A DNA stretch of 64,000 bases from Dehalococcoides sp. JdFR-54 (GTDB taxonomy: Bacteria; Chloroflexota; Dehalococcoidia; JdFR-54), in assembly GCA_002011475.1 (NCBI GenBank), contig MTNP01000005.1:15336-79335 (forward strand). Direction: 5' to 3'. How positions within the stretch are numbered: position 1 is the first letter of the stretch; each line of letters opens with the position of its first letter. Both the position numbers and the translations under genes were made by a program. The notes beneath the pieces were generated by a model that was not told the origin of the DNA, searched no databases, and saw only the letters and a list, made by a program, of their open reading frames with translations. This document shows positions 1 through 64,000 of this stretch, in pieces.

Positions 1-746
1 TATAGGTTGGGCAGGACCAGGACATCGAACTGCTCCGGGTTACGCACCAGTCGCATGCACAGGGTATCGACGATCACATCCTCGAATTCGATGTCGGTAT
101 AGCCCCTGGCCACCTCTCGGGCTACGCTCAAGAAGAGGCCATCGGAGAACTTCAAGATGTTAGCCTTGTGCACGGCGGTAACCTTTTTCCGCCCCTGGGC
201 CCGGGCGTATTCGAAGGCAAAACTCACAATGCGCCGGGTGCCCGCCTCGGAGATGACCTTGAGGCTGAAACCGGTATTGGGACCCAGGGTCTCGCCCCTG
301 GTCTCAGCGATAAGGCTGAGGAGCTTAGCGGTATCCGGGGTCCCGTCCTGGAACTCGATGCCCCGGTACAGGTCCTCGGTGTTCTCCCTGACAATCACCA
401 GGTCCACATTCTCGTAGCGGGAGGGGGCACCCGGATATCTCTTGCAGGGTCGAAGGCAGGCATAGAGGTCCAGGAGCTTGCGCAAGGCCACGTTGACGCT
501 CCGAAACCCAGAGCCTATAGGGGTGGTGATGGGGCCCTTGAGGGCCACCCGGTTGGCGCGGATGGACTCCAGGACATAATCGGGCAACGGCGTGCCGTGC
601 CTGTCCTGGGCCCTATCTCCGGCGTGGGCCAATGCCCACTTGAACCTGACCCCAGTGGCCTCCAGGACCCGCCGCGCCGCCTCGGTCACCTCCGGCCCGA
701 TGCCGTCGCCGGGGATGAAGGTTATATCGTGAATCTTCTCGCCCAT
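1..746 (-). CDS. icd: isocitrate dehydrogenase (NAD(P)+), N-terminal part; 3' end lies outside the window
   Basis: Translation of the minus strand from ATG at 746..744 gives MGEKIHDITFIPGDGIGPEV...KGPITTPIGSGFRSVNVALRKLLDLYACLRP...DLVIVRENTEDLY. This matches the E. coli-type ICDH core ([30 protein letters not shown]). It is absent from the ORF track only because it is truncated. Confidence 0.8.
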   Translation of the reverse strand, partial: MGEKIHDITFIPGDGIGPEVTEAARRVLEATGVRFKWALAHAGDRAQDRHGTPLPDYVLESIRANRVALKGPITTPIGSGFRSVNVALRKLLDLYACLRPCKRYPGAPSRYENVDLVIVRENTEDLYRGIEFQDGTPDTAKLLSLIAETRGETLGPNTGFSLKVISEAGTRRIVSFAFEYARAQGRKKVTAVHKANILKFSDGLFLSVAREVARGYTDIEFEDVIVDTLCMRLVRNPEQFDVLVLPNL

Positions 747-770
747 GACTATCCGCTCACATAGGTATGG

Positions 771-1949
771 TTAACCCCTCAGGGAGGCGACGAGAATATC
801 CCAGTCTCCCGGGGACTGGTCGGACCAGGCTATATACACCTTGTCCCCCCGACCCAGGGCGATGACAGGATCGCCGGACTCGGGCTTGTTATGGCTTATG
901 TTGATGGCCCGGGACCAGTCGCCCCCTTGGGGCTTGGTGGCATACAGGATGTCGTAAGTTTGATCGGGGCCCGGCGGCAAATAGTTCCAGGCCAGGTGAA
1001 GGGTGTCCTCGTCGTCTATGACCAGCCAGGGATAGCCGGCGCTGCCAATAATATCCTGATGGAGGTTGACCACAGGGGCCCAATCCCCGCCTGGCGGCTT
1101 GAAGGTATACATGATGTCCCAGACACCTTGCCATAGGCTATCATCGTGCCATAAAAGGTGGACATTGTTCCGGCTATCCACCGCCAGTCTGGGGCTTCGC
1201 GATTTGCCTTCATTGTTGGAGATATTGATCGGCTTTGACCACTGGCCGTGGGGGGGGGGGCGGCTCATGTACAGGATCTCCCAAGGTGTCTCGCCCTTGG
1301 AGCTCCAGGCCAGGTGCAGATTGCCAGCCCCATCTGCCACCAGGGCAGCATCCTGGGACTCATCGTCATCGAAGGTGAGATTGATGGGCTCAGACCAATC
1401 CCCTCCTTTGGGCTTGAAGGTATAATGAATATCCATGCTTATGCCAGTCCATTCGCTGTAGACCAGGTGCAGGTTGTCCTCCCGGTCGGCGATGATACAA
1501 GCCCTCTGAGAGTGCCGATCGGTCTGGGTCAGGTTCACCGGCTCAGACCAGTCCCCGCCGCTGGGTTTGGTGGCATAGAAGATATCCTCTTTCTCCCTGG
1601 GCGCCGGGGGCCCATGCCACACCAGGTGGAGGGTGTCCTGGCTATCAATGGCCAGGCAAGGCTCGCGGCTGTAACTCTCGGTGCGAGAGAGCCGGACTGG
1701 CTGAGACCACTCCCCACCCCAGGGTTTGGCGGCATAGAAGATATTATAGTGTCCCGGGGTGAGATCATACCAGACCAAGTGCAGGCCGCCCTGGCTGTCA
1801 GCCACAAGGCGAGCCCCCAGGGATTCCCTGGCACTCTGAGAGACATTGACCACCCCCTCCACCGCTGATTTGCAACTGCCCATAACCAGCACCAGGCCGA
1901 TCAGACCTCCGGGGAAAGCGATCCTGGTAAATAGGTTCAAAGCCCCCAT
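771..1949 (-). CDS. secreted lipoprotein with 7 ~47-aa repeats, predicted beta-propeller; paralog A
   Basis: The likely start is the internal Met MGALNLFTRIAFPGGLIGLVLVMGSC (signal peptide plus lipobox). Seven repeats share the motifs [LV]HL[VA]W ... DI[FL]Y[AT]xKPxGGDWSxP[IV]NL[ST]. The start ATG 1949..1947 lies 2 nt after the stop of paralog B. Confidence 0.6.
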   Translation of the reverse strand: MGALNLFTRIAFPGGLIGLVLVMGSCKSAVEGVVNVSQSARESLGARLVADSQGGLHLVWYDLTPGHYNIFYAAKPWGGEWSQPVRLSRTESYSREPCLAIDSQDTLHLVWHGPPAPREKEDIFYATKPSGGDWSEPVNLTQTDRHSQRACIIADREDNLHLVYSEWTGISMDIHYTFKPKGGDWSEPINLTFDDDESQDAALVADGAGNLHLAWSSKGETPWEILYMSRPPPHGQWSKPINISNNEGKSRSPRLAVDSRNNVHLLWHDDSLWQGVWDIMYTFKPPGGDWAPVVNLHQDIIGSAGYPWLVIDDEDTLHLAWNYLPPGPDQTYDILYATKPQGGDWSRAINISHNKPESGDPVIALGRGDKVYIAWSDQSPGDWDILVASLRG

Positions 1950-1951
1950 AG

Positions 1952-3133
1952 CTAGCCGCCCAGCGTGGTGGCGTAGATATCCCAGTGCCCCGGGGACTCG
2001 TCGGACCAAGCGACGTGGATCTTGCCCGCTGGGTCGATGACTATGGTGGAGTCATTGGAGTTGGGGTGGTTGCGGCTGAGGTTTTGAACCTTGGACCAGG
2101 TGCCACCTTTGGCCTTGGTGGTATAGAAGACCTCAAACGGCCCCTCATAGCCTGATTTGAAGTTAAAGCTCAGATGCACGCCATCTTTGTGGTCTATGGC
2201 GATGGCGGGCACAGCGCAGACCCCGTCTATCTCGGCGGTAAGGCTGACCACATACCATTCCTCGCCGGGGGCCTTGGTGGCATATAAAATATCCCAGGGG
2301 GCCGCGGTATCATCGTGCCACACCACATGCACCTTGTTCTCGCTGTCCACCGCCAGCTTGGCCTGCTCGGATCTGCCGATATTATTGGAGATGTTCGCTG
2401 GTTCTGACCAGTCGCCGAACCGGGGCTTATAGACGTAGAAGACCTCCGACGGTGCCTCCTCGGGCCCGGTTTTGGCCCTCAGGTCTTCATGCCACCACAC
2501 CACGTGGATAGTTCCATCACTATCTATGGCCAGGTCCGGCTGGCTGGAGTTGAATTTCTGGTTGCTGATATTTACCGGCTCGGACCAGGTACCGCCTTTG
2601 GGCTTATACATGTAGAAAACATCCCTGCCTATGCCGGTCCACTCCTCATAGACCAGGTGCAGCCCACCCTCCGGGTCGGCCACAATGGTCGGGTTTTGGG
2701 AGTGCTCATCGCTTTGGGTCAGGTTCTCCGTTGGAGACCAGTCCCCCCCTTTCGGCTTGGTAGCGTAGAAGATGTCATGCTTACCATCTGGGGGGCCGTA
2801 CCACACCAGATGGACAGCATCCTCATTATCTACAGTCAGAGACGGGTTTCTGGCCCACTTTGTCTCGCTGGCAATTAGGGCGGGGGAATACCAGCCCTTG
2901 CCCGGGGGCTTATATGAGTAGAAGATGTCGCCGCCTCCCCCGGTGATTGTGGCATCAAACCAGGCCATGTGGAGCGTGCCCTGGCTATCAACGGCCATGT
3001 GGGCGCCGAGGGAGTCCTTCACCGTCTTGGATACATTTGTCACTATGGGCAAAGCAGTTTGACAGCCGGCCACAAGATAAATGATCAGGCCCAGCAACAA
3101 TGCCCAGACGATGGGAAGCGCCACTTTCTTCAT
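1952..3133 (-). CDS. secreted lipoprotein with 7 ~47-aa repeats, predicted beta-propeller; paralog B
   Basis: MKKVALPIVWALLLGLIIYLVAGCQ has a signal peptide and an LVAGC lipobox. Seven repeats (TLHMAWFD, AVHLVWYG, GLHLVYEEW, TIHVVWWHE, KVHVVWHDD, GVHLSFNF, KIHVAWSDES) each carry FY..KPKGG[DT]WS. The start ATG overlaps the leuD stop as ATGA. Confidence 0.65.
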   Translation of the reverse strand: MKKVALPIVWALLLGLIIYLVAGCQTALPIVTNVSKTVKDSLGAHMAVDSQGTLHMAWFDATITGGGGDIFYSYKPPGKGWYSPALIASETKWARNPSLTVDNEDAVHLVWYGPPDGKHDIFYATKPKGGDWSPTENLTQSDEHSQNPTIVADPEGGLHLVYEEWTGIGRDVFYMYKPKGGTWSEPVNISNQKFNSSQPDLAIDSDGTIHVVWWHEDLRAKTGPEEAPSEVFYVYKPRFGDWSEPANISNNIGRSEQAKLAVDSENKVHVVWHDDTAAPWDILYATKAPGEEWYVVSLTAEIDGVCAVPAIAIDHKDGVHLSFNFKSGYEGPFEVFYTTKAKGGTWSKVQNLSRNHPNSNDSTIVIDPAGKIHVAWSDESPGHWDIYATTLGG

Positions 3134-3627
3134 GGCAGTTCAAAATCTCCGTATTTCTTGATATATTCTACCAGACCCCCCTCCTCCAGGATGCGCAGCA
3201 TCACCTCCGCCATCCTGCCCGAGGCGAGCTGGGTGCCCTTGGTCATGTTGTGCACCTTTCCACTGGCTAAGTCTACCTCGAGCTCATCGCCCTCGTCAAT
3301 GGCATCGGTATCGCAAATAAGTAAGGGCAATCCCACATTGATGGCATTGCGGAAAAAGATGCGGGCCGCCGACTTGGCCAGGACAGCGCCCACCCCGGCC
3401 ATCTTGAGGCTCAACGGGGCATGCTCCCGGCTGGAGCCCAGGCCGAAGTTCTTGCCGGCCACCAGGAAATCCCCAGGGCTGAGCCGAGAGACGAAGTCCG
3501 GCCTGAGGTCCTCCAGGACGTGTTTAGCCAGCTCGGGGAGGTTGCTGCGGAGGGGGGCCAACCGCCCGGGCACGATGTCATCGGTGGAGATATCGTCTCC
3601 GAACTTGAAGGCCTTGCCTTTGAGCAT
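3130..3627 (-). CDS. leuD: 3-isopropylmalate/(R)-citramalate dehydratase small subunit (archaeal-type, 165 aa)
   Basis: MLKGKAFKFGDDISTDDIVPGR...GKNFGLGSSREHAP is a typical LeuD/aconitase-swivel small subunit. Confidence 0.85.
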   Translation of the reverse strand: MLKGKAFKFGDDISTDDIVPGRLAPLRSNLPELAKHVLEDLRPDFVSRLSPGDFLVAGKNFGLGSSREHAPLSLKMAGVGAVLAKSAARIFFRNAINVGLPLLICDTDAIDEGDELEVDLASGKVHNMTKGTQLASGRMAEVMLRILEEGGLVEYIKKYGDFELP

Positions 3628-4881
3628 CTATAGGAACCCCCTGGGGTCAGCCACCTCACCGGCCAAGGCCGTGGCCGCGGCGGTGGCGGGGCTGGCCAGA
3701 TAGATAAAGGCCTCAGGGTTGCCCATCCGCCCCCTGAAGTTGCGATTGCCGGTGGAGACACAGGTCTCGCCATCGCCCAAAACCCCCTGATGGACGCCGA
3801 GGCAGGCGGCACAGCCAGGGGGCACCACCCCGGCCCCTGCCTCCACGAGGGTCTCCAGGTAGCCGGCATTCATGGCCTGGATTAGAATCGAGGTCGAGGC
3901 GGGGCCCACGATGAGTCGGGTATCGGGGTGGCGCCGTCTGCCCCTGAGAATGGAGGCGGCCACCGCCAAGTCCTCCAGGCGGCCACCGGTGCAGGTGCCG
4001 ATGAATACCTGGTGCACCTTAGTCCCCCTGAGCTCCTGGACAGGGGCAGTGTTATCCACGGCATGGGGTTTGGCTATCATGGGCTCCAGCCCGGCGACAT
4101 CCACCTCAATAGTGCGCTCGTAGCTGGCATCGGGGTCGGCGGCCAGGGGCCGATAGCCCTGCCCCCGACCATGTTCCTCCAGGTATCCCTTGGTGACCTC
4201 ATCACTGGGGAAGAGGCCCACCTTTGCCCCCGCCTCCACCACCATATTGGCCACGGTGAGGCGGTCGGAGATGCTCATCTTGGAGAGGGTCTCTCCGGTG
4301 AATTCCAGGGCCCGGTAAGTGGCGCCATCGGCGCCGATGCTGCCGATGAGATGGAGGATGAGGTCCTTGGCATAGACCCCCCTGGGGAAATCCCCACGGA
4401 GGCACACCCTAAAGCTTTCGGGCACCCGGAACCAGGTCTTGCCCAGAGCCATAGCCACAGCCACATCTGTGGAGCCCATGCCGGTGGCGAAGGCCCCCAG
4501 GCCCCCGGCGGTGACGCTGTGGGAGTCGGCACCCACCACCACCTCGCCGGGGCTGGCAAACCTCTCCGCCACCAATTGATGACAGATGCCCTCGCCCACC
4601 TCGAAGAGCTGAGCGCCCACCTGGTGGGCGAACTGGCGCAGGAGGCGGTGGTCGTTGGCCAGTTCCCGGTTGGGGCTGGGGGCAGCATGGTCCAGAAAGA
4701 CCACAGTCCGCCCCGGATTGGCTACCCGCTGAAAGCCGCTGGCCCGAAACTGCCTTACCGTCAAAGGACCGGTGGTATCCTGGATGAAGGCCAGGTCTAC
4801 CCTGGCGATAACTATATCTCCGGCCTGGGCGTCTTCCCCCGAGTTCCAGCTCAGGATCTTCTCGGCCAGTGTCTTGCCCAA
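3628..4881 (-). CDS. leuC: 3-isopropylmalate dehydratase large subunit (archaeal-type, 417 aa)
   Basis: Aconitase-family large subunit: MGKTLAEKIL..., GSTDVAVAMALG, IGTCTGGRLEDL, CxxC Fe-S ligands. It is immediately adjacent to leuD. Confidence 0.85.
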   Translation of the reverse strand: MGKTLAEKILSWNSGEDAQAGDIVIARVDLAFIQDTTGPLTVRQFRASGFQRVANPGRTVVFLDHAAPSPNRELANDHRLLRQFAHQVGAQLFEVGEGICHQLVAERFASPGEVVVGADSHSVTAGGLGAFATGMGSTDVAVAMALGKTWFRVPESFRVCLRGDFPRGVYAKDLILHLIGSIGADGATYRALEFTGETLSKMSISDRLTVANMVVEAGAKVGLFPSDEVTKGYLEEHGRGQGYRPLAADPDASYERTIEVDVAGLEPMIAKPHAVDNTAPVQELRGTKVHQVFIGTCTGGRLEDLAVAASILRGRRRHPDTRLIVGPASTSILIQAMNAGYLETLVEAGAGVVPPGCAACLGVHQGVLGDGETCVSTGNRNFRGRMGNPEAFIYLASPATAAATALAGEVADPRGFL

Positions 4882-4900
4882 AGCTGTGCCTTTGCCTTAA

Positions 4901-6847
4901 CTAGCCGATAATGGCCAGGACATCGCCCTTGGAGGCTTTGGCCCCGGGGGCCAGGCTGATCTGCTTTACCACGCCATCGGCGGGGGCAGGCAGTGTCGAT
5001 TGCATCTTCATGGCCTCGAAGATGACTATGGTATCGCCGGCCTTTACCGGGGTCCCCTCCTGCACCTCATAGCGAATGACAATGCCGGGCATGGGCGCCA
5101 GGATCGGGATGCCGCCTTTGACAGGGGGGGCCGGGGATGGTGCCGGCGCCGCCTCTTCCCTGACCTCAGCCTTGGGCGGGGCCGGGGCTGGTGGTGGTGG
5201 GGAAGGGGCCGCCGACAGCCTTGCCGGTGTCGCCGAGACCGCTGGTGGGGCCGGGGTGCCCCCCACCGGCTCCACCTCTACCTTGAAATACTCATCGTCG
5301 ACGAAGACGTTGAAGGCGCGCAACGCCGCCCCCTTGGCGGGCACCTCCTTCTCCACCTTCTCCACCAGCTTGCCCGCCTTGGCCTTGGCCACCAGCTCAT
5401 CCTCTCGCTTCACGTCCTCCATGGTCTTGGGCCTGACCTCGGGGGGAGGCTCCTCCAAACCGTATTTCCAGCGCAGGAAGCGCATCCCGGTGGTGGGATA
5501 AAGGGCATAGGTGAGGACATCCCCGATATCCCTGGCGATACCCTTGGTGGCCTCCTTGGCCTTATCCAGCTCCGGCTCCAGCATGTCAGCAGCCCGGCAG
5601 GTGATGGGCTTCTCGCCCCGCTTGTAGCCCTTGAGCACGATCTTCTGGACCTCAGGGTCGATGGGGGCGGGGGGGCGGCCATACAGCCCGTAGACATAGT
5701 CCTTGACCTGGTCGGAGACCATCTTGTAACGGCCGAAGAGGACATTCTGCACCGCCTGGATGCCCACGATCTGGCTGGTGGGGGTGACCAGGGGTGGGTA
5801 GCCCAGCTCCCGGCGAGTCCTGGGCAGTTCCTCATAGACGTCCTGAAGGCGGTCCAGGGCATCGGCCTCCCGAAGCTGGGCCACCAGGTTGGTGGTCATG
5901 CCGCCGGGTATCTGGTGCATCAGCACCCCGGTGTCGATGACGGCCATCTTGGTGGTATCCAAGAAGTCGCGATATTTGGGGGCGATGGACTCGAAATACT
6001 GGCCCAGCTTGAAGAGGTGGGCCAGGTCCAGCCCGGTATCCCGGGGACCGCCCTGTAAGGCCACCACTATGGGTTCCACCGCCGGTTGAGAGGAGCGCAG
6101 GGCGAAGGGGGCCAGGGCGGTACAAACCATATCCACACCAGCCTCGGCTGCCCTTAAATAGGCCATGGAGGCCATGCCGCTGGTGTAATGGGTGTGGAGG
6201 TGCACCGGTATCCTCAGGGCCGCCTTCAGGGCTTTCACCAGCTCGTAGGCATCGTCGGGGGCGATGAGCCCGGCCATGTCCTTGATGCAGAAGGAATCCG
6301 CCCCCATATCCTGGATGATGAGGGCCTTCTGGACGAAGTAGTCTATGTTATAAACCGGCCCGCCCAGCTTGGGCTGGGTCAGGGAATAGCACAGGCAACC
6401 CTGGATGTGCTTGCCCACCTCCTTGATGGCCTTGAAGGGTGCCTCGAAGTTGCGCTCGTCGTTGACGGCATCGAAGACGCGGAAGACGTCGATGCCCACC
6501 TCGGCGGCGTGGTGGACAAAGGCCCTGACCACATCGTCGGGGTAGTTACGGTAGCCCACCAAGTTCTGGCCGCGGAGGAGCATCTGGAGGGGGGTCTTGG
6601 GCATTAGCCTCTTCAGGGTGCGCACCCTGTCCCAGGGGTCCTCGTTGAGGAAGCGGGTGGCCACATCGAAGGTGGCACCCCCCCAGACCTCCATGGACCA
6701 GAACCCCGCCTTGTCCATCTCCTCGGCGATGGGCTCCATGTCTATGGTGCGCAGGCGGGTGGCCAGGGTGGACTGGTGCCCGTCACGCAGGGTGGTATCG
6801 GTAATTTTCAGGGGGTTTATGGCTTTGGCTGCTTCCGTCCTCGTCAT
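4901..6847 (-). CDS. carboxyltransferase 5S subunit fused to C-terminal biotinyl domain (oxaloacetate decarboxylase alpha / pyruvate carboxylase subunit B / transcarboxylase 5S-1.3S type)
   Basis: The N-terminal part has the TIM-barrel motif ITDTTLRDGHQS and the C-terminal part has the biotinylation motif EAMKM after a Pro/Ala-rich linker. The likely start is MTRTEAAK (ATG 6847..6845) with RBS GGAAAGGAA 8 nt upstream. No biotin carboxylase gene is in the window. Confidence 0.85.
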   Translation of the reverse strand: MTRTEAAKAINPLKITDTTLRDGHQSTLATRLRTIDMEPIAEEMDKAGFWSMEVWGGATFDVATRFLNEDPWDRVRTLKRLMPKTPLQMLLRGQNLVGYRNYPDDVVRAFVHHAAEVGIDVFRVFDAVNDERNFEAPFKAIKEVGKHIQGCLCYSLTQPKLGGPVYNIDYFVQKALIIQDMGADSFCIKDMAGLIAPDDAYELVKALKAALRIPVHLHTHYTSGMASMAYLRAAEAGVDMVCTALAPFALRSSQPAVEPIVVALQGGPRDTGLDLAHLFKLGQYFESIAPKYRDFLDTTKMAVIDTGVLMHQIPGGMTTNLVAQLREADALDRLQDVYEELPRTRRELGYPPLVTPTSQIVGIQAVQNVLFGRYKMVSDQVKDYVYGLYGRPPAPIDPEVQKIVLKGYKRGEKPITCRAADMLEPELDKAKEATKGIARDIGDVLTYALYPTTGMRFLRWKYGLEEPPPEVRPKTMEDVKREDELVAKAKAGKLVEKVEKEVPAKGAALRAFNVFVDDEYFKVEVEPVGGTPAPPAVSATPARLSAAPSPPPPAPAPPKAEVREEAAPAPSPAPPVKGGIPILAPMPGIVIRYEVQEGTPVKAGDTIVIFEAMKMQSTLPAPADGVVKQISLAPGAKASKGDVLAIIG

Positions 6848-6878
6848 ATCTCGTTCCTTTCCGCAGGCCGGGACCAAG

Positions 6879-7076
6879 TCAGAGGCGCAGGCTTTGTCCC
6901 CTCTTGCGGGCTGGCCAGAAGAGGGGCCTCAATTGCCGGTGGCGGCCACCGATCCGCCACGGGCTGAAGGCCAGGACCGGAGGGGGGACCGCCGGCCTGA
7001 GGGCTCTCGCCTCCATCTCCATATAGGCAGAGACCGCGCTCACGATGGCAGCGCTGAGCTTGGCCCTATCCCTCAT
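6879..7076 (-). CDS. possible small (65 aa) subunit ORF between the 12S and 5S genes (epsilon/delta-type small subunit?)
   Basis: ATG lies 18 nt after the 12S stop and the stop lies 31 nt before the 5S start. The N-terminal part is hydrophobic (LSAAIVSAVSAYM). The RBS is weak and no family can be assigned from sequence alone. Confidence 0.25.
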   Translation of the reverse strand: MRDRAKLSAAIVSAVSAYMEMEARALRPAVPPPVLAFSPWRIGGRHRQLRPLFWPARKRGQSLRL

Positions 7077-7094
7077 ATAACAGTCACGCCTTTT

Positions 7095-8645
<1,551 letters not shown>

Positions 8646-8708
8646 AGCGCCCGGGCTCCAGTTGTGAATGAAAGCACACATAATACTAGCATAAATTGGG
8701 GCCGCTTT

Positions 8709-9620
8709 TCAAGGGCGGGGCTGCTCGCCACTGGCAGCCAGTGTCTCCTTTTGGGCGATGGCCTCGGCCAGTTCCAGCAGCCTTTTGGCCCGCTCCGCCA
8801 CCGGGACATCCACCAGCTTCCCATCCACCGAGGTGGCTGCCGAGCCCCGGGCCTCCGCCTCCTGGAAAGCGGCCAGCACCCTGCGGGCGTGCTCCACCTC
8901 CTCGGGGGAGGGGGTGAAGAGGCGATTCACTGGCTCCACCTGGCTGGGGTGGATGAGGCAGCGGCCCTTAAAACCCATCTGCCGCGACCACTTGGTATCC
9001 TCGATGAGGCCGGCCTCGTCCCGGAAGTTCACATATGGGGTATCCAGCGGGATGACCCCGGCGGCCATGCCGGCAATGGCGGTAATGGTGCGAGGGTAAA
9101 TCAGCTCGATGCCCTGCTCGGAGCGCACTATGCCCATATCTAAGGTATAGTCGTCGGCGCCGAAGGCTATGGCGGAGATGCGAGGGGAGGCGGAGGCGAT
9201 TTCGAACACATTTACTATGCTCTTGGCGGTCTCGATCCAGGCGGCGATCTTTATCTTGCCCACCTCCACCCCCCGCTCCCTCTCCAGGGCCTCTATCATC
9301 CCCTCCGCCCGGTGTATGTCCTGGGCCGAGCTGGGCTTGGGCAAGGTGATGCCGTCCAGTCGAGGGCCCACCACCGCCTTCAAGTCGGCCTCGGCCAGGC
9401 CGGAGACCAGCGAGTTGATGCGCACATACACCTGCTGCCCCTTAGGGGGCATGATGTCTTTTAGGAGCTCCGCTATCTGGCTGCGGGCAGTCTCCTTCTC
9501 GACAGCGGGCACCGAGTCCTCCAGGTCGAAGATGAGGGCATCGGCGGGCTGCTGAAGGGCTTTCTGGATCATATCGGGTCGGTTGCCGGGGACGAAGAGC
9601 AGGCTTCGCAGCGGTCGCAT
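8709..9620 (-). CDS. citE: HpcH/CitE-family acyl-CoA lyase (citrate lyase beta / (methyl)malyl- or citramalyl-CoA lyase-like)
   Basis: MRPLRSLLFVPGNRPDMIQKAL...DLEDSV...IHPSQVEPVN are CitE/Mcl hallmarks. Confidence 0.75.
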   Translation of the reverse strand: MRPLRSLLFVPGNRPDMIQKALQQPADALIFDLEDSVPAVEKETARSQIAELLKDIMPPKGQQVYVRINSLVSGLAEADLKAVVGPRLDGITLPKPSSAQDIHRAEGMIEALERERGVEVGKIKIAAWIETAKSIVNVFEIASASPRISAIAFGADDYTLDMGIVRSEQGIELIYPRTITAIAGMAAGVIPLDTPYVNFRDEAGLIEDTKWSRQMGFKGRCLIHPSQVEPVNRLFTPSPEEVEHARRVLAAFQEAEARGSAATSVDGKLVDVPVAERAKRLLELAEAIAQKETLAASGEQPRP

Positions 9621-9760
9621 TTCCAGATTCCCTCCGCCACAGTGGCTTCTGGCCTAGTATGCGCTATGCCATCGCCATTGTCAAGGAGCCCCCAGAACCG
9701 CCCACCCATTTGCCCCGCACGGGCCTATGTGTTAAACTAAACCCCCTGGAGAGAGGGATT

Positions 9761-10582
9761 TTGAAAATCTTGGTCAGCAATGACGACGGCATCTACGCCC
9801 GGGGGATGTGGCTGCTGGCGGAGAGGCTGAAGCAAGGGGCTGAGGTGGTGGTGGTGGCCCCTGACCGGGAGCAGAGTGGCGCGGGCACCGCTGTCAGCCT
9901 TCATCATCCCCTCCGACTGCACAGGATGCGTCCCCTGGTAGCCGGCATCGAAACCTACAGCGTGGAGGGCACCCCCTCCGATAGCATCATCCTGGCCCTG
10001 GGCACCGTGCTCAAGGATGGGGTGGACCTGGTAATCTGCGGCATCAACGAGGGGGCAAATTTGGGCAATGATGTGCTCATCTCCGGCACGGTGGGGGCAG
10101 CCCTTCAGGGCTTCTTCCACGGCATACCCTCCATCGCCTTGTCGGTGGCGGCCATCAAAGAGGCACGCTTTGAGGCAGCGGCGGAGCTGGGAGTGCTTTT
10201 GGCCCATCAGGTGGCTGAGGAGGCCATTCCCCGAGACATCCTGCTCAATGTAAACCTGCCCAACCTGCCAGCCCAGGAAATCCAAGGCATCGAGCTCACC
10301 CGGTTAGCCCAGCGAAGCTACGCCGACGTGGTCAGGGAGGGACACGATGGCAAGCGCAAGTATTACTGGATTGTGCGGGGAGAGCCCCAGTGGAATATCG
10401 ACGCCGGCACCGATATTTGGGCGGTGACCCACGGCCGGATATCCATCGCCCCTCTGGGCAGCAACCTGACCCAGGTGGCCATCCCCCCCCATTTTGGGGA
10501 GCTACTGCCGCGCCTTTGGCAGGAGCTTCGCCGCTTGGGCAGCCAGGCCCCTGGGAAGGTTGACGATGCTGAGGGTTTGTGA
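9761..10582 (+). CDS. surE: 5'/3'-nucleotidase SurE
   Basis: (M/L)KILVSNDDGIYARG from a TTG start with RBS GGAGAGAGGGA just upstream. The ORF-track start at 9659 is probably an upstream extension. Confidence 0.8.
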   Translation: MKILVSNDDGIYARGMWLLAERLKQGAEVVVVAPDREQSGAGTAVSLHHPLRLHRMRPLVAGIETYSVEGTPSDSIILALGTVLKDGVDLVICGINEGANLGNDVLISGTVGAALQGFFHGIPSIALSVAAIKEARFEAAAELGVLLAHQVAEEAIPRDILLNVNLPNLPAQEIQGIELTRLAQRSYADVVREGHDGKRKYYWIVRGEPQWNIDAGTDIWAVTHGRISIAPLGSNLTQVAIPPHFGELLPRLWQELRRLGSQAPGKVDDAEGL

Positions 10583-10658
10583 TAAAATTCGCTGCGGATT
10601 TGCGGCTAAAAGCATAGTCAAATAAACCCCAGGCCCAAACAAAGGAAAGGAGCGGGCA

Positions 10659-11165
10659 ATGGCCAAGGTGGCTTGCCGAGTGTTCAGAGACCCCCGGAAT
10701 GCCCAGGCCGCAATCGAGGAACTGGTGGCCAAGGGCTTTAGGGGGGAGGAGATCGGGGTGGTGGCCCGAGATAAGGAACTGGTGGCCAGGCTGGTGGGCC
10801 AGCAGGCAGTGGTGGAGCTCCAGCACCCCGAAATGGATAAGGTGACGGCAGCTGGGCCCCTGGCCGAGGTCATGGCCCGGGCGGGTCAGGATGGCGAGCT
10901 AACGGCGGCCATGGCCCAGGCCCTGGACATCTCTGAGGAGCGATATAACTACTACGAGTTCGGCATTTCGGTGGGCCAGGTCCTGGTCAGCGTCCATACC
11001 AGCGACCAGCAATTGGCCCAGGCCCGCCAGATCCTTAGGTCAGCCGAGGCACCCCCGCCCACGCTACCGGTCAGGGAGAGCAGCCCCGGCTTTGTGCAGG
11101 CGGAGCGGATGTCCGCCACCAACCCCATAGATGCCCCCATGTCTGGGGACTTCCGCAGATACTAA
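10659..11165 (+). CDS. YflT/general-stress-17M-like domain protein (hypothetical)
   Basis: N-terminal VFRDPRNAQAAIEELVAKGFRGEEIGVV resembles the YflT heat-induced stress protein fold. There is a good RBS AAAGGAAAGGAG. Confidence 0.45.
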   Translation: MAKVACRVFRDPRNAQAAIEELVAKGFRGEEIGVVARDKELVARLVGQQAVVELQHPEMDKVTAAGPLAEVMARAGQDGELTAAMAQALDISEERYNYYEFGISVGQVLVSVHTSDQQLAQARQILRSAEAPPPTLPVRESSPGFVQAERMSATNPIDAPMSGDFRRY

Positions 11166-11194
11166 GCGGCCATCAACCGAGGAGGATAGGCACA

Positions 11195-13417
11195 ATGTCC
11201 AGATATATAGCGACTTCGGCCATCAGGGGCGCCCGAGATATCGTGGCCGAGGCCGAAAGGCTACTCAAGGAGTCCCTGGAGACCATGGGGCCCGATACCC
11301 CGGTGGCCTTCCCCAATACCGCCTACTATCTGCCCGTTATTTACGGCATCACCGGCCATAAGGTGGAGAGGCTGGCCGACCTCCAGTGGCCCCTGGACCA
11401 CGCCAAGTCCCTGCTGCCCCCGGTGCCCCGACAGAGCCTATGGCTTCCCTATCTGGGGGAGACCCTGGATGCCGGCATGGCTACCCTGTTCGCCGAGGAG
11501 ATCATCGAGGGCATCCGCTTCGCCAAGGGCGAGCAGCCCGAGGTGCGCAACGGCTATACCTTCAACGGCCCCATCGACGATGTCCAGATGCGCGCCTGGG
11601 GTATCCAGATGGTGGACGGGCGTATGCCCGGATTTGCCGCCATCATCGGGGCGGCCAAGAGCAATGAGGTGGCGGTGAAGATCGTGCGCGAGCTCCAGTC
11701 CAAGGGACAGCTCGTCTTCCTCTCCGGCAATGTCAATGGCCGCTCCATTGTGGACCAGCTCCTGGAGGAGGGGGTGGAGCTGGGCTATGACACCTTTACC
11801 GTGCCCTTCGGCTCCGATACCATCTCGGCCATTTACGCCCTGGGCTACGCCACCCGCGCCGGCATCAGCTTCGGCGGCTTCAAGCCGGGCGATGCCCGGG
11901 CCAATCTCCTATATAACAAGTTCCGCTGCTTTGCCTTCGCCCTGGCCCTGGGGCAGGTGGATGACCTCAAATATGCCACCGCGGCTGGGGCTATTAACTA
12001 TGGCTTCCCGGTGGTGGCCGATACGGTCATCCCCAACATCCTGCCCGTGGGCATCACCCAGTATGAGCACGTGGTGAGCATGCCCTTCGACGACATACCG
12101 GGCAGGGACGACCTGGAGCGGGCAGAGAGGCTGGTGCAGCGCTGCATCGAGATCCGGGGCATCAAGGTCAAGATCGCCAAGGTTCCCATCCCCGTGGCCT
12201 ATGGCCCGGCCTTCGAGGGCGAGGTGGTGCGCCGCGAGAACCTGCGCCTCGAGTTCGGCGGCAAGGGCGGGCTGTGCTTCGAGTGGCTGACCATGCGGGA
12301 TATGGACGAGGTGGAAGACGGCAAGATCACGGTGGTCGGCCCCGAGCTGGATGCCTTCGAGGTGGGGGCAAAGGTGCCCCTGGGCATCATGGTGGATGTG
12401 GCCGGCCGCAAGATGCAAAAGGACTTCGAGCCGGTGCTGGAGCGGCAGATCCACCACTTCGTCAACGGGGCTGAGGGGGTGCAGCATCAGGGTCAGCGGG
12501 ACATCACCTGGATCCGCATCAGCAAAGCGGCCGCCGATAAGGGGTTCAAGATAAAGCACCTGGGGGACATCCTCCATGCCAACTTCCACAACCTGTTCGG
12601 CGCCATCGTGGATAAGATCCAGATAACCCTTTATACCGAACAGGATAAGGTGGCCGAGCTCATGGAGCAGGCCCGAGAGGTCTACCGGGAACGCAATAAG
12701 CGCATCGCCGACCTCACCGATGAGTCGGTGGACACCTACTATAGCTGCACCCTGTGCCAGTCCTTCGCCCCCACCCATGTCTGCATCATCAACCCGGAGC
12801 GGGTGGGGCTATGCGGGGCCTATAACTGGCTGGACTGCCGGGCCGCCTTCGAGATCAACCCCACCGGCCCCAACCAGCCTGTGCCCAAGGGCGAGGTGCT
12901 CGACCCGGTGAAGGGCGAATGGGAGGGGGTCAACAAGTTCGTCTACGACCATTCCCAGATGAAGGTGAACCGGTTCACCGTTTACTCCATAATGGATGCC
13001 CCTATGACCACCTGCGGCTGCTGCGAGTGCGTTATGGTGCTCCTCCCCGAGGCCAATGGCTTCATGATCGTCTCCCGCGACGACTATGGCATGACCCCCT
13101 GCGGCATGACCTTCACCACCTTGATGAGCACCGTGGGCGGCGGCCAGCAAACCCCGGGGATGATGGGCCACGGCAAATACTACATCCTGAGCAAGAAGTT
13201 CATCCCCGTGGAGGGCGGCCTCAAGCGCGTAGTGTGGATGTCCAAGAACCTCAAGGAGGAGATGGCCGAGGAGCTCCAGGCGGCCTGCGAGCGGGAGGGC
13301 GTGCCCGACCTGATGGATAAGATAGCTGACGGCACCATTTGCACCGATATCGATGGCCTCCTCCCCTTCTTAGAGGAGAAGGGACATCCCGCCCTCACCA
13401 TGGAGTCGCTAATATAA
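11195..13417 (+). CDS. acsB: acetyl-CoA synthase catalytic subunit (A-cluster protein)
   Basis: 740 aa. [4Fe-4S] ligands are in CTLCQSFAPTHVCIINPERVGLCGAYNWLDC, and the Cys-Gly-Cys Ni-bridging motif is in TTCGCCEC. Confidence 0.9.
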   Translation: MSRYIATSAIRGARDIVAEAERLLKESLETMGPDTPVAFPNTAYYLPVIYGITGHKVERLADLQWPLDHAKSLLPPVPRQSLWLPYLGETLDAGMATLFAEEIIEGIRFAKGEQPEVRNGYTFNGPIDDVQMRAWGIQMVDGRMPGFAAIIGAAKSNEVAVKIVRELQSKGQLVFLSGNVNGRSIVDQLLEEGVELGYDTFTVPFGSDTISAIYALGYATRAGISFGGFKPGDARANLLYNKFRCFAFALALGQVDDLKYATAAGAINYGFPVVADTVIPNILPVGITQYEHVVSMPFDDIPGRDDLERAERLVQRCIEIRGIKVKIAKVPIPVAYGPAFEGEVVRRENLRLEFGGKGGLCFEWLTMRDMDEVEDGKITVVGPELDAFEVGAKVPLGIMVDVAGRKMQKDFEPVLERQIHHFVNGAEGVQHQGQRDITWIRISKAAADKGFKIKHLGDILHANFHNLFGAIVDKIQITLYTEQDKVAELMEQAREVYRERNKRIADLTDESVDTYYSCTLCQSFAPTHVCIINPERVGLCGAYNWLDCRAAFEINPTGPNQPVPKGEVLDPVKGEWEGVNKFVYDHSQMKVNRFTVYSIMDAPMTTCGCCECVMVLLPEANGFMIVSRDDYGMTPCGMTFTTLMSTVGGGQQTPGMMGHGKYYILSKKFIPVEGGLKRVVWMSKNLKEEMAEELQAACEREGVPDLMDKIADGTICTDIDGLLPFLEEKGHPALTMESLI

Positions 13418-13437
13418 GGACACGCCAAATTTAAAAA

Positions 13438-13467
13438 ACAGGGGTCGAAGGGCGACCCTTGTTTTTT
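13438..13467 (+). terminator. intrinsic terminator/attenuator hairpin between acsB and acsD
   Basis: AAAAAACAGGGGTCG-AAGGG-CGACCCTTGTTTTTTGG: a 10-bp stem (one G.U), 5-nt loop, and A-tract/T-tract flanks. It could work on either strand, since acsB is plus-strand and no convergent gene exists. Confidence 0.6.
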
Positions 13468-13506
13468 GGGTTGAAGGTCTTAGTTTTTCGGGAAAGGAGA
13501 CCAAGG

Positions 13507-14448
13507 ATGGCTGTGGAAGTGCCCCTGGAGAAGTGGACCGGCAAGATACGGGAGGTGGAGCTGGGGGGCAATGGCCGGAAGAGCCTGGTGGTTGGCGGCG
13601 CAGCCACCCTTCCCTTCCTCCATTTCGAGGCTGCCATCCCCCACCGGCCGGCAGTGGCCATGGAGGTCCAGGATATATACCCTGGGGGCTGGTCGGCCCA
13701 TCTGGAGGCGGCCTGGGGGGATGCCTTGAAGGACGCCGGGGCCTGGGCCAGAAAGGCGACTGAGTTCGGCGCCGACCTCATTTGCCTGCGCCTGGTCAGC
13801 GCCCACCCCGAGTCAGGCAATACCGGCGCCGCCCAGGCCAAGGCCACCGTGGACAAGGTCCTCTCCGCCACTGACCTGCCTCTGATCGTGCTCGGGCCGG
13901 AGGTGCCCGAGAAGGATAACGAGGTTTTGGTAGCCGCCTCGGAGGTGGCCAAAGGGCAAAGGGTGGCCCTGGGCCCCTGCCTGGAAAAGAACCACCGCAC
14001 CATCGCCGCCGCCTGCCTCGCCGATGGCCATGTGGCCATCGCCAAGACCCCCATCGAGATCAACCTGGCCAAACAGCTCAACATCCTCCTCTGCGATGTG
14101 GGCATGCCCGCCAACTCCATCCTCATGGACCCCACCACCGGTGCCCTGGGCTACGGCCTGGAGTATACCTACTCGGTGATGGAGAGGCTTCGCCTGGCTG
14201 CCCTCATGGGCGACGGCATGACGGCCATGCCCATGATCTGCACCGTGGGCGAGGAATCGTGGCGGCAGAAGGAGTCCAGGGCAGCCCAGGGCGTGCCCGC
14301 CAGCTGGGGCGATATCGAAAGGCGCTCCCTGGTCTGGGAGGAGCTCACCGCCCTGAGCCTGCTGCACTCCGGCGCCGATATCGTGGTGCTGAGGCACCCT
14401 GGGGTGGTGGAGAGGGTCAAGGCCGCCATAGACCAGCTCATGGCATAG
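13507..14448 (+). CDS. acsD: corrinoid iron-sulfur protein small subunit
   Basis: Start MAVEVPLEKWTGKIREVELGG with RBS GGAAAGGAG. It has the TIM-barrel CFeSP delta family features. Confidence 0.85.
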   Translation: MAVEVPLEKWTGKIREVELGGNGRKSLVVGGAATLPFLHFEAAIPHRPAVAMEVQDIYPGGWSAHLEAAWGDALKDAGAWARKATEFGADLICLRLVSAHPESGNTGAAQAKATVDKVLSATDLPLIVLGPEVPEKDNEVLVAASEVAKGQRVALGPCLEKNHRTIAAACLADGHVAIAKTPIEINLAKQLNILLCDVGMPANSILMDPTTGALGYGLEYTYSVMERLRLAALMGDGMTAMPMICTVGEESWRQKESRAAQGVPASWGDIERRSLVWEELTALSLLHSGADIVVLRHPGVVERVKAAIDQLMA

Positions 14449-14463
14449 CGAGAGGAGGCAACC

Positions 14464-15816
14464 ATGGCATTAACCGGGATCGAAATCTATAAGCTCCTGC
14501 CCAAGACCAACTGCAAGAAGTGCGGATTCCCTACCTGCCTCGCCTTCGCCATGAAGGTGGCCCAGAAAGGGATAGAGATCACCGCCTGCCCCGACCTCAC
14601 CGAGGAGGCCAGGGGCGCCCTGGAGGCAGCGGCCCGGCCCCCCATCCGCCTGGTCACCGTGGGCAGCGATGAGCACAAGTTCGAGGTGGGCAACGAGGTA
14701 GTATTGTTCCGCCACGAGAAGACCTTCTACCATCCCCCGGCCCTTATGGTGAGGGTAAAAGACAACCTGGCCGCTGAGGAGCGGGATAAGCTGGTGAGTG
14801 AGGTGTCCCGCTACAGTGTGGAGAGGGTGGGCATAGTGATGAGCGCCGATGGCTTCGCCATCGACAACGACTCCCGGGATGCGGGCAAGTTTGCCGCCTG
14901 CGTAGAATCGGTCACCTCCCAGGTGAAGTCGCCCTTGGTGCTCATGGCCACCGACCCGGCGGCTATGGAGGCGGCCCTGGCCAAGGCGGCCGGGCGCAGG
15001 CCCCTTATCTATGCCGCCACCAGGGACAACCTGGATAGGATGGTGGAGCTGGCCAAGACATATAATTGCCCCCTGGCGGTGTCGGAGCCGGCAGGCCTGA
15101 GCGAGCTGGCCGAACTCACCGAGAGGGCAGCCCAGGCAGGCGTAGAGGATCTGGTCATCGACCCCGGGGCCACTGGCTTCAGCGCCTCGTTGCAGGTGCT
15201 GACCCAGCTCCGTCGCCTGGCCATAAAGAAGATGTTCCAGCCCCTGGGCTATCCCATAATCACCTTCCCCGGTGACGGGGCCACATCGGTGGAGGAGGAG
15301 GCCATGCTGGCTGGCCAGCATATCGCCAAATATGCCGGGATCATCGTGCTCAACCACTTTTCCCCGGCCACCCTGTACCCTTTGCTCACCCTGCGCCTCA
15401 ACATCTACACCGACCCCCAGAAGCCCATTCGAGTGCAGCCGGGCATCTATCAGATCGGCGAGCCCAAGGACTCCAGCCCCCTGTGCGTCACCACCAATTT
15501 CTCCCTGACCTACTTCTCCATTGCCGGCGAGCTGGAGTCCAGCGGTTTCCCCTCCTGGCTCTTGGTCTGCGATACCGAGGGCCTTTCCGTGCTCACCGCC
15601 TGGGCCGCTGGCAAGTTCGATGCTGACAGGATCGCCAAGTCGGTGAAGGAATACAAGGCCAACGAGAAGATCAACCATAATAGCCTCATCCTCCCCGGCA
15701 AGGTGGCGGTGCTCAGGGGCGAGCTGGAGGAGGAGCTGCCCGACTGGAAGATCAGGGTGGGGCCATTGGAGGCCATGGATGTGGGCAGCTATCTGAAGAC
15801 TCAGTGGAAGCCCTGA
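14464..15816 (+). CDS. acsC: corrinoid iron-sulfur protein large subunit
   Basis: N-terminal [4Fe-4S] motif CKKCGFPTCLAFA, and 450 aa as in Moorella AcsC. Confidence 0.9.
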   Translation: MALTGIEIYKLLPKTNCKKCGFPTCLAFAMKVAQKGIEITACPDLTEEARGALEAAARPPIRLVTVGSDEHKFEVGNEVVLFRHEKTFYHPPALMVRVKDNLAAEERDKLVSEVSRYSVERVGIVMSADGFAIDNDSRDAGKFAACVESVTSQVKSPLVLMATDPAAMEAALAKAAGRRPLIYAATRDNLDRMVELAKTYNCPLAVSEPAGLSELAELTERAAQAGVEDLVIDPGATGFSASLQVLTQLRRLAIKKMFQPLGYPIITFPGDGATSVEEEAMLAGQHIAKYAGIIVLNHFSPATLYPLLTLRLNIYTDPQKPIRVQPGIYQIGEPKDSSPLCVTTNFSLTYFSIAGELESSGFPSWLLVCDTEGLSVLTAWAAGKFDADRIAKSVKEYKANEKINHNSLILPGKVAVLRGELEEELPDWKIRVGPLEAMDVGSYLKTQWKP

Positions 15817-15817
15817 T

Positions 15818-16606
15818 TTGAGCCCGAAGACGGTTACCATAGCCATCGCTGGCAAGGGGGGCACGGGCAAGACCACCATCGCCGCCCTGCTGGCCAGCAT
15901 ATTTTCCCAGAAAGGGGTGGTGCTGGCCATCGACGGCGACCCCAGCACCAATCTGCACCTGTCCCTGGGCCTGTCCCTAGAGAATACGGTGGGGGCGGTG
16001 CGAGAGGACATGCTCCGACAGGCGAGGGGGGGAGGCCCCAGCCTGGGCATGGCCAAGCTGGACTATCTGGACCTGAAGATCCACGAGTGCCTAGTGGAAT
16101 CCACGGGCATCGATCTTCTGGCCATGGGCAGGCCGGAGGGGCCGGGGTGTTATTGCGCCGCCAACAATATGCTGCGCACCTGTATCGACCGCTTGGCCAG
16201 TAACTACGATTATGTGGTCATCGACACCGAGGCGGGTATGGAGCACATCAGCCGCCAGACCACCCGGGATGTGGACATCCTGCTCCTCATCTCCGACCCC
16301 ACCCTGAGGGGCGTCATCAGCGCCGTCCGGATGAAGGAGCTCATCGGGGAGCTCCGCACCCGGGTGGGTCGGATCGCCTTGGTGATAAACCGCCAGGATG
16401 GCGAGCTGTCGCCGGAGGTCCTGGGGGTGATCCGGGACCGGGGCCTGGAGCTGGTGGGCTCCCTTCCCAACGACCCCCACATGGCCGGGCTGGAAGCCCG
16501 GGGGAGACCCCTGACCGAGCTACCCCAGGATTCGCCCCTGCGGGTGGGCGTGCTCGCCATAGCCCGCCGGCTGGGCCTGGTCGAGGCCGAAAGCAAAGTC
16601 AGCTAG
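15818..16606 (+). CDS. cooC: CooC/AcsF-type Ni-insertion ATPase
   Basis: Deviant Walker A IAIAGKGGTGKTT plus a CxC region. The TTG start lies 1 nt after the acsC stop. Confidence 0.85.
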   Translation: MSPKTVTIAIAGKGGTGKTTIAALLASIFSQKGVVLAIDGDPSTNLHLSLGLSLENTVGAVREDMLRQARGGGPSLGMAKLDYLDLKIHECLVESTGIDLLAMGRPEGPGCYCAANNMLRTCIDRLASNYDYVVIDTEAGMEHISRQTTRDVDILLLISDPTLRGVISAVRMKELIGELRTRVGRIALVINRQDGELSPEVLGVIRDRGLELVGSLPNDPHMAGLEARGRPLTELPQDSPLRVGVLAIARRLGLVEAESKVS

Positions 16607-16618
16607 AGGAGAAAGGCT

Positions 16619-17539
16619 ATGTTCCTTATTGGAGAGTCCATCCATGTCATCTCGCCCAAGGTCAGGGCAGCCATCGAGAGCCGGGACAAGGCCCTTATCC
16701 AGGAACTGGCCCAGCGCCAAGTGGAGAAAGGAGCCCATTGCCTGGACCTGAACATCGGCCCCCAGAAGAAGGCCGGCACCGAGGTCATGCCCTGGATGGT
16801 TGAGACCGTCCAGGAGGTGGTCGATGTCCCCCTCTCCCTGGATACCACCAATGTCGCCGCCATGGAGGCTGGCCTTCAGGTGTGCAAGAAACAGGCCATC
16901 ATCAATAGCACCGATGCCACCCCGGAGCGCCTCCACGCCCTGATGCCCCTGGCCGCCAAGTACAATGCCCGGATCATCGCCCTGTCCTTGGCAGCCACCG
17001 GCCTGCCCACTAGCGCCGATGCCCGCATCACGCTGGCCTCAGAGAACCTGCTGCCGGCAGCTATGGAATACGGGGTGCCCTATGAGAATATTTACCTCGA
17101 CCCCCTGGTGCTCACCGTCAACGGCAACCAGGACCAGGCCCTGGCCACGGTGGAGGCGGTGCGCCTCTTCAAGCAGATGACCGACCCCCCCTGCCTCACC
17201 ACCTGCGGCCTGTCCAACGTCTCCAATAGCTGTCCCAATGAACTGCGCTCCCTGCTCAACCGGGTGTTCCTGGTGATGCTCATGGGCGCCGGCCTGGACT
17301 CGGCCATCGCCGATGCCCTGGATGACGAGCTTCTGGAAACCATCCGCATTGTGGAGAGCCGAGATACCTCCACCCCCAAGGGCCAGCTCTATATAGACCT
17401 CTTCGATACCTACCAAGCGGGCGGGGAGTTCGACCCCAGCGGCGTAGATATGAGCAACCCCGAGCTCAGCGACATCGTCAAGACCATAAAGGTCTTCGAG
17501 AACAAAACCCTGTACGCCCACGGCTACCTGAGGCTATAG
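16619..17539 (+). CDS. acsE: methyltetrahydrofolate:corrinoid/iron-sulfur protein methyltransferase
   Basis: MFLIGESIHV...GAHCLDLNIGP follows the Moorella MeTr pattern MLIIGERIN...GARALDLNVGP. Confidence 0.85.
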   Translation: MFLIGESIHVISPKVRAAIESRDKALIQELAQRQVEKGAHCLDLNIGPQKKAGTEVMPWMVETVQEVVDVPLSLDTTNVAAMEAGLQVCKKQAIINSTDATPERLHALMPLAAKYNARIIALSLAATGLPTSADARITLASENLLPAAMEYGVPYENIYLDPLVLTVNGNQDQALATVEAVRLFKQMTDPPCLTTCGLSNVSNSCPNELRSLLNRVFLVMLMGAGLDSAIADALDDELLETIRIVESRDTSTPKGQLYIDLFDTYQAGGEFDPSGVDMSNPELSDIVKTIKVFENKTLYAHGYLRL

Positions 17540-17541
17540 GT

Positions 17542-19215
17542 CTACCTCCGCCCGAACTCCTTAGCCAATTGGCCGGAGCTGAGGTGGATCAGGGTGGGGC
17601 GGCCATGGGGGCAGGTGTGGGGCTGGGCGGTCTTCTCCAGCTGGCGCACCAGCCCCTCCATCTCCTCGGCCTTCAGCACCTGGCCGGCCTTAACCGCCCC
17701 GTGGCAGGCCAGGGCTACCACCAGCCTCTCCTCCCAGGAGGCAGGAGATTCCTGGGCCAGGCCATCCAGGAGCTCCTGGATGGCCTGGCCCAGATTCTCT
17801 CTGGGCAATACCGCGGGCACTGCCCGCACCAAGTAGGTCTTGGGCCCGAAGGCCTCAATATCGAAGCCGTATCTGCGAAGGGTAGCCCCCTGCCCCCTCA
17901 GAATGGCCTCCTGCTGGGGACTCACCTCCAGCGTCACCGGCTCCAAGAGCCCCTGCACCTCGGCACCCCGTTGCTCTAGCTGCCCCTTCAGCCTCTCGAA
18001 GAGCACCCGCTCATGGGCAGCGTGCTGGTCGATGAGGTACAGCCCCTCCGGCCCCTCGGCAATGATATAGCTCTGGGAGAGCTGCCCCAAGACGCGCAGC
18101 AGGGGCAGGGGTTTGGCTGAGGCCTTCCTTTCCACCTGGGCCTCCGCCCACAAAGGAGGGCTTTCCACCGAGGCTGTAGCCACAGGCGTTGGCGCAGCTC
18201 GCTGGATTTGGGGCACCGGCGTGTGCTCCAGAAGGGTTTGCTGCACTGCCTGGTAAACAGCCCTGAATACCTTCCCCTCTTCGTGGAAGCGCACCTGGCT
18301 CTTGGTGGGGTGGACATTGACATCCACCTGGGCGGGGGGCAGGCTCAGGTTGATTATGGCGATGGGGTGTTTCTCGGGAGATATCATCCCCCGGTAGGCA
18401 TCCTCCACCGCCCGGGCCAGCATGGGGCTGCTTATCCAGCGCCGGTTGACGAAGAGGCGCAGGGAGCTTCGACTGGACCGGCTCAGCCAGGGGGGCCCCA
18501 CCAGCCCGGAGACGACGGGCGGCCCGACCTCCCCAGTGGGGGGCTGGGGTATCTCCAGCAGGGCCTGGGCCGTCTCCAGGCCGAACACAGCCAGGCAGAC
18601 ATCTCGGAGGGAGCCTGTCCCCGGCGAGGTCAGGCTGGCCCGGCCCTCCAGCATCAGGTCGAAGGCCACCTCAGGGAAGGCCAGGGCGTAGTCGGCCACC
18701 AGGGTGGCGATATGGCTGTTCTCGGTGGCGGTGGACTTGAGGAACTTGAGACGGGCGGGGAGGTGGCGGAAAAGATGGCGCACCGTCACCGTAGTCCCCA
18801 CCGCCCGCGCCTGGCTCCTGCGGGTTATGACCCCTTCCCGCAGGCTGAGCCTGGCAGCCACCGGATTGTCAGCGGTGCGGGTGACCATGTCGACCTCGGC
18901 CACGGCGGCGATACTGGGCAGGGCCTCACCGCGGAAGCCCAGGCTGGAGATGGCCCCCAGATCGGCGAGGTCGCTGATCTTGCTGGTGGCATGGCGCTGG
19001 AAGGCAAGCTCCACCTCCTCAGGGGATATGCCCGAGCCATTGTCGCTCACCCGGATGAGGCTCACCCCTCCGCCCCAGGCCTCCACCGTTATCCGAGTGG
19101 CTCCAGCATCCAGGGCGTTCTCCACCAGCTCCTTGACCACCGAGGCAGGGCGCTCCACCACCTCCCCAGCGGCGATTTTGGCCACCAGCTCTGGCCCAAG
19201 GACGTGAATAGGCAT
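17542..19215 (-). CDS. mutL: DNA mismatch repair protein MutL
   Basis: GHKL ATPase N-terminus: IAAGEVVERPASVVKELVENALDAG, ITVEAWGGG, SDNGSGI. Confidence 0.9.
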   Translation of the reverse strand: MPIHVLGPELVAKIAAGEVVERPASVVKELVENALDAGATRITVEAWGGGVSLIRVSDNGSGISPEEVELAFQRHATSKISDLADLGAISSLGFRGEALPSIAAVAEVDMVTRTADNPVAARLSLREGVITRRSQARAVGTTVTVRHLFRHLPARLKFLKSTATENSHIATLVADYALAFPEVAFDLMLEGRASLTSPGTGSLRDVCLAVFGLETAQALLEIPQPPTGEVGPPVVSGLVGPPWLSRSSRSSLRLFVNRRWISSPMLARAVEDAYRGMISPEKHPIAIINLSLPPAQVDVNVHPTKSQVRFHEEGKVFRAVYQAVQQTLLEHTPVPQIQRAAPTPVATASVESPPLWAEAQVERKASAKPLPLLRVLGQLSQSYIIAEGPEGLYLIDQHAAHERVLFERLKGQLEQRGAEVQGLLEPVTLEVSPQQEAILRGQGATLRRYGFDIEAFGPKTYLVRAVPAVLPRENLGQAIQELLDGLAQESPASWEERLVVALACHGAVKAGQVLKAEEMEGLVRQLEKTAQPHTCPHGRPTLIHLSSGQLAKEFGRR

Positions 19216-19361
19216 CGTCTTGACCTGGGGCTATTCTAACAGAGGCCAGCCCCCCTGGGAAGTCAGACAGAGGTAGGGGAATATCGAATCAGGAGAGGCC
19301 CGCCCTCAACTTGAAGGATGATAGCTCGGGTGTTACACTTAGTTAACCCGAGGCCACGGCA

Positions 19362-21212
19362 TTGAAAGGGCTGGTAATCGCTATCGTGATTTTGTCCATC
19401 CTATTGGTCAGCACAGGGCCGGCCTATTCGGCTTTGGCCGGCCCCCCCGCCCCATCCCAGCCCCCAGGCCACCACGACTTTGTGCCCGGAGAGCTCATCA
19501 TCAAGCTCAAACCTCAGGGGTTGGGCACCTGTCAGGAATCAGACCTTTCTTCACTGGCCGCCCTCAATAAGAAGTATGCCGTCACCGCCATGGAAAGGGT
19601 CTTCCGCAGGCCACCCCCAACCGAAGCCCGGAGCGCCTCGGCGTCGGCTGAGGCCACCCCCGACCTGTCCCGCATCTACAGGCTGCACCTGCCCCAGGAT
19701 GCCGACGTGCTGGCCATCGCCCAGGAATACCAGGCCAGCCCCGATGTGGAGTACGCCGAGCCCAACTACATTGTGCACACCGCCCTCGCTCCCGACGACC
19801 CCTACTATTGGTCCCAGGGGAGCTGGGGGCAGTCCTACCAGGATATGTGGGGCCTTCATAAGATTGAGGCTGGGGCCGCCTGGGACATCACTACGGGGAG
19901 CAGCGAGGTCGTGATAGCGGTGGTGGATACGGGGGTCGACTATAACCATGAGGATCTGGCAGCCAATATGTGGGTGAATATCGCAGAGCGCGATGGCATT
20001 GCGGGTGAGGATGACGATGACAATGGCTATATTGACGACATCTATGGCTGGGACTTCTTCAATGGCGATGATGTTATTATCGCCCACGACAACGACCCCG
20101 CCGACGACCACGGCCACGGCACCCACGTCGCCGGCATCATCGCCGCCGTGGGCAACAATGGCACCGGCATAGTGGGTGTCTCCTGGAATAGCCGGATTAT
20201 GGCGGTGAAGTTTTTGGGGGTTGATGGTCAAGGCACCTGTGAGGACGGGGCTGAGGCAATGGTCTATGCCGCCGACAACGGCGCCAAGATCATCAACCTG
20301 AGCTGGGGCGGGGAGGGTCCCTCGCAAATCCTGGGGGACGCCCTCGACTATGCCAGGAGCCGAGGCTGTCTCATCATCGCCGCTGCCGGCAACGATGACC
20401 ATGAGCTGGGAACCTATAAATTCTTCCCGGCAGAGGATCCCGATGTAGCAGCAGTGGCCGCAACCGACTGGGACGACGAGAAGGCTAGTTTCTCAAACTA
20501 TGAGCACATCGCTGTCTGTGCCCCCGGGGTGGACATCCTGTCGCTCAGGGCGGCGAACACCGATATGTATGGAAACGGCACGCATATTATAGATGAGCAC
20601 TACTATCGGGCCAGCGGCACCTCCATGGCAGCCCCCTTCGTCTCCGGGCTGGCCGCCCTTGTCTGGCAGCAGTATCCGGACTGGGATGCCCAAAGGGTGT
20701 TGTCGTGTATTAAGGCCAGCGCTGAGGATATCGATGAGGTCAATCCAGACTATGCCGGGCAACTGGGCAGCGGCCGCATCAATGCCCATCGAGCCCTGTC
20801 CCTGAGCCTCCTTCAGGGCCGGGTCCAGCTCCAGGGCCGCGATGATCACAGCGGGGTCATTGTCTCCGCCGCTGAGTATAGCACGGTCACCGATGACCAG
20901 GGCCACTTCTCCCTGTGGCTGCCCCCAGGGAGCTATGAGGTCACGGCCTCGCATCCCGGATACTTGAAGGCCTCGAAGCTGGACTTCCCTATAGGGGCGG
21001 CACCCACCGCCGATGCCGGCCTGGCGGTTCTCCTGGGGGGCGATGTGGCTGAAGACTATGGCGTCATCGACCTCCGGGACCTGGCCCACCTGGCAGCCCG
21101 CTTCAATACCGCCCAGGGCGACCCCGATATAAATGGAGATGGGGTGGTGGACATTTATGACCTGGTGATGGTGGGCTTAAACTATGGCAAGACGAAGAGC
21201 CCCTGGCCCTGA
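19362..21212 (+). CDS. secreted subtilisin-like serine protease (S8) with I9 propeptide, CarboxypepD_reg-like domain and C-terminal dockerin-like module
   Basis: TTG start, then signal peptide MKGLVIAIVILSILLVSTGPAYSA. Catalytic triad motifs are VVDTGVD, HGHGTHVAG and GTSMAAPFVSG. The C-terminal part has LRDLAHLAARF...DPDINGDGVVDIYDL, two dockerin-like Ca-binding segments. Confidence 0.85.
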   Translation: MKGLVIAIVILSILLVSTGPAYSALAGPPAPSQPPGHHDFVPGELIIKLKPQGLGTCQESDLSSLAALNKKYAVTAMERVFRRPPPTEARSASASAEATPDLSRIYRLHLPQDADVLAIAQEYQASPDVEYAEPNYIVHTALAPDDPYYWSQGSWGQSYQDMWGLHKIEAGAAWDITTGSSEVVIAVVDTGVDYNHEDLAANMWVNIAERDGIAGEDDDDNGYIDDIYGWDFFNGDDVIIAHDNDPADDHGHGTHVAGIIAAVGNNGTGIVGVSWNSRIMAVKFLGVDGQGTCEDGAEAMVYAADNGAKIINLSWGGEGPSQILGDALDYARSRGCLIIAAAGNDDHELGTYKFFPAEDPDVAAVAATDWDDEKASFSNYEHIAVCAPGVDILSLRAANTDMYGNGTHIIDEHYYRASGTSMAAPFVSGLAALVWQQYPDWDAQRVLSCIKASAEDIDEVNPDYAGQLGSGRINAHRALSLSLLQGRVQLQGRDDHSGVIVSAAEYSTVTDDQGHFSLWLPPGSYEVTASHPGYLKASKLDFPIGAAPTADAGLAVLLGGDVAEDYGVIDLRDLAHLAARFNTAQGDPDINGDGVVDIYDLVMVGLNYGKTKSPWP

Positions 21213-21240
21213 ACAGCCAGCGATGTAAGGTGGACCGGCC

Positions 21241-23781
21241 ATGGCCAAGATGACCCCAATCAGGAGCCAATACCTCAGGATCAAAAAGGCCTACCCTGGG
21301 GCCATTGTCCTGTTCCGGCTGGGCGATTTCTACGAGACCTTCGACGAGGATGCCAAGTTGGCGGCCCGGGAGCTGGAGATAACCCTGACCTCCCGAGAGA
21401 TGGGCAAGGGCTTGCGGGTGCCCCTGGCCGGCATCCCCTATCACGCCCTGGATGGCTACCTGGCCAAGCTGGTGAGCAAGGGCTACAAGGTGGCCATCTG
21501 CGAGCAGATGACGCCCGCCTCGGGGAGGGGGCTGGTGGCTCGGGAGGTGGTCAGGGTGGTCACCCCAGGGACAGTGGTGGAGACCGCCCTGCTCCAGGGC
21601 AAGGCCAACAACTATCTGGCGGCAGTGGTGGCCGAGGCCGATGAGGCGGGGCTTGCCTATGTGGACATCACCACCAGCGAGTTCGCCACCACCCAGCTTC
21701 CCTCCTCCAGCCTGGCCTTGGAGCTGGGCCGCCTCCAGCCCGCCGAGGTCATCGTCCCCGAGGGTTTCGATAGCCCGGATCTGCTGCCCTTCGCCCTGAC
21801 CCGTCTGGAGGGACGCTGGTTCGATGTGGAGACCGCTCGCCAGCGCCTCCTAGACCATTTCCAGGCGGCTACCCTGGAGGGCTACGGCTGCGCCCATCTG
21901 CCTCTGGCCATCAGGGCCGCCGGGGCCATCCTGCATTACCTAGAAGGAACCCAGAAGCCGGCCCTGGGGCAGTTGGGTCGTCTCACCACCTACACCACCC
22001 AGTCCTTCATGGTTTTAGATGCCCACACCCGAAACAACCTGGAGCTCTTTCAGGGCAGTCGCTGGGGAACCGCTACTGGTTCCCTGCTCTCCGTCATCGA
22101 CCTCACCCGCACCGCCATGGGGGGACGCCTCCTCAGGAGATGGCTGGGGCAACCCCTCCTGAACCTGGAGGAGCTGGTCCAGAGACAGGATGCCATCCAC
22201 TGGTTCTATGCCCACGCCATGCCCCGGGCCCGGGTGATGAGCCTGCTGGGCCAGGTGGCTGACCTGGAGCGCCTTATCAACCGGGTAAGGGGCAATATCG
22301 CCAGCCCCAGGGAACTCATCAGCCTCTGCCGCGGCCTGGAGCTCATCCCGGAGATAATGAAAAACCTGGATTCAGCCCCCGAGGAGCTCAAGCCCTGTCC
22401 TGAGACGGTGGAGCTTATTCATCGGGCCATCGCCGAGGCGCCCGGGGCCAGCCCCGGGGAGGGCACGGTGATAAAGGCCGGCTTTTCAGCGGAGCTGGAC
22501 GAGCTTCGGGAGCTGGCCCGCAATGCCAAGGCATACCTGGCCAATCTGGAGCGGCAGGAGCGGGAGCGCACCGGCATCAAGTCCCTCAAGGTGGGCTATA
22601 ACAAGGTCTTCGGCTACTATATCGAGGTATCCAGGCCCAACCTGCCCCAGGTGCCCGCCGACTACATCCGCAAGCAGACCCTCACCGAGGCGGAGCGCTT
22701 CTTCACCCCCCAGCTCAAGGAGTACGAATCCGCCATCCTCAATGCCCAGGAGAGGATCAACGAGCTGGAGACAAATCTTTTCCGTCAGGTGTGCCAGCAG
22801 GTAGCCTCTCAGGGCGAGCGCATTCTGGCCTCGGCCCGGGCCCTGGCCTGGCTGGATGTGGTGGCCTCCCTGGCCGAGGTGGCGGTGCGCTACGGCTACA
22901 CCAGGCCCAGGCTCACCCACGGAGACGAAATAATTATCAGGGGCGGCCGTCATCCGGTGGTGGAGCGTTTTTTGGGAGAGGGCGAGTTTATCCCCAACGA
23001 TACCTATCTCTCAAATAAGGATGCCCAGCTCATCATCCTCACCGGCCCCAACATGTCGGGGAAATCCACCTATATCAGGCAGGTGGCCCTTATCGTGCTC
23101 CTGGCCCAGATAGGCAGCTTTGTCCCCGCCCAAGAGGCCACCATCGGCCTGGTGGACCGCATCTTCACCCGGGTGGGGCTCCGGGACGATATCCCCGCCG
23201 GCCAGTCCACCTTCATGGTGGAGATGGTGGAGACGGCCCACATCCTCAACAATGCCACCCCCCGCTCCCTGGTCATCCTGGACGAGATCGGCCGGGGCAC
23301 CAGCACCTATGATGGCATCTCCATCGCCCAAGCAGTGGCCGAGTATATTCATAACCATCCTCATCTGGGCACCAAGACCCTGTTCGCCACCCATTATCAC
23401 GAGCTGACGGGACTGGCGGCTATGCTGCCCCGGGTGAAGAACTTCAATGTGGCGGTGGCTGAGGAGGGGGGCAAGGTGGTCTTCCTGCACAAGATCATCC
23501 CCGGCGGCTCCGACCGAAGCTACGGCATCCATGTGGCCCAGCTGGCGGGGCTGCCCCGCTCGGTGGTCTACCGGGCTCAAGAGGTGCTCTCCCAGCTGGA
23601 GGCTGACCGCCAGCACAAACCCAGCCCCAAGCCACCCCCCGCCCTTCAGTTGCCCCTCCTGGGGCCTGGCTCCCCCATCCTGGAGGAGCTCCAGAGGCTG
23701 GACATCGATTCTATGACACCCCTGGAGGCCATTACCAAGCTCTACGAGCTACAGCGGAAAGCCAGGGAAAGCCAGGCTTAA
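21241..23781 (+). CDS. mutS: DNA mismatch repair protein MutS
   Basis: TPIRSQYLRIKKAYPGAIVLFRLGDFYETF, Walker A GPNMSGKST, and 846 aa. Confidence 0.9.
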   Translation: MAKMTPIRSQYLRIKKAYPGAIVLFRLGDFYETFDEDAKLAARELEITLTSREMGKGLRVPLAGIPYHALDGYLAKLVSKGYKVAICEQMTPASGRGLVAREVVRVVTPGTVVETALLQGKANNYLAAVVAEADEAGLAYVDITTSEFATTQLPSSSLALELGRLQPAEVIVPEGFDSPDLLPFALTRLEGRWFDVETARQRLLDHFQAATLEGYGCAHLPLAIRAAGAILHYLEGTQKPALGQLGRLTTYTTQSFMVLDAHTRNNLELFQGSRWGTATGSLLSVIDLTRTAMGGRLLRRWLGQPLLNLEELVQRQDAIHWFYAHAMPRARVMSLLGQVADLERLINRVRGNIASPRELISLCRGLELIPEIMKNLDSAPEELKPCPETVELIHRAIAEAPGASPGEGTVIKAGFSAELDELRELARNAKAYLANLERQERERTGIKSLKVGYNKVFGYYIEVSRPNLPQVPADYIRKQTLTEAERFFTPQLKEYESAILNAQERINELETNLFRQVCQQVASQGERILASARALAWLDVVASLAEVAVRYGYTRPRLTHGDEIIIRGGRHPVVERFLGEGEFIPNDTYLSNKDAQLIILTGPNMSGKSTYIRQVALIVLLAQIGSFVPAQEATIGLVDRIFTRVGLRDDIPAGQSTFMVEMVETAHILNNATPRSLVILDEIGRGTSTYDGISIAQAVAEYIHNHPHLGTKTLFATHYHELTGLAAMLPRVKNFNVAVAEEGGKVVFLHKIIPGGSDRSYGIHVAQLAGLPRSVVYRAQEVLSQLEADRQHKPSPKPPPALQLPLLGPGSPILEELQRLDIDSMTPLEAITKLYELQRKARESQA

Positions 23782-23845
23782 CAGCTGCTGCCCTGGGGGA
23801 CCGTAGGCAGTAGGGTTTGAGATCATAGCATTGATATGAAGGGCA

Positions 23846-23878
23846 AACCATGCCTGGGGGGCCAGCCCGCGTTGCGGG
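23846..23878. terminator. perfect 15-bp stem / 3-nt loop hairpin between convergent mutS and sucD
   Basis: GGGGGGCCAGCCCGC-GTT-GCGGGCTGGCCCCCC. There is no clear U-tract on either side. Confidence 0.5.
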
Positions 23879-23911
23879 CTGGCCCCCCCAAACATCGTCT
23901 CCTTATGTCGC

Positions 23912-24796
23912 TTAGCCCCTCCCCTTCAGCACCTCCCTGAGGGTAAGGCCGATCTCGGCGGGGCTGGGGGCGATGGTTGCCCCTGCCGCCTGGAGGGCCT
24001 CGAGCTTGGCCTTGGCAGTGCCCGAGGCGCCGCTGATAATAGCGCCAGCGTGACCCATCCGGCGACCGGGCGGGGCGGTAGCTCCCACCACGAAGGCCAC
24101 CACCGGCTTGGTCATCTCGTTCTTGATAACCTCGGCGGCCTCCTGCTCCATGCTGCCCCCGATCTCCCCAATGAGCACTACTGCCTCGGTGTCAGGGTCT
24201 TTCTCGAAGAGGCGGAGCACCGGGATGAAGTCGGTGCCGGGGGTGGGGTCGCCCCCGATGCCGATGCAGGTGGATTGCCCCAGTCCCAGCTCAGTAAGCT
24301 GGGCCACTGCTTCATAGGTGAGGGTACCACTGCGGGAGACCACGCCGATGCTGCCCGGGTGGTGGATATCCCCAGGCATGATGCCTATCTTGCACCGGGC
24401 CGGTGGCGAGATGATGCCAGGGCAGTTGGGCCCGATGAGCCGGGTGCTTTTCCCCTCTAAATAGCGCAGCACTGCCACCATATCCAGGGTGGGGATGCCC
24501 TCGGTGATGCACACCGCCAAGGCCAGGCCGGCATCGGCGGCCTCCAGGATGGCATCGGCGGCGAAGGCGGGGGGCACAAAGATGAGGCTGGCGTTGGCGC
24601 CGGTCTCCTTTACCGCCTCCTCCACCCGATTGAATACGGGGATGGTGTCGTCGAACATGGTTCCGCCCTTGCCTGGGGTGACCCCGGCCACCACCTGGGT
24701 GCCGTATTGAATACAGCGTCGGGTATGGAAGCTGCCCTCGTTGCCAGTGATCCCCTGGACTACGAGCCTGGTATTCTCATCAGCGATGATGCTCAC
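23912..24796 (-). CDS. sucD: succinyl-CoA synthetase alpha subunit
   Basis: GTG start gives [18 protein letters not shown] with RBS AGAGGAG. The ORF-track N-terminal extension overlaps sucC and is rejected. Confidence 0.9.
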
Positions 24797-24810
24797 CGTT
24801 GAGCTCCTCT

Positions 24811-25968
24811 TCAGATTCTGGCGGCGGCCACCTTTTGAGCGGCGTCCCTGAGGTCTGAGGCCAGAATGATGTTCATCCCCGACTCGGCCAGGATCTGCCT
24901 CCCCTCGTCCACGTTGGTGCCGCGCATCCTGACCACCATAGGCACCTTGACTTGGGTCTCCATGGCGGCGGCCACGATGCCCCGGGCGGCCACATCGCAC
25001 CTGAGGATGCCCCCGAAGATGTTGATGAGCACCCGCTTCACCTTCGGGTCGTTGAGGATTATCTTGAGCGCGGCGGCCACCTGCTGCTCGTTGGCACCGC
25101 CCCCCACGTCCAGGAAGTTGGCCGGCTCAGCCCCATAGAGCTTCACGATATCCATGGTGGCCATGGCCAGGCCGGCGCCATTGACCATGCAGCCCACATC
25201 GCCATCGAGCTTGATATAGCTCACATTCTGATTGCTGGCCTCCACCTCCAGGGGCTCCTCCTGCTCGGTATCCCGCAGCTCCCTGATCTCAGGGTGGCGG
25301 AAAAGGCCGCTATCGTCGAAATTGAGCTTGGCATCCAGGGCCAGGAGGCGACCATCGACGGTGATGACCAGGGGGTTTATCTCGGCCAGGGAGCAGTCCT
25401 TGGCCATAAAGAGCTTGTAGAGGTTGGCCATAAGCTGGGTGGCGGGGCGGACGAGCTCGCCGGGCAGGTTCATGCCGTAGGCCAGGCGGCGGGCCATAAA
25501 GGGCTGAAAGCCGATGACAGGGTCGATGTAAGACCTGACGATCCTCTCCGGGGATATCCGGGCCACCTCTTCGATGTCCACGCCCCCTGCCTCGCTGGCC
25601 ATCATCACCGGCATCCGCCGGCAGCCATCCACCAGAATGCTCAAGTATAGCTCCTTATGGATATCCAAGGCCTCCTCCACCAGGAGCTTGCTCAGGGGCA
25701 CCCCCTCGGGCCCCGTCTGGTGGGTGACCAGCCTCGTGCCCAGCATCTGGCCCGCCAGGTTTTCCGCCTCCTCTGGCGAGTTGGCTACCCTGATACCCCC
25801 CGCCTTGCCCCGGCCTCCGGCATATACTTGAGCCTTGAGCACCACCTTGCCCCCCAGCTCCTGGGCGCGGGCCCTGGCCTGGGCGGGTGCGGTGGCCAGC
25901 CCACCCCGGGGAACCGGGATGCCGAACTCAGCCATCAGGGCCTTTGCCTGATATTCATGGATCTTCAT
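24811..25968 (-). CDS. sucC: succinyl-CoA synthetase beta subunit (ATP-grasp)
   Basis: [22 protein letters not shown] is the classic SucC N-terminus. Confidence 0.9.
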
Positions 25969-26031
25969 AAAGCCACTCCCCTCCGAGACATCAATTGACC
26001 AGGCCTCATGGTGGCGGAGGGGGTGGGATTC

Positions 26032-26122
26032 GAACCCACGGCCCCGAGAATCGAGGCAGCGGTTTTCAAGACCGCCTCCTTAAACCGCTCGGACACCCCT
26101 CCTATGCAGGATAGTATACCTG
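26032..26122 (-). tRNA. tRNA-Ser (anticodon UGA), 91 nt with long variable arm
   Basis: The minus strand reads GGAGGGGTGTCCGAGCGGTTTAAGGAGGCGGTCTTGAAAACCGC...GTGGGTTCGAATCCCACCCCCTCCGCCA. It has a 7-bp acceptor stem, anticodon loop CUUGAAA, GTTCGAATC T-loop and encoded CCA. It resembles E. coli tRNA-Ser(UGA). Confidence 0.85.
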
Positions 26123-26132
26123 TGGGGATATT

Positions 26133-26161
26133 TCGCGTCAATTTGCCCCTCTGACCGGGGC
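26133..26161 (-). promoter_or_regulatory. sigma70-like promoter for tRNA-Ser
   Basis: On the minus strand: TTGACG, 17-bp spacer, TATACT, then 9 nt to the tRNA 5' end. Confidence 0.55.
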
Positions 26162-26200
26162 GTCTCTGGCCATCGTCCCTCCACTGCTGGTGTCCCATTT

Positions 26201-27208
26201 TCAGCAGATCCTGGGCAATAACTCGCCCACCAACATATCCAGGAGGCGGCTGGCCCCCAAGAGGGTTTTCATCACCACCCGCCCTGGATGCTGGGCAGTG
26301 ACCTCCCCGATGATGGCGGCCTGGGCACCATATCTATTGCCCTTCATTGCCGCCAGCACCCTTTCCGCATCCTCGGGGGCCACTACGGCCACCAGCTTGC
26401 CCTCGTTGGCCACATAGAGGGGGTCGAATCCCAGAAGCTCGCAGGCCGCCTGCACCGCCTCCCGCACCGGCACCCTGGCCTCCTCGATGCGGATGCCCAC
26501 CCCCGACTGTTGGGCCAGCTCGTTGAGGCTGCTCACCAGCCCGCCTCGGGTGGGGTCGCGCAGGCAATGGATATTGGGGGAGGCCCCGAGCATCTCGGCC
26601 ACCAGGTGGTTAAGGGGGGCGCAGTCGCTGTCCACCGGCACCGAGAACTCTAGGCCCTGGCGCCGGCTCATAACGGCGACACCGTGGTCGCCCACCGGGC
26701 CGCTGAGGATGACCTTGTCCCCGGGGCGAGCGTTGGCGCCCGATATATCAACCCCATGGGGTACCAGTCCTATGCCCGAGGTATTAATGAATATGCCATC
26801 GGCGCCGCCCCGGTTCACCACCTTGGTATCGCCGGCCACCACCTTGACCCCGGCCTCGGCTGCCGCCTCCCGGATGGAGGCCACTATCTGTTTCAGGCCC
26901 CCCAGGGCGAAGCCCTCCTCGATGACAAAGGACAGGGTGAGGTATAAAGGCCGGGCGCCGCTCATGGCCAGGTCGTTGACGGTGCCGCACACGGCCAGCT
27001 TGCCGATATCGCCGCCGGGAAAGAAGATGGGGCTCACCACATAGCTATCAGTGGTGAAGGCGAGGCGGCCGCTGAGGTCGAAGACGGCGCAGTCGTCCAG
27101 CCTATCCAGCAGGGGATTGCTGAGGAGGGGGACCAGGGTCTGCTGCACCAGGTCGTGGCTGAGCTTGCCGCCGCTGCCGTGGGCCAGCAGTATGGTATCC
27201 TCATTCAT
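26201..27208 (-). CDS. hypE: hydrogenase maturation protein HypE (AIR synthase-like)
   Basis: MNEDTILLAHGSGGKLSHDLV, ending in the C-terminal ...PRIC cysteine. It has PurM-like domains. Confidence 0.85.
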   Translation of the reverse strand: MNEDTILLAHGSGGKLSHDLVQQTLVPLLSNPLLDRLDDCAVFDLSGRLAFTTDSYVVSPIFFPGGDIGKLAVCGTVNDLAMSGARPLYLTLSFVIEEGFALGGLKQIVASIREAAAEAGVKVVAGDTKVVNRGGADGIFINTSGIGLVPHGVDISGANARPGDKVILSGPVGDHGVAVMSRRQGLEFSVPVDSDCAPLNHLVAEMLGASPNIHCLRDPTRGGLVSSLNELAQQSGVGIRIEEARVPVREAVQAACELLGFDPLYVANEGKLVAVVAPEDAERVLAAMKGNRYGAQAAIIGEVTAQHPGRVVMKTLLGASRLLDMLVGELLPRIC

Positions 27209-28292
27209 GGTCAGCTCCATATTGGTAGTAGGCGGCACAGCTCCCCTCCGAGGAGACCATGCACGGGCCTACCGGATGCTCCGGGGTGCACACCCTGCGG
27301 AACAGCTTGCAGTCCAGGGGGGTTTTGACGGCCCGGAGGATGTCTCCGCAGAGGCAGCCAGCCGGCTCCAGGGTGGGGCCGGGGTCTATTTGGAATTGGG
27401 CCTCGGCGTCGAAGCTGCGGTACTTCTCCCTCAGCTTCAGCCCGCTCTGGGGCACGGTGCCGATGCCTCGCCAGGTGGCTTGGCTCTCCTCAAAGACAGT
27501 GGCCATGAGCCTCAGAGCCTGGGGATTCCCCTCGGGCTTGACGCCCCGTCTATAGGCTATCTCCACTTTGGGCTCCCCCCTCTCCACTTGGGCCACCAGC
27601 ATCTCCACGCTGAGCAGGATATCCAGAGGCTCAAACCCCGAGACCACGCAGCCAATGCCGTAGCCAGTGGGGATAAATCCCCAGGGGCGGGAGCCGATGA
27701 CGGCGCTGACATGGCCGGGGCAGATGAGGCCATCCAGCCTCACCTCTCCGGAGTCGAGCAGGGCCTTGATCACCGGGGGGCACAGCTTGTGCAGGGGGAG
27801 GACGAAGTAGTTGTGGATGGCCTCCGCCTCCGCCTGGAGCACCGAGGCGGCCACAGTGGGGGCGGTGGTCTCGAAGCCGATGCCCAAGAACACCACCCGC
27901 TTATCGGGGTTGTCCCGGGCCATGGCCAGGGCATCCCGGGTGGAGTAGACCACCCTTATATCGCCGCCCTCAGCCTTGGCCTGCTGAAGGCTGGAGCGGC
28001 TGCCCGGGACTTTAAGCATATCGCCGAAGGTGGCTAGGATCACGCCCGGCTCCTTGGCCAGGGCGATGGCCTTGTCCAGCTCGGCGTTGGCGGTGACGCA
28101 CACGGGGCACCCCGGCCCGGAGAGCATCTCCACGGTGGGGGGGAGGAGCTGGCGAATACCATGCTTGAAAATGGTAACAGTATGCCCCCCGCAGAACTCC
28201 ATGATCCGGGCGGGCCTGGTGGAGAGCTTATGTATCCGATCCACCAAGCGCTTGCCCAGTTCCGGGTCACGATATTCGTCTACATACCTCAT
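27201..28292 (-). CDS. hypD: hydrogenase maturation protein HypD
   Basis: Motifs CGGH, GPGCPVC and C-terminal CxxH/CPVC-type cysteines, and 363 aa. Confidence 0.9.
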   Translation of the reverse strand: MRYVDEYRDPELGKRLVDRIHKLSTRPARIMEFCGGHTVTIFKHGIRQLLPPTVEMLSGPGCPVCVTANAELDKAIALAKEPGVILATFGDMLKVPGSRSSLQQAKAEGGDIRVVYSTRDALAMARDNPDKRVVFLGIGFETTAPTVAASVLQAEAEAIHNYFVLPLHKLCPPVIKALLDSGEVRLDGLICPGHVSAVIGSRPWGFIPTGYGIGCVVSGFEPLDILLSVEMLVAQVERGEPKVEIAYRRGVKPEGNPQALRLMATVFEESQATWRGIGTVPQSGLKLREKYRSFDAEAQFQIDPGPTLEPAGCLCGDILRAVKTPLDCKLFRRVCTPEHPVGPCMVSSEGSCAAYYQYGADHE

Positions 28293-28326
28293 TTTTTGAC
28301 CTCTTTCGGCCTGGGCCCTTCGTCTT

Positions 28327-28548
28327 TCAAGCCGACTCCTCGGCCAGCTCGCGCAAGAGCTTCAGGGTCTCCTCAGCCTCCCCGGCGTCGATGACATTTA
28401 TGGAATAGCCGGTGTGGAGGAGCACGTAATCGCCCACCTTCACTTCCGGGGTGAGGGCGATGCTGATGCGGCGGCCCACCCCACCCACCTCAACCTCCGC
28501 CTCCTGTCCTGTGACGGATTTGACCAGGGCTGGTATGGCCAGACACAT
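28327..28548 (-). CDS. hypC: hydrogenase maturation protein HypC
   Basis: MCLAIPA N-terminus with the essential Cys2, and 73 aa. Confidence 0.8.
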   Translation of the reverse strand: MCLAIPALVKSVTGQEAEVEVGGVGRRISIALTPEVKVGDYVLLHTGYSINVIDAGEAEETLKLLRELAEESA

Positions 28549-28550
28549 AG

Positions 28551-30854
28551 CTAATTCCTCTTCTTATTATCTAGAATGGCATTGGCGATCACCGCCTGAC
28601 CCAGGGAGATGCCACCGTCGTTGGTAGGCACGAGATTGTGGCTCAGGACTTGGAAGCCCGCCCCCTCCAACGCAACATGGGTCAACCTGAATAGCAGCCG
28701 ATTTTGGAAGACCCCGCCGCTCAGGGCCACCACTTTGAGGCCCGTCTTCTCAGAGATAAGCTGGCACATGCGCAGCACCATTCGGGTCACCGTATTGTGG
28801 AACCTGGCGGCGATGATCGGGTTGGGCGTGCCCCTCTTCATATCGGAGATGATGGCCACAAACAGCTCCCCAAGCTTGATGACGTATTTGCCTTCTTCCT
28901 CGGCAATGGAAAAGGGGTATTCCTCGGCCACGCCCGGGGCCGAAAGCATCTCCAGCTCGATGGCAGCCTGGGCCTCATAGTCGATCTCGCCCCTGAGGCC
29001 GATGAGCGCCGAGACCCCATCGAAGAGCCGCCCCAGGCTGGAGGTAAGGGGCGAGTTGAATTTCTTTTCCACCTGGCCCCGGACAATCCTTATTTCCTCA
29101 GCGGAAATCTCTTTGAGGAAAGCCAGCCCTGGGTCGAAAAGCCCCAGCTCCAACAAATAGCTCAAGGCCATACGATAGGGGCGCTTGATGGCAGCGGCGC
29201 CGCCGGGGAGGGGCATGTTTTCCAGGTGGCCCCAACGCTGAAATCGCCCATAGTCCGCCACCAAGAACTCGCCGCCCCAGATGAGGCCATCGGTGCCATA
29301 ACCCACCCCATCTAACGACACCCCGATAACGGGCTCCGAGACCCCGTTTTCCACCATACAGCTCACGATGTGGGCGTGGTGGTGCTGCACCGGGACGAAT
29401 GCCAGGTTGTTGGGCTGGGCCTGTAGTTCCTTGGTGTACTTGGTGGAGAGGTATTCGGGGTGCATATCGTAGGCCACAGCCTCGGGCTGGATACGGAACA
29501 GCTTCTTATATAGCTCGATAGTGGTCTCGAAGTGCTCCAGGGTCTCCAGGTTTTCCAGGTCGCCGATGTGCTGGCTGAGGAAGGCATGGCCCTCCCTGGT
29601 AAGGCAAAAGGTGTTCTTGAGCTCGGCGCCGCAGGCCAGGATCTGCCTTACGGGGAAGGGAAGGTGGATGGGGTAGGGGGCATAGCCCCGGGCCCGGCGC
29701 AGCACCCGAGTCCTGCCCAGTTCTACCATGGTCACGCTGTCGTCGTAGCGGGCGTAGATGTCCCGGTCGTGCATCAGGAAATAATCCGCCAGATTGCCGA
29801 GGCGGCGCAGGGCCTCGTCGTTGTCCTTGGCGATGGGCTCCTCGCTCAAATTTCCGCTGGTCATCACCAGGGGCAGACCTGTCTCCCGGAGGAGGAGGTG
29901 GTGCAAAGGGGTATAGGGCAGCATCACCCCCAGGTATCTCAGATTGGGGGCCACCTCCGGGGTCACTGGGGAGCCCGCCTTCCAGGGCAGCAACACGATG
30001 GGGCTCTCCGGGGAGAGGAGCAGCCTCTCCTCCTCGGCGGATACCTGACAATGCTTCCTGGCCTCCTCCAAGCTGGCCACCATGATGGCCAGGGGCTTGA
30101 AGGGGCGCCTCTTGCGCTGCCTCAGAAGTCTCACCGCTTCCTGGCTGGTAGCATCACAGGCGAGGAGGAATCCCCCCAGGCCCTTGACGGCCACGATTTT
30201 GCCCCCTTGGAGCAATTGGCTGGCCGTGGTGAGGACATCTTCGGCGGGTATGGGGTTGCCTCTATTATCCGTTAGCTCCAACCGGGGCCCGCACCGGGGA
30301 CAGGCGTTGGGCTGGGCATGGAAGCGGCGATCCAGGGGGTCGTCGTATTCCCGCTGACAGTGGGGACACATTCGGAAGCGCCGCATGGTGGTCAGGGGCC
30401 GGTCATAGGGGATGTCCTCGATGATGGTGAAGCGGGGGCCGCAATTGGTGCAATTGGTAAAGGGATAGCGATAGCGCCGGTTCTGGGGGTCGAAGACCTC
30501 CTTTTGGCACGGCTGACAGGTAGCGATATCGGGGGAGACGAGCTGATATTTGTCGGCCTCAGCGATGCTCTCCCGGATATGGAAGTCGGCGTAGCCCACG
30601 GGTGGCAGCCGGGTGGTGGCGATGCTCTCGATGCGGGCCAGGGGCGGGGCCTGGCTTTCCAGTTCAGCCAGGAAGCGCTCCAGGGCCTGGCCCTCTCCCT
30701 CCACCTCGATCTTGACATCCCCTGAAGTGTTGCACACCCAGCCCTTGAGGCCATGCTTGGCAGCCAGCTGATATACGAAGGGCCGGAAGCCCACCCCTTG
30801 AACTACGCCCCGGACACTGATGCCGAGGAGCTCCACGGTTTTGGTCTTGGCCAT
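28551..30854 (-). CDS. hypF: carbamoyltransferase HypF
   Basis: N-terminal acylphosphatase domain (VRGVVQGVGFRPFV), two Zn-finger CxxC pairs, then YrdC-like and Kae1-like domains. 767 aa. Confidence 0.9.
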   Translation of the reverse strand: MAKTKTVELLGISVRGVVQGVGFRPFVYQLAAKHGLKGWVCNTSGDVKIEVEGEGQALERFLAELESQAPPLARIESIATTRLPPVGYADFHIRESIAEADKYQLVSPDIATCQPCQKEVFDPQNRRYRYPFTNCTNCGPRFTIIEDIPYDRPLTTMRRFRMCPHCQREYDDPLDRRFHAQPNACPRCGPRLELTDNRGNPIPAEDVLTTASQLLQGGKIVAVKGLGGFLLACDATSQEAVRLLRQRKRRPFKPLAIMVASLEEARKHCQVSAEEERLLLSPESPIVLLPWKAGSPVTPEVAPNLRYLGVMLPYTPLHHLLLRETGLPLVMTSGNLSEEPIAKDNDEALRRLGNLADYFLMHDRDIYARYDDSVTMVELGRTRVLRRARGYAPYPIHLPFPVRQILACGAELKNTFCLTREGHAFLSQHIGDLENLETLEHFETTIELYKKLFRIQPEAVAYDMHPEYLSTKYTKELQAQPNNLAFVPVQHHHAHIVSCMVENGVSEPVIGVSLDGVGYGTDGLIWGGEFLVADYGRFQRWGHLENMPLPGGAAAIKRPYRMALSYLLELGLFDPGLAFLKEISAEEIRIVRGQVEKKFNSPLTSSLGRLFDGVSALIGLRGEIDYEAQAAIELEMLSAPGVAEEYPFSIAEEEGKYVIKLGELFVAIISDMKRGTPNPIIAARFHNTVTRMVLRMCQLISEKTGLKVVALSGGVFQNRLLFRLTHVALEGAGFQVLSHNLVPTNDGGISLGQAVIANAILDNKKRN

Positions 30855-30867
30855 AGCTGTGGGCGGT

Positions 30868-31209
30868 CTATTCTACCTCGATGCTCTCCAAATAGCACTC
30901 TCCGCCGCAGAGGAGCTCGCCACGCATGCTGTGGCATTGGGGACAGACCCAGGTGGGGTCCTGGGCCGAGGAGGTAGCACCGCAGTCGCGACAACGCATC
31001 TGGGTGCCGATGTGGCGGAAGGTGATGTCGGCCTCGGCGGCCAGGCTATCCTTACGGAGCATATCGAAGTAGAAGCGTATAGAGTCCTCGGTGTAGCCGG
31101 AGCCATCACCGAGAGCGATGTTCAGCCTGAGGACCTTGGAGGCGTTGGCGGCCCGGGCTTGCTCCAGGGCGGTCTTGAGCAGGCTTTCCGTTATGTGTAA
31201 CTCATGCAC
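30868..31209 (-). CDS. hypA: hydrogenase Ni-incorporation protein HypA
   Basis: MHELHITESLLK N-terminus (MHE Ni site) and C-terminal CxxC...CxxC Zn site. Confidence 0.85.
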   Translation of the reverse strand: MHELHITESLLKTALEQARAANASKVLRLNIALGDGSGYTEDSIRFYFDMLRKDSLAAEADITFRHIGTQMRCRDCGATSSAQDPTWVCPQCHSMRGELLCGGECYLESIEVE

Positions 31210-31288
31210 CCGATTAGCCTCCCGTCTTTCGGCAGGACCTGATTTTGTGTTGATTATAGACCATCCCCGCGCTTACTTCAAGAAAAGG

Positions 31289-31304
31289 TGTGACACATGT
31301 CACA
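31289..31304. promoter_or_regulatory. CRP/FNR-family consensus site TGTGA-N6-TCACA upstream of hypA
   Basis: tgtgaCACATGtcaca is an exact match to the CRP-type half-sites. Its centre is ~88 bp upstream of the hypA ATG. Confidence 0.45.
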
Positions 31305-31342
31305 TTCGGCCGCTGGCCGGATAAAAAATGGGGCGAGAATAG

Positions 31343-31394
31343 TTGTTTTTCTTTCACAAAATGGTTATAATTCCCGTTTGAACGATTTATAACC
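31343..31394 (+). promoter_or_regulatory. folD promoter (-35 TTGTTT, 17 bp, -10 TATAAT) overlapped by 8-N16-8 inverted repeat GGTTATAA-N16-TTATAACC
   Basis: The perfect inverted repeat covers the -10 hexamer and the predicted transcription start. The 16-bp spacing of half-sites matches NikR-type operator geometry. Confidence 0.45.
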
Positions 31395-31441
31395 TTGAAA
31401 CCGCGGGTAAGGCATCGCACCGGGGAGGTCAAAGTAGCGCC

Positions 31442-32332
31442 ATGGCAGCAAAGATTATCTCGGGGACGGAGGTGGCAGCGGAGATTCGGGGAGAGCTGAA
31501 GCAGAAGGTGGCTGAGCTGAAGGAGAAGGGGATAACCCCCGGGCTAGGGGTCATCCTGGTGGGGGAGGATCCAGCTTCCGTCTCCTACGTTACCGGCAAG
31601 GCCAAGGGATGTGAGGAGATAGGGATATTTGAGGAGACCTTCAGGCTCCCCGCCGAGGCTACGGAAGAGGAAGTCCTGGCCATGGTGGACAGGCTGAATA
31701 AGGACCCCAGGTTCCACGGCATCCTGGTGCAGCTTCCCCTGCCCAAGCATATCGACGAGAAGAAGGTGTTGGTGGCCATCTCGCCGGAGAAGGATGTGGA
31801 CTGCTTCCACCCGGTGAATGTGGGCAAGTTGCTCATAGGCGAGGCCGATTTCCTGCCCTGCACCCCCCACGGCGTGCAGCAGCTCTTGGTCAGGAGCGGC
31901 AACAGCCCCGAGGGCAAGCACGTGGTCATCTGCGGCCGGAGCAACATCGTGGGCAAGCCCCTGATGGCCATGCTGGTCCAGAAGGCCAAGGGGGCCAACG
32001 CCACCATCACCGTGTGCCATACCGGGACCAGGGACCTGGCCTCTGTTACCCGGCAAGCCGACATCCTGGTAGCAGCGGCGGGTTCCCCACAGATGATCAA
32101 GGCAGATATGGTTAAGGAGGGAGCCGTGGTCATCGATGTCGGGGTCAATCGCATCCCCGATGAGACCAAGAAGAGCGGCTTCCGCCTGGTGGGGGATGTG
32201 GACTTCGAGGCTGTGGCCGAAAAGGCTTCGGCCATTACCCCGGTGCCTGGGGGCGTGGGGCCGATGACGGTGACCATGCTCCTGGTGAACACGGTGCGAG
32301 CTGCCGAGAGGCAGGCCGCAGCCAGGACATAG
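31442..32332 (+). CDS. folD: bifunctional 5,10-methylene-THF dehydrogenase / methenyl-THF cyclohydrolase
   Basis: [37 protein letters not shown], and 296 aa. Confidence 0.9.
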
Positions 32333-32386
32333 TCCACCAAGCCCTCGCCATCCGCTAAATAAAGAATTATTAGTGGAGGAGGCCAG

Positions 32387-34150
32387 ATGCCTTATGATGC
32401 GCTAAAAATGAAGGATTGGGAGATCGCAGAAGCAGCCGAAGCTAATATGCCAACCCCCGATGAATGGCGAGAAAGACTTAACTTGCAAAAGGATGAGATT
32501 ATCCCCTATGGGAGACTGTGCAGACTTGATTTCATGAAGATCATCGAGCGCCTCAAGGACAAGCCGGACGGCAAGTACATTGAGGTGACGGCCATTACCC
32601 CCACGCCGCTGGGAGAAGGAAAGACCACAACCACCCTGGGCATCCTGGAGGGCCTGGGCAAGCGGGGCAAGAATGTGGGCGGCTGCATCCGCCAGCCCTC
32701 AGGTGGTCCCACCATGAATATCAAGGGAACCGCCGCCGGTGGTGGCAATGCCCTGCTCATTCCCATGACCGAATTCTCCATGGGACTTACCGGCGATATA
32801 AATGATATAGGCAATGCCCACAACCTGGCCATGGTGGCGCTTACCGCCAGAATGCAGCACGAGCGCAACTATAGCGATGAGGAACTGGCCAGTCGCAGCC
32901 GGATGCGCCGCCTGGACGTTGACCCTACCAGGGTGGAGATGTGCTGGGTTATGGATTTTTGCGCCCAGAGCCTGCGCAATATCATCATCGGCCTTGGCGG
33001 CCCCATGGATGGCTTCCTGATGCAGTCCAAGTTCGCCATCACCGTGAGCTCCGAGCTCATGGCCATGCTGTCCATTGCCAGGGACCTGGCGGACCTGCGG
33101 GAAAGGATGGATAACATCACCGTGGCGTTCGATAAAAGGGGTAAACCCATCACCACGGGCGATCTGGAAGTGGGTGGCGCCATGACGGCCTGGATGCGCA
33201 ACACCATCAATCCCACCCTGTGTTGCACTGTAGAGTATCAGCCTGTGATGGTGCATGCCGGCCCCTTTGCCAACATCGCGGTGGGCCAGTCCTCCATCAT
33301 TGCCGACCGCATTGGCCTGAAGATGTTTGACTACCATGTCACCGAAAGCGGCTTCGGGGCAGATATCGGTTTCGAGAAGTTCTGGAACGTCAAGTGCCGC
33401 TTGAGTGGTCTCAAACCACACGTTTCGGTGCTAACCACCACCATCCGGGCCCTGAAGATGCATGGCGGCGGACCCAGGGTGGTGGCTGGCCTTCCCCTAT
33501 CCGAAGAGTACACTAAGGAGAACCTGGAGCTCTTGGAAAAGGGCCTGGCCAACATGCTGCACCACATAAACATCATCAGAACCTCTGGCATTAACCCGGT
33601 GGTGTGCATCAACTCCTTCCACACCGACACCAAGGATGAGATCGCCATGGTCCGAAGGGCGGCCGAGGCGGCCGGTGCCCGCTGTGCTGTGGCTACCCAC
33701 TGGGCCCACGGGGGCGATGGCGCCCTGGAGCTGGCCGATGCGGTTATAGAAGCCTGCGAAGAGAAGAATGAATTCAAATTCCTGTATCCCATGGAAATGA
33801 AATTGCGGGAGCGGGTGGACAGGATCGCCAAAGTAGTTTATGGCGCCGATGGCGTGACCTGGACCCCTGAGGCCGAGGCCAAGGCCAAAATGCTCGAGGC
33901 CGATCCCAAATACGATGAGTACTCCACAATGATGGTGAAAACCCACCTGAGCCTCACCCACGATCCGGCCATCAAGGGTGTTCCCAAGGGGTGGACACTG
34001 CCCATACGCGACGTGCTGATCTATTCCGGGGCGAAGTTCCTCTGCCCCTGTGCCGGGACCATTAGCCTGATGCCGGGAACCAGTTCCGACCCGGCCTTCA
34101 GAAGGGTAGACGTCGATACCAGCACCGGTAAAGTGCGGGGGCTTTTCTAA
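32387..34150 (+). CDS. fhs: formate--tetrahydrofolate ligase
   Basis: [18 protein letters not shown]-loop motif and 587 aa. Confidence 0.9.
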
Positions 34151-34228
34151 AAACCCGGGGCCCACTTTTGTCCCGGTTGCCCCCGGCCGAACATGGGCGA
34201 GACGGAGGGTGGTTCTAAACTGTCTTCG

Positions 34229-34275
34229 GGGAAATCTTGGGGCAAGGCGGATGCCGCCTTGCCCCAAGATTTCCC
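34229..34275. repeat. perfect 22-bp stem / 3-nt loop palindrome downstream of fhs
   Basis: GGGAAATCTTGGGGCAAGGCGG-ATG-CCGCCTTGCCCCAAGATTTCCC. No U-tract follows. It sits at the transition to a lower-GC segment. Confidence 0.7.
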
Positions 34276-34361
34276 TGTGGCTAAGATGATAACAACAGGA
34301 ACACACCAGCCCCAGGCTTGGGGCGGAAGGCAATATCGTATCGGGAAAAGGAGACACGCCC

Positions 34362-35333
34362 GTGCTTGAAAGCGCTGAAAACTGGCTCACAGAGGTCAAA
34401 AACATAGCAGTACTTGGTGCCGGAACCATGGGACATGGCATCGGCCAGGTGTTTGCCCTGGCTGGATATGATGTCATGCTATATGATATAGACGACGCTA
34501 TCCTGCAAAGGGCCATGGCACGCATCGATTCCAACCTCGATGTTTTCATAGAAAATGGTTTGGCCACAGAGGAGGCGAAACAACGAGCGTTGTCGAAAAT
34601 CAACACCACCACAGACCTAGCTACTGCGGTCGGAGAGGCCGATTTTGTCCTAGAGGCAATCCCTGAAATGCTGGAGCTGAAACAAAAGACCTTTCACGAT
34701 GTGGAGAGGATGTGTCGTGAAGGCACTATATTGGCCAGTAACACCTCCAGCTTTACCATAAGCGATATCGGCGCCCTGTGCCAGCGGCAGGACAATCTCG
34801 CCATCGCCCACTGGTTTAACCCACCGCACATCGTGCCCCTGGTAGAGGTGGTCAAAGGCCCCAAAACCTCCCCCCAAACTGTGGAATGTATCTGTGCCCT
34901 TCTGGACAAGGTGGGCAAAAAGCCGGTGAGGATCATGAAGGAGGTGGCCGGCTTCCTGGCTAACCGGATGCAGATGGCCCTATTTCGTGAGGCCTGTTCC
35001 CTCCTTGAAAGGGGGGTGGCCGGGGCTGAAGATATCGACACCGCAGTGAAGGCCAGTTTCGGCTTCCGCTTGCCCACCATCGGCGTCTTTGAAACCATGG
35101 ACTTGGCTGGATTGGACACCGTTCTCCGGGTGGCTGAGGAACTATTCCCAGATATCGAAAACTCGATTGAGGTACCGCGATTGATAAGAGAGCTGGTGAG
35201 GCAAGGCAAGTTCGGAGCCAAGACCGGAGAGGGTGTTTACCAGTGGCCCAAACAAAAACTGGATGCCCTCATCAGAGAGAGAGACAGACAATTCCTACAA
35301 AGGTTGAAGCAGCTATATCTGGACAAGGCGTGA
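34362..35333 (+). CDS. 3-hydroxyacyl-CoA dehydrogenase-family NAD-dependent dehydrogenase (Hbd / L-carnitine dehydrogenase-like)
   Basis: GTG start with RBS AAAGGAG. It has a Rossmann N-terminus IAVLGAGTMGHGIGQVFALAGYDVMLYD and the 3HCDH C-terminal domain. Confidence 0.8.
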   Translation: MLESAENWLTEVKNIAVLGAGTMGHGIGQVFALAGYDVMLYDIDDAILQRAMARIDSNLDVFIENGLATEEAKQRALSKINTTTDLATAVGEADFVLEAIPEMLELKQKTFHDVERMCREGTILASNTSSFTISDIGALCQRQDNLAIAHWFNPPHIVPLVEVVKGPKTSPQTVECICALLDKVGKKPVRIMKEVAGFLANRMQMALFREACSLLERGVAGAEDIDTAVKASFGFRLPTIGVFETMDLAGLDTVLRVAEELFPDIENSIEVPRLIRELVRQGKFGAKTGEGVYQWPKQKLDALIRERDRQFLQRLKQLYLDKA

Positions 35334-35385
35334 GGCTGGTGCTCAGCGCGAGCAAGGCGTGGCACACATAGGAAGGAGGCAAATC

Positions 35386-36306
35386 ATGAGGAAGGTGTTC
35401 ATAACGGCGGCCATCACAGGGGCTATCCATACCCCTACTATGAGCCCCTACCTCCCCATCACCCCCGACGAGATCGTGGAAAATGCGGTAGGGGCCTGCG
35501 AGGCTGGGGCAGCTATAGCCCATATTCACGTGCGAGATCCGGAGACCGGACGGCCTGTCTCCAGGGTTGACCTCTTCCGAGACATAGCGAGCAAAATCAA
35601 GAAACGGTGCAATATGGTCCTCTGCGTCACCACCGGGGGAGGTCTGGGCCAGACCGACGAGGAGCGGCTCAGGGTGGTGCCCGAGCTACAGCCCGAACTA
35701 TGTTCCTTTAACCAGGGCTCGATGAACTTCGGCATTTTCCCCCTGCTGGAGAAGATCCCAGAGTTCAAATTCCCCTGGGAAAAATCATACATCGAAATGA
35801 CCTACGATTTTATTTTCCCGAATACCTTTAAGAGCCTCTCCAACTTCGCTCGAGCCATGTCCCAATACGGGACAAAGCCGGAGTTGGAAGTTTACGACGT
35901 GGGCATGATCAATAATGCCCGTTGGCTGATACAGCAGGGATTGCTGAAGCAACCGGTTTACATCCAGTTTGTGATGGGCATAATGGGGGGCATCCCAGCC
36001 ACGGTGGAAAACCTGGTCTTCCTCTACAAGACCGCCCGCGAGGCCATCGGCGATTTCATTTGGTCGGTAGCCGCGGCGGGGAGGAGCCAAATGCCTATGG
36101 CAGCCACCTCCCTGGCACTGGGAGGCAATGTCCGGGTTGGCCTGGAAGATGCCTTGTATGTGGGCAAGGGACAACTGGCCAAAAACAATGCCGAGCAAGT
36201 GGAGAAAGCGGTTCAAATGATAAATGCCCTTGGCCTAGAGGTGGCTACCCCTGACGACGTCAGGGAAATCTTGGGATTGAAGGGTCTGGATAAAGTGAAC
36301 TTTTAA
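35386..36306 (+). CDS. beta-keto acid cleavage enzyme (BKACE / 3-keto-5-aminohexanoate cleavage enzyme family, DUF849)
   Basis: MRKVFITAAITGAIHTP with Zn ligands of the HIH...E type. RBS GGAAGGAGG. 306 aa. Confidence 0.8.
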   Translation: MRKVFITAAITGAIHTPTMSPYLPITPDEIVENAVGACEAGAAIAHIHVRDPETGRPVSRVDLFRDIASKIKKRCNMVLCVTTGGGLGQTDEERLRVVPELQPELCSFNQGSMNFGIFPLLEKIPEFKFPWEKSYIEMTYDFIFPNTFKSLSNFARAMSQYGTKPELEVYDVGMINNARWLIQQGLLKQPVYIQFVMGIMGGIPATVENLVFLYKTAREAIGDFIWSVAAAGRSQMPMAATSLALGGNVRVGLEDALYVGKGQLAKNNAEQVEKAVQMINALGLEVATPDDVREILGLKGLDKVNF

Positions 36307-36337
36307 ATCCATGCAGTCGGGTATGGTCCCGGTGCCT

Positions 36338-37600
36338 TCAGCCGGGCAACTCGAAGTATTGCATGGTGATATCGGGCACCACCGCTACCTTCGCCTTGTT
36401 GCCGAAATCGGCCTTGAGCATGCCGATCACCTCGTCCCATGTCCCAACCACATTTATGTCCTCCAGGGGGGCAAGCCAGTCTAGGCTAGCTCGATCCATA
36501 TAGGGCATGAGCAGGATGAACTTCCTGGCCCGGCTCAACTTGGGGGGGTCTTTCCACAACTGCCCCCCCGTATTCCTGCCGTGCTTCCGCATCAGGTAGT
36601 GGGGCACCTCGCCCACGGGGTTATTGCTTATCAGCACCAGGGTGCCGCCCCTTTCGGGCAGCGTGGCCTCAGCCACCCGGGCCCCGACCACGGCCTCGGT
36701 TACCTTGGCATTGCCGTTGGCCACCACTATATCGGCATCCTCTACCACGGGGCTGAGATAATGTTCCTTAGCCAGCTTCACAGCCTCATCGTACTCCAAG
36801 ATGGGGTCACCGACGAAGAGGGCCGTGGTATCCCGCTTCAGGTTGACCACGGCATCGACCTTGACATCCAGGCCCGACATCCGGCACACATCCTCCATGT
36901 CCAGGCGCATCTCGCAATCCTCGTTTCGTCCCATGCCGCCCAAGGCCTGGGGGCCCATTTTCTGAGCCTTAGCGCGGACGACCCCGTGGTTATGGACGAT
37001 GGTCTCCATGGAGGACACGCCAGGCATGATGATCTTAGCTCCGCCGCCATAGCCCACCAAGTAATGCGGTACCACACTGCCTATGCCCACCTTGAGGTCG
37101 CATCGCAGGACCTCCGAATTCACGGCCACCAGTGTGCCCCGACCGGTCTTGCCTATGTAGGTACAGTTCTCATAGGGGTTATGGTTATATACAGGGTAGC
37201 GGGCCACCACATCACTGCCCAGCTTCTTTCTGAAGTCGGCGGCGGTACAGGCTCCGTGGGTGCCCACGGCACAGATAAACTGGATGTCATCGTCCTTTAT
37301 GCCTCCCTCCCTCAGCTCCGCCAAGACATAGGGCACGATTTCCGCCGCCTTGGTAGGACGGGACAGGTCATCGAAAAGGATCACTGCATCCTTCTTGCCC
37401 CTGGCCAGCTCCCTTATAGTCTTGGTTCCTATAGGATTGGCGAACGCCTTTCGAAAGCCTTCATCGCTGAGCTTGGGAGCATCATGGCCCTTCATATGGC
37501 AGGTGATCACCTCCCAACCCTCAGGAAAAGGAAGCTGGGTATCCACATCTCCCCACCAGGAAAGCTGGGGCACCGTTGCTACATTCTCGGTCTCGAGCAT
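36338..37600 (-). CDS. larA: LarA-family Ni-pincer-cofactor-dependent 2-hydroxyacid racemase/epimerase homolog
   Basis: 420 aa with N-terminal DUF2088-type domain. Its size and overall composition resemble lactate racemase LarA. No larB/C/E are in the window. Confidence 0.65.
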   Translation of the reverse strand: MLETENVATVPQLSWWGDVDTQLPFPEGWEVITCHMKGHDAPKLSDEGFRKAFANPIGTKTIRELARGKKDAVILFDDLSRPTKAAEIVPYVLAELREGGIKDDDIQFICAVGTHGACTAADFRKKLGSDVVARYPVYNHNPYENCTYIGKTGRGTLVAVNSEVLRCDLKVGIGSVVPHYLVGYGGGAKIIMPGVSSMETIVHNHGVVRAKAQKMGPQALGGMGRNEDCEMRLDMEDVCRMSGLDVKVDAVVNLKRDTTALFVGDPILEYDEAVKLAKEHYLSPVVEDADIVVANGNAKVTEAVVGARVAEATLPERGGTLVLISNNPVGEVPHYLMRKHGRNTGGQLWKDPPKLSRARKFILLMPYMDRASLDWLAPLEDINVVGTWDEVIGMLKADFGNKAKVAVVPDITMQYFELPG

Positions 37601-37747
37601 CTTATCCTCCTCTGAGACGGGGAACCTGGGCCGACAGAGGTTCCGCCGGTTCCTTGAAAATCCAGAACAGGACGGGTATCATGTTAGCATATTATGTCCC
37701 ATTTGGGCAATCCGTGAGCGCCCTGCTTGAGAAAGGAGCCGAGAAGT

Positions 37748-38824
37748 ATGAACCGGGCAGACCTTGTCGGCAAGGTGCAGACCGTACTGGGAATCATTGA
37801 CCCCCAGGATCTGGGTATCACCCTCACTCATGAGCATTGCCTCCTCGATATGGCGGTTTGGTTTATGGAGCCCGCCGAGGCTAGCCAGAGGGCCCTGGCC
37901 CACCAGCCCATCACCCTGGAGAACATCGGTTGGGTGCGCTATCACCCCATGAGCCACCGGGAGAACCTGCGACTCCTCGATGAAGAGCTGGCCATAAAGG
38001 AGCTGCAACTCTACAAGTTGGCCGGGGGCCACAGTCTGGTCGATGTCACCAATATCGGCCTGGCCCGGGACCCTATGGCGCTGAGGCGCATCGCCCGAGC
38101 CACCGGCCTCAACATCATTATGGGCTCGGGCTACTACGCAGGGCCAGCCCATCCGCCGGAGGTGGAGGGAAAGACCGAAGAGGAGATCGCCGAGGAAATC
38201 GTGCATGACATCATGGTGGGGGTAGCCGATACCGGGGTTCGCGCCGGGATCATCGGCGAGCTCGGCTGCTCCTGGCCGCTCATGGACAGCGAGCGCAAGG
38301 TGCTGCGGGCCGGCGCCCGGGCGCAGCAGCTCACCGGGGCAGCCTTGACCATCCACCCCGGACGCCACGAGTCCGCCTACCGCGAAGTCCTTGACTTCCT
38401 GGGCAATGCCGGGGCTGACCTCAGCCGCACCATCATCGACCATTTTGACCGCTGCCTTTTCGACCGTGACCGGCGCCTCAAGCTGGTTGAGGATTGCGCC
38501 AAAACGGGCTGTTACATCGAATACGACCTCTTCGGCTGGGAAGGCTATTATCCCTTCGCCCTGGCCCCCCAGGCGGGGTTCGATCTGCCCAACGACCGGC
38601 AGCGGGTGGACGATATCTCCAGGCTGATCGACCGGGGATACTTGAACCAGATAGTGGTGGGGCAGGACATGTGTATGAAGATGCGCCTCTGCCGCTATGG
38701 TGGTCATGGCTATGCCCACATTCTGGACAATGTGCTGCCCCGGATGCGGGACCACGGCATCTCCGATGAGGCCATCCATACCATCCTGGTGGAAAATCCG
38801 AGGCGGGTGCTCACTTTCGTCTAG
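37748..38824 (+). CDS. phosphotriesterase-homology protein (PTE-like amidohydrolase, probable lactonase)
   Basis: ITLTHEHCLLD matches Php YTLAHEHLHID. There are binuclear-metal His motifs. RBS AAAGGAG. Confidence 0.8.
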   Translation: MNRADLVGKVQTVLGIIDPQDLGITLTHEHCLLDMAVWFMEPAEASQRALAHQPITLENIGWVRYHPMSHRENLRLLDEELAIKELQLYKLAGGHSLVDVTNIGLARDPMALRRIARATGLNIIMGSGYYAGPAHPPEVEGKTEEEIAEEIVHDIMVGVADTGVRAGIIGELGCSWPLMDSERKVLRAGARAQQLTGAALTIHPGRHESAYREVLDFLGNAGADLSRTIIDHFDRCLFDRDRRLKLVEDCAKTGCYIEYDLFGWEGYYPFALAPQAGFDLPNDRQRVDDISRLIDRGYLNQIVVGQDMCMKMRLCRYGGHGYAHILDNVLPRMRDHGISDEAIHTILVENPRRVLTFV

Positions 38825-38845
38825 GCGAATATCCGGGAGGCGACC

Positions 38846-39493
38846 ATGCTTGCCAAAGAGGAAGCCCTGAAAGCCATCGCGGGCTGCGGCGTCATCGCCG
38901 TGATCAGGACGGAGAGCAGCGCTCAGGCCGTAGCTGTCGCCACAGCTATCAAAGAGGGCGGCATCACTCCCATCGAGATAACCATGACCGTCCCCGGGGC
39001 CCTGGATGCCTTGAAGGAGGTGGGCCATCTCCTCAAGGGCACAGGCTTGCCGGGGGCAGGCACTGTCCTCGACCCAGAGACGGCCCGCGCCGCCATCCTG
39101 TCGGGCGCCGAATTCGTGGTCAGCCCCACCCTAAACCTGGAGGTGATCAAGCTGTGTCAGAGGTATGACAAGGTGGTCATCCCTGGCGCCTTTACCCCCA
39201 CCGAGATCCTGACCGCCTGGGAGGCGGGGGCAGACATCGTCAAGGTCTTCCCGGCCACGGTGGGCGGGCCCCAATACTTCAGGGATTTGAAGGGGCCCCT
39301 GCCCCAGATAAAGCTCCTGCCCACCGGAGGGGTGAGCCTGGAGAACACCGCCGAGTTCATCAGGGCCGGGGCGGTAGCGGTGGCGGTGGGCACCGCCCTG
39401 GTAGACAGGCAAGCGGTGGCGGAGCAGAGGTTTGAGGTTATCACTGAAAGGGCCCGCCAATTCATCGAGGCGGTGCGCCAGGGCAGGCAGTAG
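38846..39493 (+). CDS. eda: 2-dehydro-3-deoxyphosphogluconate (KDPG) / KHG aldolase
   Basis: GCGVIAVIRTES, GITPIEITMTVPGA, and 215 aa. Confidence 0.85.
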   Translation: MLAKEEALKAIAGCGVIAVIRTESSAQAVAVATAIKEGGITPIEITMTVPGALDALKEVGHLLKGTGLPGAGTVLDPETARAAILSGAEFVVSPTLNLEVIKLCQRYDKVVIPGAFTPTEILTAWEAGADIVKVFPATVGGPQYFRDLKGPLPQIKLLPTGGVSLENTAEFIRAGAVAVAVGTALVDRQAVAEQRFEVITERARQFIEAVRQGRQ

Positions 39494-39527
39494 CCCACTT
39501 TCCGCAGTCCTACCCAAGGGGGATGCT

Positions 39528-40511
39528 ATGTACGATGTTGTCACCTTCGGCGAGGCGATGATCAGGCTCTCCCCGCCTCACTTCCAAAGGCTGGAGCAGG
39601 CCCAGAGCCTGGAGGTCCAGGTGGGAGGGGCTGAGTTGAATGTGGCGGTGGCCCTGAGCCGGCTGGGGCTCCGGGTATGCTGGGTGTCGCGCCTGCCCCA
39701 GAACCCCCTGGGGGCCATGATCCGCAATAAAGCCAGGGAGCAAGGGGTGGATACCAGCCACATCCTTTGGGCCAAGGAGGGCAGGGCAGGCCTCTACTTC
39801 GTGGAATTCGGCGCCTCTCCCCGGGCCAGCCGGGTGCTCTATGACCGGGCAGCCTCAGCCATAAGCCAGATACAGCCCGGAGAGGTGGGCTGGGAGGAAA
39901 TACTGAGAAAGACCAGGCTGTTTCATGTGAGCGGCATCACCCCCGCCCTCAGCACCAGCGCCGCCCAGGCCACCGGCGAAGCCCTCCAGGTGGCCAAAAA
40001 GGTGGGCTGTACGGTGAGCTATGACCTCAACTACCGGGCCCGGCTGTGGACGGAGGAGAAGGCGAGACAGGTCCAGACCCCGTTCATGGACAAGGTGGAC
40101 ATCCTCTTCTCCACCGAGGAGGATACGGGACGGGTGTTTGGCATCAGGGGGGATGACTACCGAGCCGTGGCCCACAAGCTGGCAGAGCACTTCGGCTTCC
40201 AGGTGGTGTGCATCACCCTCCGCGAGGATATCACGGTCTGGCGCAATCGATGGACGGCCATAGCCTACTCCGAAGGGAAATTCTACGACGACCGAAGCTA
40301 TGAGGTGGAGATCGTAGACCGCCTCGGGGCCGGCGACTCCTTCGCCGCCGGCTTTATTTACGGCTATCTCGCCGGAGATATCGCCCAGGGTGTAAGGTAC
40401 GGCAATGCCCTCGCTGCCCTGAAGCACTCCATCCCCGGGGATGTGAATTGGGCGACCGGGGAGGAGATGGAGGCCCAGATCAAGGGCGCTGGGCTGCGTA
40501 TCAGCAGGTAG
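39528..40511 (+). CDS. kdgK: 2-dehydro-3-deoxygluconokinase (PfkB family)
   Basis: MYDVVTFGEAMIRLSPP N-terminus and C-terminal GAGDSFAAGFIYG anion hole. The ATG at 39528 is preferred over the upstream extension. Confidence 0.85.
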   Translation: MYDVVTFGEAMIRLSPPHFQRLEQAQSLEVQVGGAELNVAVALSRLGLRVCWVSRLPQNPLGAMIRNKAREQGVDTSHILWAKEGRAGLYFVEFGASPRASRVLYDRAASAISQIQPGEVGWEEILRKTRLFHVSGITPALSTSAAQATGEALQVAKKVGCTVSYDLNYRARLWTEEKARQVQTPFMDKVDILFSTEEDTGRVFGIRGDDYRAVAHKLAEHFGFQVVCITLREDITVWRNRWTAIAYSEGKFYDDRSYEVEIVDRLGAGDSFAAGFIYGYLAGDIAQGVRYGNALAALKHSIPGDVNWATGEEMEAQIKGAGLRISR

Positions 40512-40557
40512 GCCCAAATTGGCGACTTTTGGCCTGGAAAGGTGGTGTGGAAAGAGT

Positions 40558-40959
40558 ATGAAAGAGGAACACAGAATCATCAGGCGATCGGGGGAACGAA
40601 GGATCATCATCGCAAACTCCATTGCAACCATAGACGAGAGTAACCGGAATGATGTGGTCATTACTGGCTCTCATTGCGGCATAAACGTCGGCGAATACGC
40701 TTCAAATTTAGGGGTTCGGGGAGTCATTGGAAACGATGCCGGAAAGGGCAGGGACAACGCCGGCATCGCCGGCTTGGAAATCCTAGAGAGGCATGGCATT
40801 CCAGGGGCCGCTGTCTCCACTATGTCAGCGCGCATCGGCAATGGGATGAGCACCTATGAGGAGGGCATAATCTCCGCAGCCAATGAGGTGGCCAGGGGAT
40901 TGGGTATTGCCATCGGGATGTCGGCCAGGGAAGCCGCAGATAAGATATTTGAAAGGTGA
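40558..40959 (+). CDS. hypothetical protein (134 aa), family unassigned
   Basis: The ORF has clearly lower GC than its flanks. MKEEHRIIRRSGERRIIIANSIATIDES...VITGSHCG. I cannot place it in a family. Confidence 0.4.
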   Translation: MKEEHRIIRRSGERRIIIANSIATIDESNRNDVVITGSHCGINVGEYASNLGVRGVIGNDAGKGRDNAGIAGLEILERHGIPGAAVSTMSARIGNGMSTYEEGIISAANEVARGLGIAIGMSAREAADKIFER

Positions 40960-41002
40960 AGCGCCTGCCCCCAAGCCCTGTCCAGGCAATCCTATCCTCT
41001 GA

Positions 41003-42034
41003 TCAAGGATATAGTAGCACTTTGCCCGTTTCCCCGCCTGCCGCCAGCTCCAGGGCACTGCTGAAGTCAGCCAAGGGGAAGCGATGGGTTATCACGGGCA
41101 TGGGGTCGAACCTTCCCGACTCTAGCAGGTATTGCATCTGCCACCATGTCTGCCACATTATCCGGCCCGTGCAGCCCAGCACCGTGGCCTCTTTATAGAT
41201 GATGTCCTCGGGGGTATCCAGCTCCACCGGCGCTGAGGGCATCCCGATCAGGCTGACCCTGCCCCCCCGCCGCAGTACCTGGAAGGCCATTTTGGTGGCC
41301 TCGGTGCTGCCACTGACCTCCAGGGAGACATCCACCCCCCGACCCTCGGTAGCCTCGAGGATGGCCCTGACCACATCTTCCCTTGCGGGGTTAAGCAACC
41401 TGGCCTGGGGGGCCAACCGGTGAGCCATGGCCAGTCGGGTGGGATTGGGCTCCAAGGCGAAGACCTTGGTTGCCCCCAGGGCAGCCACGACACCGACACA
41501 AAACAGGCCGATGGGCCCGCAACCGAAAACGGCCACGCTTTTGCCGTTGATCTCCCCCGAGAGGGCGCCGTGTACCGCCACCCCCAAGGGCTCCAAGATG
41601 GCGCCCAAGTCGGCAGGGGTGTCCTTGCTGAGTCGCCAACAGCAGACGGCGGGGATTCTAGCATATTCCGCAAAGGCGCCATCGGTGTGAACGCCGATAA
41701 TGGCCATTCTCTCGCAGATATGCTGGGCCCCCGTCTGGCACTGGTAGCATTGGCCACAGGGTATGTGCGTTTCCACAGCCACCAGGTCGCCCAGCTTCGG
41801 GGTGGTCACCTGGTCGCCCACCGCCACCACCTCCCCACACGCCTCGTGGCCGAAGATCAGCGGCGGCTTGAGCCTGGCCTGGGCAAAGGGAGTCCAGTGG
41901 TAGATGTGAATATCGGTGCCGCATATAGCCGCAGCCTTCACCCGGATCAGGACATCTGTGGCCCCGATGGTGGGTATATCCACATCCAGGAGTTCGGCTC
42001 CGGGAGCCCTGCCTGTCTTCACCAAGGCTTTCAT
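41003..42034 (-). CDS. Zn-dependent medium-chain alcohol/polyol dehydrogenase (threonine-3-/sorbitol-dehydrogenase family)
   Basis: GHEACGEV catalytic Zn motif, structural Zn CGQCYQCQTG, and Rossmann VFGCGPIGL. Confidence 0.8.
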   Translation of the reverse strand: MKALVKTGRAPGAELLDVDIPTIGATDVLIRVKAAAICGTDIHIYHWTPFAQARLKPPLIFGHEACGEVVAVGDQVTTPKLGDLVAVETHIPCGQCYQCQTGAQHICERMAIIGVHTDGAFAEYARIPAVCCWRLSKDTPADLGAILEPLGVAVHGALSGEINGKSVAVFGCGPIGLFCVGVVAALGATKVFALEPNPTRLAMAHRLAPQARLLNPAREDVVRAILEATEGRGVDVSLEVSGSTEATKMAFQVLRRGGRVSLIGMPSAPVELDTPEDIIYKEATVLGCTGRIMWQTWWQMQYLLESGRFDPMPVITHRFPLADFSSALELAAGGETGKVLLYP

Positions 42035-42144
42035 CTTGTTTCGTCCCCCACTGGTATGAGCGGCCGAGGCCCTTCCTAGATTCTATTCCGTGGGGTACGG
42101 CTTGTAAAGACAAAGAGGGTCCCCATAGCCCTTTCCGCGGAGTA

Positions 42145-42173
42145 TTGACAAGCGCTCGTTGCCTGCCCATAAT
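42145..42173 (+). promoter_or_regulatory. near-consensus sigma70 promoter (TTGACA-17-CATAAT) for cupin-iorAB
   Basis: ttgaca AGCGCTCGTTGCCTGCC cataat. Confidence 0.5.
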
Positions 42174-42260
42174 ACCCGCAAGGCCGTTATCGACGGTGTC
42201 GTGCTCGTCTTTGTGGCAAAACAGCCAGATTGTATATCCCACGCTTAAAGGGAGGCCATG

Positions 42261-42767
42261 ATGCAAAAGAAAGAGCCGCGTGCCACCCCAGAGGAGTTCA
42301 AAAAAGGGGTTGTTCGCTACCAGGATGTGCCCCTGGTGGAGCTGATGCCCCATGCCCACAGCCACATTGTCTCGGGCAAGAATGTGTTGGTCAGCTTTAT
42401 CACTATGAGCGCCAACTCCTCCTTCGCCCTCCATCGGCATGAAGCCGAACAGATCATGATCGTTGTCGATGGCTATTGCGATGAGATCATCGAGGGCAAA
42501 CTCTACCGGGTGCAGAAGGGAGATGTCATCCTTCTCCCTCCCAATATAGAACATGGCGCCTATGTCTATGAACAGCCCTGTAGCGCCATCGATATCTTCT
42601 CCCCGCCGCGGCAAGACTATCTAGACAAACTGAACAAGGCCATAGAGGCACAGGCCAATAACAGGGTGTGCCCGGCTTGTGTTTTCCGGGCAGGCCCTGG
42701 GCCGAGATTGGCCACAACGCTGTTGTCCCCGTTCTGCTATAATACGGGTGGCAAGCCGGCGGCTTAG
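42261..42767 (+). CDS. cupin-domain protein
   Basis: Conserved-barrel motifs HxH...E...H: HAHSHIV, ALHRHEAEQIMIV, PPNIEHGAY. Confidence 0.5.
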   Translation: MQKKEPRATPEEFKKGVVRYQDVPLVELMPHAHSHIVSGKNVLVSFITMSANSSFALHRHEAEQIMIVVDGYCDEIIEGKLYRVQKGDVILLPPNIEHGAYVYEQPCSAIDIFSPPRQDYLDKLNKAIEAQANNRVCPACVFRAGPGPRLATTLLSPFCYNTGGKPAA

Positions 42768-42799
42768 AGGGTCGCTTAGGTGCGTATTGGAGGAAGGGC

Positions 42800-44629
42800 A
42801 TGGTTCTCAAGGTGGAGACAGACTATTTGATGGGCAATGAGGCTATGGGGCGGGGCGCGGTGGAAGCTGGGGTGAGGGTGGTGGCCGGCTATCCGGGAAC
42901 ACCCGCCTCGGAGATTTTGACCTACCTCTCCCAGTACCCGGATGTCTATGTGGAGTGGTCGGCCAATGAGAAGGTGGCCCTGGAGATGGCCCTGGGCGCC
43001 TCCCTGTGCCGAGTGAGGGCCATGGCGGTCATGAAGCATAACGGCCTCAATGTGGTCACGGACTTCCTGATGCACCTCAACTTCACCGGGGTGCGGGGGG
43101 GTCTGGTGCTGGTGGCCGCCGATGACCCCGGCGGCCTATCCTCCCAGAACGAGGAGGATAGCCGCATCATAATCCAGCGCCATGCCCATCTACCCCTATT
43201 CGACCCCTGGCACCCCAGGGAGGCCAAGGAGATGGTCAAGGCCGCCTTTGAGCTATCGGAGCAGACGGAGCTCTGCTTTGTGCTGCGTCCGGTGATGCGC
43301 GTCTGCCATGCCCGCAGCGCCATCGGCCTGGAGGCGCTGCCCCAGACGGAAAGGCAGCCCGCGTTCGAGGACGACCGCTCCCGGTTTGTGATGAGCGGGG
43401 TGAGGGAGCCCAAATTTGGTGGCATGCTCCGCCCTGTTCTGAGGCACAGGTGGCTGAATGACAAGCAGCCGGAGATCGCCCGGATTATGGAAGAGAGCCC
43501 CTTCAATCACATCGAGGAGGGGGAGGGGAAGAGCGGCCTGGTGGCCTGCGGCATCGCTTATGCCTATGTAAAGGAGGCGGAGAGGCTCCTGGGCCATAAG
43601 CTGCCGGTGCTCAAGCTGGGCACCCTGCCACCGCCGCGCAGCAAGGTCCTGGAATTCGCCCGCCTCATGGACAAGCTGGTGGTCTACGAGGAGGTGGAGC
43701 CAGTGGTGGAGCGCTGGCTCAAGGAGCTGCTCTACGAGGCGGGCCTTAGGGTGGAGGTGGTGGGACGAAGCGGCTTTCTGCCCTCAGAGGGGGAATTATC
43801 CACGGAGGTGGTGCTGGATTCCATCGGGCGCTTGTATCCAAAGCTGAGGGTGCCCAAGCCGGAGGCCCCTCCCCTCCAGGTGCCGGTACGGACACGTACC
43901 CAGTGCGTGGGCTGTGGCTATCGGGGGCTGCTGCACGCCCTGAAGCTAACCGTCCGAAAGAGCCATGGGGTGGTCACCGGGGATATAGGCTGTTACGATG
44001 CCGGCGCCTTCGCGCCTTTGGAACTACAATCGACCATCTATTGCATGGGTTCGTCCATCCCTATGGCCCAGGGCATGGCCCATAGCGGCTTGGGGCGTCC
44101 CGTTTTCGCCATAATCGGCGATTCCACCTTCTTCCACAATGGCCTGCTCGGCCTGCTCAATGCCATCCATAGCGGGGTCAATCTGGTGGCCATCGTCTGT
44201 GACAACCGCACCACAGCCATGACCGGCTTTCAGCCCCACCCCGGGAGCGATACCGATATCAGGGGAGAGCCCGCCCAGGCCATCGACATCGCCAAGATGG
44301 CTGAGGCCATGGGAGCCAAGGTGCAGGTGGTCAACCCCTATGATATACCCCAAGTGCTCCAGGCTCTGGATAGGGCAGTGAAGGGGGGGGTGTCGGTGGT
44401 GGTGTCCCGGGCCCCCTGTTACTTGCTGGCCAGCAGGGCCGGAGAGACGCTCTTCACCCCCCGAAGGGTGAGGGTGGACCCCGAGCTGTGTAACAACTGC
44501 AAGATATGTGTCGACTACTTCGGCTGTCCCGCCATACACTTCAAGGATGACAAGGTCTATATAGACGAGGTCACCTGCGTTCAGTGCGGCATGTGCCTCG
44601 AGGTGTGCAAAAGGGGGGCTATAAAATGA
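42800..44629 (+). CDS. iorA: indolepyruvate:ferredoxin oxidoreductase alpha subunit
   Basis: LMGNEAMGRGAVEAGV, a TPP-binding GDIGCY...GDSTFFH motif, and two C-terminal 4Fe-4S CxxCxxCxxxC motifs. Confidence 0.85.
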   Translation: MVLKVETDYLMGNEAMGRGAVEAGVRVVAGYPGTPASEILTYLSQYPDVYVEWSANEKVALEMALGASLCRVRAMAVMKHNGLNVVTDFLMHLNFTGVRGGLVLVAADDPGGLSSQNEEDSRIIIQRHAHLPLFDPWHPREAKEMVKAAFELSEQTELCFVLRPVMRVCHARSAIGLEALPQTERQPAFEDDRSRFVMSGVREPKFGGMLRPVLRHRWLNDKQPEIARIMEESPFNHIEEGEGKSGLVACGIAYAYVKEAERLLGHKLPVLKLGTLPPPRSKVLEFARLMDKLVVYEEVEPVVERWLKELLYEAGLRVEVVGRSGFLPSEGELSTEVVLDSIGRLYPKLRVPKPEAPPLQVPVRTRTQCVGCGYRGLLHALKLTVRKSHGVVTGDIGCYDAGAFAPLELQSTIYCMGSSIPMAQGMAHSGLGRPVFAIIGDSTFFHNGLLGLLNAIHSGVNLVAIVCDNRTTAMTGFQPHPGSDTDIRGEPAQAIDIAKMAEAMGAKVQVVNPYDIPQVLQALDRAVKGGVSVVVSRAPCYLLASRAGETLFTPRRVRVDPELCNNCKICVDYFGCPAIHFKDDKVYIDEVTCVQCGMCLEVCKRGAIK

Positions 44630-45231
44630 AGCTGGACGTCTTCATCGCTGGCGTGGGCGGGCAGGGAAATCTATTTGCCTCCCGGGTTCTGGCCGTGTAC
44701 TCCCTGGGCAAGGGGTACACGGTGCTGGCCACGGAGACCATCGGCGCCGCCCAGCGCGGGGGCTCGGTGGTGTCTCATCTCAGGATAAGCGATGCAGAAA
44801 TATACTCGCCGCTCATACCCGTGGGCCAGGTAGATATTCTGATGGGCTTCGAGACCATCGAGATGCTGCGCAATATCAACCTGCTCAGCCCCCAGGGGGA
44901 GTATTTGCTCAATAAGTATCAGATCCCCACAGTGAGATGCAATATGGGGCTGGACACCTATCCCTCCGATGAGGCCATAATGGAGGCCCTCCAGGCCACA
45001 GGCAAACGCGGCTACGTCATCGAGGCCACTGAGGCAGCCTGGAGGGTGGGGGACAGCGTGCTCACCAACGTGGTGATGCTGGGGGCACTGTGTGAGATCA
45101 GCCCATTCTTCGACAGCGACGAGGTCAAAAGGGTACTGGCCGCCGAAGCCCCCAGAAAGGCGGTGGACTCCAATCTGAGGGCCTTCGAGGCGGGGAAGGC
45201 GCTGATGGCCGAGGTGGTGGGGAAAAGATAG
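44626..45231 (+). CDS. iorB: indolepyruvate:ferredoxin oxidoreductase beta subunit
   Basis: MKLDVFIAGVGGQGNLFASRVL. The start overlaps the iorA stop as ATGA. Confidence 0.85.
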   Translation: MKLDVFIAGVGGQGNLFASRVLAVYSLGKGYTVLATETIGAAQRGGSVVSHLRISDAEIYSPLIPVGQVDILMGFETIEMLRNINLLSPQGEYLLNKYQIPTVRCNMGLDTYPSDEAIMEALQATGKRGYVIEATEAAWRVGDSVLTNVVMLGALCEISPFFDSDEVKRVLAAEAPRKAVDSNLRAFEAGKALMAEVVGKR

Positions 45232-45290
45232 GGCAGCCCCTCGCCGGCCTGGCCCTCCTCAATCTTTATGTCCTCAAGCCCCAGCCCCGC

Positions 45291-47957
45291 TCAAAAATGG
45301 GCCAGTAACGCCTCAATCAGGGGCGTGGCCTGCTCCTCGCTGAGGCAGTACTTCATCTCGGTAAACCTGCTTCGGAACCGGGAAATGGTCTCGGGGCAAT
45401 CCCTACCGGCCAGCACTATATCCGCCATGTAGCCGGCCAGCTCTTGGAAGTCCGGCTCTGTCATGCCGAATCTGGTCATCTCCTGGACACCCATCCTCAC
45501 CCCGCTGCTGGCGGTGAAGGTCTCATCGCCCGGTATGGCTTGGTAGTTCACAACTATGTTGTTTGCCTCCAGCCGGTGGGCCACCTCGATTCCCTTGGCA
45601 TAGTCAAATCTCAGGATCACCTGGTGGGTCTCCGTGAAGTCGATCCCGGGGTCTCCCTCTACCCGAAATCCGCACTCCTTCAGTGCCAGGGCGAAGGCCT
45701 TGGCATTGGCGATCACTTGCCTCTGGTACTCGTCTTTGAAGGCATTCATCTCGTAGGTTGCCATCAGAAGCCCCAGCAGGGTGCCCAGGTGATGATTGCT
45801 CACGCTCCCCGGGAATATTCTCCTCACTATGGCCTCCCACAGTTCAAAGGCGTCTGTGCCTTTGCTCATGTTGCTGGCGATTATCCCCCTCTGCGTGCCG
45901 AAGAAGGTTTTATGCGTTGACGCCGTTATAATATCGGCACCTTCCTCAAGGGGCTGCTGGAAATAGGGGCCGAGGAGACCAAAGACATGGGCGGTATCAT
46001 ACATGAGCGTGGGCCTGGGTCTCATACCGGCAATCATGAGGGCTATCTCCGACACGGGCTCCCGATGCAACACCGCGCTCTTGCCCAAGATGATCAGCTC
46101 AGGCTTGTGCTCCGCTATGAGTTGGGCTGTCCTGTCCAGGTCTATCTGCCACGGGTTGTCCAGCGACCAGGGGAAGTTGACGACCGCCGGCCTTCCGGTC
46201 AGGGGACTGATGGCGACATAGTCCCTCAGCGCGCCCATGGGCTGTGAGCTGAGGTGGCCTCCCATCCCAATGAAATGGTTCATAACGCTCCGGAATCTCC
46301 GCGGCTCAGCCGTCCTGTCCACCCTGTTCAGGTATTCCAATAGGCCGCTGAACACCGCGGTGTTGGCCATCTGGCCGCTGATGGGTCGGGTTTCTACCTG
46401 AGAGCAGCCGAGGAAATCCCTCATCTGTTCGGCCAACTCCTCCTCCACCTCGGCTATGAACCTTGTCCCCTGATAATAGTACGTCTCCACCTCCCCCAGG
46501 GCCTTGACTATCCGGTGCTCCGCATACCTCCCTGCTGGATCGGAGATGCTGAGCAATCTCACCAGGGGCGAGGGGGTCTGCTCAGAGGGTATCAAGTTGA
46601 TGGTGGCCCTTTGCCGCCACCGGGCATTGTCCAGGGTTTTCCTCACCAGGCTGTGAGCCAGCCCTTCCAACGTCTTTCTTGCCCCAGATGCGACCGCCTT
46701 ATCCTGATCTTCAACCAGGATTGGCCTAGCGTAGGGGGCTGCCTCGCTGCCCAGGTGCCGGCTGACCACCATGGCCGGGAGTTGCCTATCCCTTACGGAG
46801 ATCAGTAGCTCCTGCCCCTCCTTCAGGTCGGCATCGAGGTAGGCAAGGCATATCGCCCTTTTGCCTGATTGGGCGCCTGGCTTCGAAGCGACGCCCTTGC
46901 CCTCCACCCTCCAGAATGGGACCACGGTGCCGCTGGTCACGCGGCCCACCAATGCCCCGTTTAGGTAAACCTCACACCCTGCTCTGGCTACCCCATCACC
47001 CAAGACCGCTACAGGCATTATCATCCTGGGGACCAGCTGGTCCGCCTTGGGCTTGTCGAGCAGACCTTGCAGCCTTAACTTCACTTCCTCGAACTGGTTG
47101 GCCAGGGCCTCCCGGCCTATATAGTAACCCTTGTTCCTGGCGAAGCTGATGCAGTTTCCGGCTAGCCGCCCGGAGAACAGGGGTATCTCTTTCCCCTCCC
47201 CATCGTTTCCCAGCTCATGCCCATAGAGGGGGAGGTTGGCCTCAAGCCTCAAGGTGTCCCTGGCCCCCAGCCCGACAGCTACCACCCCCTCCCTGGCCCC
47301 AATTTCCAGCAAGGTGTTCCAGAGGGGGACAGCTATCTCCGCAGGGGGGAACAGCTCGAAGCCGATAGGTTCGCCGGTATAGCCTGTTCTAGCTATCGGC
47401 ACCTTTGTGCCGAATATCTCGACGGTGGTGATGGTGTTCCTGGTGGGACCGGGCAATCTCAGCCCATCACCCCCCAACACGGTCTCCAGCACCGCCTTCG
47501 ACCTGGGCCCCTGGAGCGCCAGCATGGCGATGGCAGCGGTACGGTCTTCGAGCACCACGGCGCGGAACCTTTCCTTGCGCTCTTGCAGCCACTGCCAGTC
47601 CTTTTCCGTGTTCGCAGCGTTGACCACCAGCATATACTGCTGATGGTTTATCCTGTAGAGATAGGCATCGTCAACTGCTCCCCCACTCTCGTTTGAGATG
47701 ATCGTGTACTGGGCTTGCCCTGGCTCCAATGCCTCAACGTTATTCGTTAAGACATATTGCAGGAAGGGCAGGGCATCTTCGCCACTTATTAGCAGTCTGC
47801 CCATATGAGAGAGGTCGAACAAGCCGCCGAATTTCCTGGTTGCCAGATGCTCTTGGAATATGCCCGAAGCATAGTTCAGAGGCATTTCCCAGCCGCAGAA
47901 TTCAATCATATTGGCCGCTAGTTTTATATGCTCTTGATATAAAGGTGTGCGCTTCAT
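45291..47957 (-). CDS. fusion protein: glycine-cleavage T protein (aminomethyltransferase) N-terminal ~430 aa joined to a full-length serine hydroxymethyltransferase C-terminal ~450 aa
   Basis: The N-terminal part reads MKRTPLYQEHIKLAANMIEFCGWEMPLNYASGIFQEHLATRKFGGLFDLSHMGRL (GcvT). The C-terminal part has NLIPSEQTPSP, PISGQMANTAVFSGLL, HKPELIILGKSA, MYDTAHVFGLL, ITASTHKTFFGTQRGII (PLP-Lys) and FPGSVSNHHLG, all SHMT signatures. It is one uninterrupted 895-codon frame. Confidence 0.8.
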   Translation of the reverse strand: MKRTPLYQEHIKLAANMIEFCGWEMPLNYASGIFQEHLATRKFGGLFDLSHMGRLLISGEDALPFLQYVLTNNVEALEPGQAQYTIISNESGGAVDDAYLYRINHQQYMLVVNAANTEKDWQWLQERKERFRAVVLEDRTAAIAMLALQGPRSKAVLETVLGGDGLRLPGPTRNTITTVEIFGTKVPIARTGYTGEPIGFELFPPAEIAVPLWNTLLEIGAREGVVAVGLGARDTLRLEANLPLYGHELGNDGEGKEIPLFSGRLAGNCISFARNKGYYIGREALANQFEEVKLRLQGLLDKPKADQLVPRMIMPVAVLGDGVARAGCEVYLNGALVGRVTSGTVVPFWRVEGKGVASKPGAQSGKRAICLAYLDADLKEGQELLISVRDRQLPAMVVSRHLGSEAAPYARPILVEDQDKAVASGARKTLEGLAHSLVRKTLDNARWRQRATINLIPSEQTPSPLVRLLSISDPAGRYAEHRIVKALGEVETYYYQGTRFIAEVEEELAEQMRDFLGCSQVETRPISGQMANTAVFSGLLEYLNRVDRTAEPRRFRSVMNHFIGMGGHLSSQPMGALRDYVAISPLTGRPAVVNFPWSLDNPWQIDLDRTAQLIAEHKPELIILGKSAVLHREPVSEIALMIAGMRPRPTLMYDTAHVFGLLGPYFQQPLEEGADIITASTHKTFFGTQRGIIASNMSKGTDAFELWEAIVRRIFPGSVSNHHLGTLLGLLMATYEMNAFKDEYQRQVIANAKAFALALKECGFRVEGDPGIDFTETHQVILRFDYAKGIEVAHRLEANNIVVNYQAIPGDETFTASSGVRMGVQEMTRFGMTEPDFQELAGYMADIVLAGRDCPETISRFRSRFTEMKYCLSEEQATPLIEALLAHF

Positions 47958-47962
47958 CGTTA

Positions 47963-49435
47963 TCAAGTCCTTCTGCATCGATCATTCCCTTTCGGGGTCC
48001 AGCGCAGGTTCAGCTTTCTGGCAGCCGCCACCTCATCGAGACGCCTCATCGGGGTATTATGGGGCGCCGAGTGCAAGAGCTCGGGGTTCTCTTCTGCCTC
48101 TTTGGCTATCATCTTCATGGCAGCTATAAATTCATCGAGCGTCTCCTTGCTCTCCGTTTCGGTGGGCTCTATCATCAGGGCCTGGCTGACCACCAGCGGA
48201 AAGTACATGGTGGGCGGATGAAAACCGTAGTCGAGCAATCGCTTGGCAATATCCAGGGCGGTTACCCCTTTGTCCTTCTGCCGGCTCGCCGAGATCACGA
48301 ATTCATGCAGGCAGGTTCGATCGTGGGGCAGGTGATAGTCATCCTTTAGCTTCTTTTGCAGATAATTGGCGTTGATCACCGCGTTGTCGCTGACCTCTCT
48401 CAGCCCCCCGGCCCCCAGGGTGCGTATGTAGGCATAGGCCTTCACCAATACGCCGAAGTTACCGTAAAAGGCGCTCACTTTGCCTATAGACTTGGCGGGC
48501 CGGGCGAATTCGTAGGCCGCTTGCCTTCCTTCTCTATAAATCACTACAGGGGTTGGCAGGAAGTCCTTCAGGAATTCCTTGACACAAACCGGGCCTGCTC
48601 CAGGCCCTCCCCCTCCATGGGGGGTGCTGAAGGTCTTATGCAGGTTCATTTGCACGAGATCAAATCCCAACTCCCCCAACTTGGTCCGGCCGATAACGGC
48701 ATTCAGATTGGCGCCGTCGCAGTAGAGGAGGGCACCGCAGTCGTGGACCAGTCTGCTTATCTCGAGCGTGTTACGGTCGAAGAGGCCCAGGGTGTTAGGT
48801 ATAGTGAGCATCAAGGCCGCCACCCTATCAGAGAGCTTTGGGCGTAGGTCATCCAGGTCCACATCGCCCTCCTGGGTGGACCTGACGGTCATCTGCTCAA
48901 AGCCGCACATGGTCACGGTGGCCGCGTTGGTACCGTGGGCTGTATCAGGGACCAGCATTATGTTCCTTTGGCCCTGCCCTCGGTGGCGGTGATAGGCCCT
49001 GACCATCATGGCTCCGGTCAGTTCCCCCTGAGCCCCAGCCATGGGAGCCAGACTGGTCGCATCCAGGCCCACAATCTCCGCCAGATATCCTTGAAGCTCG
49101 AACATGAGGCGAAGCGCCCCCTGAACCGTGTCCACCGGCTGGAGGGGGTGCAATTGGCTGAACCCGGGAAGCTGGGCGATAGCCTCGTGCCACTTGGGGT
49201 TATATTTCATGGTGCAACTTCCCAAGGGATAGAACCCGGTATCCACGCTGAAATTTAGGCGGCTCAGGGCGGTGAAGTACCTCACCAGCTCTATCTCGCT
49301 TACCTCGGGGAGGACGAGTTCCTCCCTGAGGAGGGAGGCATCCGGCAGCTCAGAGGGCGGCACGTCCAAGACGGGCAGGGTGCACCCCCTTGCCCCAGCC
49401 TTGCTTCTATCCAATAGCAGATCCCTCTTGCTCAT
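47963..49435 (-). CDS. gcvPB: glycine dehydrogenase (decarboxylating) subunit 2
   Basis: PLGSCTMKYNPK and the PLP motif NLHKTFSTPHGGGGPGAGP. Confidence 0.9.
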   Translation of the reverse strand: MSKRDLLLDRSKAGARGCTLPVLDVPPSELPDASLLREELVLPEVSEIELVRYFTALSRLNFSVDTGFYPLGSCTMKYNPKWHEAIAQLPGFSQLHPLQPVDTVQGALRLMFELQGYLAEIVGLDATSLAPMAGAQGELTGAMMVRAYHRHRGQGQRNIMLVPDTAHGTNAATVTMCGFEQMTVRSTQEGDVDLDDLRPKLSDRVAALMLTIPNTLGLFDRNTLEISRLVHDCGALLYCDGANLNAVIGRTKLGELGFDLVQMNLHKTFSTPHGGGGPGAGPVCVKEFLKDFLPTPVVIYREGRQAAYEFARPAKSIGKVSAFYGNFGVLVKAYAYIRTLGAGGLREVSDNAVINANYLQKKLKDDYHLPHDRTCLHEFVISASRQKDKGVTALDIAKRLLDYGFHPPTMYFPLVVSQALMIEPTETESKETLDEFIAAMKMIAKEAEENPELLHSAPHNTPMRRLDEVAAARKLNLRWTPKGNDRCRRT

Positions 49436-50754
49436 GCTGGCACCTCACTCCCGATGGCCTCAAGCTCGCCAACGAGTCTATCTATGTCGCCCCTGGTGTG
49501 CAGTTCGGTGACACAGAGGAGCATGCCGTTCTCAACCGTGGGGCTTAAATCGAGTCCGCCTATGATTCCCCTCTCCAGCAGTCGTCTGTTTATGTACGAG
49601 GGGGCAACGGGGCAGCGGATGGCAAATTCCTTGAAGAAGGGCCTGTCAAAGACCAGGCTATAGCCCTTCAGTCTGGAGATCCGGGCTGCCGCGTAGTGGG
49701 CCTTGTGATAGCAAAGCTGAGATAGCTCCTTAAGCCCCTGTTTGCCCAGGGCTGCCAAGTATATGGTGGCAGCCAGGGCCAGCCAAGCGGAATTGGTGCA
49801 GATATTTGAGGTGGCCCGCTCCCGGCGAATGTGCTGTTCGCGGGTTTGCAGTGTCAGGACATATCCCGTCTCTCCGTCCATATCCACAGTCTGTCCCACT
49901 ATCCTGCCGGGCATATGCCTCAAATATTCCTCACGGCAGGCGAAAATGCCCAGAGAAGGGCCACCAAAGCTGGGCGGGATCCCCAAAGGCTGTCCCTCAG
50001 CAACCACGATATCGGCACCCGCCTCGCCCGGGGGCTTCAACAAGCCCAATGAGATGGGGTCCACCACGACCACCAACAGGGCCCCGGCCGCATGAGCCAG
50101 CTGGGCATAGTCCTCCAATCTCTCCAGACAGCCGAAGAAATCAGGGTTCTGCACCAGGAGACAGGCATGGTCCGGGCCTAGGGAAAGGGCCTTGGCTTCC
50201 ACAATAGCGGGTGTTATGCCCAGGCCCTGGCTATAAGTCCTCACCACCTCTTGGTAGGCGGGATTTACACCACTCAGGATGGCGACCACCTTTCTGCCGG
50301 TGATGCGGCACGCCATAAGCGCCGCTTCGGCCAGCGCTGTGGCGCCGTCGTACATCCCGGCGTTGCTCACCCCCATCCCGGTAAGCTGACAGACCAGGGA
50401 CTGATATTCATATATGGCCTGCAGGGTGCCCTGGCTCACCTCCGCCTGGTAGGGGGTGTATGGGGTCAGGAACTCGCTCCGGCCGATGAGGTTAGTGACC
50501 ACACCCGGTATGAAATGCCGATATGAACCGGCACCTAAGAAGCAGCTATACCGCCCTTGATGGGCGTTGCTTGCGGCGAGCTCATTCAGCTCTCGCACCA
50601 GCTCCGCCTCAGAGAGGGCGGGGGGGAGCCGGAAATTGGCCTGGCGCTGGCTCGGGGGTATATCGATAAATAGCTCTTCAACCGAGGTTACCCCTATCTC
50701 CCCGAGCATAGCCTGCCGGTCTTGGTCGTTGTTAGCTATGTAAGGCGAAGTCAT
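49432..50754 (-). CDS. gcvPA: glycine dehydrogenase (decarboxylating) subunit 1
   Basis: 440 aa. FLGAGSYRHFIPGVV, TPYQAEVSQGTLQAIYEYQ. Confidence 0.9.
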   Translation of the reverse strand: MTSPYIANNDQDRQAMLGEIGVTSVEELFIDIPPSQRQANFRLPPALSEAELVRELNELAASNAHQGRYSCFLGAGSYRHFIPGVVTNLIGRSEFLTPYTPYQAEVSQGTLQAIYEYQSLVCQLTGMGVSNAGMYDGATALAEAALMACRITGRKVVAILSGVNPAYQEVVRTYSQGLGITPAIVEAKALSLGPDHACLLVQNPDFFGCLERLEDYAQLAHAAGALLVVVVDPISLGLLKPPGEAGADIVVAEGQPLGIPPSFGGPSLGIFACREEYLRHMPGRIVGQTVDMDGETGYVLTLQTREQHIRRERATSNICTNSAWLALAATIYLAALGKQGLKELSQLCYHKAHYAAARISRLKGYSLVFDRPFFKEFAIRCPVAPSYINRRLLERGIIGGLDLSPTVENGMLLCVTELHTRGDIDRLVGELEAIGSEVPA

Positions 50755-50764
50755 GCCATCTCCC

Positions 50765-51151
50765 TCAGCCTTCTTGCCGGCTGATAAACTCCTGATACTC
50801 CTGGAAGCTCATCAGGTTATTGAGCTCGGAAACATCATCGGCCGTCAACTTCACCAGCCAGCTCTCCCCAAAGGGGTCTTTCCTGACAAGGTCCGGTTCT
50901 TCCTTGAGGGCCTCGTTTACCGCCACAACCTCGCCGGAGAGGGGTGAGAAGATAACGGCGACAGCCTTCACCGATTCAAGCTCACCCAGTTTCTCAAACT
51001 GCTTTACTTTGCTACCCACGCTGACAAGCTCCAAGAAGACTATGTCCCCCAAACGGGCCGCAGCGAAGTCAGTGATTCCTACGGTGGCTATCCCATCCTT
51101 CTCAAATACCCATTCGTGACTCTCGGCGTATCTCAGCTCCCTTGGGTCCAA
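50765..51151 (-). CDS. gcvH: glycine cleavage system H protein
   Basis: ATVGITDFAAARLGDIVFLEL and the lipoyl-Lys motif ELESVKA. Confidence 0.9.
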   Translation of the reverse strand: MDPRELRYAESHEWVFEKDGIATVGITDFAAARLGDIVFLELVSVGSKVKQFEKLGELESVKAVAVIFSPLSGEVVAVNEALKEEPDLVRKDPFGESWLVKLTADDVSELNNLMSFQEYQEFISRQEG

Positions 51152-51197
51152 ATCATCACCTCCGCATTCGATTTTTTGCTCCGTTTCCTGCGACCAT

Positions 51198-52076
51198 CTA
51201 GGTCTTCACCCGCGTTGACTTCCAGAGGCCCTCAGCGCTGAAGGAGCTGCGCACCAGAGGGCCTGAGGCTACTCCTCGAAAGCCCATTCTTTGGCCGAGG
51301 TCTTGGTAATGGCTGAACTCCTCAGGTGTCAGATACCTTACTACAGGGTGATGCCCCAGCGATGGCCTGAGGTACTGTCCCAGGGTTACGAAGTCGCAGC
51401 CCACCTGCCTCAGGTCTTCCAGGACCGCCACCACCTCCTCCTCCCTCTCGCCCAGTCCCAGCATCAGCCCGGATTTGGTGAGCAGTCCCTGGGCCGACGA
51501 CTTGGCCCTTCCCAGCAGCTCCAAGGAGCGGCGATAGTTCGCTTGAGGACGAATCTCGGGATACAACCGCGGCACCGTCTCCAGATTGTGATTGAGGACC
51601 GTGGGGTGGGCTTGAACGACCTTGTTCAAAGAAGATGGCGAACCCTTGAAGTCCGGTATGAGGACCTCTACCCCCTCGATAGCACCCAATTCCTTAAGAG
51701 CCCTTATGGTCTCGGCGAACTGGGCCGAACCGCCATCGGGCAAATCATCCCGGGTGACAGAGGTGACCACTACATAGGAAAGGCCTAGCTCCCTGGCCGC
51801 TGCCGCAATTCGCTCCGGCTCCGTGGGGTCTGGCGGAGCGGGTTTCCCCCGGGCAACGCCGCAAAAGGCGCAGTTTCTGGTGCAAATGTTCCCCAGTATC
51901 ATGAAGGTAAGTTTTCCCTGCGAGAAGCACTCATGGCGATTGGGACAGGAAGCGCTATGACAGACTGTGTGCAGCCTCCATCGGCCAAGCGCCCTCTGAA
52001 CCCTGTGCACGCCTTCACCGTGTGGCGCTGGTCTTCTCAGCCAGGTGGGAAGTCTCGTCTCAGCCGTCAGAGACAT
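51198..52076 (-). CDS. lipA: lipoyl synthase
   Basis: Radical-SAM CTRNCAFC plus N-terminal auxiliary-cluster cysteines. Confidence 0.9.
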   Translation of the reverse strand: MSLTAETRLPTWLRRPAPHGEGVHRVQRALGRWRLHTVCHSASCPNRHECFSQGKLTFMILGNICTRNCAFCGVARGKPAPPDPTEPERIAAAARELGLSYVVVTSVTRDDLPDGGSAQFAETIRALKELGAIEGVEVLIPDFKGSPSSLNKVVQAHPTVLNHNLETVPRLYPEIRPQANYRRSLELLGRAKSSAQGLLTKSGLMLGLGEREEEVVAVLEDLRQVGCDFVTLGQYLRPSLGHHPVVRYLTPEEFSHYQDLGQRMGFRGVASGPLVRSSFSAEGLWKSTRVKT

Positions 52077-52764
52077 GGCTCGCCTTTCTCAGCTTGAAGG
52101 GAAAAACGCTCTGGAATGCCTGGAGGACCCTCTCTTTCACCATGGACATCTCCAGACTGGCCCCGCATAATTCGGCCATCGAGGTCACGGCTACCTGGGG
52201 TATGCCACAGGAATCTATGTAATCGAAATAACGGAGGTCGGTGTTCACGTTGAGCGCCAGACCGTGCTTGCTGATGCCACAGCTGATGTGCAGACCTATA
52301 AAGCCGATCTTGGCGGCCCCGACCCAGATGCCGGGATATCCTGGTTTGCGCTGGCCTTGGATATTGAAGGCCTCGAGAACCTGTAAGGCCACCTCCTCCA
52401 GGCTGTGGACATATTGGGACACGCTCAGCCCCAACTGCTTCAGGCCAAGGATAGGATACACTAGCAACTGCCCCGGTCCGTGATAGATGACACCGCCACC
52501 CCGGTCGCTTTGGCAAATAGCTAGACCCTGGGCCAGGAGGCTGGCCCTGGATACCTTGAAGTCGTTGGCCCGTTTGAAGCGCCCTATTGTAAATGTGGAG
52601 GGATGTTCCGCCAATAGGAGGGTATTTGGCAGAGCGCCCGCGGCCCGCATACGCACCATCTTCTCCTGTATCTCGGCGGCATGGCTATAAGGGACCAGCC
52701 CTAGGTCCAAAGTGATACAACTGAGCTCCAGAGCCTCGCTTGTCTGATCAAGGTTCAGTATCAT
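52060..52764 (-). CDS. lipB: octanoyl-[ACP]:protein N-octanoyltransferase
   Basis: Motifs EHPSTFTIGR, GGGVIYHGPGQLLVY and catalytic C/K. It overlaps the lipA start by 17 nt. Confidence 0.85.
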   Translation of the reverse strand: MILNLDQTSEALELSCITLDLGLVPYSHAAEIQEKMVRMRAAGALPNTLLLAEHPSTFTIGRFKRANDFKVSRASLLAQGLAICQSDRGGGVIYHGPGQLLVYPILGLKQLGLSVSQYVHSLEEVALQVLEAFNIQGQRKPGYPGIWVGAAKIGFIGLHISCGISKHGLALNVNTDLRYFDYIDSCGIPQVAVTSMAELCGASLEMSMVKERVLQAFQSVFPFKLRKASHVSDG

Positions 52765-52807
52765 GGCTCATTCATTACTTGCTGAAACTGCCTTTTCAGC
52801 AGTGTGG

Positions 52808-53008
52808 AATAATAAAGGGCACGCAGCCATGCGTGCCCCCTGTCCCTTTGCCTGAGAGATTCGCCCTACAACGGGCCTTCCCCTTCGGCCCCCCACATTA
52901 CGGGGTGTCTCCAGGCGGTCATCACAACTGCAGTCCTTTTGCCTGAGAGTTTCGGCCCAAACCGCGCCTTGCCCCTTCGGCTCCCCAATCATGGGGCCTC
53001 TCCTGCAG
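52808..53008 (-). ncRNA. glycine riboswitch (tandem aptamers) with intrinsic-terminator expression platform, leader of lipB-lipA-gcvH-PA-PB-(gcvT::glyA)
   Basis: Aptamer 1 (minus strand): CUGCAGGAGAGGCCCC..GGGGAGCCGAAGGGGCAAGG...ACUCUCAGGCAAAAGGACUGCAG. Aptamer 2: CCUGGAGACACCCC..GGGGGGCCGAAGGGGAAGG...AUCUCUCAGGCAAAGGGACAGG. Both carry the conserved GGAGA, CCGAAGGGG and CUCAGGCAAA(A)GGAC cores. Then comes GGGCACGCA-UGGC-UGCGUGCCC followed by UUUAUUAUU. Confidence 0.85.
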
Positions 53009-53100
53009 TTGCATTTGCAACATAGCATATGGGACAGGGTTTGTCAACCGCCCCGATTGACCGCCGGGGGTGATGGAGCCATCAGTGCCGCTGGGGGCCC

Positions 53101-54366
53101 CTATTTAATGACCTCGACCCCGCCCATATAGGGCCTTAACACCTCGGGGATGGCCACACTGCCATCGCGTTGCTGGTAGTTCTCCAGGATGGCTATGACC
53201 ACTCGGGGCAGGGCCAGCCCCGAGCCATTCAGGTTGTGCACATATTGGGGCTTGGCGCCAGGCTCAGGGCGATAGCGGGTGTTGGCCCGGCGGGCCTGGA
53301 AATCGGTGCAGTTGGAGCAGGAGCTGACCTCCAGCCACTCCCCGCAGCCGGGGGCCCAGGCCTCCAGGTCGTAGGTCTTGCTGGAGGCGAAGCCCAAGGC
53401 CCCGGTGCACAACTGCATCACCCGGTAAGGCAGGCCCAGCCTCTGCAATACATCCTCGGCATCCCGCACCATGCTCTCCAGCTCCTGGTCCGAGCTCTGG
53501 GGCTCGGTGAGCTTGTAGAGCTCCACCTTGTCGAACTGGTGACCCCGCTTCAGCCCCCGGGTCTCCTTGCCCGCCGACATCTTCTCCCGGCGGAAGCAGG
53601 GGGTGTAGGCCACATAGCGGAGGGGCAGGGTGCCCGGCTCCAGGATCTCGTCGCGGTGGAGGTTGGTCAGGGGCACCTCGGCGGTGGGCACGAACCAGTA
53701 GTCCTCCTCGGCATCGTGATACAGGTTGTCGGCGAACTTGGGCAAATTCCCCGAGCCCACCATGCACTCCTGGCTGACCATGAAGGGGGGGTACACCTCA
53801 GTATAGCCATGCTCCCGGGTGTGGAGGTCGAGCATGAACTGGATAAGGGCGCGCTGGAGGGCCGAGCCCAGGCCGAAGAGGACATAGAATCGGGTGCCGG
53901 AGAGCTTAGCCCCCCGGGCGAAGTCGATGATGCCCAGGCGTTCCCCCAGCACCCAGTGGGGCCGGGGGTCGAAGTCGAACCCCTTGGGCTCGCCCCAGCT
54001 CCGCACCAGGATGTTATCGTTGTCGTCCTGGCCCTCGGGGATGCCGGGGTAGGGGAGGTTGGGCATCTCCAGGAGGAGCTGCTGGAGCTGGCCCTCGATG
54101 GCATTTATTCTGCTGTCCAGCTCCTTTATCTCGTCGCCGACCCGTCTCATCTCGGCGATAAGCTCGGGGGGCTTCTCCTTCATCCTGCCCATCTCTTTGC
54201 TCACCCGGTTGCGCCGGGCCCGGAGCTCATCCACCTTGGCGATAAGGCGGCGGCGCTCCTCATCCAGGGCGAGGACCTGGTCGAGGGGGGTCTCCTGGTG
54301 GCGCTTGGCCAGGGCCTGGCGGACGAACTCGGGGTTTTCCCTGATCAGTTTGAGGTCAAGCATATC
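53101..54366 (-). CDS. serS: seryl-tRNA synthetase
   Basis: [14 protein letters not shown], coiled-coil arm, and class-II motifs FRRE...[12 protein letters not shown]. Confidence 0.9.
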
Positions 54367-54393
54367 TAGCCTCGCTGGCTGGTGTCTTTTCAC

Positions 54394-54416
54394 ATTATAG
54401 AATAGTAGAACACAAA
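54394..54416 (-). promoter_or_regulatory. candidate serS promoter (-10 TATAAT)
   Basis: The minus strand reads ...TTTATCTTTGTGTTCTACTATTCTATAATGTG..., ~27 nt before the ATG. The -35 is weak. Confidence 0.35.
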
Positions 54417-54423
54417 GATAAAA

Positions 54424-54552
54424 CCCCGATAGCGTCTTGAGGCTGCTCGCGGAACCGGCCTCAGGTCGAAAAAGGCTTAGCCCTTCTTGGACGCCCCGAT
54501 AGCAGATTGGCGTTTCAGGAGAGCCGGCACTCAGGTCAAAAAGGGGGTTTGG
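54424..54552. repeat. two ~60-nt direct repeats (CCCCGATAGC...CCGGC-CAGGTC-AAAAAGG) in the lysS-serS spacer
   Basis: Copy A is at 54424..54483 and copy B at 54494..54552. Copy B runs into the last lysS codons. A related CAGGTCGAAAAGGG motif recurs at 58527..58540 by the ybaB stop. Confidence 0.5.
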
Positions 54553-56026
54553 ACTTGAGCTGGGGGAAGAGGATGACCTCTCTGATGGACTGCTGGCCGG
54601 TGAGGAGCATCACCAGGCGGTCGATGCCCACCCCCAGCCCCCCGGTGGGCGGCATGCCGTATTCCAGGGCCAGGAGGAAGTCCTCGTCAACGCGCTCCGC
54701 CTCCTGGTCCCCGAGCTGGGTGCGCCACCGCTCCTGCATCTGGAAGCGCTCTCGCTGCTCCAAGGGGTCGTTGAGCTCGGTGAAGGCGTTGGCGATCTCC
54801 ATGCCGGCGGCGAAGGCCTCGAACCTCTCCACCAGTCGGGGGTTGTAGGGGGTGCGCTTGGCCAGGGGGGACATCTCCACCGGGTAGTCGAGGAGGAAGG
54901 TGGGCTGCATCAGGTTGGGCTCCACCAGGCTGGAGATGAGCTTGTCCACCAGGTGGCTGGGGCTGGCCGTTTCTTCGACCTCGACGCCTATTTCCAGCAT
55001 GGCCCGTCTCAGCGAGGCGGGGTCTTCATAGGCCAGGAAGTCCAGGCCACAGCGCTCCTCGATCTCCTCCCTGAGGCTCTTCCGGGGCCAGGGCGGGGCC
55101 AGCTCTATAGTGACCTCCCCGAAGCTGACCTGGGTGGTGCCCAGTACCTCCTGGGCGATGGCGGAGACCATCGTCTCCACCATCCTCATCACATCATGGT
55201 AGTCGGCATAGGCCTGATAGCTTTCCAGGGTGGTGAACTCAGGGTTATGTTTGGTGGAGATGCCCTCATTGCGGAAGATGCGGCCGATCTCGTAAACCTT
55301 GTCGAAGCCGCCGATGATAAGCCGCTTCAGGTGAAGCTCGGTGGCGATGCGCAGGTAAAGGTCTTGATCCAGGGCGTGGTGGTGGGTGATGAAGGGTTGG
55401 GCGGCAGCACCCCCCGCCGCCGGCTGCAAGACCGGGGTTTCCACCTCTATGAAGCCCTGGTCATGGAGAAAGCGCCTCATGGCGGCGATTATCTGGCTTC
55501 GCTTGTGGAAGACCTCCCGTGATTGCGGGTTAGAGATGAGGTCAAGGTAGCGTTGGCGGTAGCGCTTCTCCACATCCACCAGGCCGTGCCACTTCTCGGG
55601 GAGGGGTTGTAAGGACTTGGCCAGCATGTGTAACTCTTGGGCCTCCAGGGTTAGCTCGCCGCTGCGGGTGCGGAAAAGGTGCCCCTTGACCCCGATGATG
55701 TCGCCCAGGTCCAGCTCCTTGGCCAGAGAATAGCTTTGGGCGCCCAGGACATCGAGCCGGAAATAGACCTGGATTTTGCCGGTGCCGTCTCGAATATCCA
55801 CAAAGCAGGCCTTGCCCATGTCCCGGCTGGCCGCGATGCGCCCGGCCAGGGCAAGCCTTCTTTGGGGCAGTCGGCCCGCCCTTTCAGTTCTCTCAAAAAG
55901 GGCTACCGCCTGCTGGACGGTATGGGTGCGGCGGTAGCGGTGGGGATAGGGATCGATTCCTGAGTCGCGTAGCCTTTGCAGCTTCTCCAGGCGCTGCTGG
56001 GTGATGCTTTCCAGTCGGCTAGGCAT
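54536..56026 (-). CDS. lysS: lysyl-tRNA synthetase (class II)
   Basis: OB-fold N-terminus and class-II motifs [21 protein letters not shown]. Confidence 0.9.
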
Positions 56027-56028
56027 AG

Positions 56029-56499
56029 CTAGTTTATCTCGGTGATGATGAGCTTGAGCACCCCGGCGGGGACGGTGATTTCCACCTCATCGCCCACCTT
56101 CTTGCCCAGGAGGGCCTGGCCCACCGGCGATTCGTTGGAGATGCGTCCCTCATTGGGATTGGCCTCAGCGCTGCCCACGATGAAGTAGACCTCGGGCTTG
56201 CCATCCTGGTTACGCAGGGTGACCCTGGAGCCCAGCTCCACGCGTTGCGGGGAGGCGTTGTCGCGCTCGATGACCACGGCATGCTTGATCATATTCTCCA
56301 GGGTGAGGATACGCCCCTCTACGAAGGCCTGCTCATTCTTGGCATCCTCATACTCGGCGTTGTTGGCGGTGCCCCCCATCTCCTTGGCACGCTGGATCTT
56401 CTCGGCCACCTCCTGACGGCGCACCTTACGGAGGTGGTCCAGCTCTGCTTCCAGCTTGGCTAGGCCCTGTGGAGTGAAGATATATTCCTTCTGTGGCAT
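56029..56499 (-). CDS. greA: transcription elongation factor GreA
   Basis: MPQKEYIFTPQGLAKLEAELDHLR and 156 aa. Confidence 0.85.
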   Translation of the reverse strand: MPQKEYIFTPQGLAKLEAELDHLRKVRRQEVAEKIQRAKEMGGTANNAEYEDAKNEQAFVEGRILTLENMIKHAVVIERDNASPQRVELGSRVTLRNQDGKPEVYFIVGSAEANPNEGRISNESPVGQALLGKKVGDEVEITVPAGVLKLIITEIN

Positions 56500-56603
56500 G
56501 CCGCAACCTCCCCCGTGGGTAGTAAAAAGACTGAGAGCCTACCAGCTAGTAGGCGCCCTCAGTTCAACTAATATTATAGTCCAAATCGCCGCCGTTGTAA
56601 AGT

Positions 56604-57062
56604 CTATGGCGGCCGCAACCGTTGCCACCTCCGCGCCCATTTGGCCAGGGTCGCCCTATGGGCATAGGCCAGATAGCTGAGTAGCCCCAGTCCGACCATA
56701 TCGGCCCCCAGGCCAAAGATGGAGAGATAAGCCTTCAGGACCTCAAAGGGCTTTAGGGGGCAGATATAGCTTTTGAAGGGATAGAACCAGGGGATAAAAC
56801 CGGCGGCATCCTGGCCCAAGTGCAGCAGGCCGCCAACCAGGGCACTCAGTCCACGCCAGCGGTTGAACAGGCCAAAGAGCACCGCCACCCCGAAGACGAA
56901 AGGCAGATTGTGGGCCACCAGCCGGCCTGGGACATCGCCAAAGTAGTATAGAGGCTTGTCCACCAGGTCGGGCAGGAGGACGGCGAAGGCGACCACAAGC
57001 AGGTTTAGTCTGAGAGGCCGACCCACGGCAAGGCTTATGCCCAGATGGCCGACGGGGAACAC
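56604..57062 (-). CDS. membrane-bound metal-dependent hydrolase (YdjM/DUF457-like)
   Basis: MFPVGHLGISLAV N-terminus and multiple TM helices. It sits directly after recO, spaced 4 nt. Confidence 0.5.
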   Translation of the reverse strand: MFPVGHLGISLAVGRPLRLNLLVVAFAVLLPDLVDKPLYYFGDVPGRLVAHNLPFVFGVAVLFGLFNRWRGLSALVGGLLHLGQDAAGFIPWFYPFKSYICPLKPFEVLKAYLSIFGLGADMVGLGLLSYLAYAHRATLAKWARRWQRLRPP

Positions 57063-57065
57063 TGG

Positions 57066-57845
57066 CTACGAAGTGGACACCGTCTGCTGGATGGACTCCC
57101 GCCTCAGCTCATCCAGCCAGGCCGCCGACTTGACCTCCCTCTCCAAGAGGTAGCGTAGGTAGCCGCGGAGCACTCCCTCCACCTCAGCGGATAGCTCCGG
57201 CGTCAGCTTCAGCTTGCTGGCTGCCGCAGGGCTGCTTCGCTGAAGGTAGCGGAGCACCTTGAGGGCATTCAGGGAGAGGGGGCGGGCCAACCCCGGGCCG
57301 CAGCGGGGGCAGAGGACGCCGCCGCTGGCCGGGCTGAAGAAGCTGGGGCGGGGCTGGAGGGGAGCACCGCAGCCCAGGCACCGCCCCAGCTCAGGCCGAT
57401 AGCCCAGGTGATGGCAAAGGTGGATCTCGAAGTAGCGCAGCACCAGCCCTCCATCCCGGGCCCAGCACAGCCAGCGCAGGCTATCCAAGAGGAGCCGAAA
57501 CAGGGGATAGTTTTCTAGGTGCTCCTCGGTGAAGCGGTCCACCAGCTCGGCAAGGTAGACGGCGCAGGAGATGCGCCACAGGTCGTCCCTGAGGGGGAGG
57601 AAGCTGTCCAGGGTCTGGCACTGGGAGACGATGTCTAGGTTCTGCCCCCGAGCCAGGAGCATCTGACTGTGGCTGAGGAGCTCCACATGGCCGCCCAGCT
57701 TGCTCTTGGGGCGGAGCGCCCCCTTGGCCACAGCCCGTATCTTGCCCAAATAAGGGGTGTACAGGGTGAGCAGGCTATCCGCCTCGCCCAGACGGGAGCG
57801 CTTGAGGACAATGGCCTCGGTTTTGTAGATCTTGGGCGTGGTCAC
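57066..57845 (-). CDS. recO: DNA repair protein RecO
   Basis: MTTPKIYKTEAIVLKRSRLGEADSLLTLYT and C-terminal CxxC...CxxC. Confidence 0.8.
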   Translation of the reverse strand: MTTPKIYKTEAIVLKRSRLGEADSLLTLYTPYLGKIRAVAKGALRPKSKLGGHVELLSHSQMLLARGQNLDIVSQCQTLDSFLPLRDDLWRISCAVYLAELVDRFTEEHLENYPLFRLLLDSLRWLCWARDGGLVLRYFEIHLCHHLGYRPELGRCLGCGAPLQPRPSFFSPASGGVLCPRCGPGLARPLSLNALKVLRYLQRSSPAAASKLKLTPELSAEVEGVLRGYLRYLLEREVKSAAWLDELRRESIQQTVSTS

Positions 57846-57849
57846 AAGG

Positions 57850-58461
57850 TCATGCCTCCTGTCGCCCCTCCAAGGCCCGGGTCAGGGTCACCTCGTCAGC
57901 ATACTCCAGGTCGCTGCCGAAGGGGAGACCTCGGGCGAGCCGGGTTACCTTCAGGCCCAGCGGCTTGAGCAGGTTCTGCAAATACATAGCCGTGGCCTCG
58001 CCCTCCAGGTTGGGGTTGGTGGCCAGGATGACCTCCTGCACCTCCCCATCCTTGAGCCGCTCCAGCAGCTCCCGTATCTTCAGGTCCTCGGGGCCCACGC
58101 CATCCATAGGGGAGATGACCCCGTGGAGCACGTGGTAGAGGCCCTTATAGCCGCCGGTGCGCTCCAGGGCCAGGATGTCCAGGGGCTCCTCCACCACACA
58201 GATCTGGGTGCGGTCGCGCTCGGGGTGGCGGCAGATGAGGCAGGGGTCGGCATCGGTGATGTTCTGGCACTGGGAGCAGAGGACTATTTTATCCTTTACC
58301 GCCAGGATGGCCTGGGCCAGGGCCCGGGCCTGCTCCTCGGGGGCGCGTAGCAGGTAGTAGGTGAGACGCTGGGCGCTCTTGGGGCCGATGCCGGGCAGGC
58401 GATGGAACTCCTCGATGAGGCGGGCCACCGGCTGGGCGGTGGGCAGGGACTCAAAATCCAA
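57850..58461 (-). CDS. recR: recombination protein RecR
   Basis: Hh[13 protein letters not shown], Zn finger [16 protein letters not shown], Toprim. Confidence 0.9.
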
Positions 58462-58541
58462 ACCAACCTCCGACTACTACAAAGGTTTAGATTTTCAAAG
58501 ATGGACGCAGCTCCAGTTGACCAGTCCCAGGTCGAAAAGGG

Positions 58542-58832
58542 TCAGAAGAGGCCGCCGGTGAGGGTGCTGAGGCGGCTTTTGGCCTCTTCCTGGGACTTGG
58601 CCATGGCCTCGTTGACGGCGGCCAGCACCAAGTCCTCCAGCATACCCACATCCTGGGGGTCAACCACCTCGGGGGAGATCTTGATGGACCTTATTTTATG
58701 GTCGCCGCTGACGGTCACCGTCACCATCCCGCCCCCGGAGCTCGCTTCCATAGTGGTATTGGCCAGCTCCTCCTGGATTTTGGCCAGCTTGGCCTTCATC
58801 TCCTCGGCCTGGCGCATGATGAACTTATTCAT
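58542..58832 (-). CDS. ybaB: nucleoid-associated protein YbaB/EbfC
   Basis: MNKFIMRQAEEMKAKLAKIQEEL..., 96 aa. Its ATG overlaps the dnaX stop as ATGA. Confidence 0.85.
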   Translation of the reverse strand: MNKFIMRQAEEMKAKLAKIQEELANTTMEASSGGGMVTVTVSGDHKIRSIKISPEVVDPQDVGMLEDLVLAAVNEAMAKSQEEAKSRLSTLTGGLF

Positions 58833-60367
58833 AATTCCTCCACATTGATGATCCTGGCCCCCATCTCCTGGGCGGCCCTGACCAGATGCCCCTTGACCGC
58901 CGACTGATTGGGGGCCTTCTTGCCTTTGGGCGTCAGGACGCAGCTGATTTTGTAGGGGGTCCCCAGGACCTGGCTTATCTTTGTCTCCACCAGGTGGGTA
59001 TACTTGGGGTCTTCTATCTTCTCCTTGTGGAACTGGTAATAGAAGCCCAGCACCAGGGTGTTGCCCTCCACGGCCACAGGCTCGCAGGCGCTGCGCAACA
59101 GGGCATCCAGGTTGCCCCGAGAGCCTGCCCCCCGCAGGCCCTCGATGACCTCCCGCCACCGGCTGCGGATATATTCCAGGTCGGGGGAGGCGGGTGCCAC
59201 CGCAGCCTCGACCATCTCCCCCTGGGCTGGTTCCTCCGGGGCTGGCGCCGGTTGGGCTATGGCCTCCGTTTCAGGAGGGGCTGCCGTTGTCTCTTCGGGC
59301 GCGGCACACTCCACCAGGGCTAGCTCCAGGGGCAGCGTGGAGGAGGCATCCAGCCTCAGGTCGAGGCCGCTGAAGCGCCTTACCGCCTCGGCGATTTTCT
59401 TGAGGGGGGCCTGGGCGGCCAGCTGCCTCAGCTCCTCCAGCTCCTCGGGGGTGAGCTCCACAGCTTCGGGGGAGCCGGCCTTCACCAGGAGCAGCTCCCT
59501 CAGGTATTCCACAAGCTCCCGGTGGAACTGGCGCAGGTCCACGCCATCGCTGGCCACGCGGTTGATGATGGCCAGCCCAGCGGAGACATCGCCCATCACT
59601 ATGTGGCGGGCCAGCTCCTTGGCCCGCAGGTCACCGCTGAGCCCGAGAAGATTCCGCACCTGGTTGAGCTCGATCTCCCGTCCATAGTAGGTGGCTAGTT
59701 GCTCCAGGATGTTCTCAGCATCGCGGAGGCTCCCCGAGGCCATCTTGGTGATGAGCCGGAGCGCCTCGGGCTCGACGGCGATGTCCTCCAGGTGGCAGAT
59801 GCGCTCCAATCGGGAGACCACTGCCGCTTGGGGAAGACGCCGGAAGTCGAAGCGTTGGCAGCGCGACATTATGGTGGGCAGCACCTTGTGGGGCTCGGTG
59901 GTGGCCAGCACGAAGATGATATAGGGAGGGGGCTCCTCCAGGGTCTTGAGCAGGGCGTTGGAGGCGGGTTCGGTGAGCATGTGGACCTCGTCCACAATGT
60001 ACACCTTATAGCGGGCGGAGCTGGGGGCATAGTTCACCCTCTCCCTCAGGTCTCGGATCTCATCGATGCCCCGGTTGCTGGCGGCATCCACCTCTATGAC
60101 ATCCAGGGCCCGACCCTCAGTGATGGCCAGACACATATCGCAGCTATTGCAGGGCTCTCCCCGGCCATTCTCGAGGCAATTCACCGCCTTGGCCAGGATG
60201 CGACCAATGCTGGTCTTGCCCGTGCCCCGGGGGCCGCAGAAGAGGTAGGCGTGGGCCACCTTTCCCCTCTCCAAGGCATGGCGCAGGGTTTGGGTCACGT
60301 GCTCCTGTCCCACCACCTCAGCCAAGGTCTGGGGGCGCCACTTGCGATAGAAGACCTGCGAGCCCAT
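58829..60367 (-). CDS. dnaX: DNA polymerase III subunit gamma/tau
   Basis: YRKWRPQTLAEVVGQEHV, Walker A GPRGTGKTS, Zn module CxxC..C. The start is taken at MGSQVFYRKW. No A-rich slippery site was found inside the gene. Confidence 0.85.
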   Translation of the reverse strand: MGSQVFYRKWRPQTLAEVVGQEHVTQTLRHALERGKVAHAYLFCGPRGTGKTSIGRILAKAVNCLENGRGEPCNSCDMCLAITEGRALDVIEVDAASNRGIDEIRDLRERVNYAPSSARYKVYIVDEVHMLTEPASNALLKTLEEPPPYIIFVLATTEPHKVLPTIMSRCQRFDFRRLPQAAVVSRLERICHLEDIAVEPEALRLITKMASGSLRDAENILEQLATYYGREIELNQVRNLLGLSGDLRAKELARHIVMGDVSAGLAIINRVASDGVDLRQFHRELVEYLRELLLVKAGSPEAVELTPEELEELRQLAAQAPLKKIAEAVRRFSGLDLRLDASSTLPLELALVECAAPEETTAAPPETEAIAQPAPAPEEPAQGEMVEAAVAPASPDLEYIRSRWREVIEGLRGAGSRGNLDALLRSACEPVAVEGNTLVLGFYYQFHKEKIEDPKYTHLVETKISQVLGTPYKISCVLTPKGKKAPNQSAVKGHLVRAAQEMGARIINVEEL

Positions 60368-60586
60368 CGCCTCTATTATAAACCGATAGTCCTCAGCTTG
60401 CATCTCTGCCCCCCGTAGGAGGGGCGACTTTTTGGCCAAAAAGTCAGGCCGTGGGCCGAGGCCGCGGCCAACGGGTCTATTGACTCCCCGCCTCAGCTTA
60501 TGGTAACATTTAAGGGCTCAGCCAGGTTTGTGGAGGGCTTTTTAGGCAAAGCCCCCTTTTATTTGTCGGAGCGGTGGCGACCTGAT

Positions 60587-61507
60587 ATGCTTCTGGAGAC
60601 GGAGCTGGCCCGGCATCGGCCGGAAAGGGATAGCTTCCTGGCTATCGGCGTTTTCGACGGGGTACATCTGGGGCATCAGCATCTCATAGCTCACCTCAGA
60701 CAGCGAGCCCAGGAGACGGGGTGGCTGGGTGGTGTGGTCACTTTGCGGCACCATCCCCTAGAGGTGCTGTCCCCCGGTGTGGAGCCAGCTTATCTGACCA
60801 GCCTGGAGGAGAGGACCCAGCTCCTGCACCAAAGCGGCGCCGATTTTGTGGCGGTGGTTTCCTTCACCCCGGAGGTGGCCCAAATGCGGGCCAGCCAGTT
60901 CCTGGAATCGGTGCAGCGCCAGCTGCGCATGAGGGGGCTGGTGGCCGGCCCAGATTTTGCCCTGGGCCGGGACCGGGAGGGCGATACCGCCGCCTTGAAA
61001 GCCCTGGGAGACAAAATGGGCTTTATTATGGAGGTGGTCCCCCCCAAAATGCTGGAGGCGGAGGTGGTGAGCAGCACCGCCATCCGTCGGGCCTTGGGCC
61101 AGGGCGATATGCCCCGGGTGAGCCAGCTATTGGGCCGACCCTATCGCCTGAGCGGCCGGGTGGTATCTGGGGTGGAGCGGGGACGCCAACTGGGCTTTCC
61201 CACCGCTAACCTGGAGATCGAGCCCACCCGGGCCATCCCCGCCGACGGCGTTTATATAACCAGAGCCTATCTCAGCCAGAGGGCACACCCCTCGGTGACC
61301 AATATCGGCCTCCGACCCACCTTCGGAGGCCAGCAGCGCACCGTGGAGGTCTTCCTCTTGGACTATCAGGGCGACCTCTACGGGGAGGAGCTGAGCATCG
61401 AGCTGGTGAAGCGGCTCCGGGGGGAGATAGCCTTCGCCTCGGCGGCGGAGCTCCAGGAGCAGATCGAGAGGGATGTGGAGCAGGCCCGGGCCTGGCTCCA
61501 AGAGTGA
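60587..61507 (+). CDS. ribF: bifunctional riboflavin kinase / FMN adenylyltransferase
   Basis: LAIGVFDGVHLGHQHLI and C-terminal riboflavin kinase GFPTANLE. Confidence 0.85.
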   Translation: MLLETELARHRPERDSFLAIGVFDGVHLGHQHLIAHLRQRAQETGWLGGVVTLRHHPLEVLSPGVEPAYLTSLEERTQLLHQSGADFVAVVSFTPEVAQMRASQFLESVQRQLRMRGLVAGPDFALGRDREGDTAALKALGDKMGFIMEVVPPKMLEAEVVSSTAIRRALGQGDMPRVSQLLGRPYRLSGRVVSGVERGRQLGFPTANLEIEPTRAIPADGVYITRAYLSQRAHPSVTNIGLRPTFGGQQRTVEVFLLDYQGDLYGEELSIELVKRLRGEIAFASAAELQEQIERDVEQARAWLQE

Positions 61508-61514
61508 GGGATAG

Positions 61515-62726
61515 ATGACTGTTCACAGTCTCGACTATATCCTGCGGCGCGGGGTGGCCGAGATCATAGTCGAGGAGGAGATGAGGGAACTCCTCCGCTC
61601 AGGCCGACCCCTGAGGCTCAAGGAGGGCTTTGACCCCAGCCGCCCCGATATCCACCTGGGCCATGTGGTGGGGCTGAGGAAGCTGCGCCAGTTTCAAGAG
61701 CTGGGCCACAAGGTCATCCTTATCGTGGGCGACTGGACGGCCCGGATCGGCGACCCCAGCGGTGAGTCGGCCACCCGACCCATGCTCACCGCCGAGGAGG
61801 TCAACGCCAATGCCCAGACCTACATGCAGCAGTTCTTCAAGGTGGTGGACAAGGGCCGTACTGAGGTGCGCTGGCAGAGCGAGTGGTTCGGCAAGTTCGA
61901 CCTTGGCGATGTCTTCAGGCTCACCAGCAAGTTCACCGTGGCCCAGCTCCTGGCCCGGGACGACTTCGCCAGTCGATACACCTCGGGCCGCCCCATTGCC
62001 CTCACCGAGCTCCTCTATCCCCTCCTTCAGGCCTACGACTCGGTGGTCATCGAGGCCGATGTCGAGTTCGGCGGCACCGACCAGAAGTTCAATTGCCTGG
62101 TGGGGCGGGAGCTTCAGGGGATGGTGGGGCAGAGGCCCCAGCAGGTGTTCCTGACACCGCTCCTGTTGGGCACCGATGGCTCCCAGAAGATGAGCAAGAG
62201 CCTGGGCAACTACATCGGCATCGACGAGCCGCCCCAAGAGATGTACGGCAAGGTGATGTCCATCCCCGATGGGCTGATGCTGGACTACTTCGAGATGCTG
62301 ACCGATGTCCCCGACGAGGAGCTGGCCGAGTTCCGCAGGCAATTGGCGGCCCAGTCGGTGAACCCCATGCTCATCAAGAAGCGCCTGGCCCGGGAGATCG
62401 TGGCCCAGTTCCACACCCAGACGGCGGCTCAGAGGGCCGAGGCGGAGTTCGAGCGGGTATTTCAAAAGAGGGGATTGCCCGCCGAGATACCGGAGTATAG
62501 CCTGCCTGTCGGCGGCACTGACATCATTTCCCTACTTTGTGATGCCGGCCTGGTCAAAAGCCGCAGCGAGGCCAGACGCCTCTGGGCTCAGGGGGCCATC
62601 GAGGTTGATGGCGTGAGGCTGGGTGGCGACCAACTACAGGTTAGCCTGCATCCCGGCAGCATAATCCAGGTCGGCAAGCGACGCTTCCTCAGGATCGTGG
62701 ACGCCGATACCGGGTCCAAAAACTGA
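61515..62726 (+). CDS. tyrS: tyrosyl-tRNA synthetase
   Basis: HIGH-class motif PDIHLGH, KMSKS motif KMSKS, and C-terminal S4 domain. Confidence 0.9.
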   Translation: MTVHSLDYILRRGVAEIIVEEEMRELLRSGRPLRLKEGFDPSRPDIHLGHVVGLRKLRQFQELGHKVILIVGDWTARIGDPSGESATRPMLTAEEVNANAQTYMQQFFKVVDKGRTEVRWQSEWFGKFDLGDVFRLTSKFTVAQLLARDDFASRYTSGRPIALTELLYPLLQAYDSVVIEADVEFGGTDQKFNCLVGRELQGMVGQRPQQVFLTPLLLGTDGSQKMSKSLGNYIGIDEPPQEMYGKVMSIPDGLMLDYFEMLTDVPDEELAEFRRQLAAQSVNPMLIKKRLAREIVAQFHTQTAAQRAEAEFERVFQKRGLPAEIPEYSLPVGGTDIISLLCDAGLVKSRSEARRLWAQGAIEVDGVRLGGDQLQVSLHPGSIIQVGKRRFLRIVDADTGSKN

Positions 62727-62757
62727 ATTCAAATTAAATCGCTCACGGAGGCCCCCA

Positions 62758-63858
62758 ATGCAACTGAGAATACCGGGACCAACCCCAGTTCCCCCCCACA
62801 TCCTCCAGGCCCTGAGCCAGCAGATGATCAACCACCGGGGACCAGGCTTTGCCGACATAATCTGGCGGGTTACCCAGCGGCTGAAGCAGGTCTTCCAGAC
62901 CCAGGGCGATGTCTATATCCTCACCGCCTCGGGCACCGGCGGCATGGAAGCGGCTATAGTGAACACCCTGTCCCCAGGCGACAAGGTGCTCTCCGTCTCC
63001 ATAGGCTTCTTCGGCGACCGCTTCGCCGACATCGCCCAACAGTATGGTGCCGAGGTGGAGCGCCTCGAATTCGAGTGGGGACAGGCAGCCGACCCCGAGA
63101 TGGTGCGCCGGGCCCTGAAGGCCCATCCCCAGGTAAAGGCGGTCCTGCTCACCCACAACGAGACCTCCACCGGCGTAACCAATGACCTGGGCACCCTGTG
63201 CTCTGTGGTCGGGGAGTTCGACAAGCTCCTGCTAGTAGACGCCATCAGCAGCCTCAGCTCCATAGACCTGCCGGTGGACAAGTGGGGCTGCGATGTGGTG
63301 GTCACCAGCTCCCAGAAGGGCTGGATGGTGCCCCCGGGGCTGGCCATGGTCAGCGTCAGCCCCAGGGCATGGCAGGCCTACGCCACCGCCAAGATGCCCC
63401 GCTACTACTGGGATTTCGCCAAGGCCAGGAGTTTTCTGGAGAAGGGACAGACCCCCTGGACGCCGGTCCTCTCCGTCTTCTTCGCCCTGGATATCGCCCT
63501 GGAGTTATTGCTCCAGGAGGGCTTGCCCAATGTATTCGCCAGGCATGCTCGCATAGCCGATATGGTGCGCTCCGGTATCAAGTCCCTGGGCCTTCGCCTC
63601 TTCGCCGATGAAAGGCATGCCTCCAACACGGTTACGGCGGTTGCCAACCCCGACGGCCTCGACAACAAGCAGTTCCTCAAGGTGCTCAGGGAGCAATACG
63701 ACGTGGTGCTCAGCGGGGGGCAGCAGAGGCTGGAGGGAAAGATCTTCCGCATCGGTCATCTGGGCTGGGTGGAGGACAAGGACGTGGCAGAGGTCATAGG
63801 GGGCATAAAGTCCGCCCTGGACAAGTTGGGATTTAAAACCGGGGTCTCCGCAAGATAA
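62758..63858 (+). CDS. serC: class-V aminotransferase (serine-pyruvate / archaeal-type phosphoserine aminotransferase)
   Basis: GPTPVPPHILQA, PLP-Lys in VVVTSSQKGW. It lies immediately upstream of serA. Confidence 0.75.
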   Translation: MQLRIPGPTPVPPHILQALSQQMINHRGPGFADIIWRVTQRLKQVFQTQGDVYILTASGTGGMEAAIVNTLSPGDKVLSVSIGFFGDRFADIAQQYGAEVERLEFEWGQAADPEMVRRALKAHPQVKAVLLTHNETSTGVTNDLGTLCSVVGEFDKLLLVDAISSLSSIDLPVDKWGCDVVVTSSQKGWMVPPGLAMVSVSPRAWQAYATAKMPRYYWDFAKARSFLEKGQTPWTPVLSVFFALDIALELLLQEGLPNVFARHARIADMVRSGIKSLGLRLFADERHASNTVTAVANPDGLDNKQFLKVLREQYDVVLSGGQQRLEGKIFRIGHLGWVEDKDVAEVIGGIKSALDKLGFKTGVSAR

Positions 63859-63870
63859 CCATGAGGGTTT

Positions 63871-64000
63871 TGGTCACCGAGCCCATAGCTCGGGAAGGCA
63901 TTGAAAGGCTCCAAAGCCGGGTGGAGGTGGTGTTCCGACCCGACCTGCCGCGTGACGAGCTTCTGGCCATCATCGGCGACTTCGAGGGGTTAGTAGTGCG
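63871..64000 (+). CDS. serA: D-3-phosphoglycerate dehydrogenase, N-terminal fragment (continues beyond window)
   Basis: MRVLVTEPIAREGIERLQ...LLAIIGDFEGLVV is a typical SerA N-terminus. Confidence 0.6.

Follow-up and report, generated by a model that had tools for sequence, protein, structure and literature searches.

The stretch between positions 36338 and 42034 of the window (the whole 64,000-nucleotide piece of DNA that was analysed) carries a homolog of LarA next to genes of sugar-acid metabolism, and this raises the question of whether they act in one pathway. A sequence-only reading had seen here a semi-phosphorylative Entner-Doudoroff-like route in which the LarA homolog would epimerise an aldonate at C2. 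Gene calls and Pfam/NCBIfam profiles bore out the inventory behind this idea, as all six named genes were found in their places. They belong, however, to three transcription units, with the LarA gene alone on the reverse strand (-), a PTE-family hydrolase, eda, kdgK and a small gene (orf133) on the forward strand (+), and a zinc alcohol dehydrogenase (Zn-ADH) on the reverse strand, so that the view of a single cluster does not hold. Core-metabolism genes (Wood-Ljungdahl, folate, glycine-cleavage, TCA and ATP-synthase) surround the 5.7-kb stretch, which is best read as a juxtaposition of three separate units; what the data show directly is the gene identities, the fold, the conserved catalytic residues and the lack of conserved linkage.

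The LarA homolog (420 aa; 36338..37600, - strand) is monocistronic and convergent with a BKACE gene. It matches Pfam Lar_N (PF09861) with 185.8 bits, and its AF2 model (pLDDT 85.9, pTM 0.88) has the full two-domain LarA fold, with Foldseek TM values of 0.80-0.82 over the full length against the LarA holoenzyme (8ezf/6c1w). In LarA1 numbering R75, K184 and H200 bind NPN, and H108 and H174 are catalytic; the corresponding R81, K189, H205, H115 and H179 are invariant across the 18 LarA homologs aligned. By sequence and model, it looks like a functional nickel-pincer racemase/epimerase. Its family comprises more than 120 clusters, and a paralog 65% identical to it sits between folC and gatCA in the same genome.

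The region that would define the substrate aligns less clearly. The carboxylate-binding Y294/Q295/K298 of LarA1 align by profile to T301/E302/V305 in an indel-rich region, where the Y-Q-x-x-K motif falls on T-E-A-V-V and an invariant K299 is found two residues earlier. HMMER puts W358/T359 of LarA1 inside an insertion relative to the homolog, W349-K350 being a possible counterpart by manual register only, at an AF2 confidence of 55-57, and confidence is low for the model of the specificity loop (around residues 330-350). No solved LarA resembles the C-terminal 105 residues (316-420) in sequence to any detectable degree. The carboxylate alignment and the low-confidence loop make any guess about the substrate a soft one.

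Comparison with characterised members of the superfamily placed the homolog on the racemase side. A phmmer search of PDB sequences gave 135 bits for Mar2, 94-102 bits for LarA and 24.9 bits, at 16% identity, for the T. maritima GntE2 apoprotein (4nar), its weakest LarA-family match, and the Foldseek E-values followed the same order (5e-29 for Mar2/LarA vs 3e-13 for GntE2). The malate racemases Mar2/LarAH6 (6d6z, 7s91) and Mar1/LarAH5 are the best sequence and profile matches, having in common with it the two-domain fold and the NPN-binding and catalytic residues, and the family profile gives 197 bits. The alignments end, however, near residue 295, and the homolog misses all NCBIfam LarAH cut-offs, with the LarAH6 malate-racemase model on top (204.4 vs 500 bits) and the other malate racemase model at 164.5 vs 462 bits, both far under the cut-off. 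Five members of its family also score best with the LarAH6 model (194-237 bits), likewise below the curated malate racemase cut-offs. The protein is an ordinary member of an uncharacterised malate-racemase-like clade.

The precedent for an aldonate substrate lies in the D-gluconate 2-epimerases of the superfamily (PMC7583248). GntE1/GntE2 (LarAH19/20) belong to the same superfamily and fold as the homolog, and the role proposed for it, C2 epimerisation ahead of a KdgK/Eda-type route, is analogous to theirs. The GntE signature (LarAH18-20), by contrast, consists of E-V/S in the loop that follows the catalytic His, together with A-H at the W358/T359 positions (PMC7583248, PMC11770544), whereas the homolog has Y180-L181 in that loop; malate racemases (LarAH5/6) are recognised by H/Q-K at the W358/T359 positions. 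The hexonate-epimerase model NF052594 gave 28.5 bits against a cut-off of 500, and no uxuA or gluconate genes are found near the LarA homolog. By the yardstick that the sequence-only reading itself had set, its grouping with Mar2 and LarA, with GntE2 the farthest, counts against the aldonate-epimerase idea.

The neighbourhoods of LarA homologs point in the same direction. Eda, kdgK and orf133 were present in none of 80 LarA-homolog loci (578 kb of flanks). Among the loci of relatives of the window's LarA, 13 have a LeuB-type dehydrogenase, at a distance of 49-79 bp in eight of them, and 6-7 carry an IOR-like oxidoreductase, with PrpD/MmgE, AFOR and IclR as further companions; in a sister clade, 14 loci have a split UxaA/SAF dehydratase, 24-47 bp away, and 10 a D-2-hydroxyacid dehydrogenase. 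The sister clade's UxaA (COG2721) neighbourhood is also the one reported for LarAH group 5, to which Mar1 belongs, with a COG2721 association of 100% (PMC7583248 Table S1). The window's LarA branches off basally in its clade, on a long branch, and transfer of context from these relatives is therefore weak. Homologs of LarA and of the hydrolase were adjacent in two other loci. In L064 they converge, a UxaA dehydratase lies further out and an enolase-family gene is close by; in L154 they share a strand, and a DHDPS-family aldolase comes next. A functional tie is thus possible in some lineages; two such matches in 578 kb of flanks are about the chance level for a multi-copy family.

The LarA gene and the forward-strand operon are separated by a divergent intergenic region of 147 bp (37601..37747), in which no Rfam element was found and a promoter scan detected a sigma-70-like site on the + strand (37654-37682; TTGAAA-17-TATCAT, 10/12, a consensus match only). 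The first gene of the operon encodes a PTER/Rsp3690-type binuclear-metal amidohydrolase (358 aa; 37748..38824, +; PF02126, 262.6 bits), hereafter PTE, whose ORF spans 37727-38824 (+) with the true ATG at 37748. It had been called a PTE-like lactonase, but falls in the PTER/Rsp3690 branch, outside the known lactonase branches. Its best solved relatives, at around 50% identity over the full length, are sponge PTER (9efa/9efb; 312.7 bits with 9efa), of the animal N-acetyltaurine hydrolases, and Rhodobacter Rsp3690 (3k2g; 240.6 bits), a bacterial relative reported to be an esterase (PMC5341072). With PTER residues in 9efa numbering (PMC12873775), the ligands of the Glu-bridged binuclear metal site are kept (H28, H30, E171, H203, H232 and D307, for H27, H29, E174, H206, H235 and D303), as are the oxyanion tyrosine (Y130, for Y131) and the anion site (R206, R235 and Y268, for the sulfonate-contacting R209, R238 and Y268). 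The helical insertion (PTER 35-75) is also present, the alignment running through it unbroken. PTE differs in having C309 in place of the proposed general acid H305, and M35 in place of the gate residue F34.

The remaining operon genes follow PTE with gaps of 21, 34 and 46 bp. Eda, a KDPG/4-hydroxy-2-oxoglutarate aldolase (215 aa; 38846..39493, +; PF01081, 138 bits), was confirmed by TIGR01182 (190.9 bits, over a cut-off of 156.05). The KdgK-like PfkB-family sugar-acid kinase (327 aa; 39528..40511, +; PF00294, 153 bits) has KDG kinases as its best matches, but stays under every equivalog cut-off; among NCBIfam models it is closest to the kinase half of a KHG/KDPG aldolase-kinase fusion, with 389 bits, followed by the haloarchaeal KDG/KDGal kinase model (318 bits for a cut-off of 440). 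PTE-eda-kdgK-orf133 is a plausible operon leading to a final KDG kinase/KDPG aldolase step. As in the KdgK-Eda module of semi-phosphorylative Entner-Doudoroff and uronate pathways, a KDG-type kinase and a KDPG/KHG aldolase are adjacent, but the pair here has no dehydratase, uronate isomerase/reductase, transporter or regulator alongside it in 82 kb.

That the hydrolase belongs with the kinase and aldolase we infer from this one locus only. Eda, kdgK and orf133 were absent from all 80 PTE-homolog loci (1215 kb of flanks), and likewise from the loci of the four closest relatives (65-76% identity). In place of the eda/kdgK context, close relatives of PTE are accompanied by an RraA-like aldolase and TRAP transporters. 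This aldolase lies 42-53 bp away in 7 loci and, of the four closest homologs that were inspected, adjoins three, which suggests that hydrolase and aldolase share one carbon skeleton; an HpcH aldolase is found in 6 loci. Some PTE homologs adjoin pyruvate aldolases, SDRs and enolase-type dehydratases, a context that a lactonase-like role fits.

The final operon gene, orf133 (40558..40959, +), had been described as a low-GC ORF of 134 aa. It is real, but encodes 133 aa plus the stop, and its GC content (0.544 at 40500-40999 vs around 0.62-0.65 next door) is lower without being anomalous, since the region has other stretches of comparable GC (e.g., 0.538 at 35500-35999). The product is a conserved protein with a distant DUF1805-like fold and 40 homolog clusters. 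Convergent with it is the Zn-ADH gene (343 aa; 41003..42034, -; ADH_N and ADH_zinc_N), with a promoter-like site at 42108-42080 in the promoter scan. Rather than a generic polyol dehydrogenase, as had been thought, its product is of the threonine-dehydrogenase (Tdh) family, with 391.8 bits for NF003808 (cut-off 380) and 384.4 bits for TIGR00692, under the cut-off of 458, a split outcome for the L-threonine 3-dehydrogenase models; no kbl gene is near it. Homologs 61-62% identical have TRAP transporters and DUF1805-like genes as neighbours, and orf133 pairs with Zn-ADH at other loci.

How these genes work together can be read in several ways. The earlier proposal, that the ADH oxidises a sugar, PTE acts as lactonase, LarA 2-epimerises the aldonate, a dehydratase encoded elsewhere yields KDG and KdgK/Eda finish the route, draws on the adjacency of all the named genes, the known gluconate 2-epimerases, the recurrent PTE-LarA pairs, the altronate/galactarate-type UxaA-family dehydratases next to the sister clade, and the SDRs, enolase-superfamily dehydratases and pyruvate aldolases near PTE relatives. 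We consider it improbable, given that eda and kdgK accompany LarA or PTE homologs in none of the 160 loci surveyed, that LarA and the ADH are encoded opposite to the operon, that the ADH has other partners elsewhere, that the two recurrent pairs are near chance, and that LarA lacks the GntE loop and matches GntE2 and the hexonate-epimerase model poorly. As had been noted, larB/C/E and a sugar-acid dehydratase are missing from the window, and also from 10 kb on each side; across these 82 kb (record 34375-116281 of a Dehalococcoidia MAG contig, GCA_011170395.1) there is no ILVD/EDD, enolase-superfamily, UxaA or UxuA gene that could encode an aldonate dehydratase. LarA is a stand-alone gene that adjoins a hydrolase-aldolase-kinase operon, so that comparison with other loci lends no support to a sugar-acid pathway that includes an epimerase, and the link of LarA to the KDG operon is mostly unsupported. 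What stands of the interpretation is a functional-looking LarA homolog, the plausible operon and, for a lactonase-like role, the context of some PTE homologs.

Somewhat less doubtful, yet still unlikely, is that PTE is a PTER-like amidohydrolase that removes the acyl group from an N-acylated amino-sulfonate or beta-amino acid (N-acetyltaurine, for example), has no chemical link to Eda/KdgK and shares only a transcript with the other three genes. The closeness to sponge PTER, the conserved PTER site, including the gate F270, and the presence of TRAP transporters, RidA-like proteins and class IV aminotransferases around its relatives, which suggests amino-compound metabolism, agree with this, as does the eda/kdgK neighbourhood being found in this genome only among the PTE loci surveyed; the Cys309 and Met35 replacements, the reported esterase activity of Rsp3690 and the RraA-like aldolases, a parallel to PTE-Eda here, argue against it. 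Very improbable, finally, is that LarA is an orphan without cofactor supply, inactive or of different chemistry because the genome has no larB/C/E. None of these genes was found in the 82 kb around it or the 21 kb around its paralog, and the K298 equivalent appears missing, as in LarAH groups that may catalyse other hydride-mediated reactions (PMC7583248). That search, however, covered only around 100 kb of the genome, 8 of 19 Chloroflexota genomes carry LarAHs (PMC11770544 Table S1), and the invariant NPN-tethering Lys, Ni-binding His, Arg75 equivalent and catalytic histidines across a family of more than 120 clusters, in a genome that keeps two paralogs, imply purifying selection on NPN chemistry.

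The reading that we favour, with a little better than even confidence, is that of three separate units: a stand-alone malate-racemase-like LarA, the PTE-eda-kdgK-orf133 operon and a Tdh-family Zn-ADH tied to the DUF1805-like protein. The shared divergent promoter region, a layout common for co-regulated genes, counts against it. Substrates and operon logic we infer as follows. The PTER-type two-metal hydrolase would open an anionic ester, lactone or amide, KdgK would phosphorylate a 2-keto-3-deoxy acid, and Eda would split it into pyruvate and an aldehyde, while the Zn-ADH would be functionally paired with the DUF1805-like protein and not with LarA. The LarA homolog, whose clade has malate racemases as its closest characterised relatives, would be an NPN-dependent 2-hydroxy-acid racemase/epimerase with the usual proton-coupled hydride transfer via two histidines and a lysine-tethered NPN. 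It may invert a hydroxy-dicarboxylic acid of the malate type, or some other small 2-hydroxy acid, at C2, and its product would go to stereospecific dehydrogenases or dehydratases whose genes lie elsewhere.

ORF listing and profile searches recovered every gene named in the sequence-only reading, which confirms that observation: the LarA homolog (36338-37600, minus strand), a PTE-family protein (plus strand, ending at 38824, with its true start at 37748 preceded by a GGAG ribosome-binding site), eda (38846-39493, plus), a PfkB/KdgK-like kinase (39528-40511, plus), orf133, encoding a DUF1805-like protein of 133 aa (40558-40959, plus), and a Zn-ADH (41003-42034, minus). These genes make up three units instead of a single cluster. 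The LarA homolog is the sole gene of its unit, in divergent orientation to the plus-strand genes, from which 147 bp separate it, and convergent with a 3-hydroxyacyl-CoA dehydrogenase/BKACE pair. The PTE, eda, kdgK and orf133 genes all read in one direction, separated by 21, 34 and 46 bp and preceded by a promoter-like site, and the Zn-ADH is convergent with orf133. Scans for regulatory RNAs and inverted-repeat operators between the LarA and PTE genes gave no match. The pair convergent with LarA (34362-36306, plus) consists of the dehydrogenase followed by the BKACE enzyme, which at 421.7 bits fell just short of the cut-off (430 bits) for the 3,5-dioxohexanoate:acetyl-CoA acetone transferase model, and may be a beta-keto-acid cleavage module with no relation to LarA.

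The 420-aa LarA homolog has a Lar_N domain (185.8 bits), and its AlphaFold model, obtained from an 18-sequence alignment (pLDDT 85.9, pTM 0.88), matched the LarA holoenzyme over its full length in Foldseek, with TM values of 0.80-0.82. Residues R75, H108, H174, K184 and H200 of L. plantarum LarA correspond to R81, H115, H179, K189 and H205, all five invariant among homologs. Because these cofactor and catalytic residues align to LarA and are invariant, the protein is very likely, as judged from alignment and model, a nickel-pincer nucleotide enzyme. Its best sequence match was the malate racemase Mar2 (135 bits), followed by the Isosphaera broad-spectrum racemase (102 bits), lactate racemases (94-97 bits) and single-histidine LarA-superfamily homologs (LarAHs; 50-58 bits), with the T. 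maritima GntE2 apoprotein (4nar) in the lowest place (24.9 bits), and Foldseek ranked the relatives in the identical order. Racemases, and not aldonate epimerases, are thus its closest characterised relatives, which counts against the aldonate-epimerase role proposed in the sequence-only reading.

NCBIfam models scored 204 bits for LarAH6-MAR, 181 for LarAH10, 164 for LarAH5-MAR, 164 for LarA and 28.5 for hexonate epimerase. All of these scores are far under their cut-offs, with alignments that stop near residue 295, and five relatives behaved in the same way. The catalytic His is followed by Y180-L181 at the positions where E-V/S is published for GntEs (PMC7583248; PMC11770544), and the Y294/Q295/K298 motif of LarA1 aligns to T301/E302/V305. 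The C-terminal region was modelled with low confidence and resembles no solved LarA in sequence; when the last 105 residues of the family were run as a profile against the PDB to place W358/T359, only chance matches came up, such as herpesvirus gB (E about 0.2). Because of the sub-cut-off scores, the non-GntE residues and this C-terminus, the protein is assigned on sequence criteria to a distinct, uncharacterised LarAH clade, which holds >120 clusters at >50% identity, the majority of them drawn from Chloroflexota and sediment metagenomes.

The exact protein is encoded on the 168-kb contig DUEO01000012.1 of a Dehalococcoidia bacterium MAG (GCA_011170395.1), the same genome carrying a second, 65% identical homolog (locus L003, 10001-11272, contig DUEO01000002.1) between a folC-like gene and gatC/gatA, without catabolic neighbours. 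On long contigs, LarA homologs adjoin Iso_dh/IOR or MlrC/DHDPS. In a metagenome-contig scan, none of the 80 loci listed (49-65% identity, 578 kb flanks, 44 of them with at least 5 kb of flank) had eda, kdgK or orf133, and two had a PTE homolog. Two clades emerged within the family from de novo neighbour clustering and a neighbour-joining tree, with the window protein on a long basal branch within its own. In this clade a LeuB-type dehydrogenase (444 bits on TIGR00169) is a neighbour in 13 loci, and genes for an IOR-like 2-oxoacid:ferredoxin oxidoreductase, FrhB-like protein, IclR, PrpD/MmgE and aldehyde:ferredoxin oxidoreductase also recur. A conserved cluster of IclR, FrhB-like, IOR alpha-beta, LeuB-type dehydrogenase, LarA homolog, PrpD-MmgE and aldehyde:ferredoxin oxidoreductase genes (loci L105, L110, L111, L005 and others) hints that a substituted malate-type acid is handled by an anaerobic route not yet described. 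In the sister clade, a split SAF plus UxaA-type dehydratase precedes the LarA homolog by 24-47 bp in 14 loci, and LarA homologs are also near genes for D-2-hydroxyacid dehydrogenase, SDR and HMGL-like lyase (L138, L139, L147, L167, L064, L159 and others). This UxaA neighbourhood matches the 100% COG2721 association published by Desguin et al. for the Mar1 group (LarAH group 5), whose native substrate they suspected to be other than malate, e.g. tartrate (PMC7583248). From these neighbourhoods we infer malate-like hydroxy-dicarboxylates or related acids feeding stereospecific enzymes. Sulfolactate racemisation was also considered, given the likeness of UxaA/SAF to SuyAB and the action of PTER on a taurine derivative, and was not adopted.

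The top solved relative of the PTE homolog was sponge PTER (312.7 bits), then Rsp3690, Pmi1525 and E. coli PHP, versus about 80-100 bits for classical PTEs and lactonases. Sponge PTER is an N-acetyltaurine hydrolase (PMC12873775), and, read against it, the PTE homolog keeps all six metal ligands, Tyr131 and Phe270, the three sulfonate-contacting residues (R206, R235 and Y268) and the eukaryote-type helical insertion, but has Cys309 in place of His305 and Met35 in place of Phe34. Among the 80 genome loci listed for PTE homologs (48-61% identity, 1215 kb flanks, almost all Dehalococcoidia or SAR202), none had eda, kdgK or orf133, which were also absent from the loci of the four closest homologs (65-76% identity), and one (L064) had a LarA homolog. 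Within 4 kb, the recurrent neighbours were a RidA-like protein (22 loci, at a median of 64 bp), SDR (15), a TRAP transporter (DctM; 11), class IV aminotransferase (10), an RraA-like aldolase (7, at 42-53 bp, usually in the order DctPQM-RraA-PTE), an enolase-superfamily protein (7) and HpcH aldolase (6); the RraA-like gene adjoins the PTE gene in three of the four closest homologs. PTE homologs often accompany a pyruvate aldolase of varying family, so that the PTE-Eda pairing in the window looks functional. Its context is compatible with a lactonase/esterase role, and leaves room for a PTER-like amidase. The operon of DctP-DctQ-DctM, RraA-like aldolase and PTER-like hydrolase is kept in Dehalococcoidia (L012, L015, L021, L023, L045; L177, L179, L091), and bacterial PTER relatives seem tied to anionic-substrate uptake and a pyruvate aldolase. 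A literature search on cog1735 lactonases and on a Dehalococcoidia lactate racemase yielded nothing useful.

Two related but distinct metagenome contigs (L093, 3377-5597, and L181, 3348-5538) carry tandem DUF1805-like small proteins between TRAP transporter genes and a threonine-dehydrogenase-family Zn-ADH, 61-62% identical to that of the window. The tandem pair thus sits beside the same type of Zn-ADH, which ties orf133 to the Zn-ADH and not to kdgK and accounts for their neighbouring positions in the window. The Zn-ADH scored best as threonine dehydrogenase, passing one curated cut-off and failing the other. A foreign origin of orf133, considered from its low GC, was rejected, as neighbouring genes have comparable GC and homologs are conserved.

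Elsewhere the window, together with 10 kb past each end, encodes core metabolism, including acetyl-CoA synthase/CODH, succinyl-CoA ligase, glycine cleavage, lipoate genes, tRNA synthetases, TCA enzymes and ATP synthase. Wood-Ljungdahl genes (11195-17539 and 31442-34150, plus), namely ACS/CODH beta, two CdhD-type corrinoid subunits, a CooC-like ATPase, a pterin-binding methyltransferase, folD and fhs, flank hypA-F. A glycine riboswitch aptamer (RF00504, 68.3 bits; 52921-53015, minus) sits upstream of consecutive minus-strand genes for lipoate ligase/synthase, gcvP subunits and a GcvT-SHMT protein, and the entire glycine-cleavage block looks glycine-regulated. The GcvT-SHMT gene (45291-47978, minus) is a single ORF of 895 aa with an aminomethyltransferase domain (GCV_T) at residues 13-259 and a serine hydroxymethyltransferase domain at residues 447-851, an unusual fusion. 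In these 82 kb no larB/C/E and no sugar-acid dehydratase, sugar transporter or regulator was found, extending the absence of larB/C/E and dehydratase already stated for the window.

We favour, with modest confidence, a reading in which the three units are independent of one another and LarA is a malate-racemase-like 2-hydroxyacid racemase: PTE would open a compound, KdgK and Eda would act from the same operon, LarA would work separately, and the ADH would go with orf133. The pathway proposed earlier, in which LarA 2-epimerises an aldonate ahead of KdgK/Eda, gains some support from the PTE-LarA adjacency, repeated in L064, with a UxaA dehydratase beyond the pair, and in L154, with a DHDPS-type aldolase next to it, and on the fact that divergent promoters can be co-regulated. 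Against it stand the divergent, single-gene unit of LarA, its subfamily placement, the missing GntE signature, the lack of a sugar-acid dehydratase across the 82 kb and the 80 LarA and 80 PTE loci listed, none with eda or kdgK, in such a way that the adjacency of KDG kinase, Eda and PTE holds, but a common pathway with LarA appears quite improbable. Also unlikely, and offered as speculation, is that Dehalococcoidia/SAR202 PTER-like hydrolases define an undescribed catabolic route for an anionic lactone, ester or N-acyl substrate, with a pyruvate aldolase as repeated partner (Eda in the window, RraA-like/HpcH elsewhere) and often TRAP transporters as well, in which a LarA-type nickel-pincer nucleotide epimerase would be recruited in a few lineages, that of the window included, to set the C2 stereochemistry of the hydroxy acid left by ring opening.

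That these genes adjoin in this MAG is no ground for reading them as a pathway. The LarA homolog is an ordinary addition to a known superfamily and offers modest leads towards finding substrates. To our knowledge, about half of this superfamily has no assigned substrate, and the divergent C-terminal substrate region of the clade and its two contexts, LeuB/IOR/PrpD and UxaA/D-2-hydroxyacid dehydrogenase, lead to malate-, alkylmalate- or tartrate-like acids as substrate hypotheses. PTER is linked to obesity, and we know of no physiological role for its close bacterial relatives, for which their links with pyruvate aldolases and TRAP transporters offer a lead that can be used.

What the first reader, a model, noticed from the sequence alone, without database searches (positions are those of the whole stretch)
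45291..53008. Single-ORF fusion of glycine-cleavage T protein with serine hydroxymethyltransferase, at the end of a riboswitch-controlled lipB-lipA-gcvH-gcvPA-gcvPB operon
One 895-codon reading frame joins a complete aminomethyltransferase (GcvT, with MKRTPLY...FDLSHMG and the C-terminal barrel) to a complete SHMT (PLP-Lys THKT, SGQMAN, DxAH, FPG..HH). Both halves act on THF/5,10-CH2-THF and on glycine. A covalent fusion would couple serine <-> glycine + CH2-THF with glycine <-> CO2 + NH3 + CH2-THF, a serine-to-2xC1 module or, in reverse, a reductive-glycine-type route. The fusion is unusual; I cannot check databases to confirm that it is undescribed. The operon also carries its own lipoylation genes (lipB, lipA) and a glycine riboswitch. 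It sits in a window rich in folate/C1 genes: fhs, folD, acsBCDE, serC and serA. The fusion gene has visibly lower GC and different codon usage than the acs genes, which may indicate acquisition.
Basis: partly seen in the sequence, partly recalled or inferred. Interest (0 to 1): 0.75.

Follow-up and report, generated by a model that had tools for sequence, protein, structure and literature searches.

The report
Natural GcvT–SHMT fusion enzyme, glycine-induced
A Dehalococcoidia genome encodes one protein joining the T-protein of the glycine cleavage system to a divergent serine hydroxymethyltransferase; this real, conserved, glycine-switched fusion occurs in well over a hundred species across many phyla, yet databases label it only "GcvT" and I found no study of it.

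Summary
Window 45291..47957 (minus strand) is one intact gene. The likely product is 888 aa; the longest ORF is 895 aa. It has a complete T-protein half, a roughly 30-aa poorly conserved linker, and a complete SHMT half with every PLP and catalytic motif invariant.

It is not an assembly artefact. At least 120 protein clusters and 189 species genomes carry the same in-frame fusion. They include cultured Acetobacterium malicum and span more than 10 phyla. The two halves co-evolve (r=0.95).

The SHMT half is a distinct clade nearest archaeal-type SHMT. It fails the NCBIfam GlyA cutoff, and NCBI names the protein only "GcvT". Eight literature searches found no description.

The gene ends an operon: promoter, tandem glycine riboswitch, lipB, lipA, gcvH, gcvPA, gcvPB, fusion. 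The terminator overlaps the aptamer-2 P1 helix, which is ON-switch logic.

Elsewhere the fusion sits beside GCS genes and serine consumers: serine dehydratase, or aminotransferases with a hydroxypyruvate-reductase-like dehydrogenase.

Best reading: a glycine-induced module doing 2 Gly → Ser + CO2 + NH3, with folate cycling between the fused domains.

I rate this a new variant of known enzymes, of moderate interest.

The parts
53019..53047 (-). Sigma-70-like promoter (TTGACA, 17 nt, TG-extended TATGTT) directly upstream of the riboswitch
   Evidence: 10 of 12 consensus matches plus a TG motif. The position was read. This is a consensus match only, not shown to be functional.
52921..53015 (-). 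Glycine riboswitch aptamer 1
   Evidence: RF00504, 68.3 bits (gathering score 32), full-length model match.
52830..52924 (-). Glycine riboswitch aptamer 2. Its P1 3' strand, CAGGGGGC, lies at 52842..52835.
   Evidence: RF00504, 59.2 bits (gathering score 32); the tandem alignment.
52808..52841 (-). Intrinsic terminator of the expression platform: AGGGGGCACGCA-UGGC-UGCGUGCCCUUU followed by a U-rich tail. Its 5' arm overlaps aptamer-2 P1, which is ON-switch logic.
   Evidence: hairpin about -21.7 kcal/mol in the minimum-free-energy fold; the same overlap design appears in at least 12 related loci.
52060..52764 (-). lipB (octanoyltransferase), first gene of the operon
   Evidence: PF21948 LplA-B_cat, 136.6 bits.
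51198..52076 (-). lipA (lipoyl synthase)
   Evidence: Radical_SAM 70 bits plus a weak LIAS_N match. The long ORF contains the N-terminal CHSASCPNRHEC cysteine motif.
50765..51151 (-). gcvH (H-protein)
   Evidence: PF01597, 143 bits.
49432..50754 (-). gcvPA (P-protein subunit 1)
   Evidence: PF02347, 412.9 bits.
47963..49435 (-). gcvPB (P-protein subunit 2)
   Evidence: GcvP2_C 104 bits and GDC-P 42 bits.
45291..47957 (-). gcvT::shmt fusion gene (888 aa plus stop; the longest ORF starts at 47978)
46728..47957 (-). T-protein (aminomethyltransferase) half, aa 1-410, including the C-terminal barrel with family-specific insertions
   Evidence: NCBIfam GcvT models above cutoff; 1YX2, 227 bits. TM 0.90 to T-protein structures. 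D96/D97, N113 and R233 invariant.
46638..46727 (-). Inter-domain linker, aa about 411-440
   Evidence: lowest conservation in the protein (0.37); pLDDT below 50 at residues 419-426.
45294..46637 (-). SHMT half, aa 441-888, archaeal-like clade, with PLP-Lys K683
   Evidence: E480, Y495, S527, G528, H568, D654, H657, H682, K683 and R821 invariant; best SHMT-fold match is 4BHD/4UQV.

Best explanation
The gene encodes a bifunctional enzyme.

The N-terminal half is the T-protein of the glycine cleavage system (GCS). It takes the aminomethyl group from lipoyl-H-protein and transfers it to tetrahydrofolate (THF), giving NH3 and 5,10-CH2-THF. The C-terminal half is a PLP-dependent serine hydroxymethyltransferase (SHMT) that condenses CH2-THF with a second glycine to give serine and free THF.

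Because the two are fused, the folate made at one site is the substrate of the other. THF then cycles locally. Together with P-, H- and an L-protein, the operon performs 2 Gly + NAD+ + H2O -> Ser + CO2 + NH4+ + NADH. This is the same chemistry as the mitochondrial GDC/SHMT step of photorespiration.

Expression is switched on by glycine through a tandem riboswitch. Glycine stabilises the aptamer-2 P1 helix, which prevents formation of the overlapping terminator. The operon also makes its own lipoylation enzymes (lipB, lipA) for the H-protein.

Serine is then passed to lineage-specific sinks. In Bacillota it goes to pyruvate via serine dehydratase. In Actinomycetota, Dehalococcoidia and others it likely goes to hydroxypyruvate and glycerate via an aminotransferase and a 2-hydroxyacid dehydrogenase. 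In this Wood-Ljungdahl organism, surplus CH2-THF can also enter the methyl branch.

Shown: gene integrity, domain identities, conserved catalytic residues, co-inheritance of the halves, operon and riboswitch anatomy, and neighbourhood statistics.

Inferred: both enzyme activities, the ON polarity of the switch, the net direction, and any folate channelling.
For: - Integrity and domains.
- Catalytic residues of both halves are invariant in 40 diverse homologues, mapped onto solved T-protein and SHMT structures.
- The predicted folds match a T-protein (TM 0.90) and an SHMT (TM about 0.7).
- The fusion is conserved in frame in at least 120 clusters and 80 fetched loci, out of 189 species genomes.
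- Pairwise distances of the two halves correlate at r=0.947 over 207 fusions.
- A split form exists, with a fusion-type gcvT stop embedded in the Shine-Dalgarno sequence of a separate shmt.
- In 30 of 82 loci gcvH is adjacent, and only 2 loci hold another gcvT-like gene. The fusion therefore appears to supply the T-protein.
- A glycine riboswitch lies upstream of the fusion or its operon in 19 of 82 loci.
- The terminator 5' arm overlaps aptamer-2 P1 here and in at least 12 other loci.
- Serine-consuming neighbours share the glycine-controlled operons: sdaB/sdaA, class I/II aminotransferase in 18 loci, glyoxylate/hydroxypyruvate-reductase-like dehydrogenase in 9, and class V AGXT-like aminotransferase in 7.
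- Logic: only in the 2 Gly <-> Ser mode is the product of one fused domain the substrate of the other.
Against: - No activity has been measured for any member of the family.
- The SHMT half scores below the NCBIfam GlyA cutoff.
- The residue aligned with E. coli N347 is Gln. I recall N347 as a folate contact, from memory only.
- The AF2 model is of a monomer and says nothing reliable about the geometry between the two folate sites.
- The ON polarity is inferred from sequence overlap, not tested.
- About 60% of well-flanked loci have no GCS gene next to the fusion.
- 12 tested loci from other lineages have no riboswitch.
- All reactions are reversible. In a Wood-Ljungdahl organism with fhs and folD nearby, flux could run the other way.
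- T. phaeum degrades both glycine and serine to CH2-THF with unfused enzymes from a similar cluster (PMC12674515).
- No L-protein gene is in the window.
Confidence: 0.58

Rival explanations
1. Catabolic funnel into C1. Both domains run towards CH2-THF: Ser -> Gly + CH2-THF by SHMT, then Gly -> CO2 + NH3 + CH2-THF by the GCS. Two C1 units per serine feed the Wood-Ljungdahl methyl branch. The fusion then only ensures co-expression and co-localisation.
For: The window carries acsB/D/E-like genes, folD and fhs. T. phaeum uses exactly this GCS plus Wood-Ljungdahl route for glycine and serine, from a cluster holding sda, glyA and gcv genes (PMC12674515). Glycine induction is compatible with this, since glycine is the intermediate.
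Against: In this mode the two fused domains share no product-substrate relation. Serine-consuming enzymes (sdaAB, or aminotransferase plus 2-hydroxyacid dehydrogenase) sit in the same glycine-induced operons. This is more natural if serine is a product. Many carriers, such as Gammaproteobacteria and Thermoleophilia, are not obvious Wood-Ljungdahl organisms; I did not test this.
Confidence: 0.2
2. Anabolic reductive-glycine module. The GCS runs in reverse (CH2-THF + CO2 + NH3 + NADH -> Gly), and SHMT adds a second CH2-THF to make serine for biosynthesis or CO2/formate assimilation.
For: The neighbourhood is rich in folate and C1 genes. The stand-alone relative P0125 lies next to an NAD-dependent formate dehydrogenase, a PALP enzyme and gcvP fragments. 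The reactions are reversible.
Against: The riboswitch design is glycine-ON, here and in related loci. This is the opposite of what end-product control of a glycine-synthesising operon would need. In this direction glycine is released by the P-protein, not the T-protein, so fusing T to SHMT gives no intermediate hand-over.
Confidence: 0.14
3. The C-terminal half is not a true SHMT. It would be an SHMT-fold enzyme with another activity (a THF-independent threonine or beta-hydroxy-amino-acid aldolase or transaldolase), or a non-catalytic scaffold.
For: It falls below the NCBIfam GlyA cutoff, with hits to fluorothreonine transaldolase and to L-threonine transaldolase 7K34. A threonine dehydrogenase gene lies 3 kb away. 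The position aligned with E. coli N347 is Gln.
Against: The best matches by sequence and by fold are bona fide SHMTs (M. jannaschii 182 bits). The PLP lysine and the Glu, Tyr, His and Arg residues of the SHMT mechanism are all invariant. The half is more conserved than the GcvT half. Its consistent partner is a folate enzyme.
Confidence: 0.06
4. Assembly or annotation artefact: two adjacent genes merged by a missed stop codon or frameshift.
For: None beyond the general possibility in a metagenome-assembled genome. One true split form exists elsewhere.
Against: The same reading frame is continuous in at least 120 independent protein clusters and 80 loci from different studies, including isolate and complete genomes. 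An independent Logan assembly of SRR3723048 gives the identical gene.
Confidence: 0.01

Closest known systems
Canonical glycine cleavage T-protein (GcvT; B. subtilis 1YX2, T. maritima 1WOO, E. coli 3A8I)
   Same: The N-terminal 410 aa pass the NCBIfam GcvT models. They share 33-34% identity and TM 0.90 with solved T-proteins. They keep the VDD aspartate and the ARDTLRLEA arginine. The gene sits in an operon with gcvH and gcvPA/PB.
   Different: The half is about 50 aa longer because of insertions in the C-terminal barrel region. It ends in a family-specific PYARP motif and continues into a second enzyme.
Archaeal-type serine hydroxymethyltransferase (M. jannaschii SHMT, 4BHD/4UQV)
   Same: It is the best match by sequence and by fold. 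It shares the FPGxVSNHH signature and all PLP and catalytic motifs.
   Different: Identity is only 38%, which is more distant than the 40% between M. jannaschii SHMT and E. coli GlyA. The fused domain carries a highly conserved insertion of about 25 aa (LLEYLNRVDRTAEPRRFRS...). It is fused, and it occurs in bacteria that presumably use THF rather than H4MPT.
Plant and animal mitochondrial glycine decarboxylase complex plus SHMT (the photorespiratory 2 Gly -> Ser step); comparison from general knowledge
   Same: The same proposed net reaction, with folate cycling between the T-protein and SHMT. Related loci even add aminotransferase and hydroxypyruvate-reductase-like genes, which resembles the downstream photorespiratory steps.
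   Different: There the enzymes are separate polypeptides. Here they are covalently joined and under riboswitch control.
GcvT-domain fusion enzymes: dimethylglycine oxidase/dehydrogenase, sarcosine oxidase alpha, TMAO demethylase (1PJ5, 4PAB, 2GAG, 9Q59)
   Same: A T-protein-like folate domain is fused to a partner enzyme so that a C1 unit is handed over within one protein. They appear as structural and sequence hits.
   Different: In those enzymes the GcvT-like domain is C-terminal and accepts C1 from an upstream oxidase or demethylase. Here a bona fide T-protein is N-terminal, and its partner consumes the CH2-THF.
Thermacetogenium phaeum sdaAA/AB-glyA1-glyA2-lplA-lpd-gcvPB-PA-H-T cluster (PMC12674515)
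   Same: A Wood-Ljungdahl anaerobe clusters SHMT, GCS, lipoylation and serine dehydratase genes for glycine and serine catabolism.
   Different: The genes are separate with no fusion, and flux was interpreted as running towards CH2-THF and the Wood-Ljungdahl pathway.
Tandem glycine riboswitch of gcvT operons (B. subtilis type; S. griseus, cited in PMC12674515)
   Same: Two RF00504 aptamers are followed by a terminator that competes with aptamer-2 P1. The switch controls GCS genes.
   Different: Here the first regulated genes are lipB and lipA, and the regulated T-protein carries an SHMT.

Membership tests
GcvT (glycine cleavage aminomethyltransferase) | Sequence match above the curated family thresholds | tested here: met
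   NF001567 313.8 bits (cutoff 300) and TIGR00528 267.4 bits (cutoff 235.85). PF01571 268.5 bits and PF08669 34.1 bits.
GcvT (glycine cleavage aminomethyltransferase) | Three-domain T-protein fold | tested here: met
   pLDDT about 90 for this half. TM 0.90-0.91 to 1YX2 and 1WOO over about 400 aligned columns.
GcvT (glycine cleavage aminomethyltransferase) | Catalytic Asp (E. coli D97) and conserved folate-site residues | tested here: met
   the VDD motif aligns, and D96, D97, N113, Y193, E201 and R233 are invariant in 40 homologues. The roles of these residues are from memory.
GcvT (glycine cleavage aminomethyltransferase) | Genomic association with gcvH and gcvP | tested here: met
   for the window operon; gcvH adjacent in 30 of 82 loci and gcvP in 26 of 82.
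GcvT (glycine cleavage aminomethyltransferase) | H-protein-dependent aminomethyl transfer activity | not testable with these tools
   This needs reconstitution with the P-, H- and L-proteins.
SHMT / GlyA family | Pfam SHMT domain above its gathering score, matched full length | tested here: met
   PF00464 124.7 bits (gathering score 27), profile positions 10-399 of 399.
SHMT / GlyA family | NCBIfam serine hydroxymethyltransferase model (NF000586) above cutoff | tested here: not met
   250 bits against a cutoff of 335. The domain is a divergent clade, so it should not be filed as an ordinary GlyA.
SHMT / GlyA family | PLP-binding lysine and catalytic motifs (RYAE, YYxG, SGxxAN, GGH, DxAH, THKT, SGxR) | tested here: met
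   for the alignments to 4BHD and 1DFO. E480, Y495, S527, G528, H568, D654, H657, H682, K683 and R821 are invariant.
SHMT / GlyA family | Folate-contact residues as in E. coli or B. stearothermophilus SHMT | tested here: inconclusive
   the equivalents of E57, Y64/65 and H126-L127 are kept, but the position aligned to N347 is Q806 (nearly invariant). The residue roles are recalled from memory.
SHMT / GlyA family | THF-dependent Ser <-> Gly activity | not testable with these tools
   This needs an enzyme assay or glyA complementation.
Glycine riboswitch (RF00504), tandem, ON type | Two aptamers, each above the Rfam gathering score | tested here: met
   68.3 bits; 59.2 bits. The gathering score is 32.
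Glycine riboswitch (RF00504), tandem, ON type | Expression platform in which ligand-stabilised P1 excludes a terminator | tested here: met
   the terminator 5' arm (AGGGGGCACGCA) contains the aptamer-2 P1 3' strand (CAGGGGGC). The same design occurs in at least 12 related loci. The functional polarity was not measured.
glycine-GGAnGA variant riboswitch (RF03166) | Score above the gathering threshold | tested here: not met
   70.4 bits against a gathering score of 110. It is an ordinary tandem glycine riboswitch, not this variant.

The most novel reading that the evidence does not exclude
The fusion is a dedicated 'serine-from-glycine synthase' in which a tightly held folate shuttles between the T-protein and SHMT active sites of an SHMT-dimer-based assembly. 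That would be true cofactor or substrate channelling. It would protect labile CH2-THF and make glycine detoxification or assimilation independent of the free folate pool. The conserved SHMT insertion and the T-barrel insertions would form the inter-domain tunnel or the H-protein docking surface. If so, it would be a natural, portable part for engineering the reductive glycine pathway and photorespiratory bypasses.
Probability: 0.27. Interest if true: 0.75.

Novelty: new variant of a known kind. Interest (0 to 1): 0.55.

Why it matters
The glycine cleavage system and SHMT are the two hubs linking glycine, serine and the folate C1 pool. They also form the core of photorespiration and of the natural and synthetic reductive glycine pathway.

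A natural covalent T-protein/SHMT fusion that is conserved across many phyla has three consequences:
1. It is strong Rosetta-stone evidence that the two steps are operated as one unit in many anaerobes.
2. It shows that automated annotation hides an SHMT activity in hundreds of genomes, because the protein is named only 'GcvT'. This can create false gaps or mis-assignments in glycine/serine pathway reconstructions, including for Dehalococcoidia, Desulfobacterota and Acetobacterium.
3. It offers a directly testable system for folate channelling, available from cultured strains, and a candidate part for C1-assimilation engineering.

The conserved operons also outline a bacterial, riboswitch-controlled route that resembles photorespiration: glycine to serine to hydroxypyruvate/glycerate, or to pyruvate.

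Tried and rejected
- Assembly artefact: rejected. The frame is continuous in at least 120 clusters and 80 loci, and in an independent assembly of the same sample.
- Recent horizontal acquisition inferred from low GC: rejected as unsupported. GC3 of the operon (0.68-0.74) is matched by fhs and other genes in the window. The closest homologues are also Chloroflexota.
- Ordinary bacterial GlyA: rejected.
- glycine-GGAnGA riboswitch variant: below threshold.
- Kbl (glycine C-acetyltransferase) as the identity of the conserved class I/II aminotransferase neighbour: rejected. It is Asp/Ala-aminotransferase-like and falls below every equivalog cutoff.
- Canonical Lpd as the identity of the Pyr_redox_2 neighbour in Desulfobacterota operons: not supported. 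It is closer to CoA-disulfide reductase / NADH oxidase.
- Family size from a junction-only query: uninformative. Only 170 short candidates were collected.
- afdb50 fold search: the library was unavailable.
- Context of stand-alone P0127: not on record.
- Eight literature searches with varied wording, plus reading of four papers, gave no description of the fusion.

Full report

Yes. The ORF listing gives one uninterrupted 895-codon ORF at 45291..47978 on the minus strand. The DNA across the domain junction (46.56-46.86 kb) reads straight through, as ...PYARPILVEDQDKAVASGARKTLEGLAHSLVRKTLDNARWRQRATINLIPSEQ....

Pfam finds GCV_T (13-259, 268 bits), GCV_T_C (373-408, 34 bits) and SHMT (447-851, 125 bits, essentially the full profile). 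NCBIfam places residues 7-408 in GcvT above the curated cutoffs (313.8/300 and 267.4/235.85). Residues 445-874 match the SHMT model NF000586 at 250 bits, below its cutoff of 335. No NCBIfam model spans both halves.

The real start is probably the second ATG at 47957 (MKRTPLY, 888 aa). It lies 5 nt after the gcvPB stop, is preceded by AGAAGGA, and is the start used by the database gene call and by all homologues.

**2. Is it an artefact?**

No. A search of 5.8 billion proteins returned at least 120 distinct 90%-identity clusters of 873-911 aa, all carrying both Pfam domains, at 59-77% identity. A scan of one genome per GTDB species found 189 genomes encoding a relative. All 80 fetched loci contain the two halves contiguous and in frame. 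An independent Logan assembly of SRR3723048 reproduces the identical gene and operon.

Carriers by record title:
- Dehalococcoidia/Chloroflexota
- many Desulfobacterota
- Thermoleophilia and other Actinomycetota
- Gammaproteobacteria (Xanthomonadales/Lysobacterales, Chromatiales)
- Acidobacteriota, Planctomycetales, Elusimicrobia, Fibrobacterota, Nitrospinota
- Bacillota, including the cultured Acetobacterium malicum DSM 4132 and the complete genome of Eubacteriaceae bacterium ES2
- two MAGs labelled Thermoplasmata

The window's organism is a Dehalococcoidia MAG. NCBI names these proteins only 'glycine cleavage system aminomethyltransferase GcvT'.

More divergent fusions of 913-961 aa, with SHMT halves 35-42% identical to the window's, also exist. 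Across 207 fusions the pairwise distances of the two halves correlate at r=0.947, so the halves have been inherited together. The SHMT half is the more conserved (mean distance 0.37 against 0.44), and the linker (aa about 415-440) is the least conserved.

One locus (L086) shows a true split form. A fusion-type gcvT ends ...PPYARPLLHPLKRR with AGGAGGTGA, which serves as the Shine-Dalgarno sequence for a separate SHMT gene of this clade starting 5 nt later.

**3. What are the two halves?**

*N-half.* The best solved relatives are bacterial T-proteins (B. subtilis 1YX2, 227 bits; T. maritima 1WOO). The AF2 model has pLDDT of about 90 for this half and superposes on T-proteins with TM 0.90-0.91. 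The VDD aspartate and R233 are invariant.

*C-half.* The best solved relative is the archaeal M. jannaschii SHMT (182 bits), against 104-114 bits for enterobacterial GlyA. Over aligned columns it is 38% identical to the M. jannaschii enzyme and 30% to E. coli GlyA, while those two share 40%. It is therefore a separate, divergent clade nearest the archaeal type.

Against 1.84 billion representatives only 208 proteins reach E<=1e-30. The top ones are fusions plus a few stand-alone proteins (P0125, P0127, P0144), followed by M. jannaschii-like proteins of 410-440 aa.

All SHMT hallmarks are present and invariant: RYAE (E480), YYQG (Y495), SGQMAN, GGH568, D654-x-A-H657, T-H682-K683-T, SGVR821 and the archaeal-type FPGSVSNHH. 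One position aligned to E. coli N347 is Gln; I recall N347 as a folate contact from memory. An insertion of about 25 aa relative to other SHMTs is highly conserved.

The low-confidence AF2 segments (452-497, 563-572, 716-722) are the N-terminal arm and active-site loops. In known SHMTs these lie at the dimer interface (from general knowledge), so low confidence is expected for a monomer prediction of an obligate dimer. No solved chain covers both halves.

**4. Operon and regulation**

All genes are on the minus strand and tightly packed: lipB, lipA, gcvH, gcvPA, gcvPB, fusion. Upstream lie a strong -35/-10 match (53047..53019) and two glycine aptamers: 53015..52921 at 68.3 bits and 52924..52830 at 59.2 bits. 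A hairpin follows, AGGGGGCACGCA-UGGC-UGCGUGCCCUUU plus a U-rich tail, of about -21.7 kcal/mol.

The 5' arm of the hairpin contains the P1 3' strand of aptamer 2 (CAGGGGGC). P1 and the terminator are therefore mutually exclusive, which is the classical glycine-ON design. The same overlap is seen in related loci of Dehalococcoidia, Desulfobacterota and Bacillota. The polarity is inferred, not measured.

An iterated nhmmer profile finds riboswitches upstream of the fusion or of gcvH-fusion operons in 19 of 82 loci. In L003, L010, L011 and L067 the riboswitch lies directly before the fusion gene. Rfam confirms that 12 loci from other lineages have none.

**5. Neighbourhood census (82 loci)**

| Neighbour | Loci |
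|---|---|
| gcvH | 30 |
| gcvP | 26 |
| Pyr_redox_2 disulfide reductase | 12 |
| lipA | 12 |
| lipB | 11 |
| class I/II aminotransferase | 18 |
| D-2-hydroxyacid dehydrogenase, closest to glyoxylate/hydroxypyruvate reductases | 9 |
| transketolase-like protein | 8 |
| class V AGXT/BhcA-like aminotransferase | 7 |
| Fe-S L-serine dehydratase (sdaB/sdaA) | 3 |

Only two loci hold another gcvT-like gene. Where GCS genes are adjacent, the fusion therefore appears to be the T-protein.

Lineage patterns:
- Bacillota: RS>gcvH>FUSION>gcvPA>gcvPB>sdaB>sdaA
- Actinomycetota: RS>(2HADH>)AT>FUSION>(TK-like>)
- Dehalococcoidia: (RS>)FUSION>AT5>(2HADH>)
- Desulfobacterota: lipA<lipB<(redox)<gcvPB<gcvPA<gcvH< divergent from FUSION>

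The stand-alone relative P0125 sits with an NAD-type formate dehydrogenase, an aminotransferase, a PALP enzyme and gcvP fragments.

**6. Mechanism**

Both halves use THF/CH2-THF and glycine. Only when the system runs 2 Gly <-> Ser does one fused domain produce the other's substrate: CH2-THF goes from T to SHMT, and THF goes back.

This combines with glycine-ON control and with serine consumers encoded in the same glycine-controlled operons. The best-supported model is therefore a glycine-induced conversion, 2 Gly -> Ser + CO2 + NH3 (+NADH), with local folate recycling. Serine is then deaminated to pyruvate, or transaminated and reduced towards glycerate. This is a bacterial counterpart of the mitochondrial GDC/SHMT couple.

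In this Wood-Ljungdahl organism (acsB/D/E-like, folD and fhs in the window), CH2-THF can also exchange with the methyl branch. The T. phaeum-type 'Gly/Ser -> CH2-THF -> Wood-Ljungdahl' flow (PMC12674515) is therefore the main rival. The anabolic reductive-glycine direction is a weaker rival, because it conflicts with ON regulation.

No L-protein gene is in the window.

**7. Novelty**

Eight full-text searches and four papers read gave no description of a GcvT-SHMT fusion. NCBIfam and Pfam have no model for it, and the PDB has no structure of it.

The sequences are, however, abundant in public databases under the name GcvT. It is therefore not categorically new. It is an uncharacterised, unnamed variant built from two very well-known enzymes.

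Its 'acquisition' suggestion does not. Its proposed flux directions are less well supported than 2 Gly -> Ser.

Noticed in passing
L043:4917-6329 (-) and 11 other loci (e.g. L020, L061, L079, L012, L006): In gcvH-gcvPA-gcvPB(-lipB-lipA) operons next to the fusion, the flavoprotein in the position of an L-protein is closer to CoA-disulfide reductase / NADH oxidase (287 bits) than to dihydrolipoyl dehydrogenase (116 bits). It may be an unconventional L-protein substitute.
   Followed up: partly
L029:6237-8597, L057:12705-15104, and L015, L036, L048, L051, L056, L070: A transketolase-like protein of 786-799 aa, far below every transketolase cutoff, recurs next to the fusion and the class I/II aminotransferase in Gammaproteobacteria, Actinomycetota and Fibrobacterota. 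Its role is unknown. It might decarboxylate or transfer from hydroxypyruvate.
   Followed up: partly
L003:3394-9870: A Dehalococcoidales contig carries three separate tandem glycine riboswitches within 6.5 kb. One is before the fusion, one before gcvH-lipA, and one before a further unidentified gene.
   Followed up: no
L085:1056-11816: The stand-alone SHMT of this clade (P0125) sits in a cluster of a NuoF-like plus molybdopterin formate dehydrogenase, SHMT, an epimerase-fold dehydrogenase, a class I/II aminotransferase, a PALP enzyme, NAD kinase and gcvP fragments. This looks like a reductive-glycine or serine-type C1 cluster. The contig has only 3x coverage.
   Followed up: partly
L086:2-1625: This is a split version of the fusion. 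A fusion-type gcvT ends in AGGAGGTGA, which acts as the ribosome-binding site for a separate shmt gene 5 nt downstream.
   Followed up: yes
window 51198-52076 (-): The automated gene call for lipA on the Logan contig is 234 aa (start equivalent to window 51902). That removes the N-terminal CHSASCPNRHEC cysteine motif, which the 292-aa ORF contains. The longer ORF is likely correct.
   Followed up: partly
window 52768-53028 (-): The 86-aa ORF listed here overlaps the tandem riboswitch and terminator, so it is almost certainly not a gene.
   Followed up: yes
window 41003-42034 (-): This is an L-threonine 3-dehydrogenase (391.8 bits against a cutoff of 380). It would be a glycine-generating route if paired with Kbl, but no kbl was found in the window.
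   Followed up: partly
window 42800-45231 (+): Indolepyruvate/2-oxoacid:ferredoxin oxidoreductase alpha- and beta-like genes converge on the 3' end of the fusion gene, leaving a gap of only 59 nt. No terminator was detected between them.
   Followed up: no
window 34362-37600: A 3-hydroxyacyl-CoA dehydrogenase, a BKACE (beta-keto acid cleavage enzyme) and a LarA-like (Lar_N) gene lie directly downstream of fhs. They have the lowest GC3 in the window (0.63-0.75).
   Followed up: no
L082:10001-12667 (GCA_038894075.1, labelled Thermoplasmata archaeon): A fusion 61% identical to the Dehalococcoidia protein stands alone among giant cadherin/PKD/Big-domain surface-protein genes in a MAG labelled archaeal. 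This is either cross-domain transfer or a binning error.
   Followed up: no
window 53101-54393 (-); L053, L057, L058, L063, L065, L066, L070: Seryl-tRNA synthetase lies immediately upstream of the riboswitch promoter in the window. In Actinomycetota loci a class Ib (Trp/Tyr) tRNA synthetase is divergently transcribed from the riboswitch. Both may be coincidental.
   Followed up: no
It is only 34% identical to the class V aminotransferase that follows the fusion in sister Dehalococcoidia. A SerA-like dehydrogenase starts at 63861 and runs off the window.
   Followed up: partly
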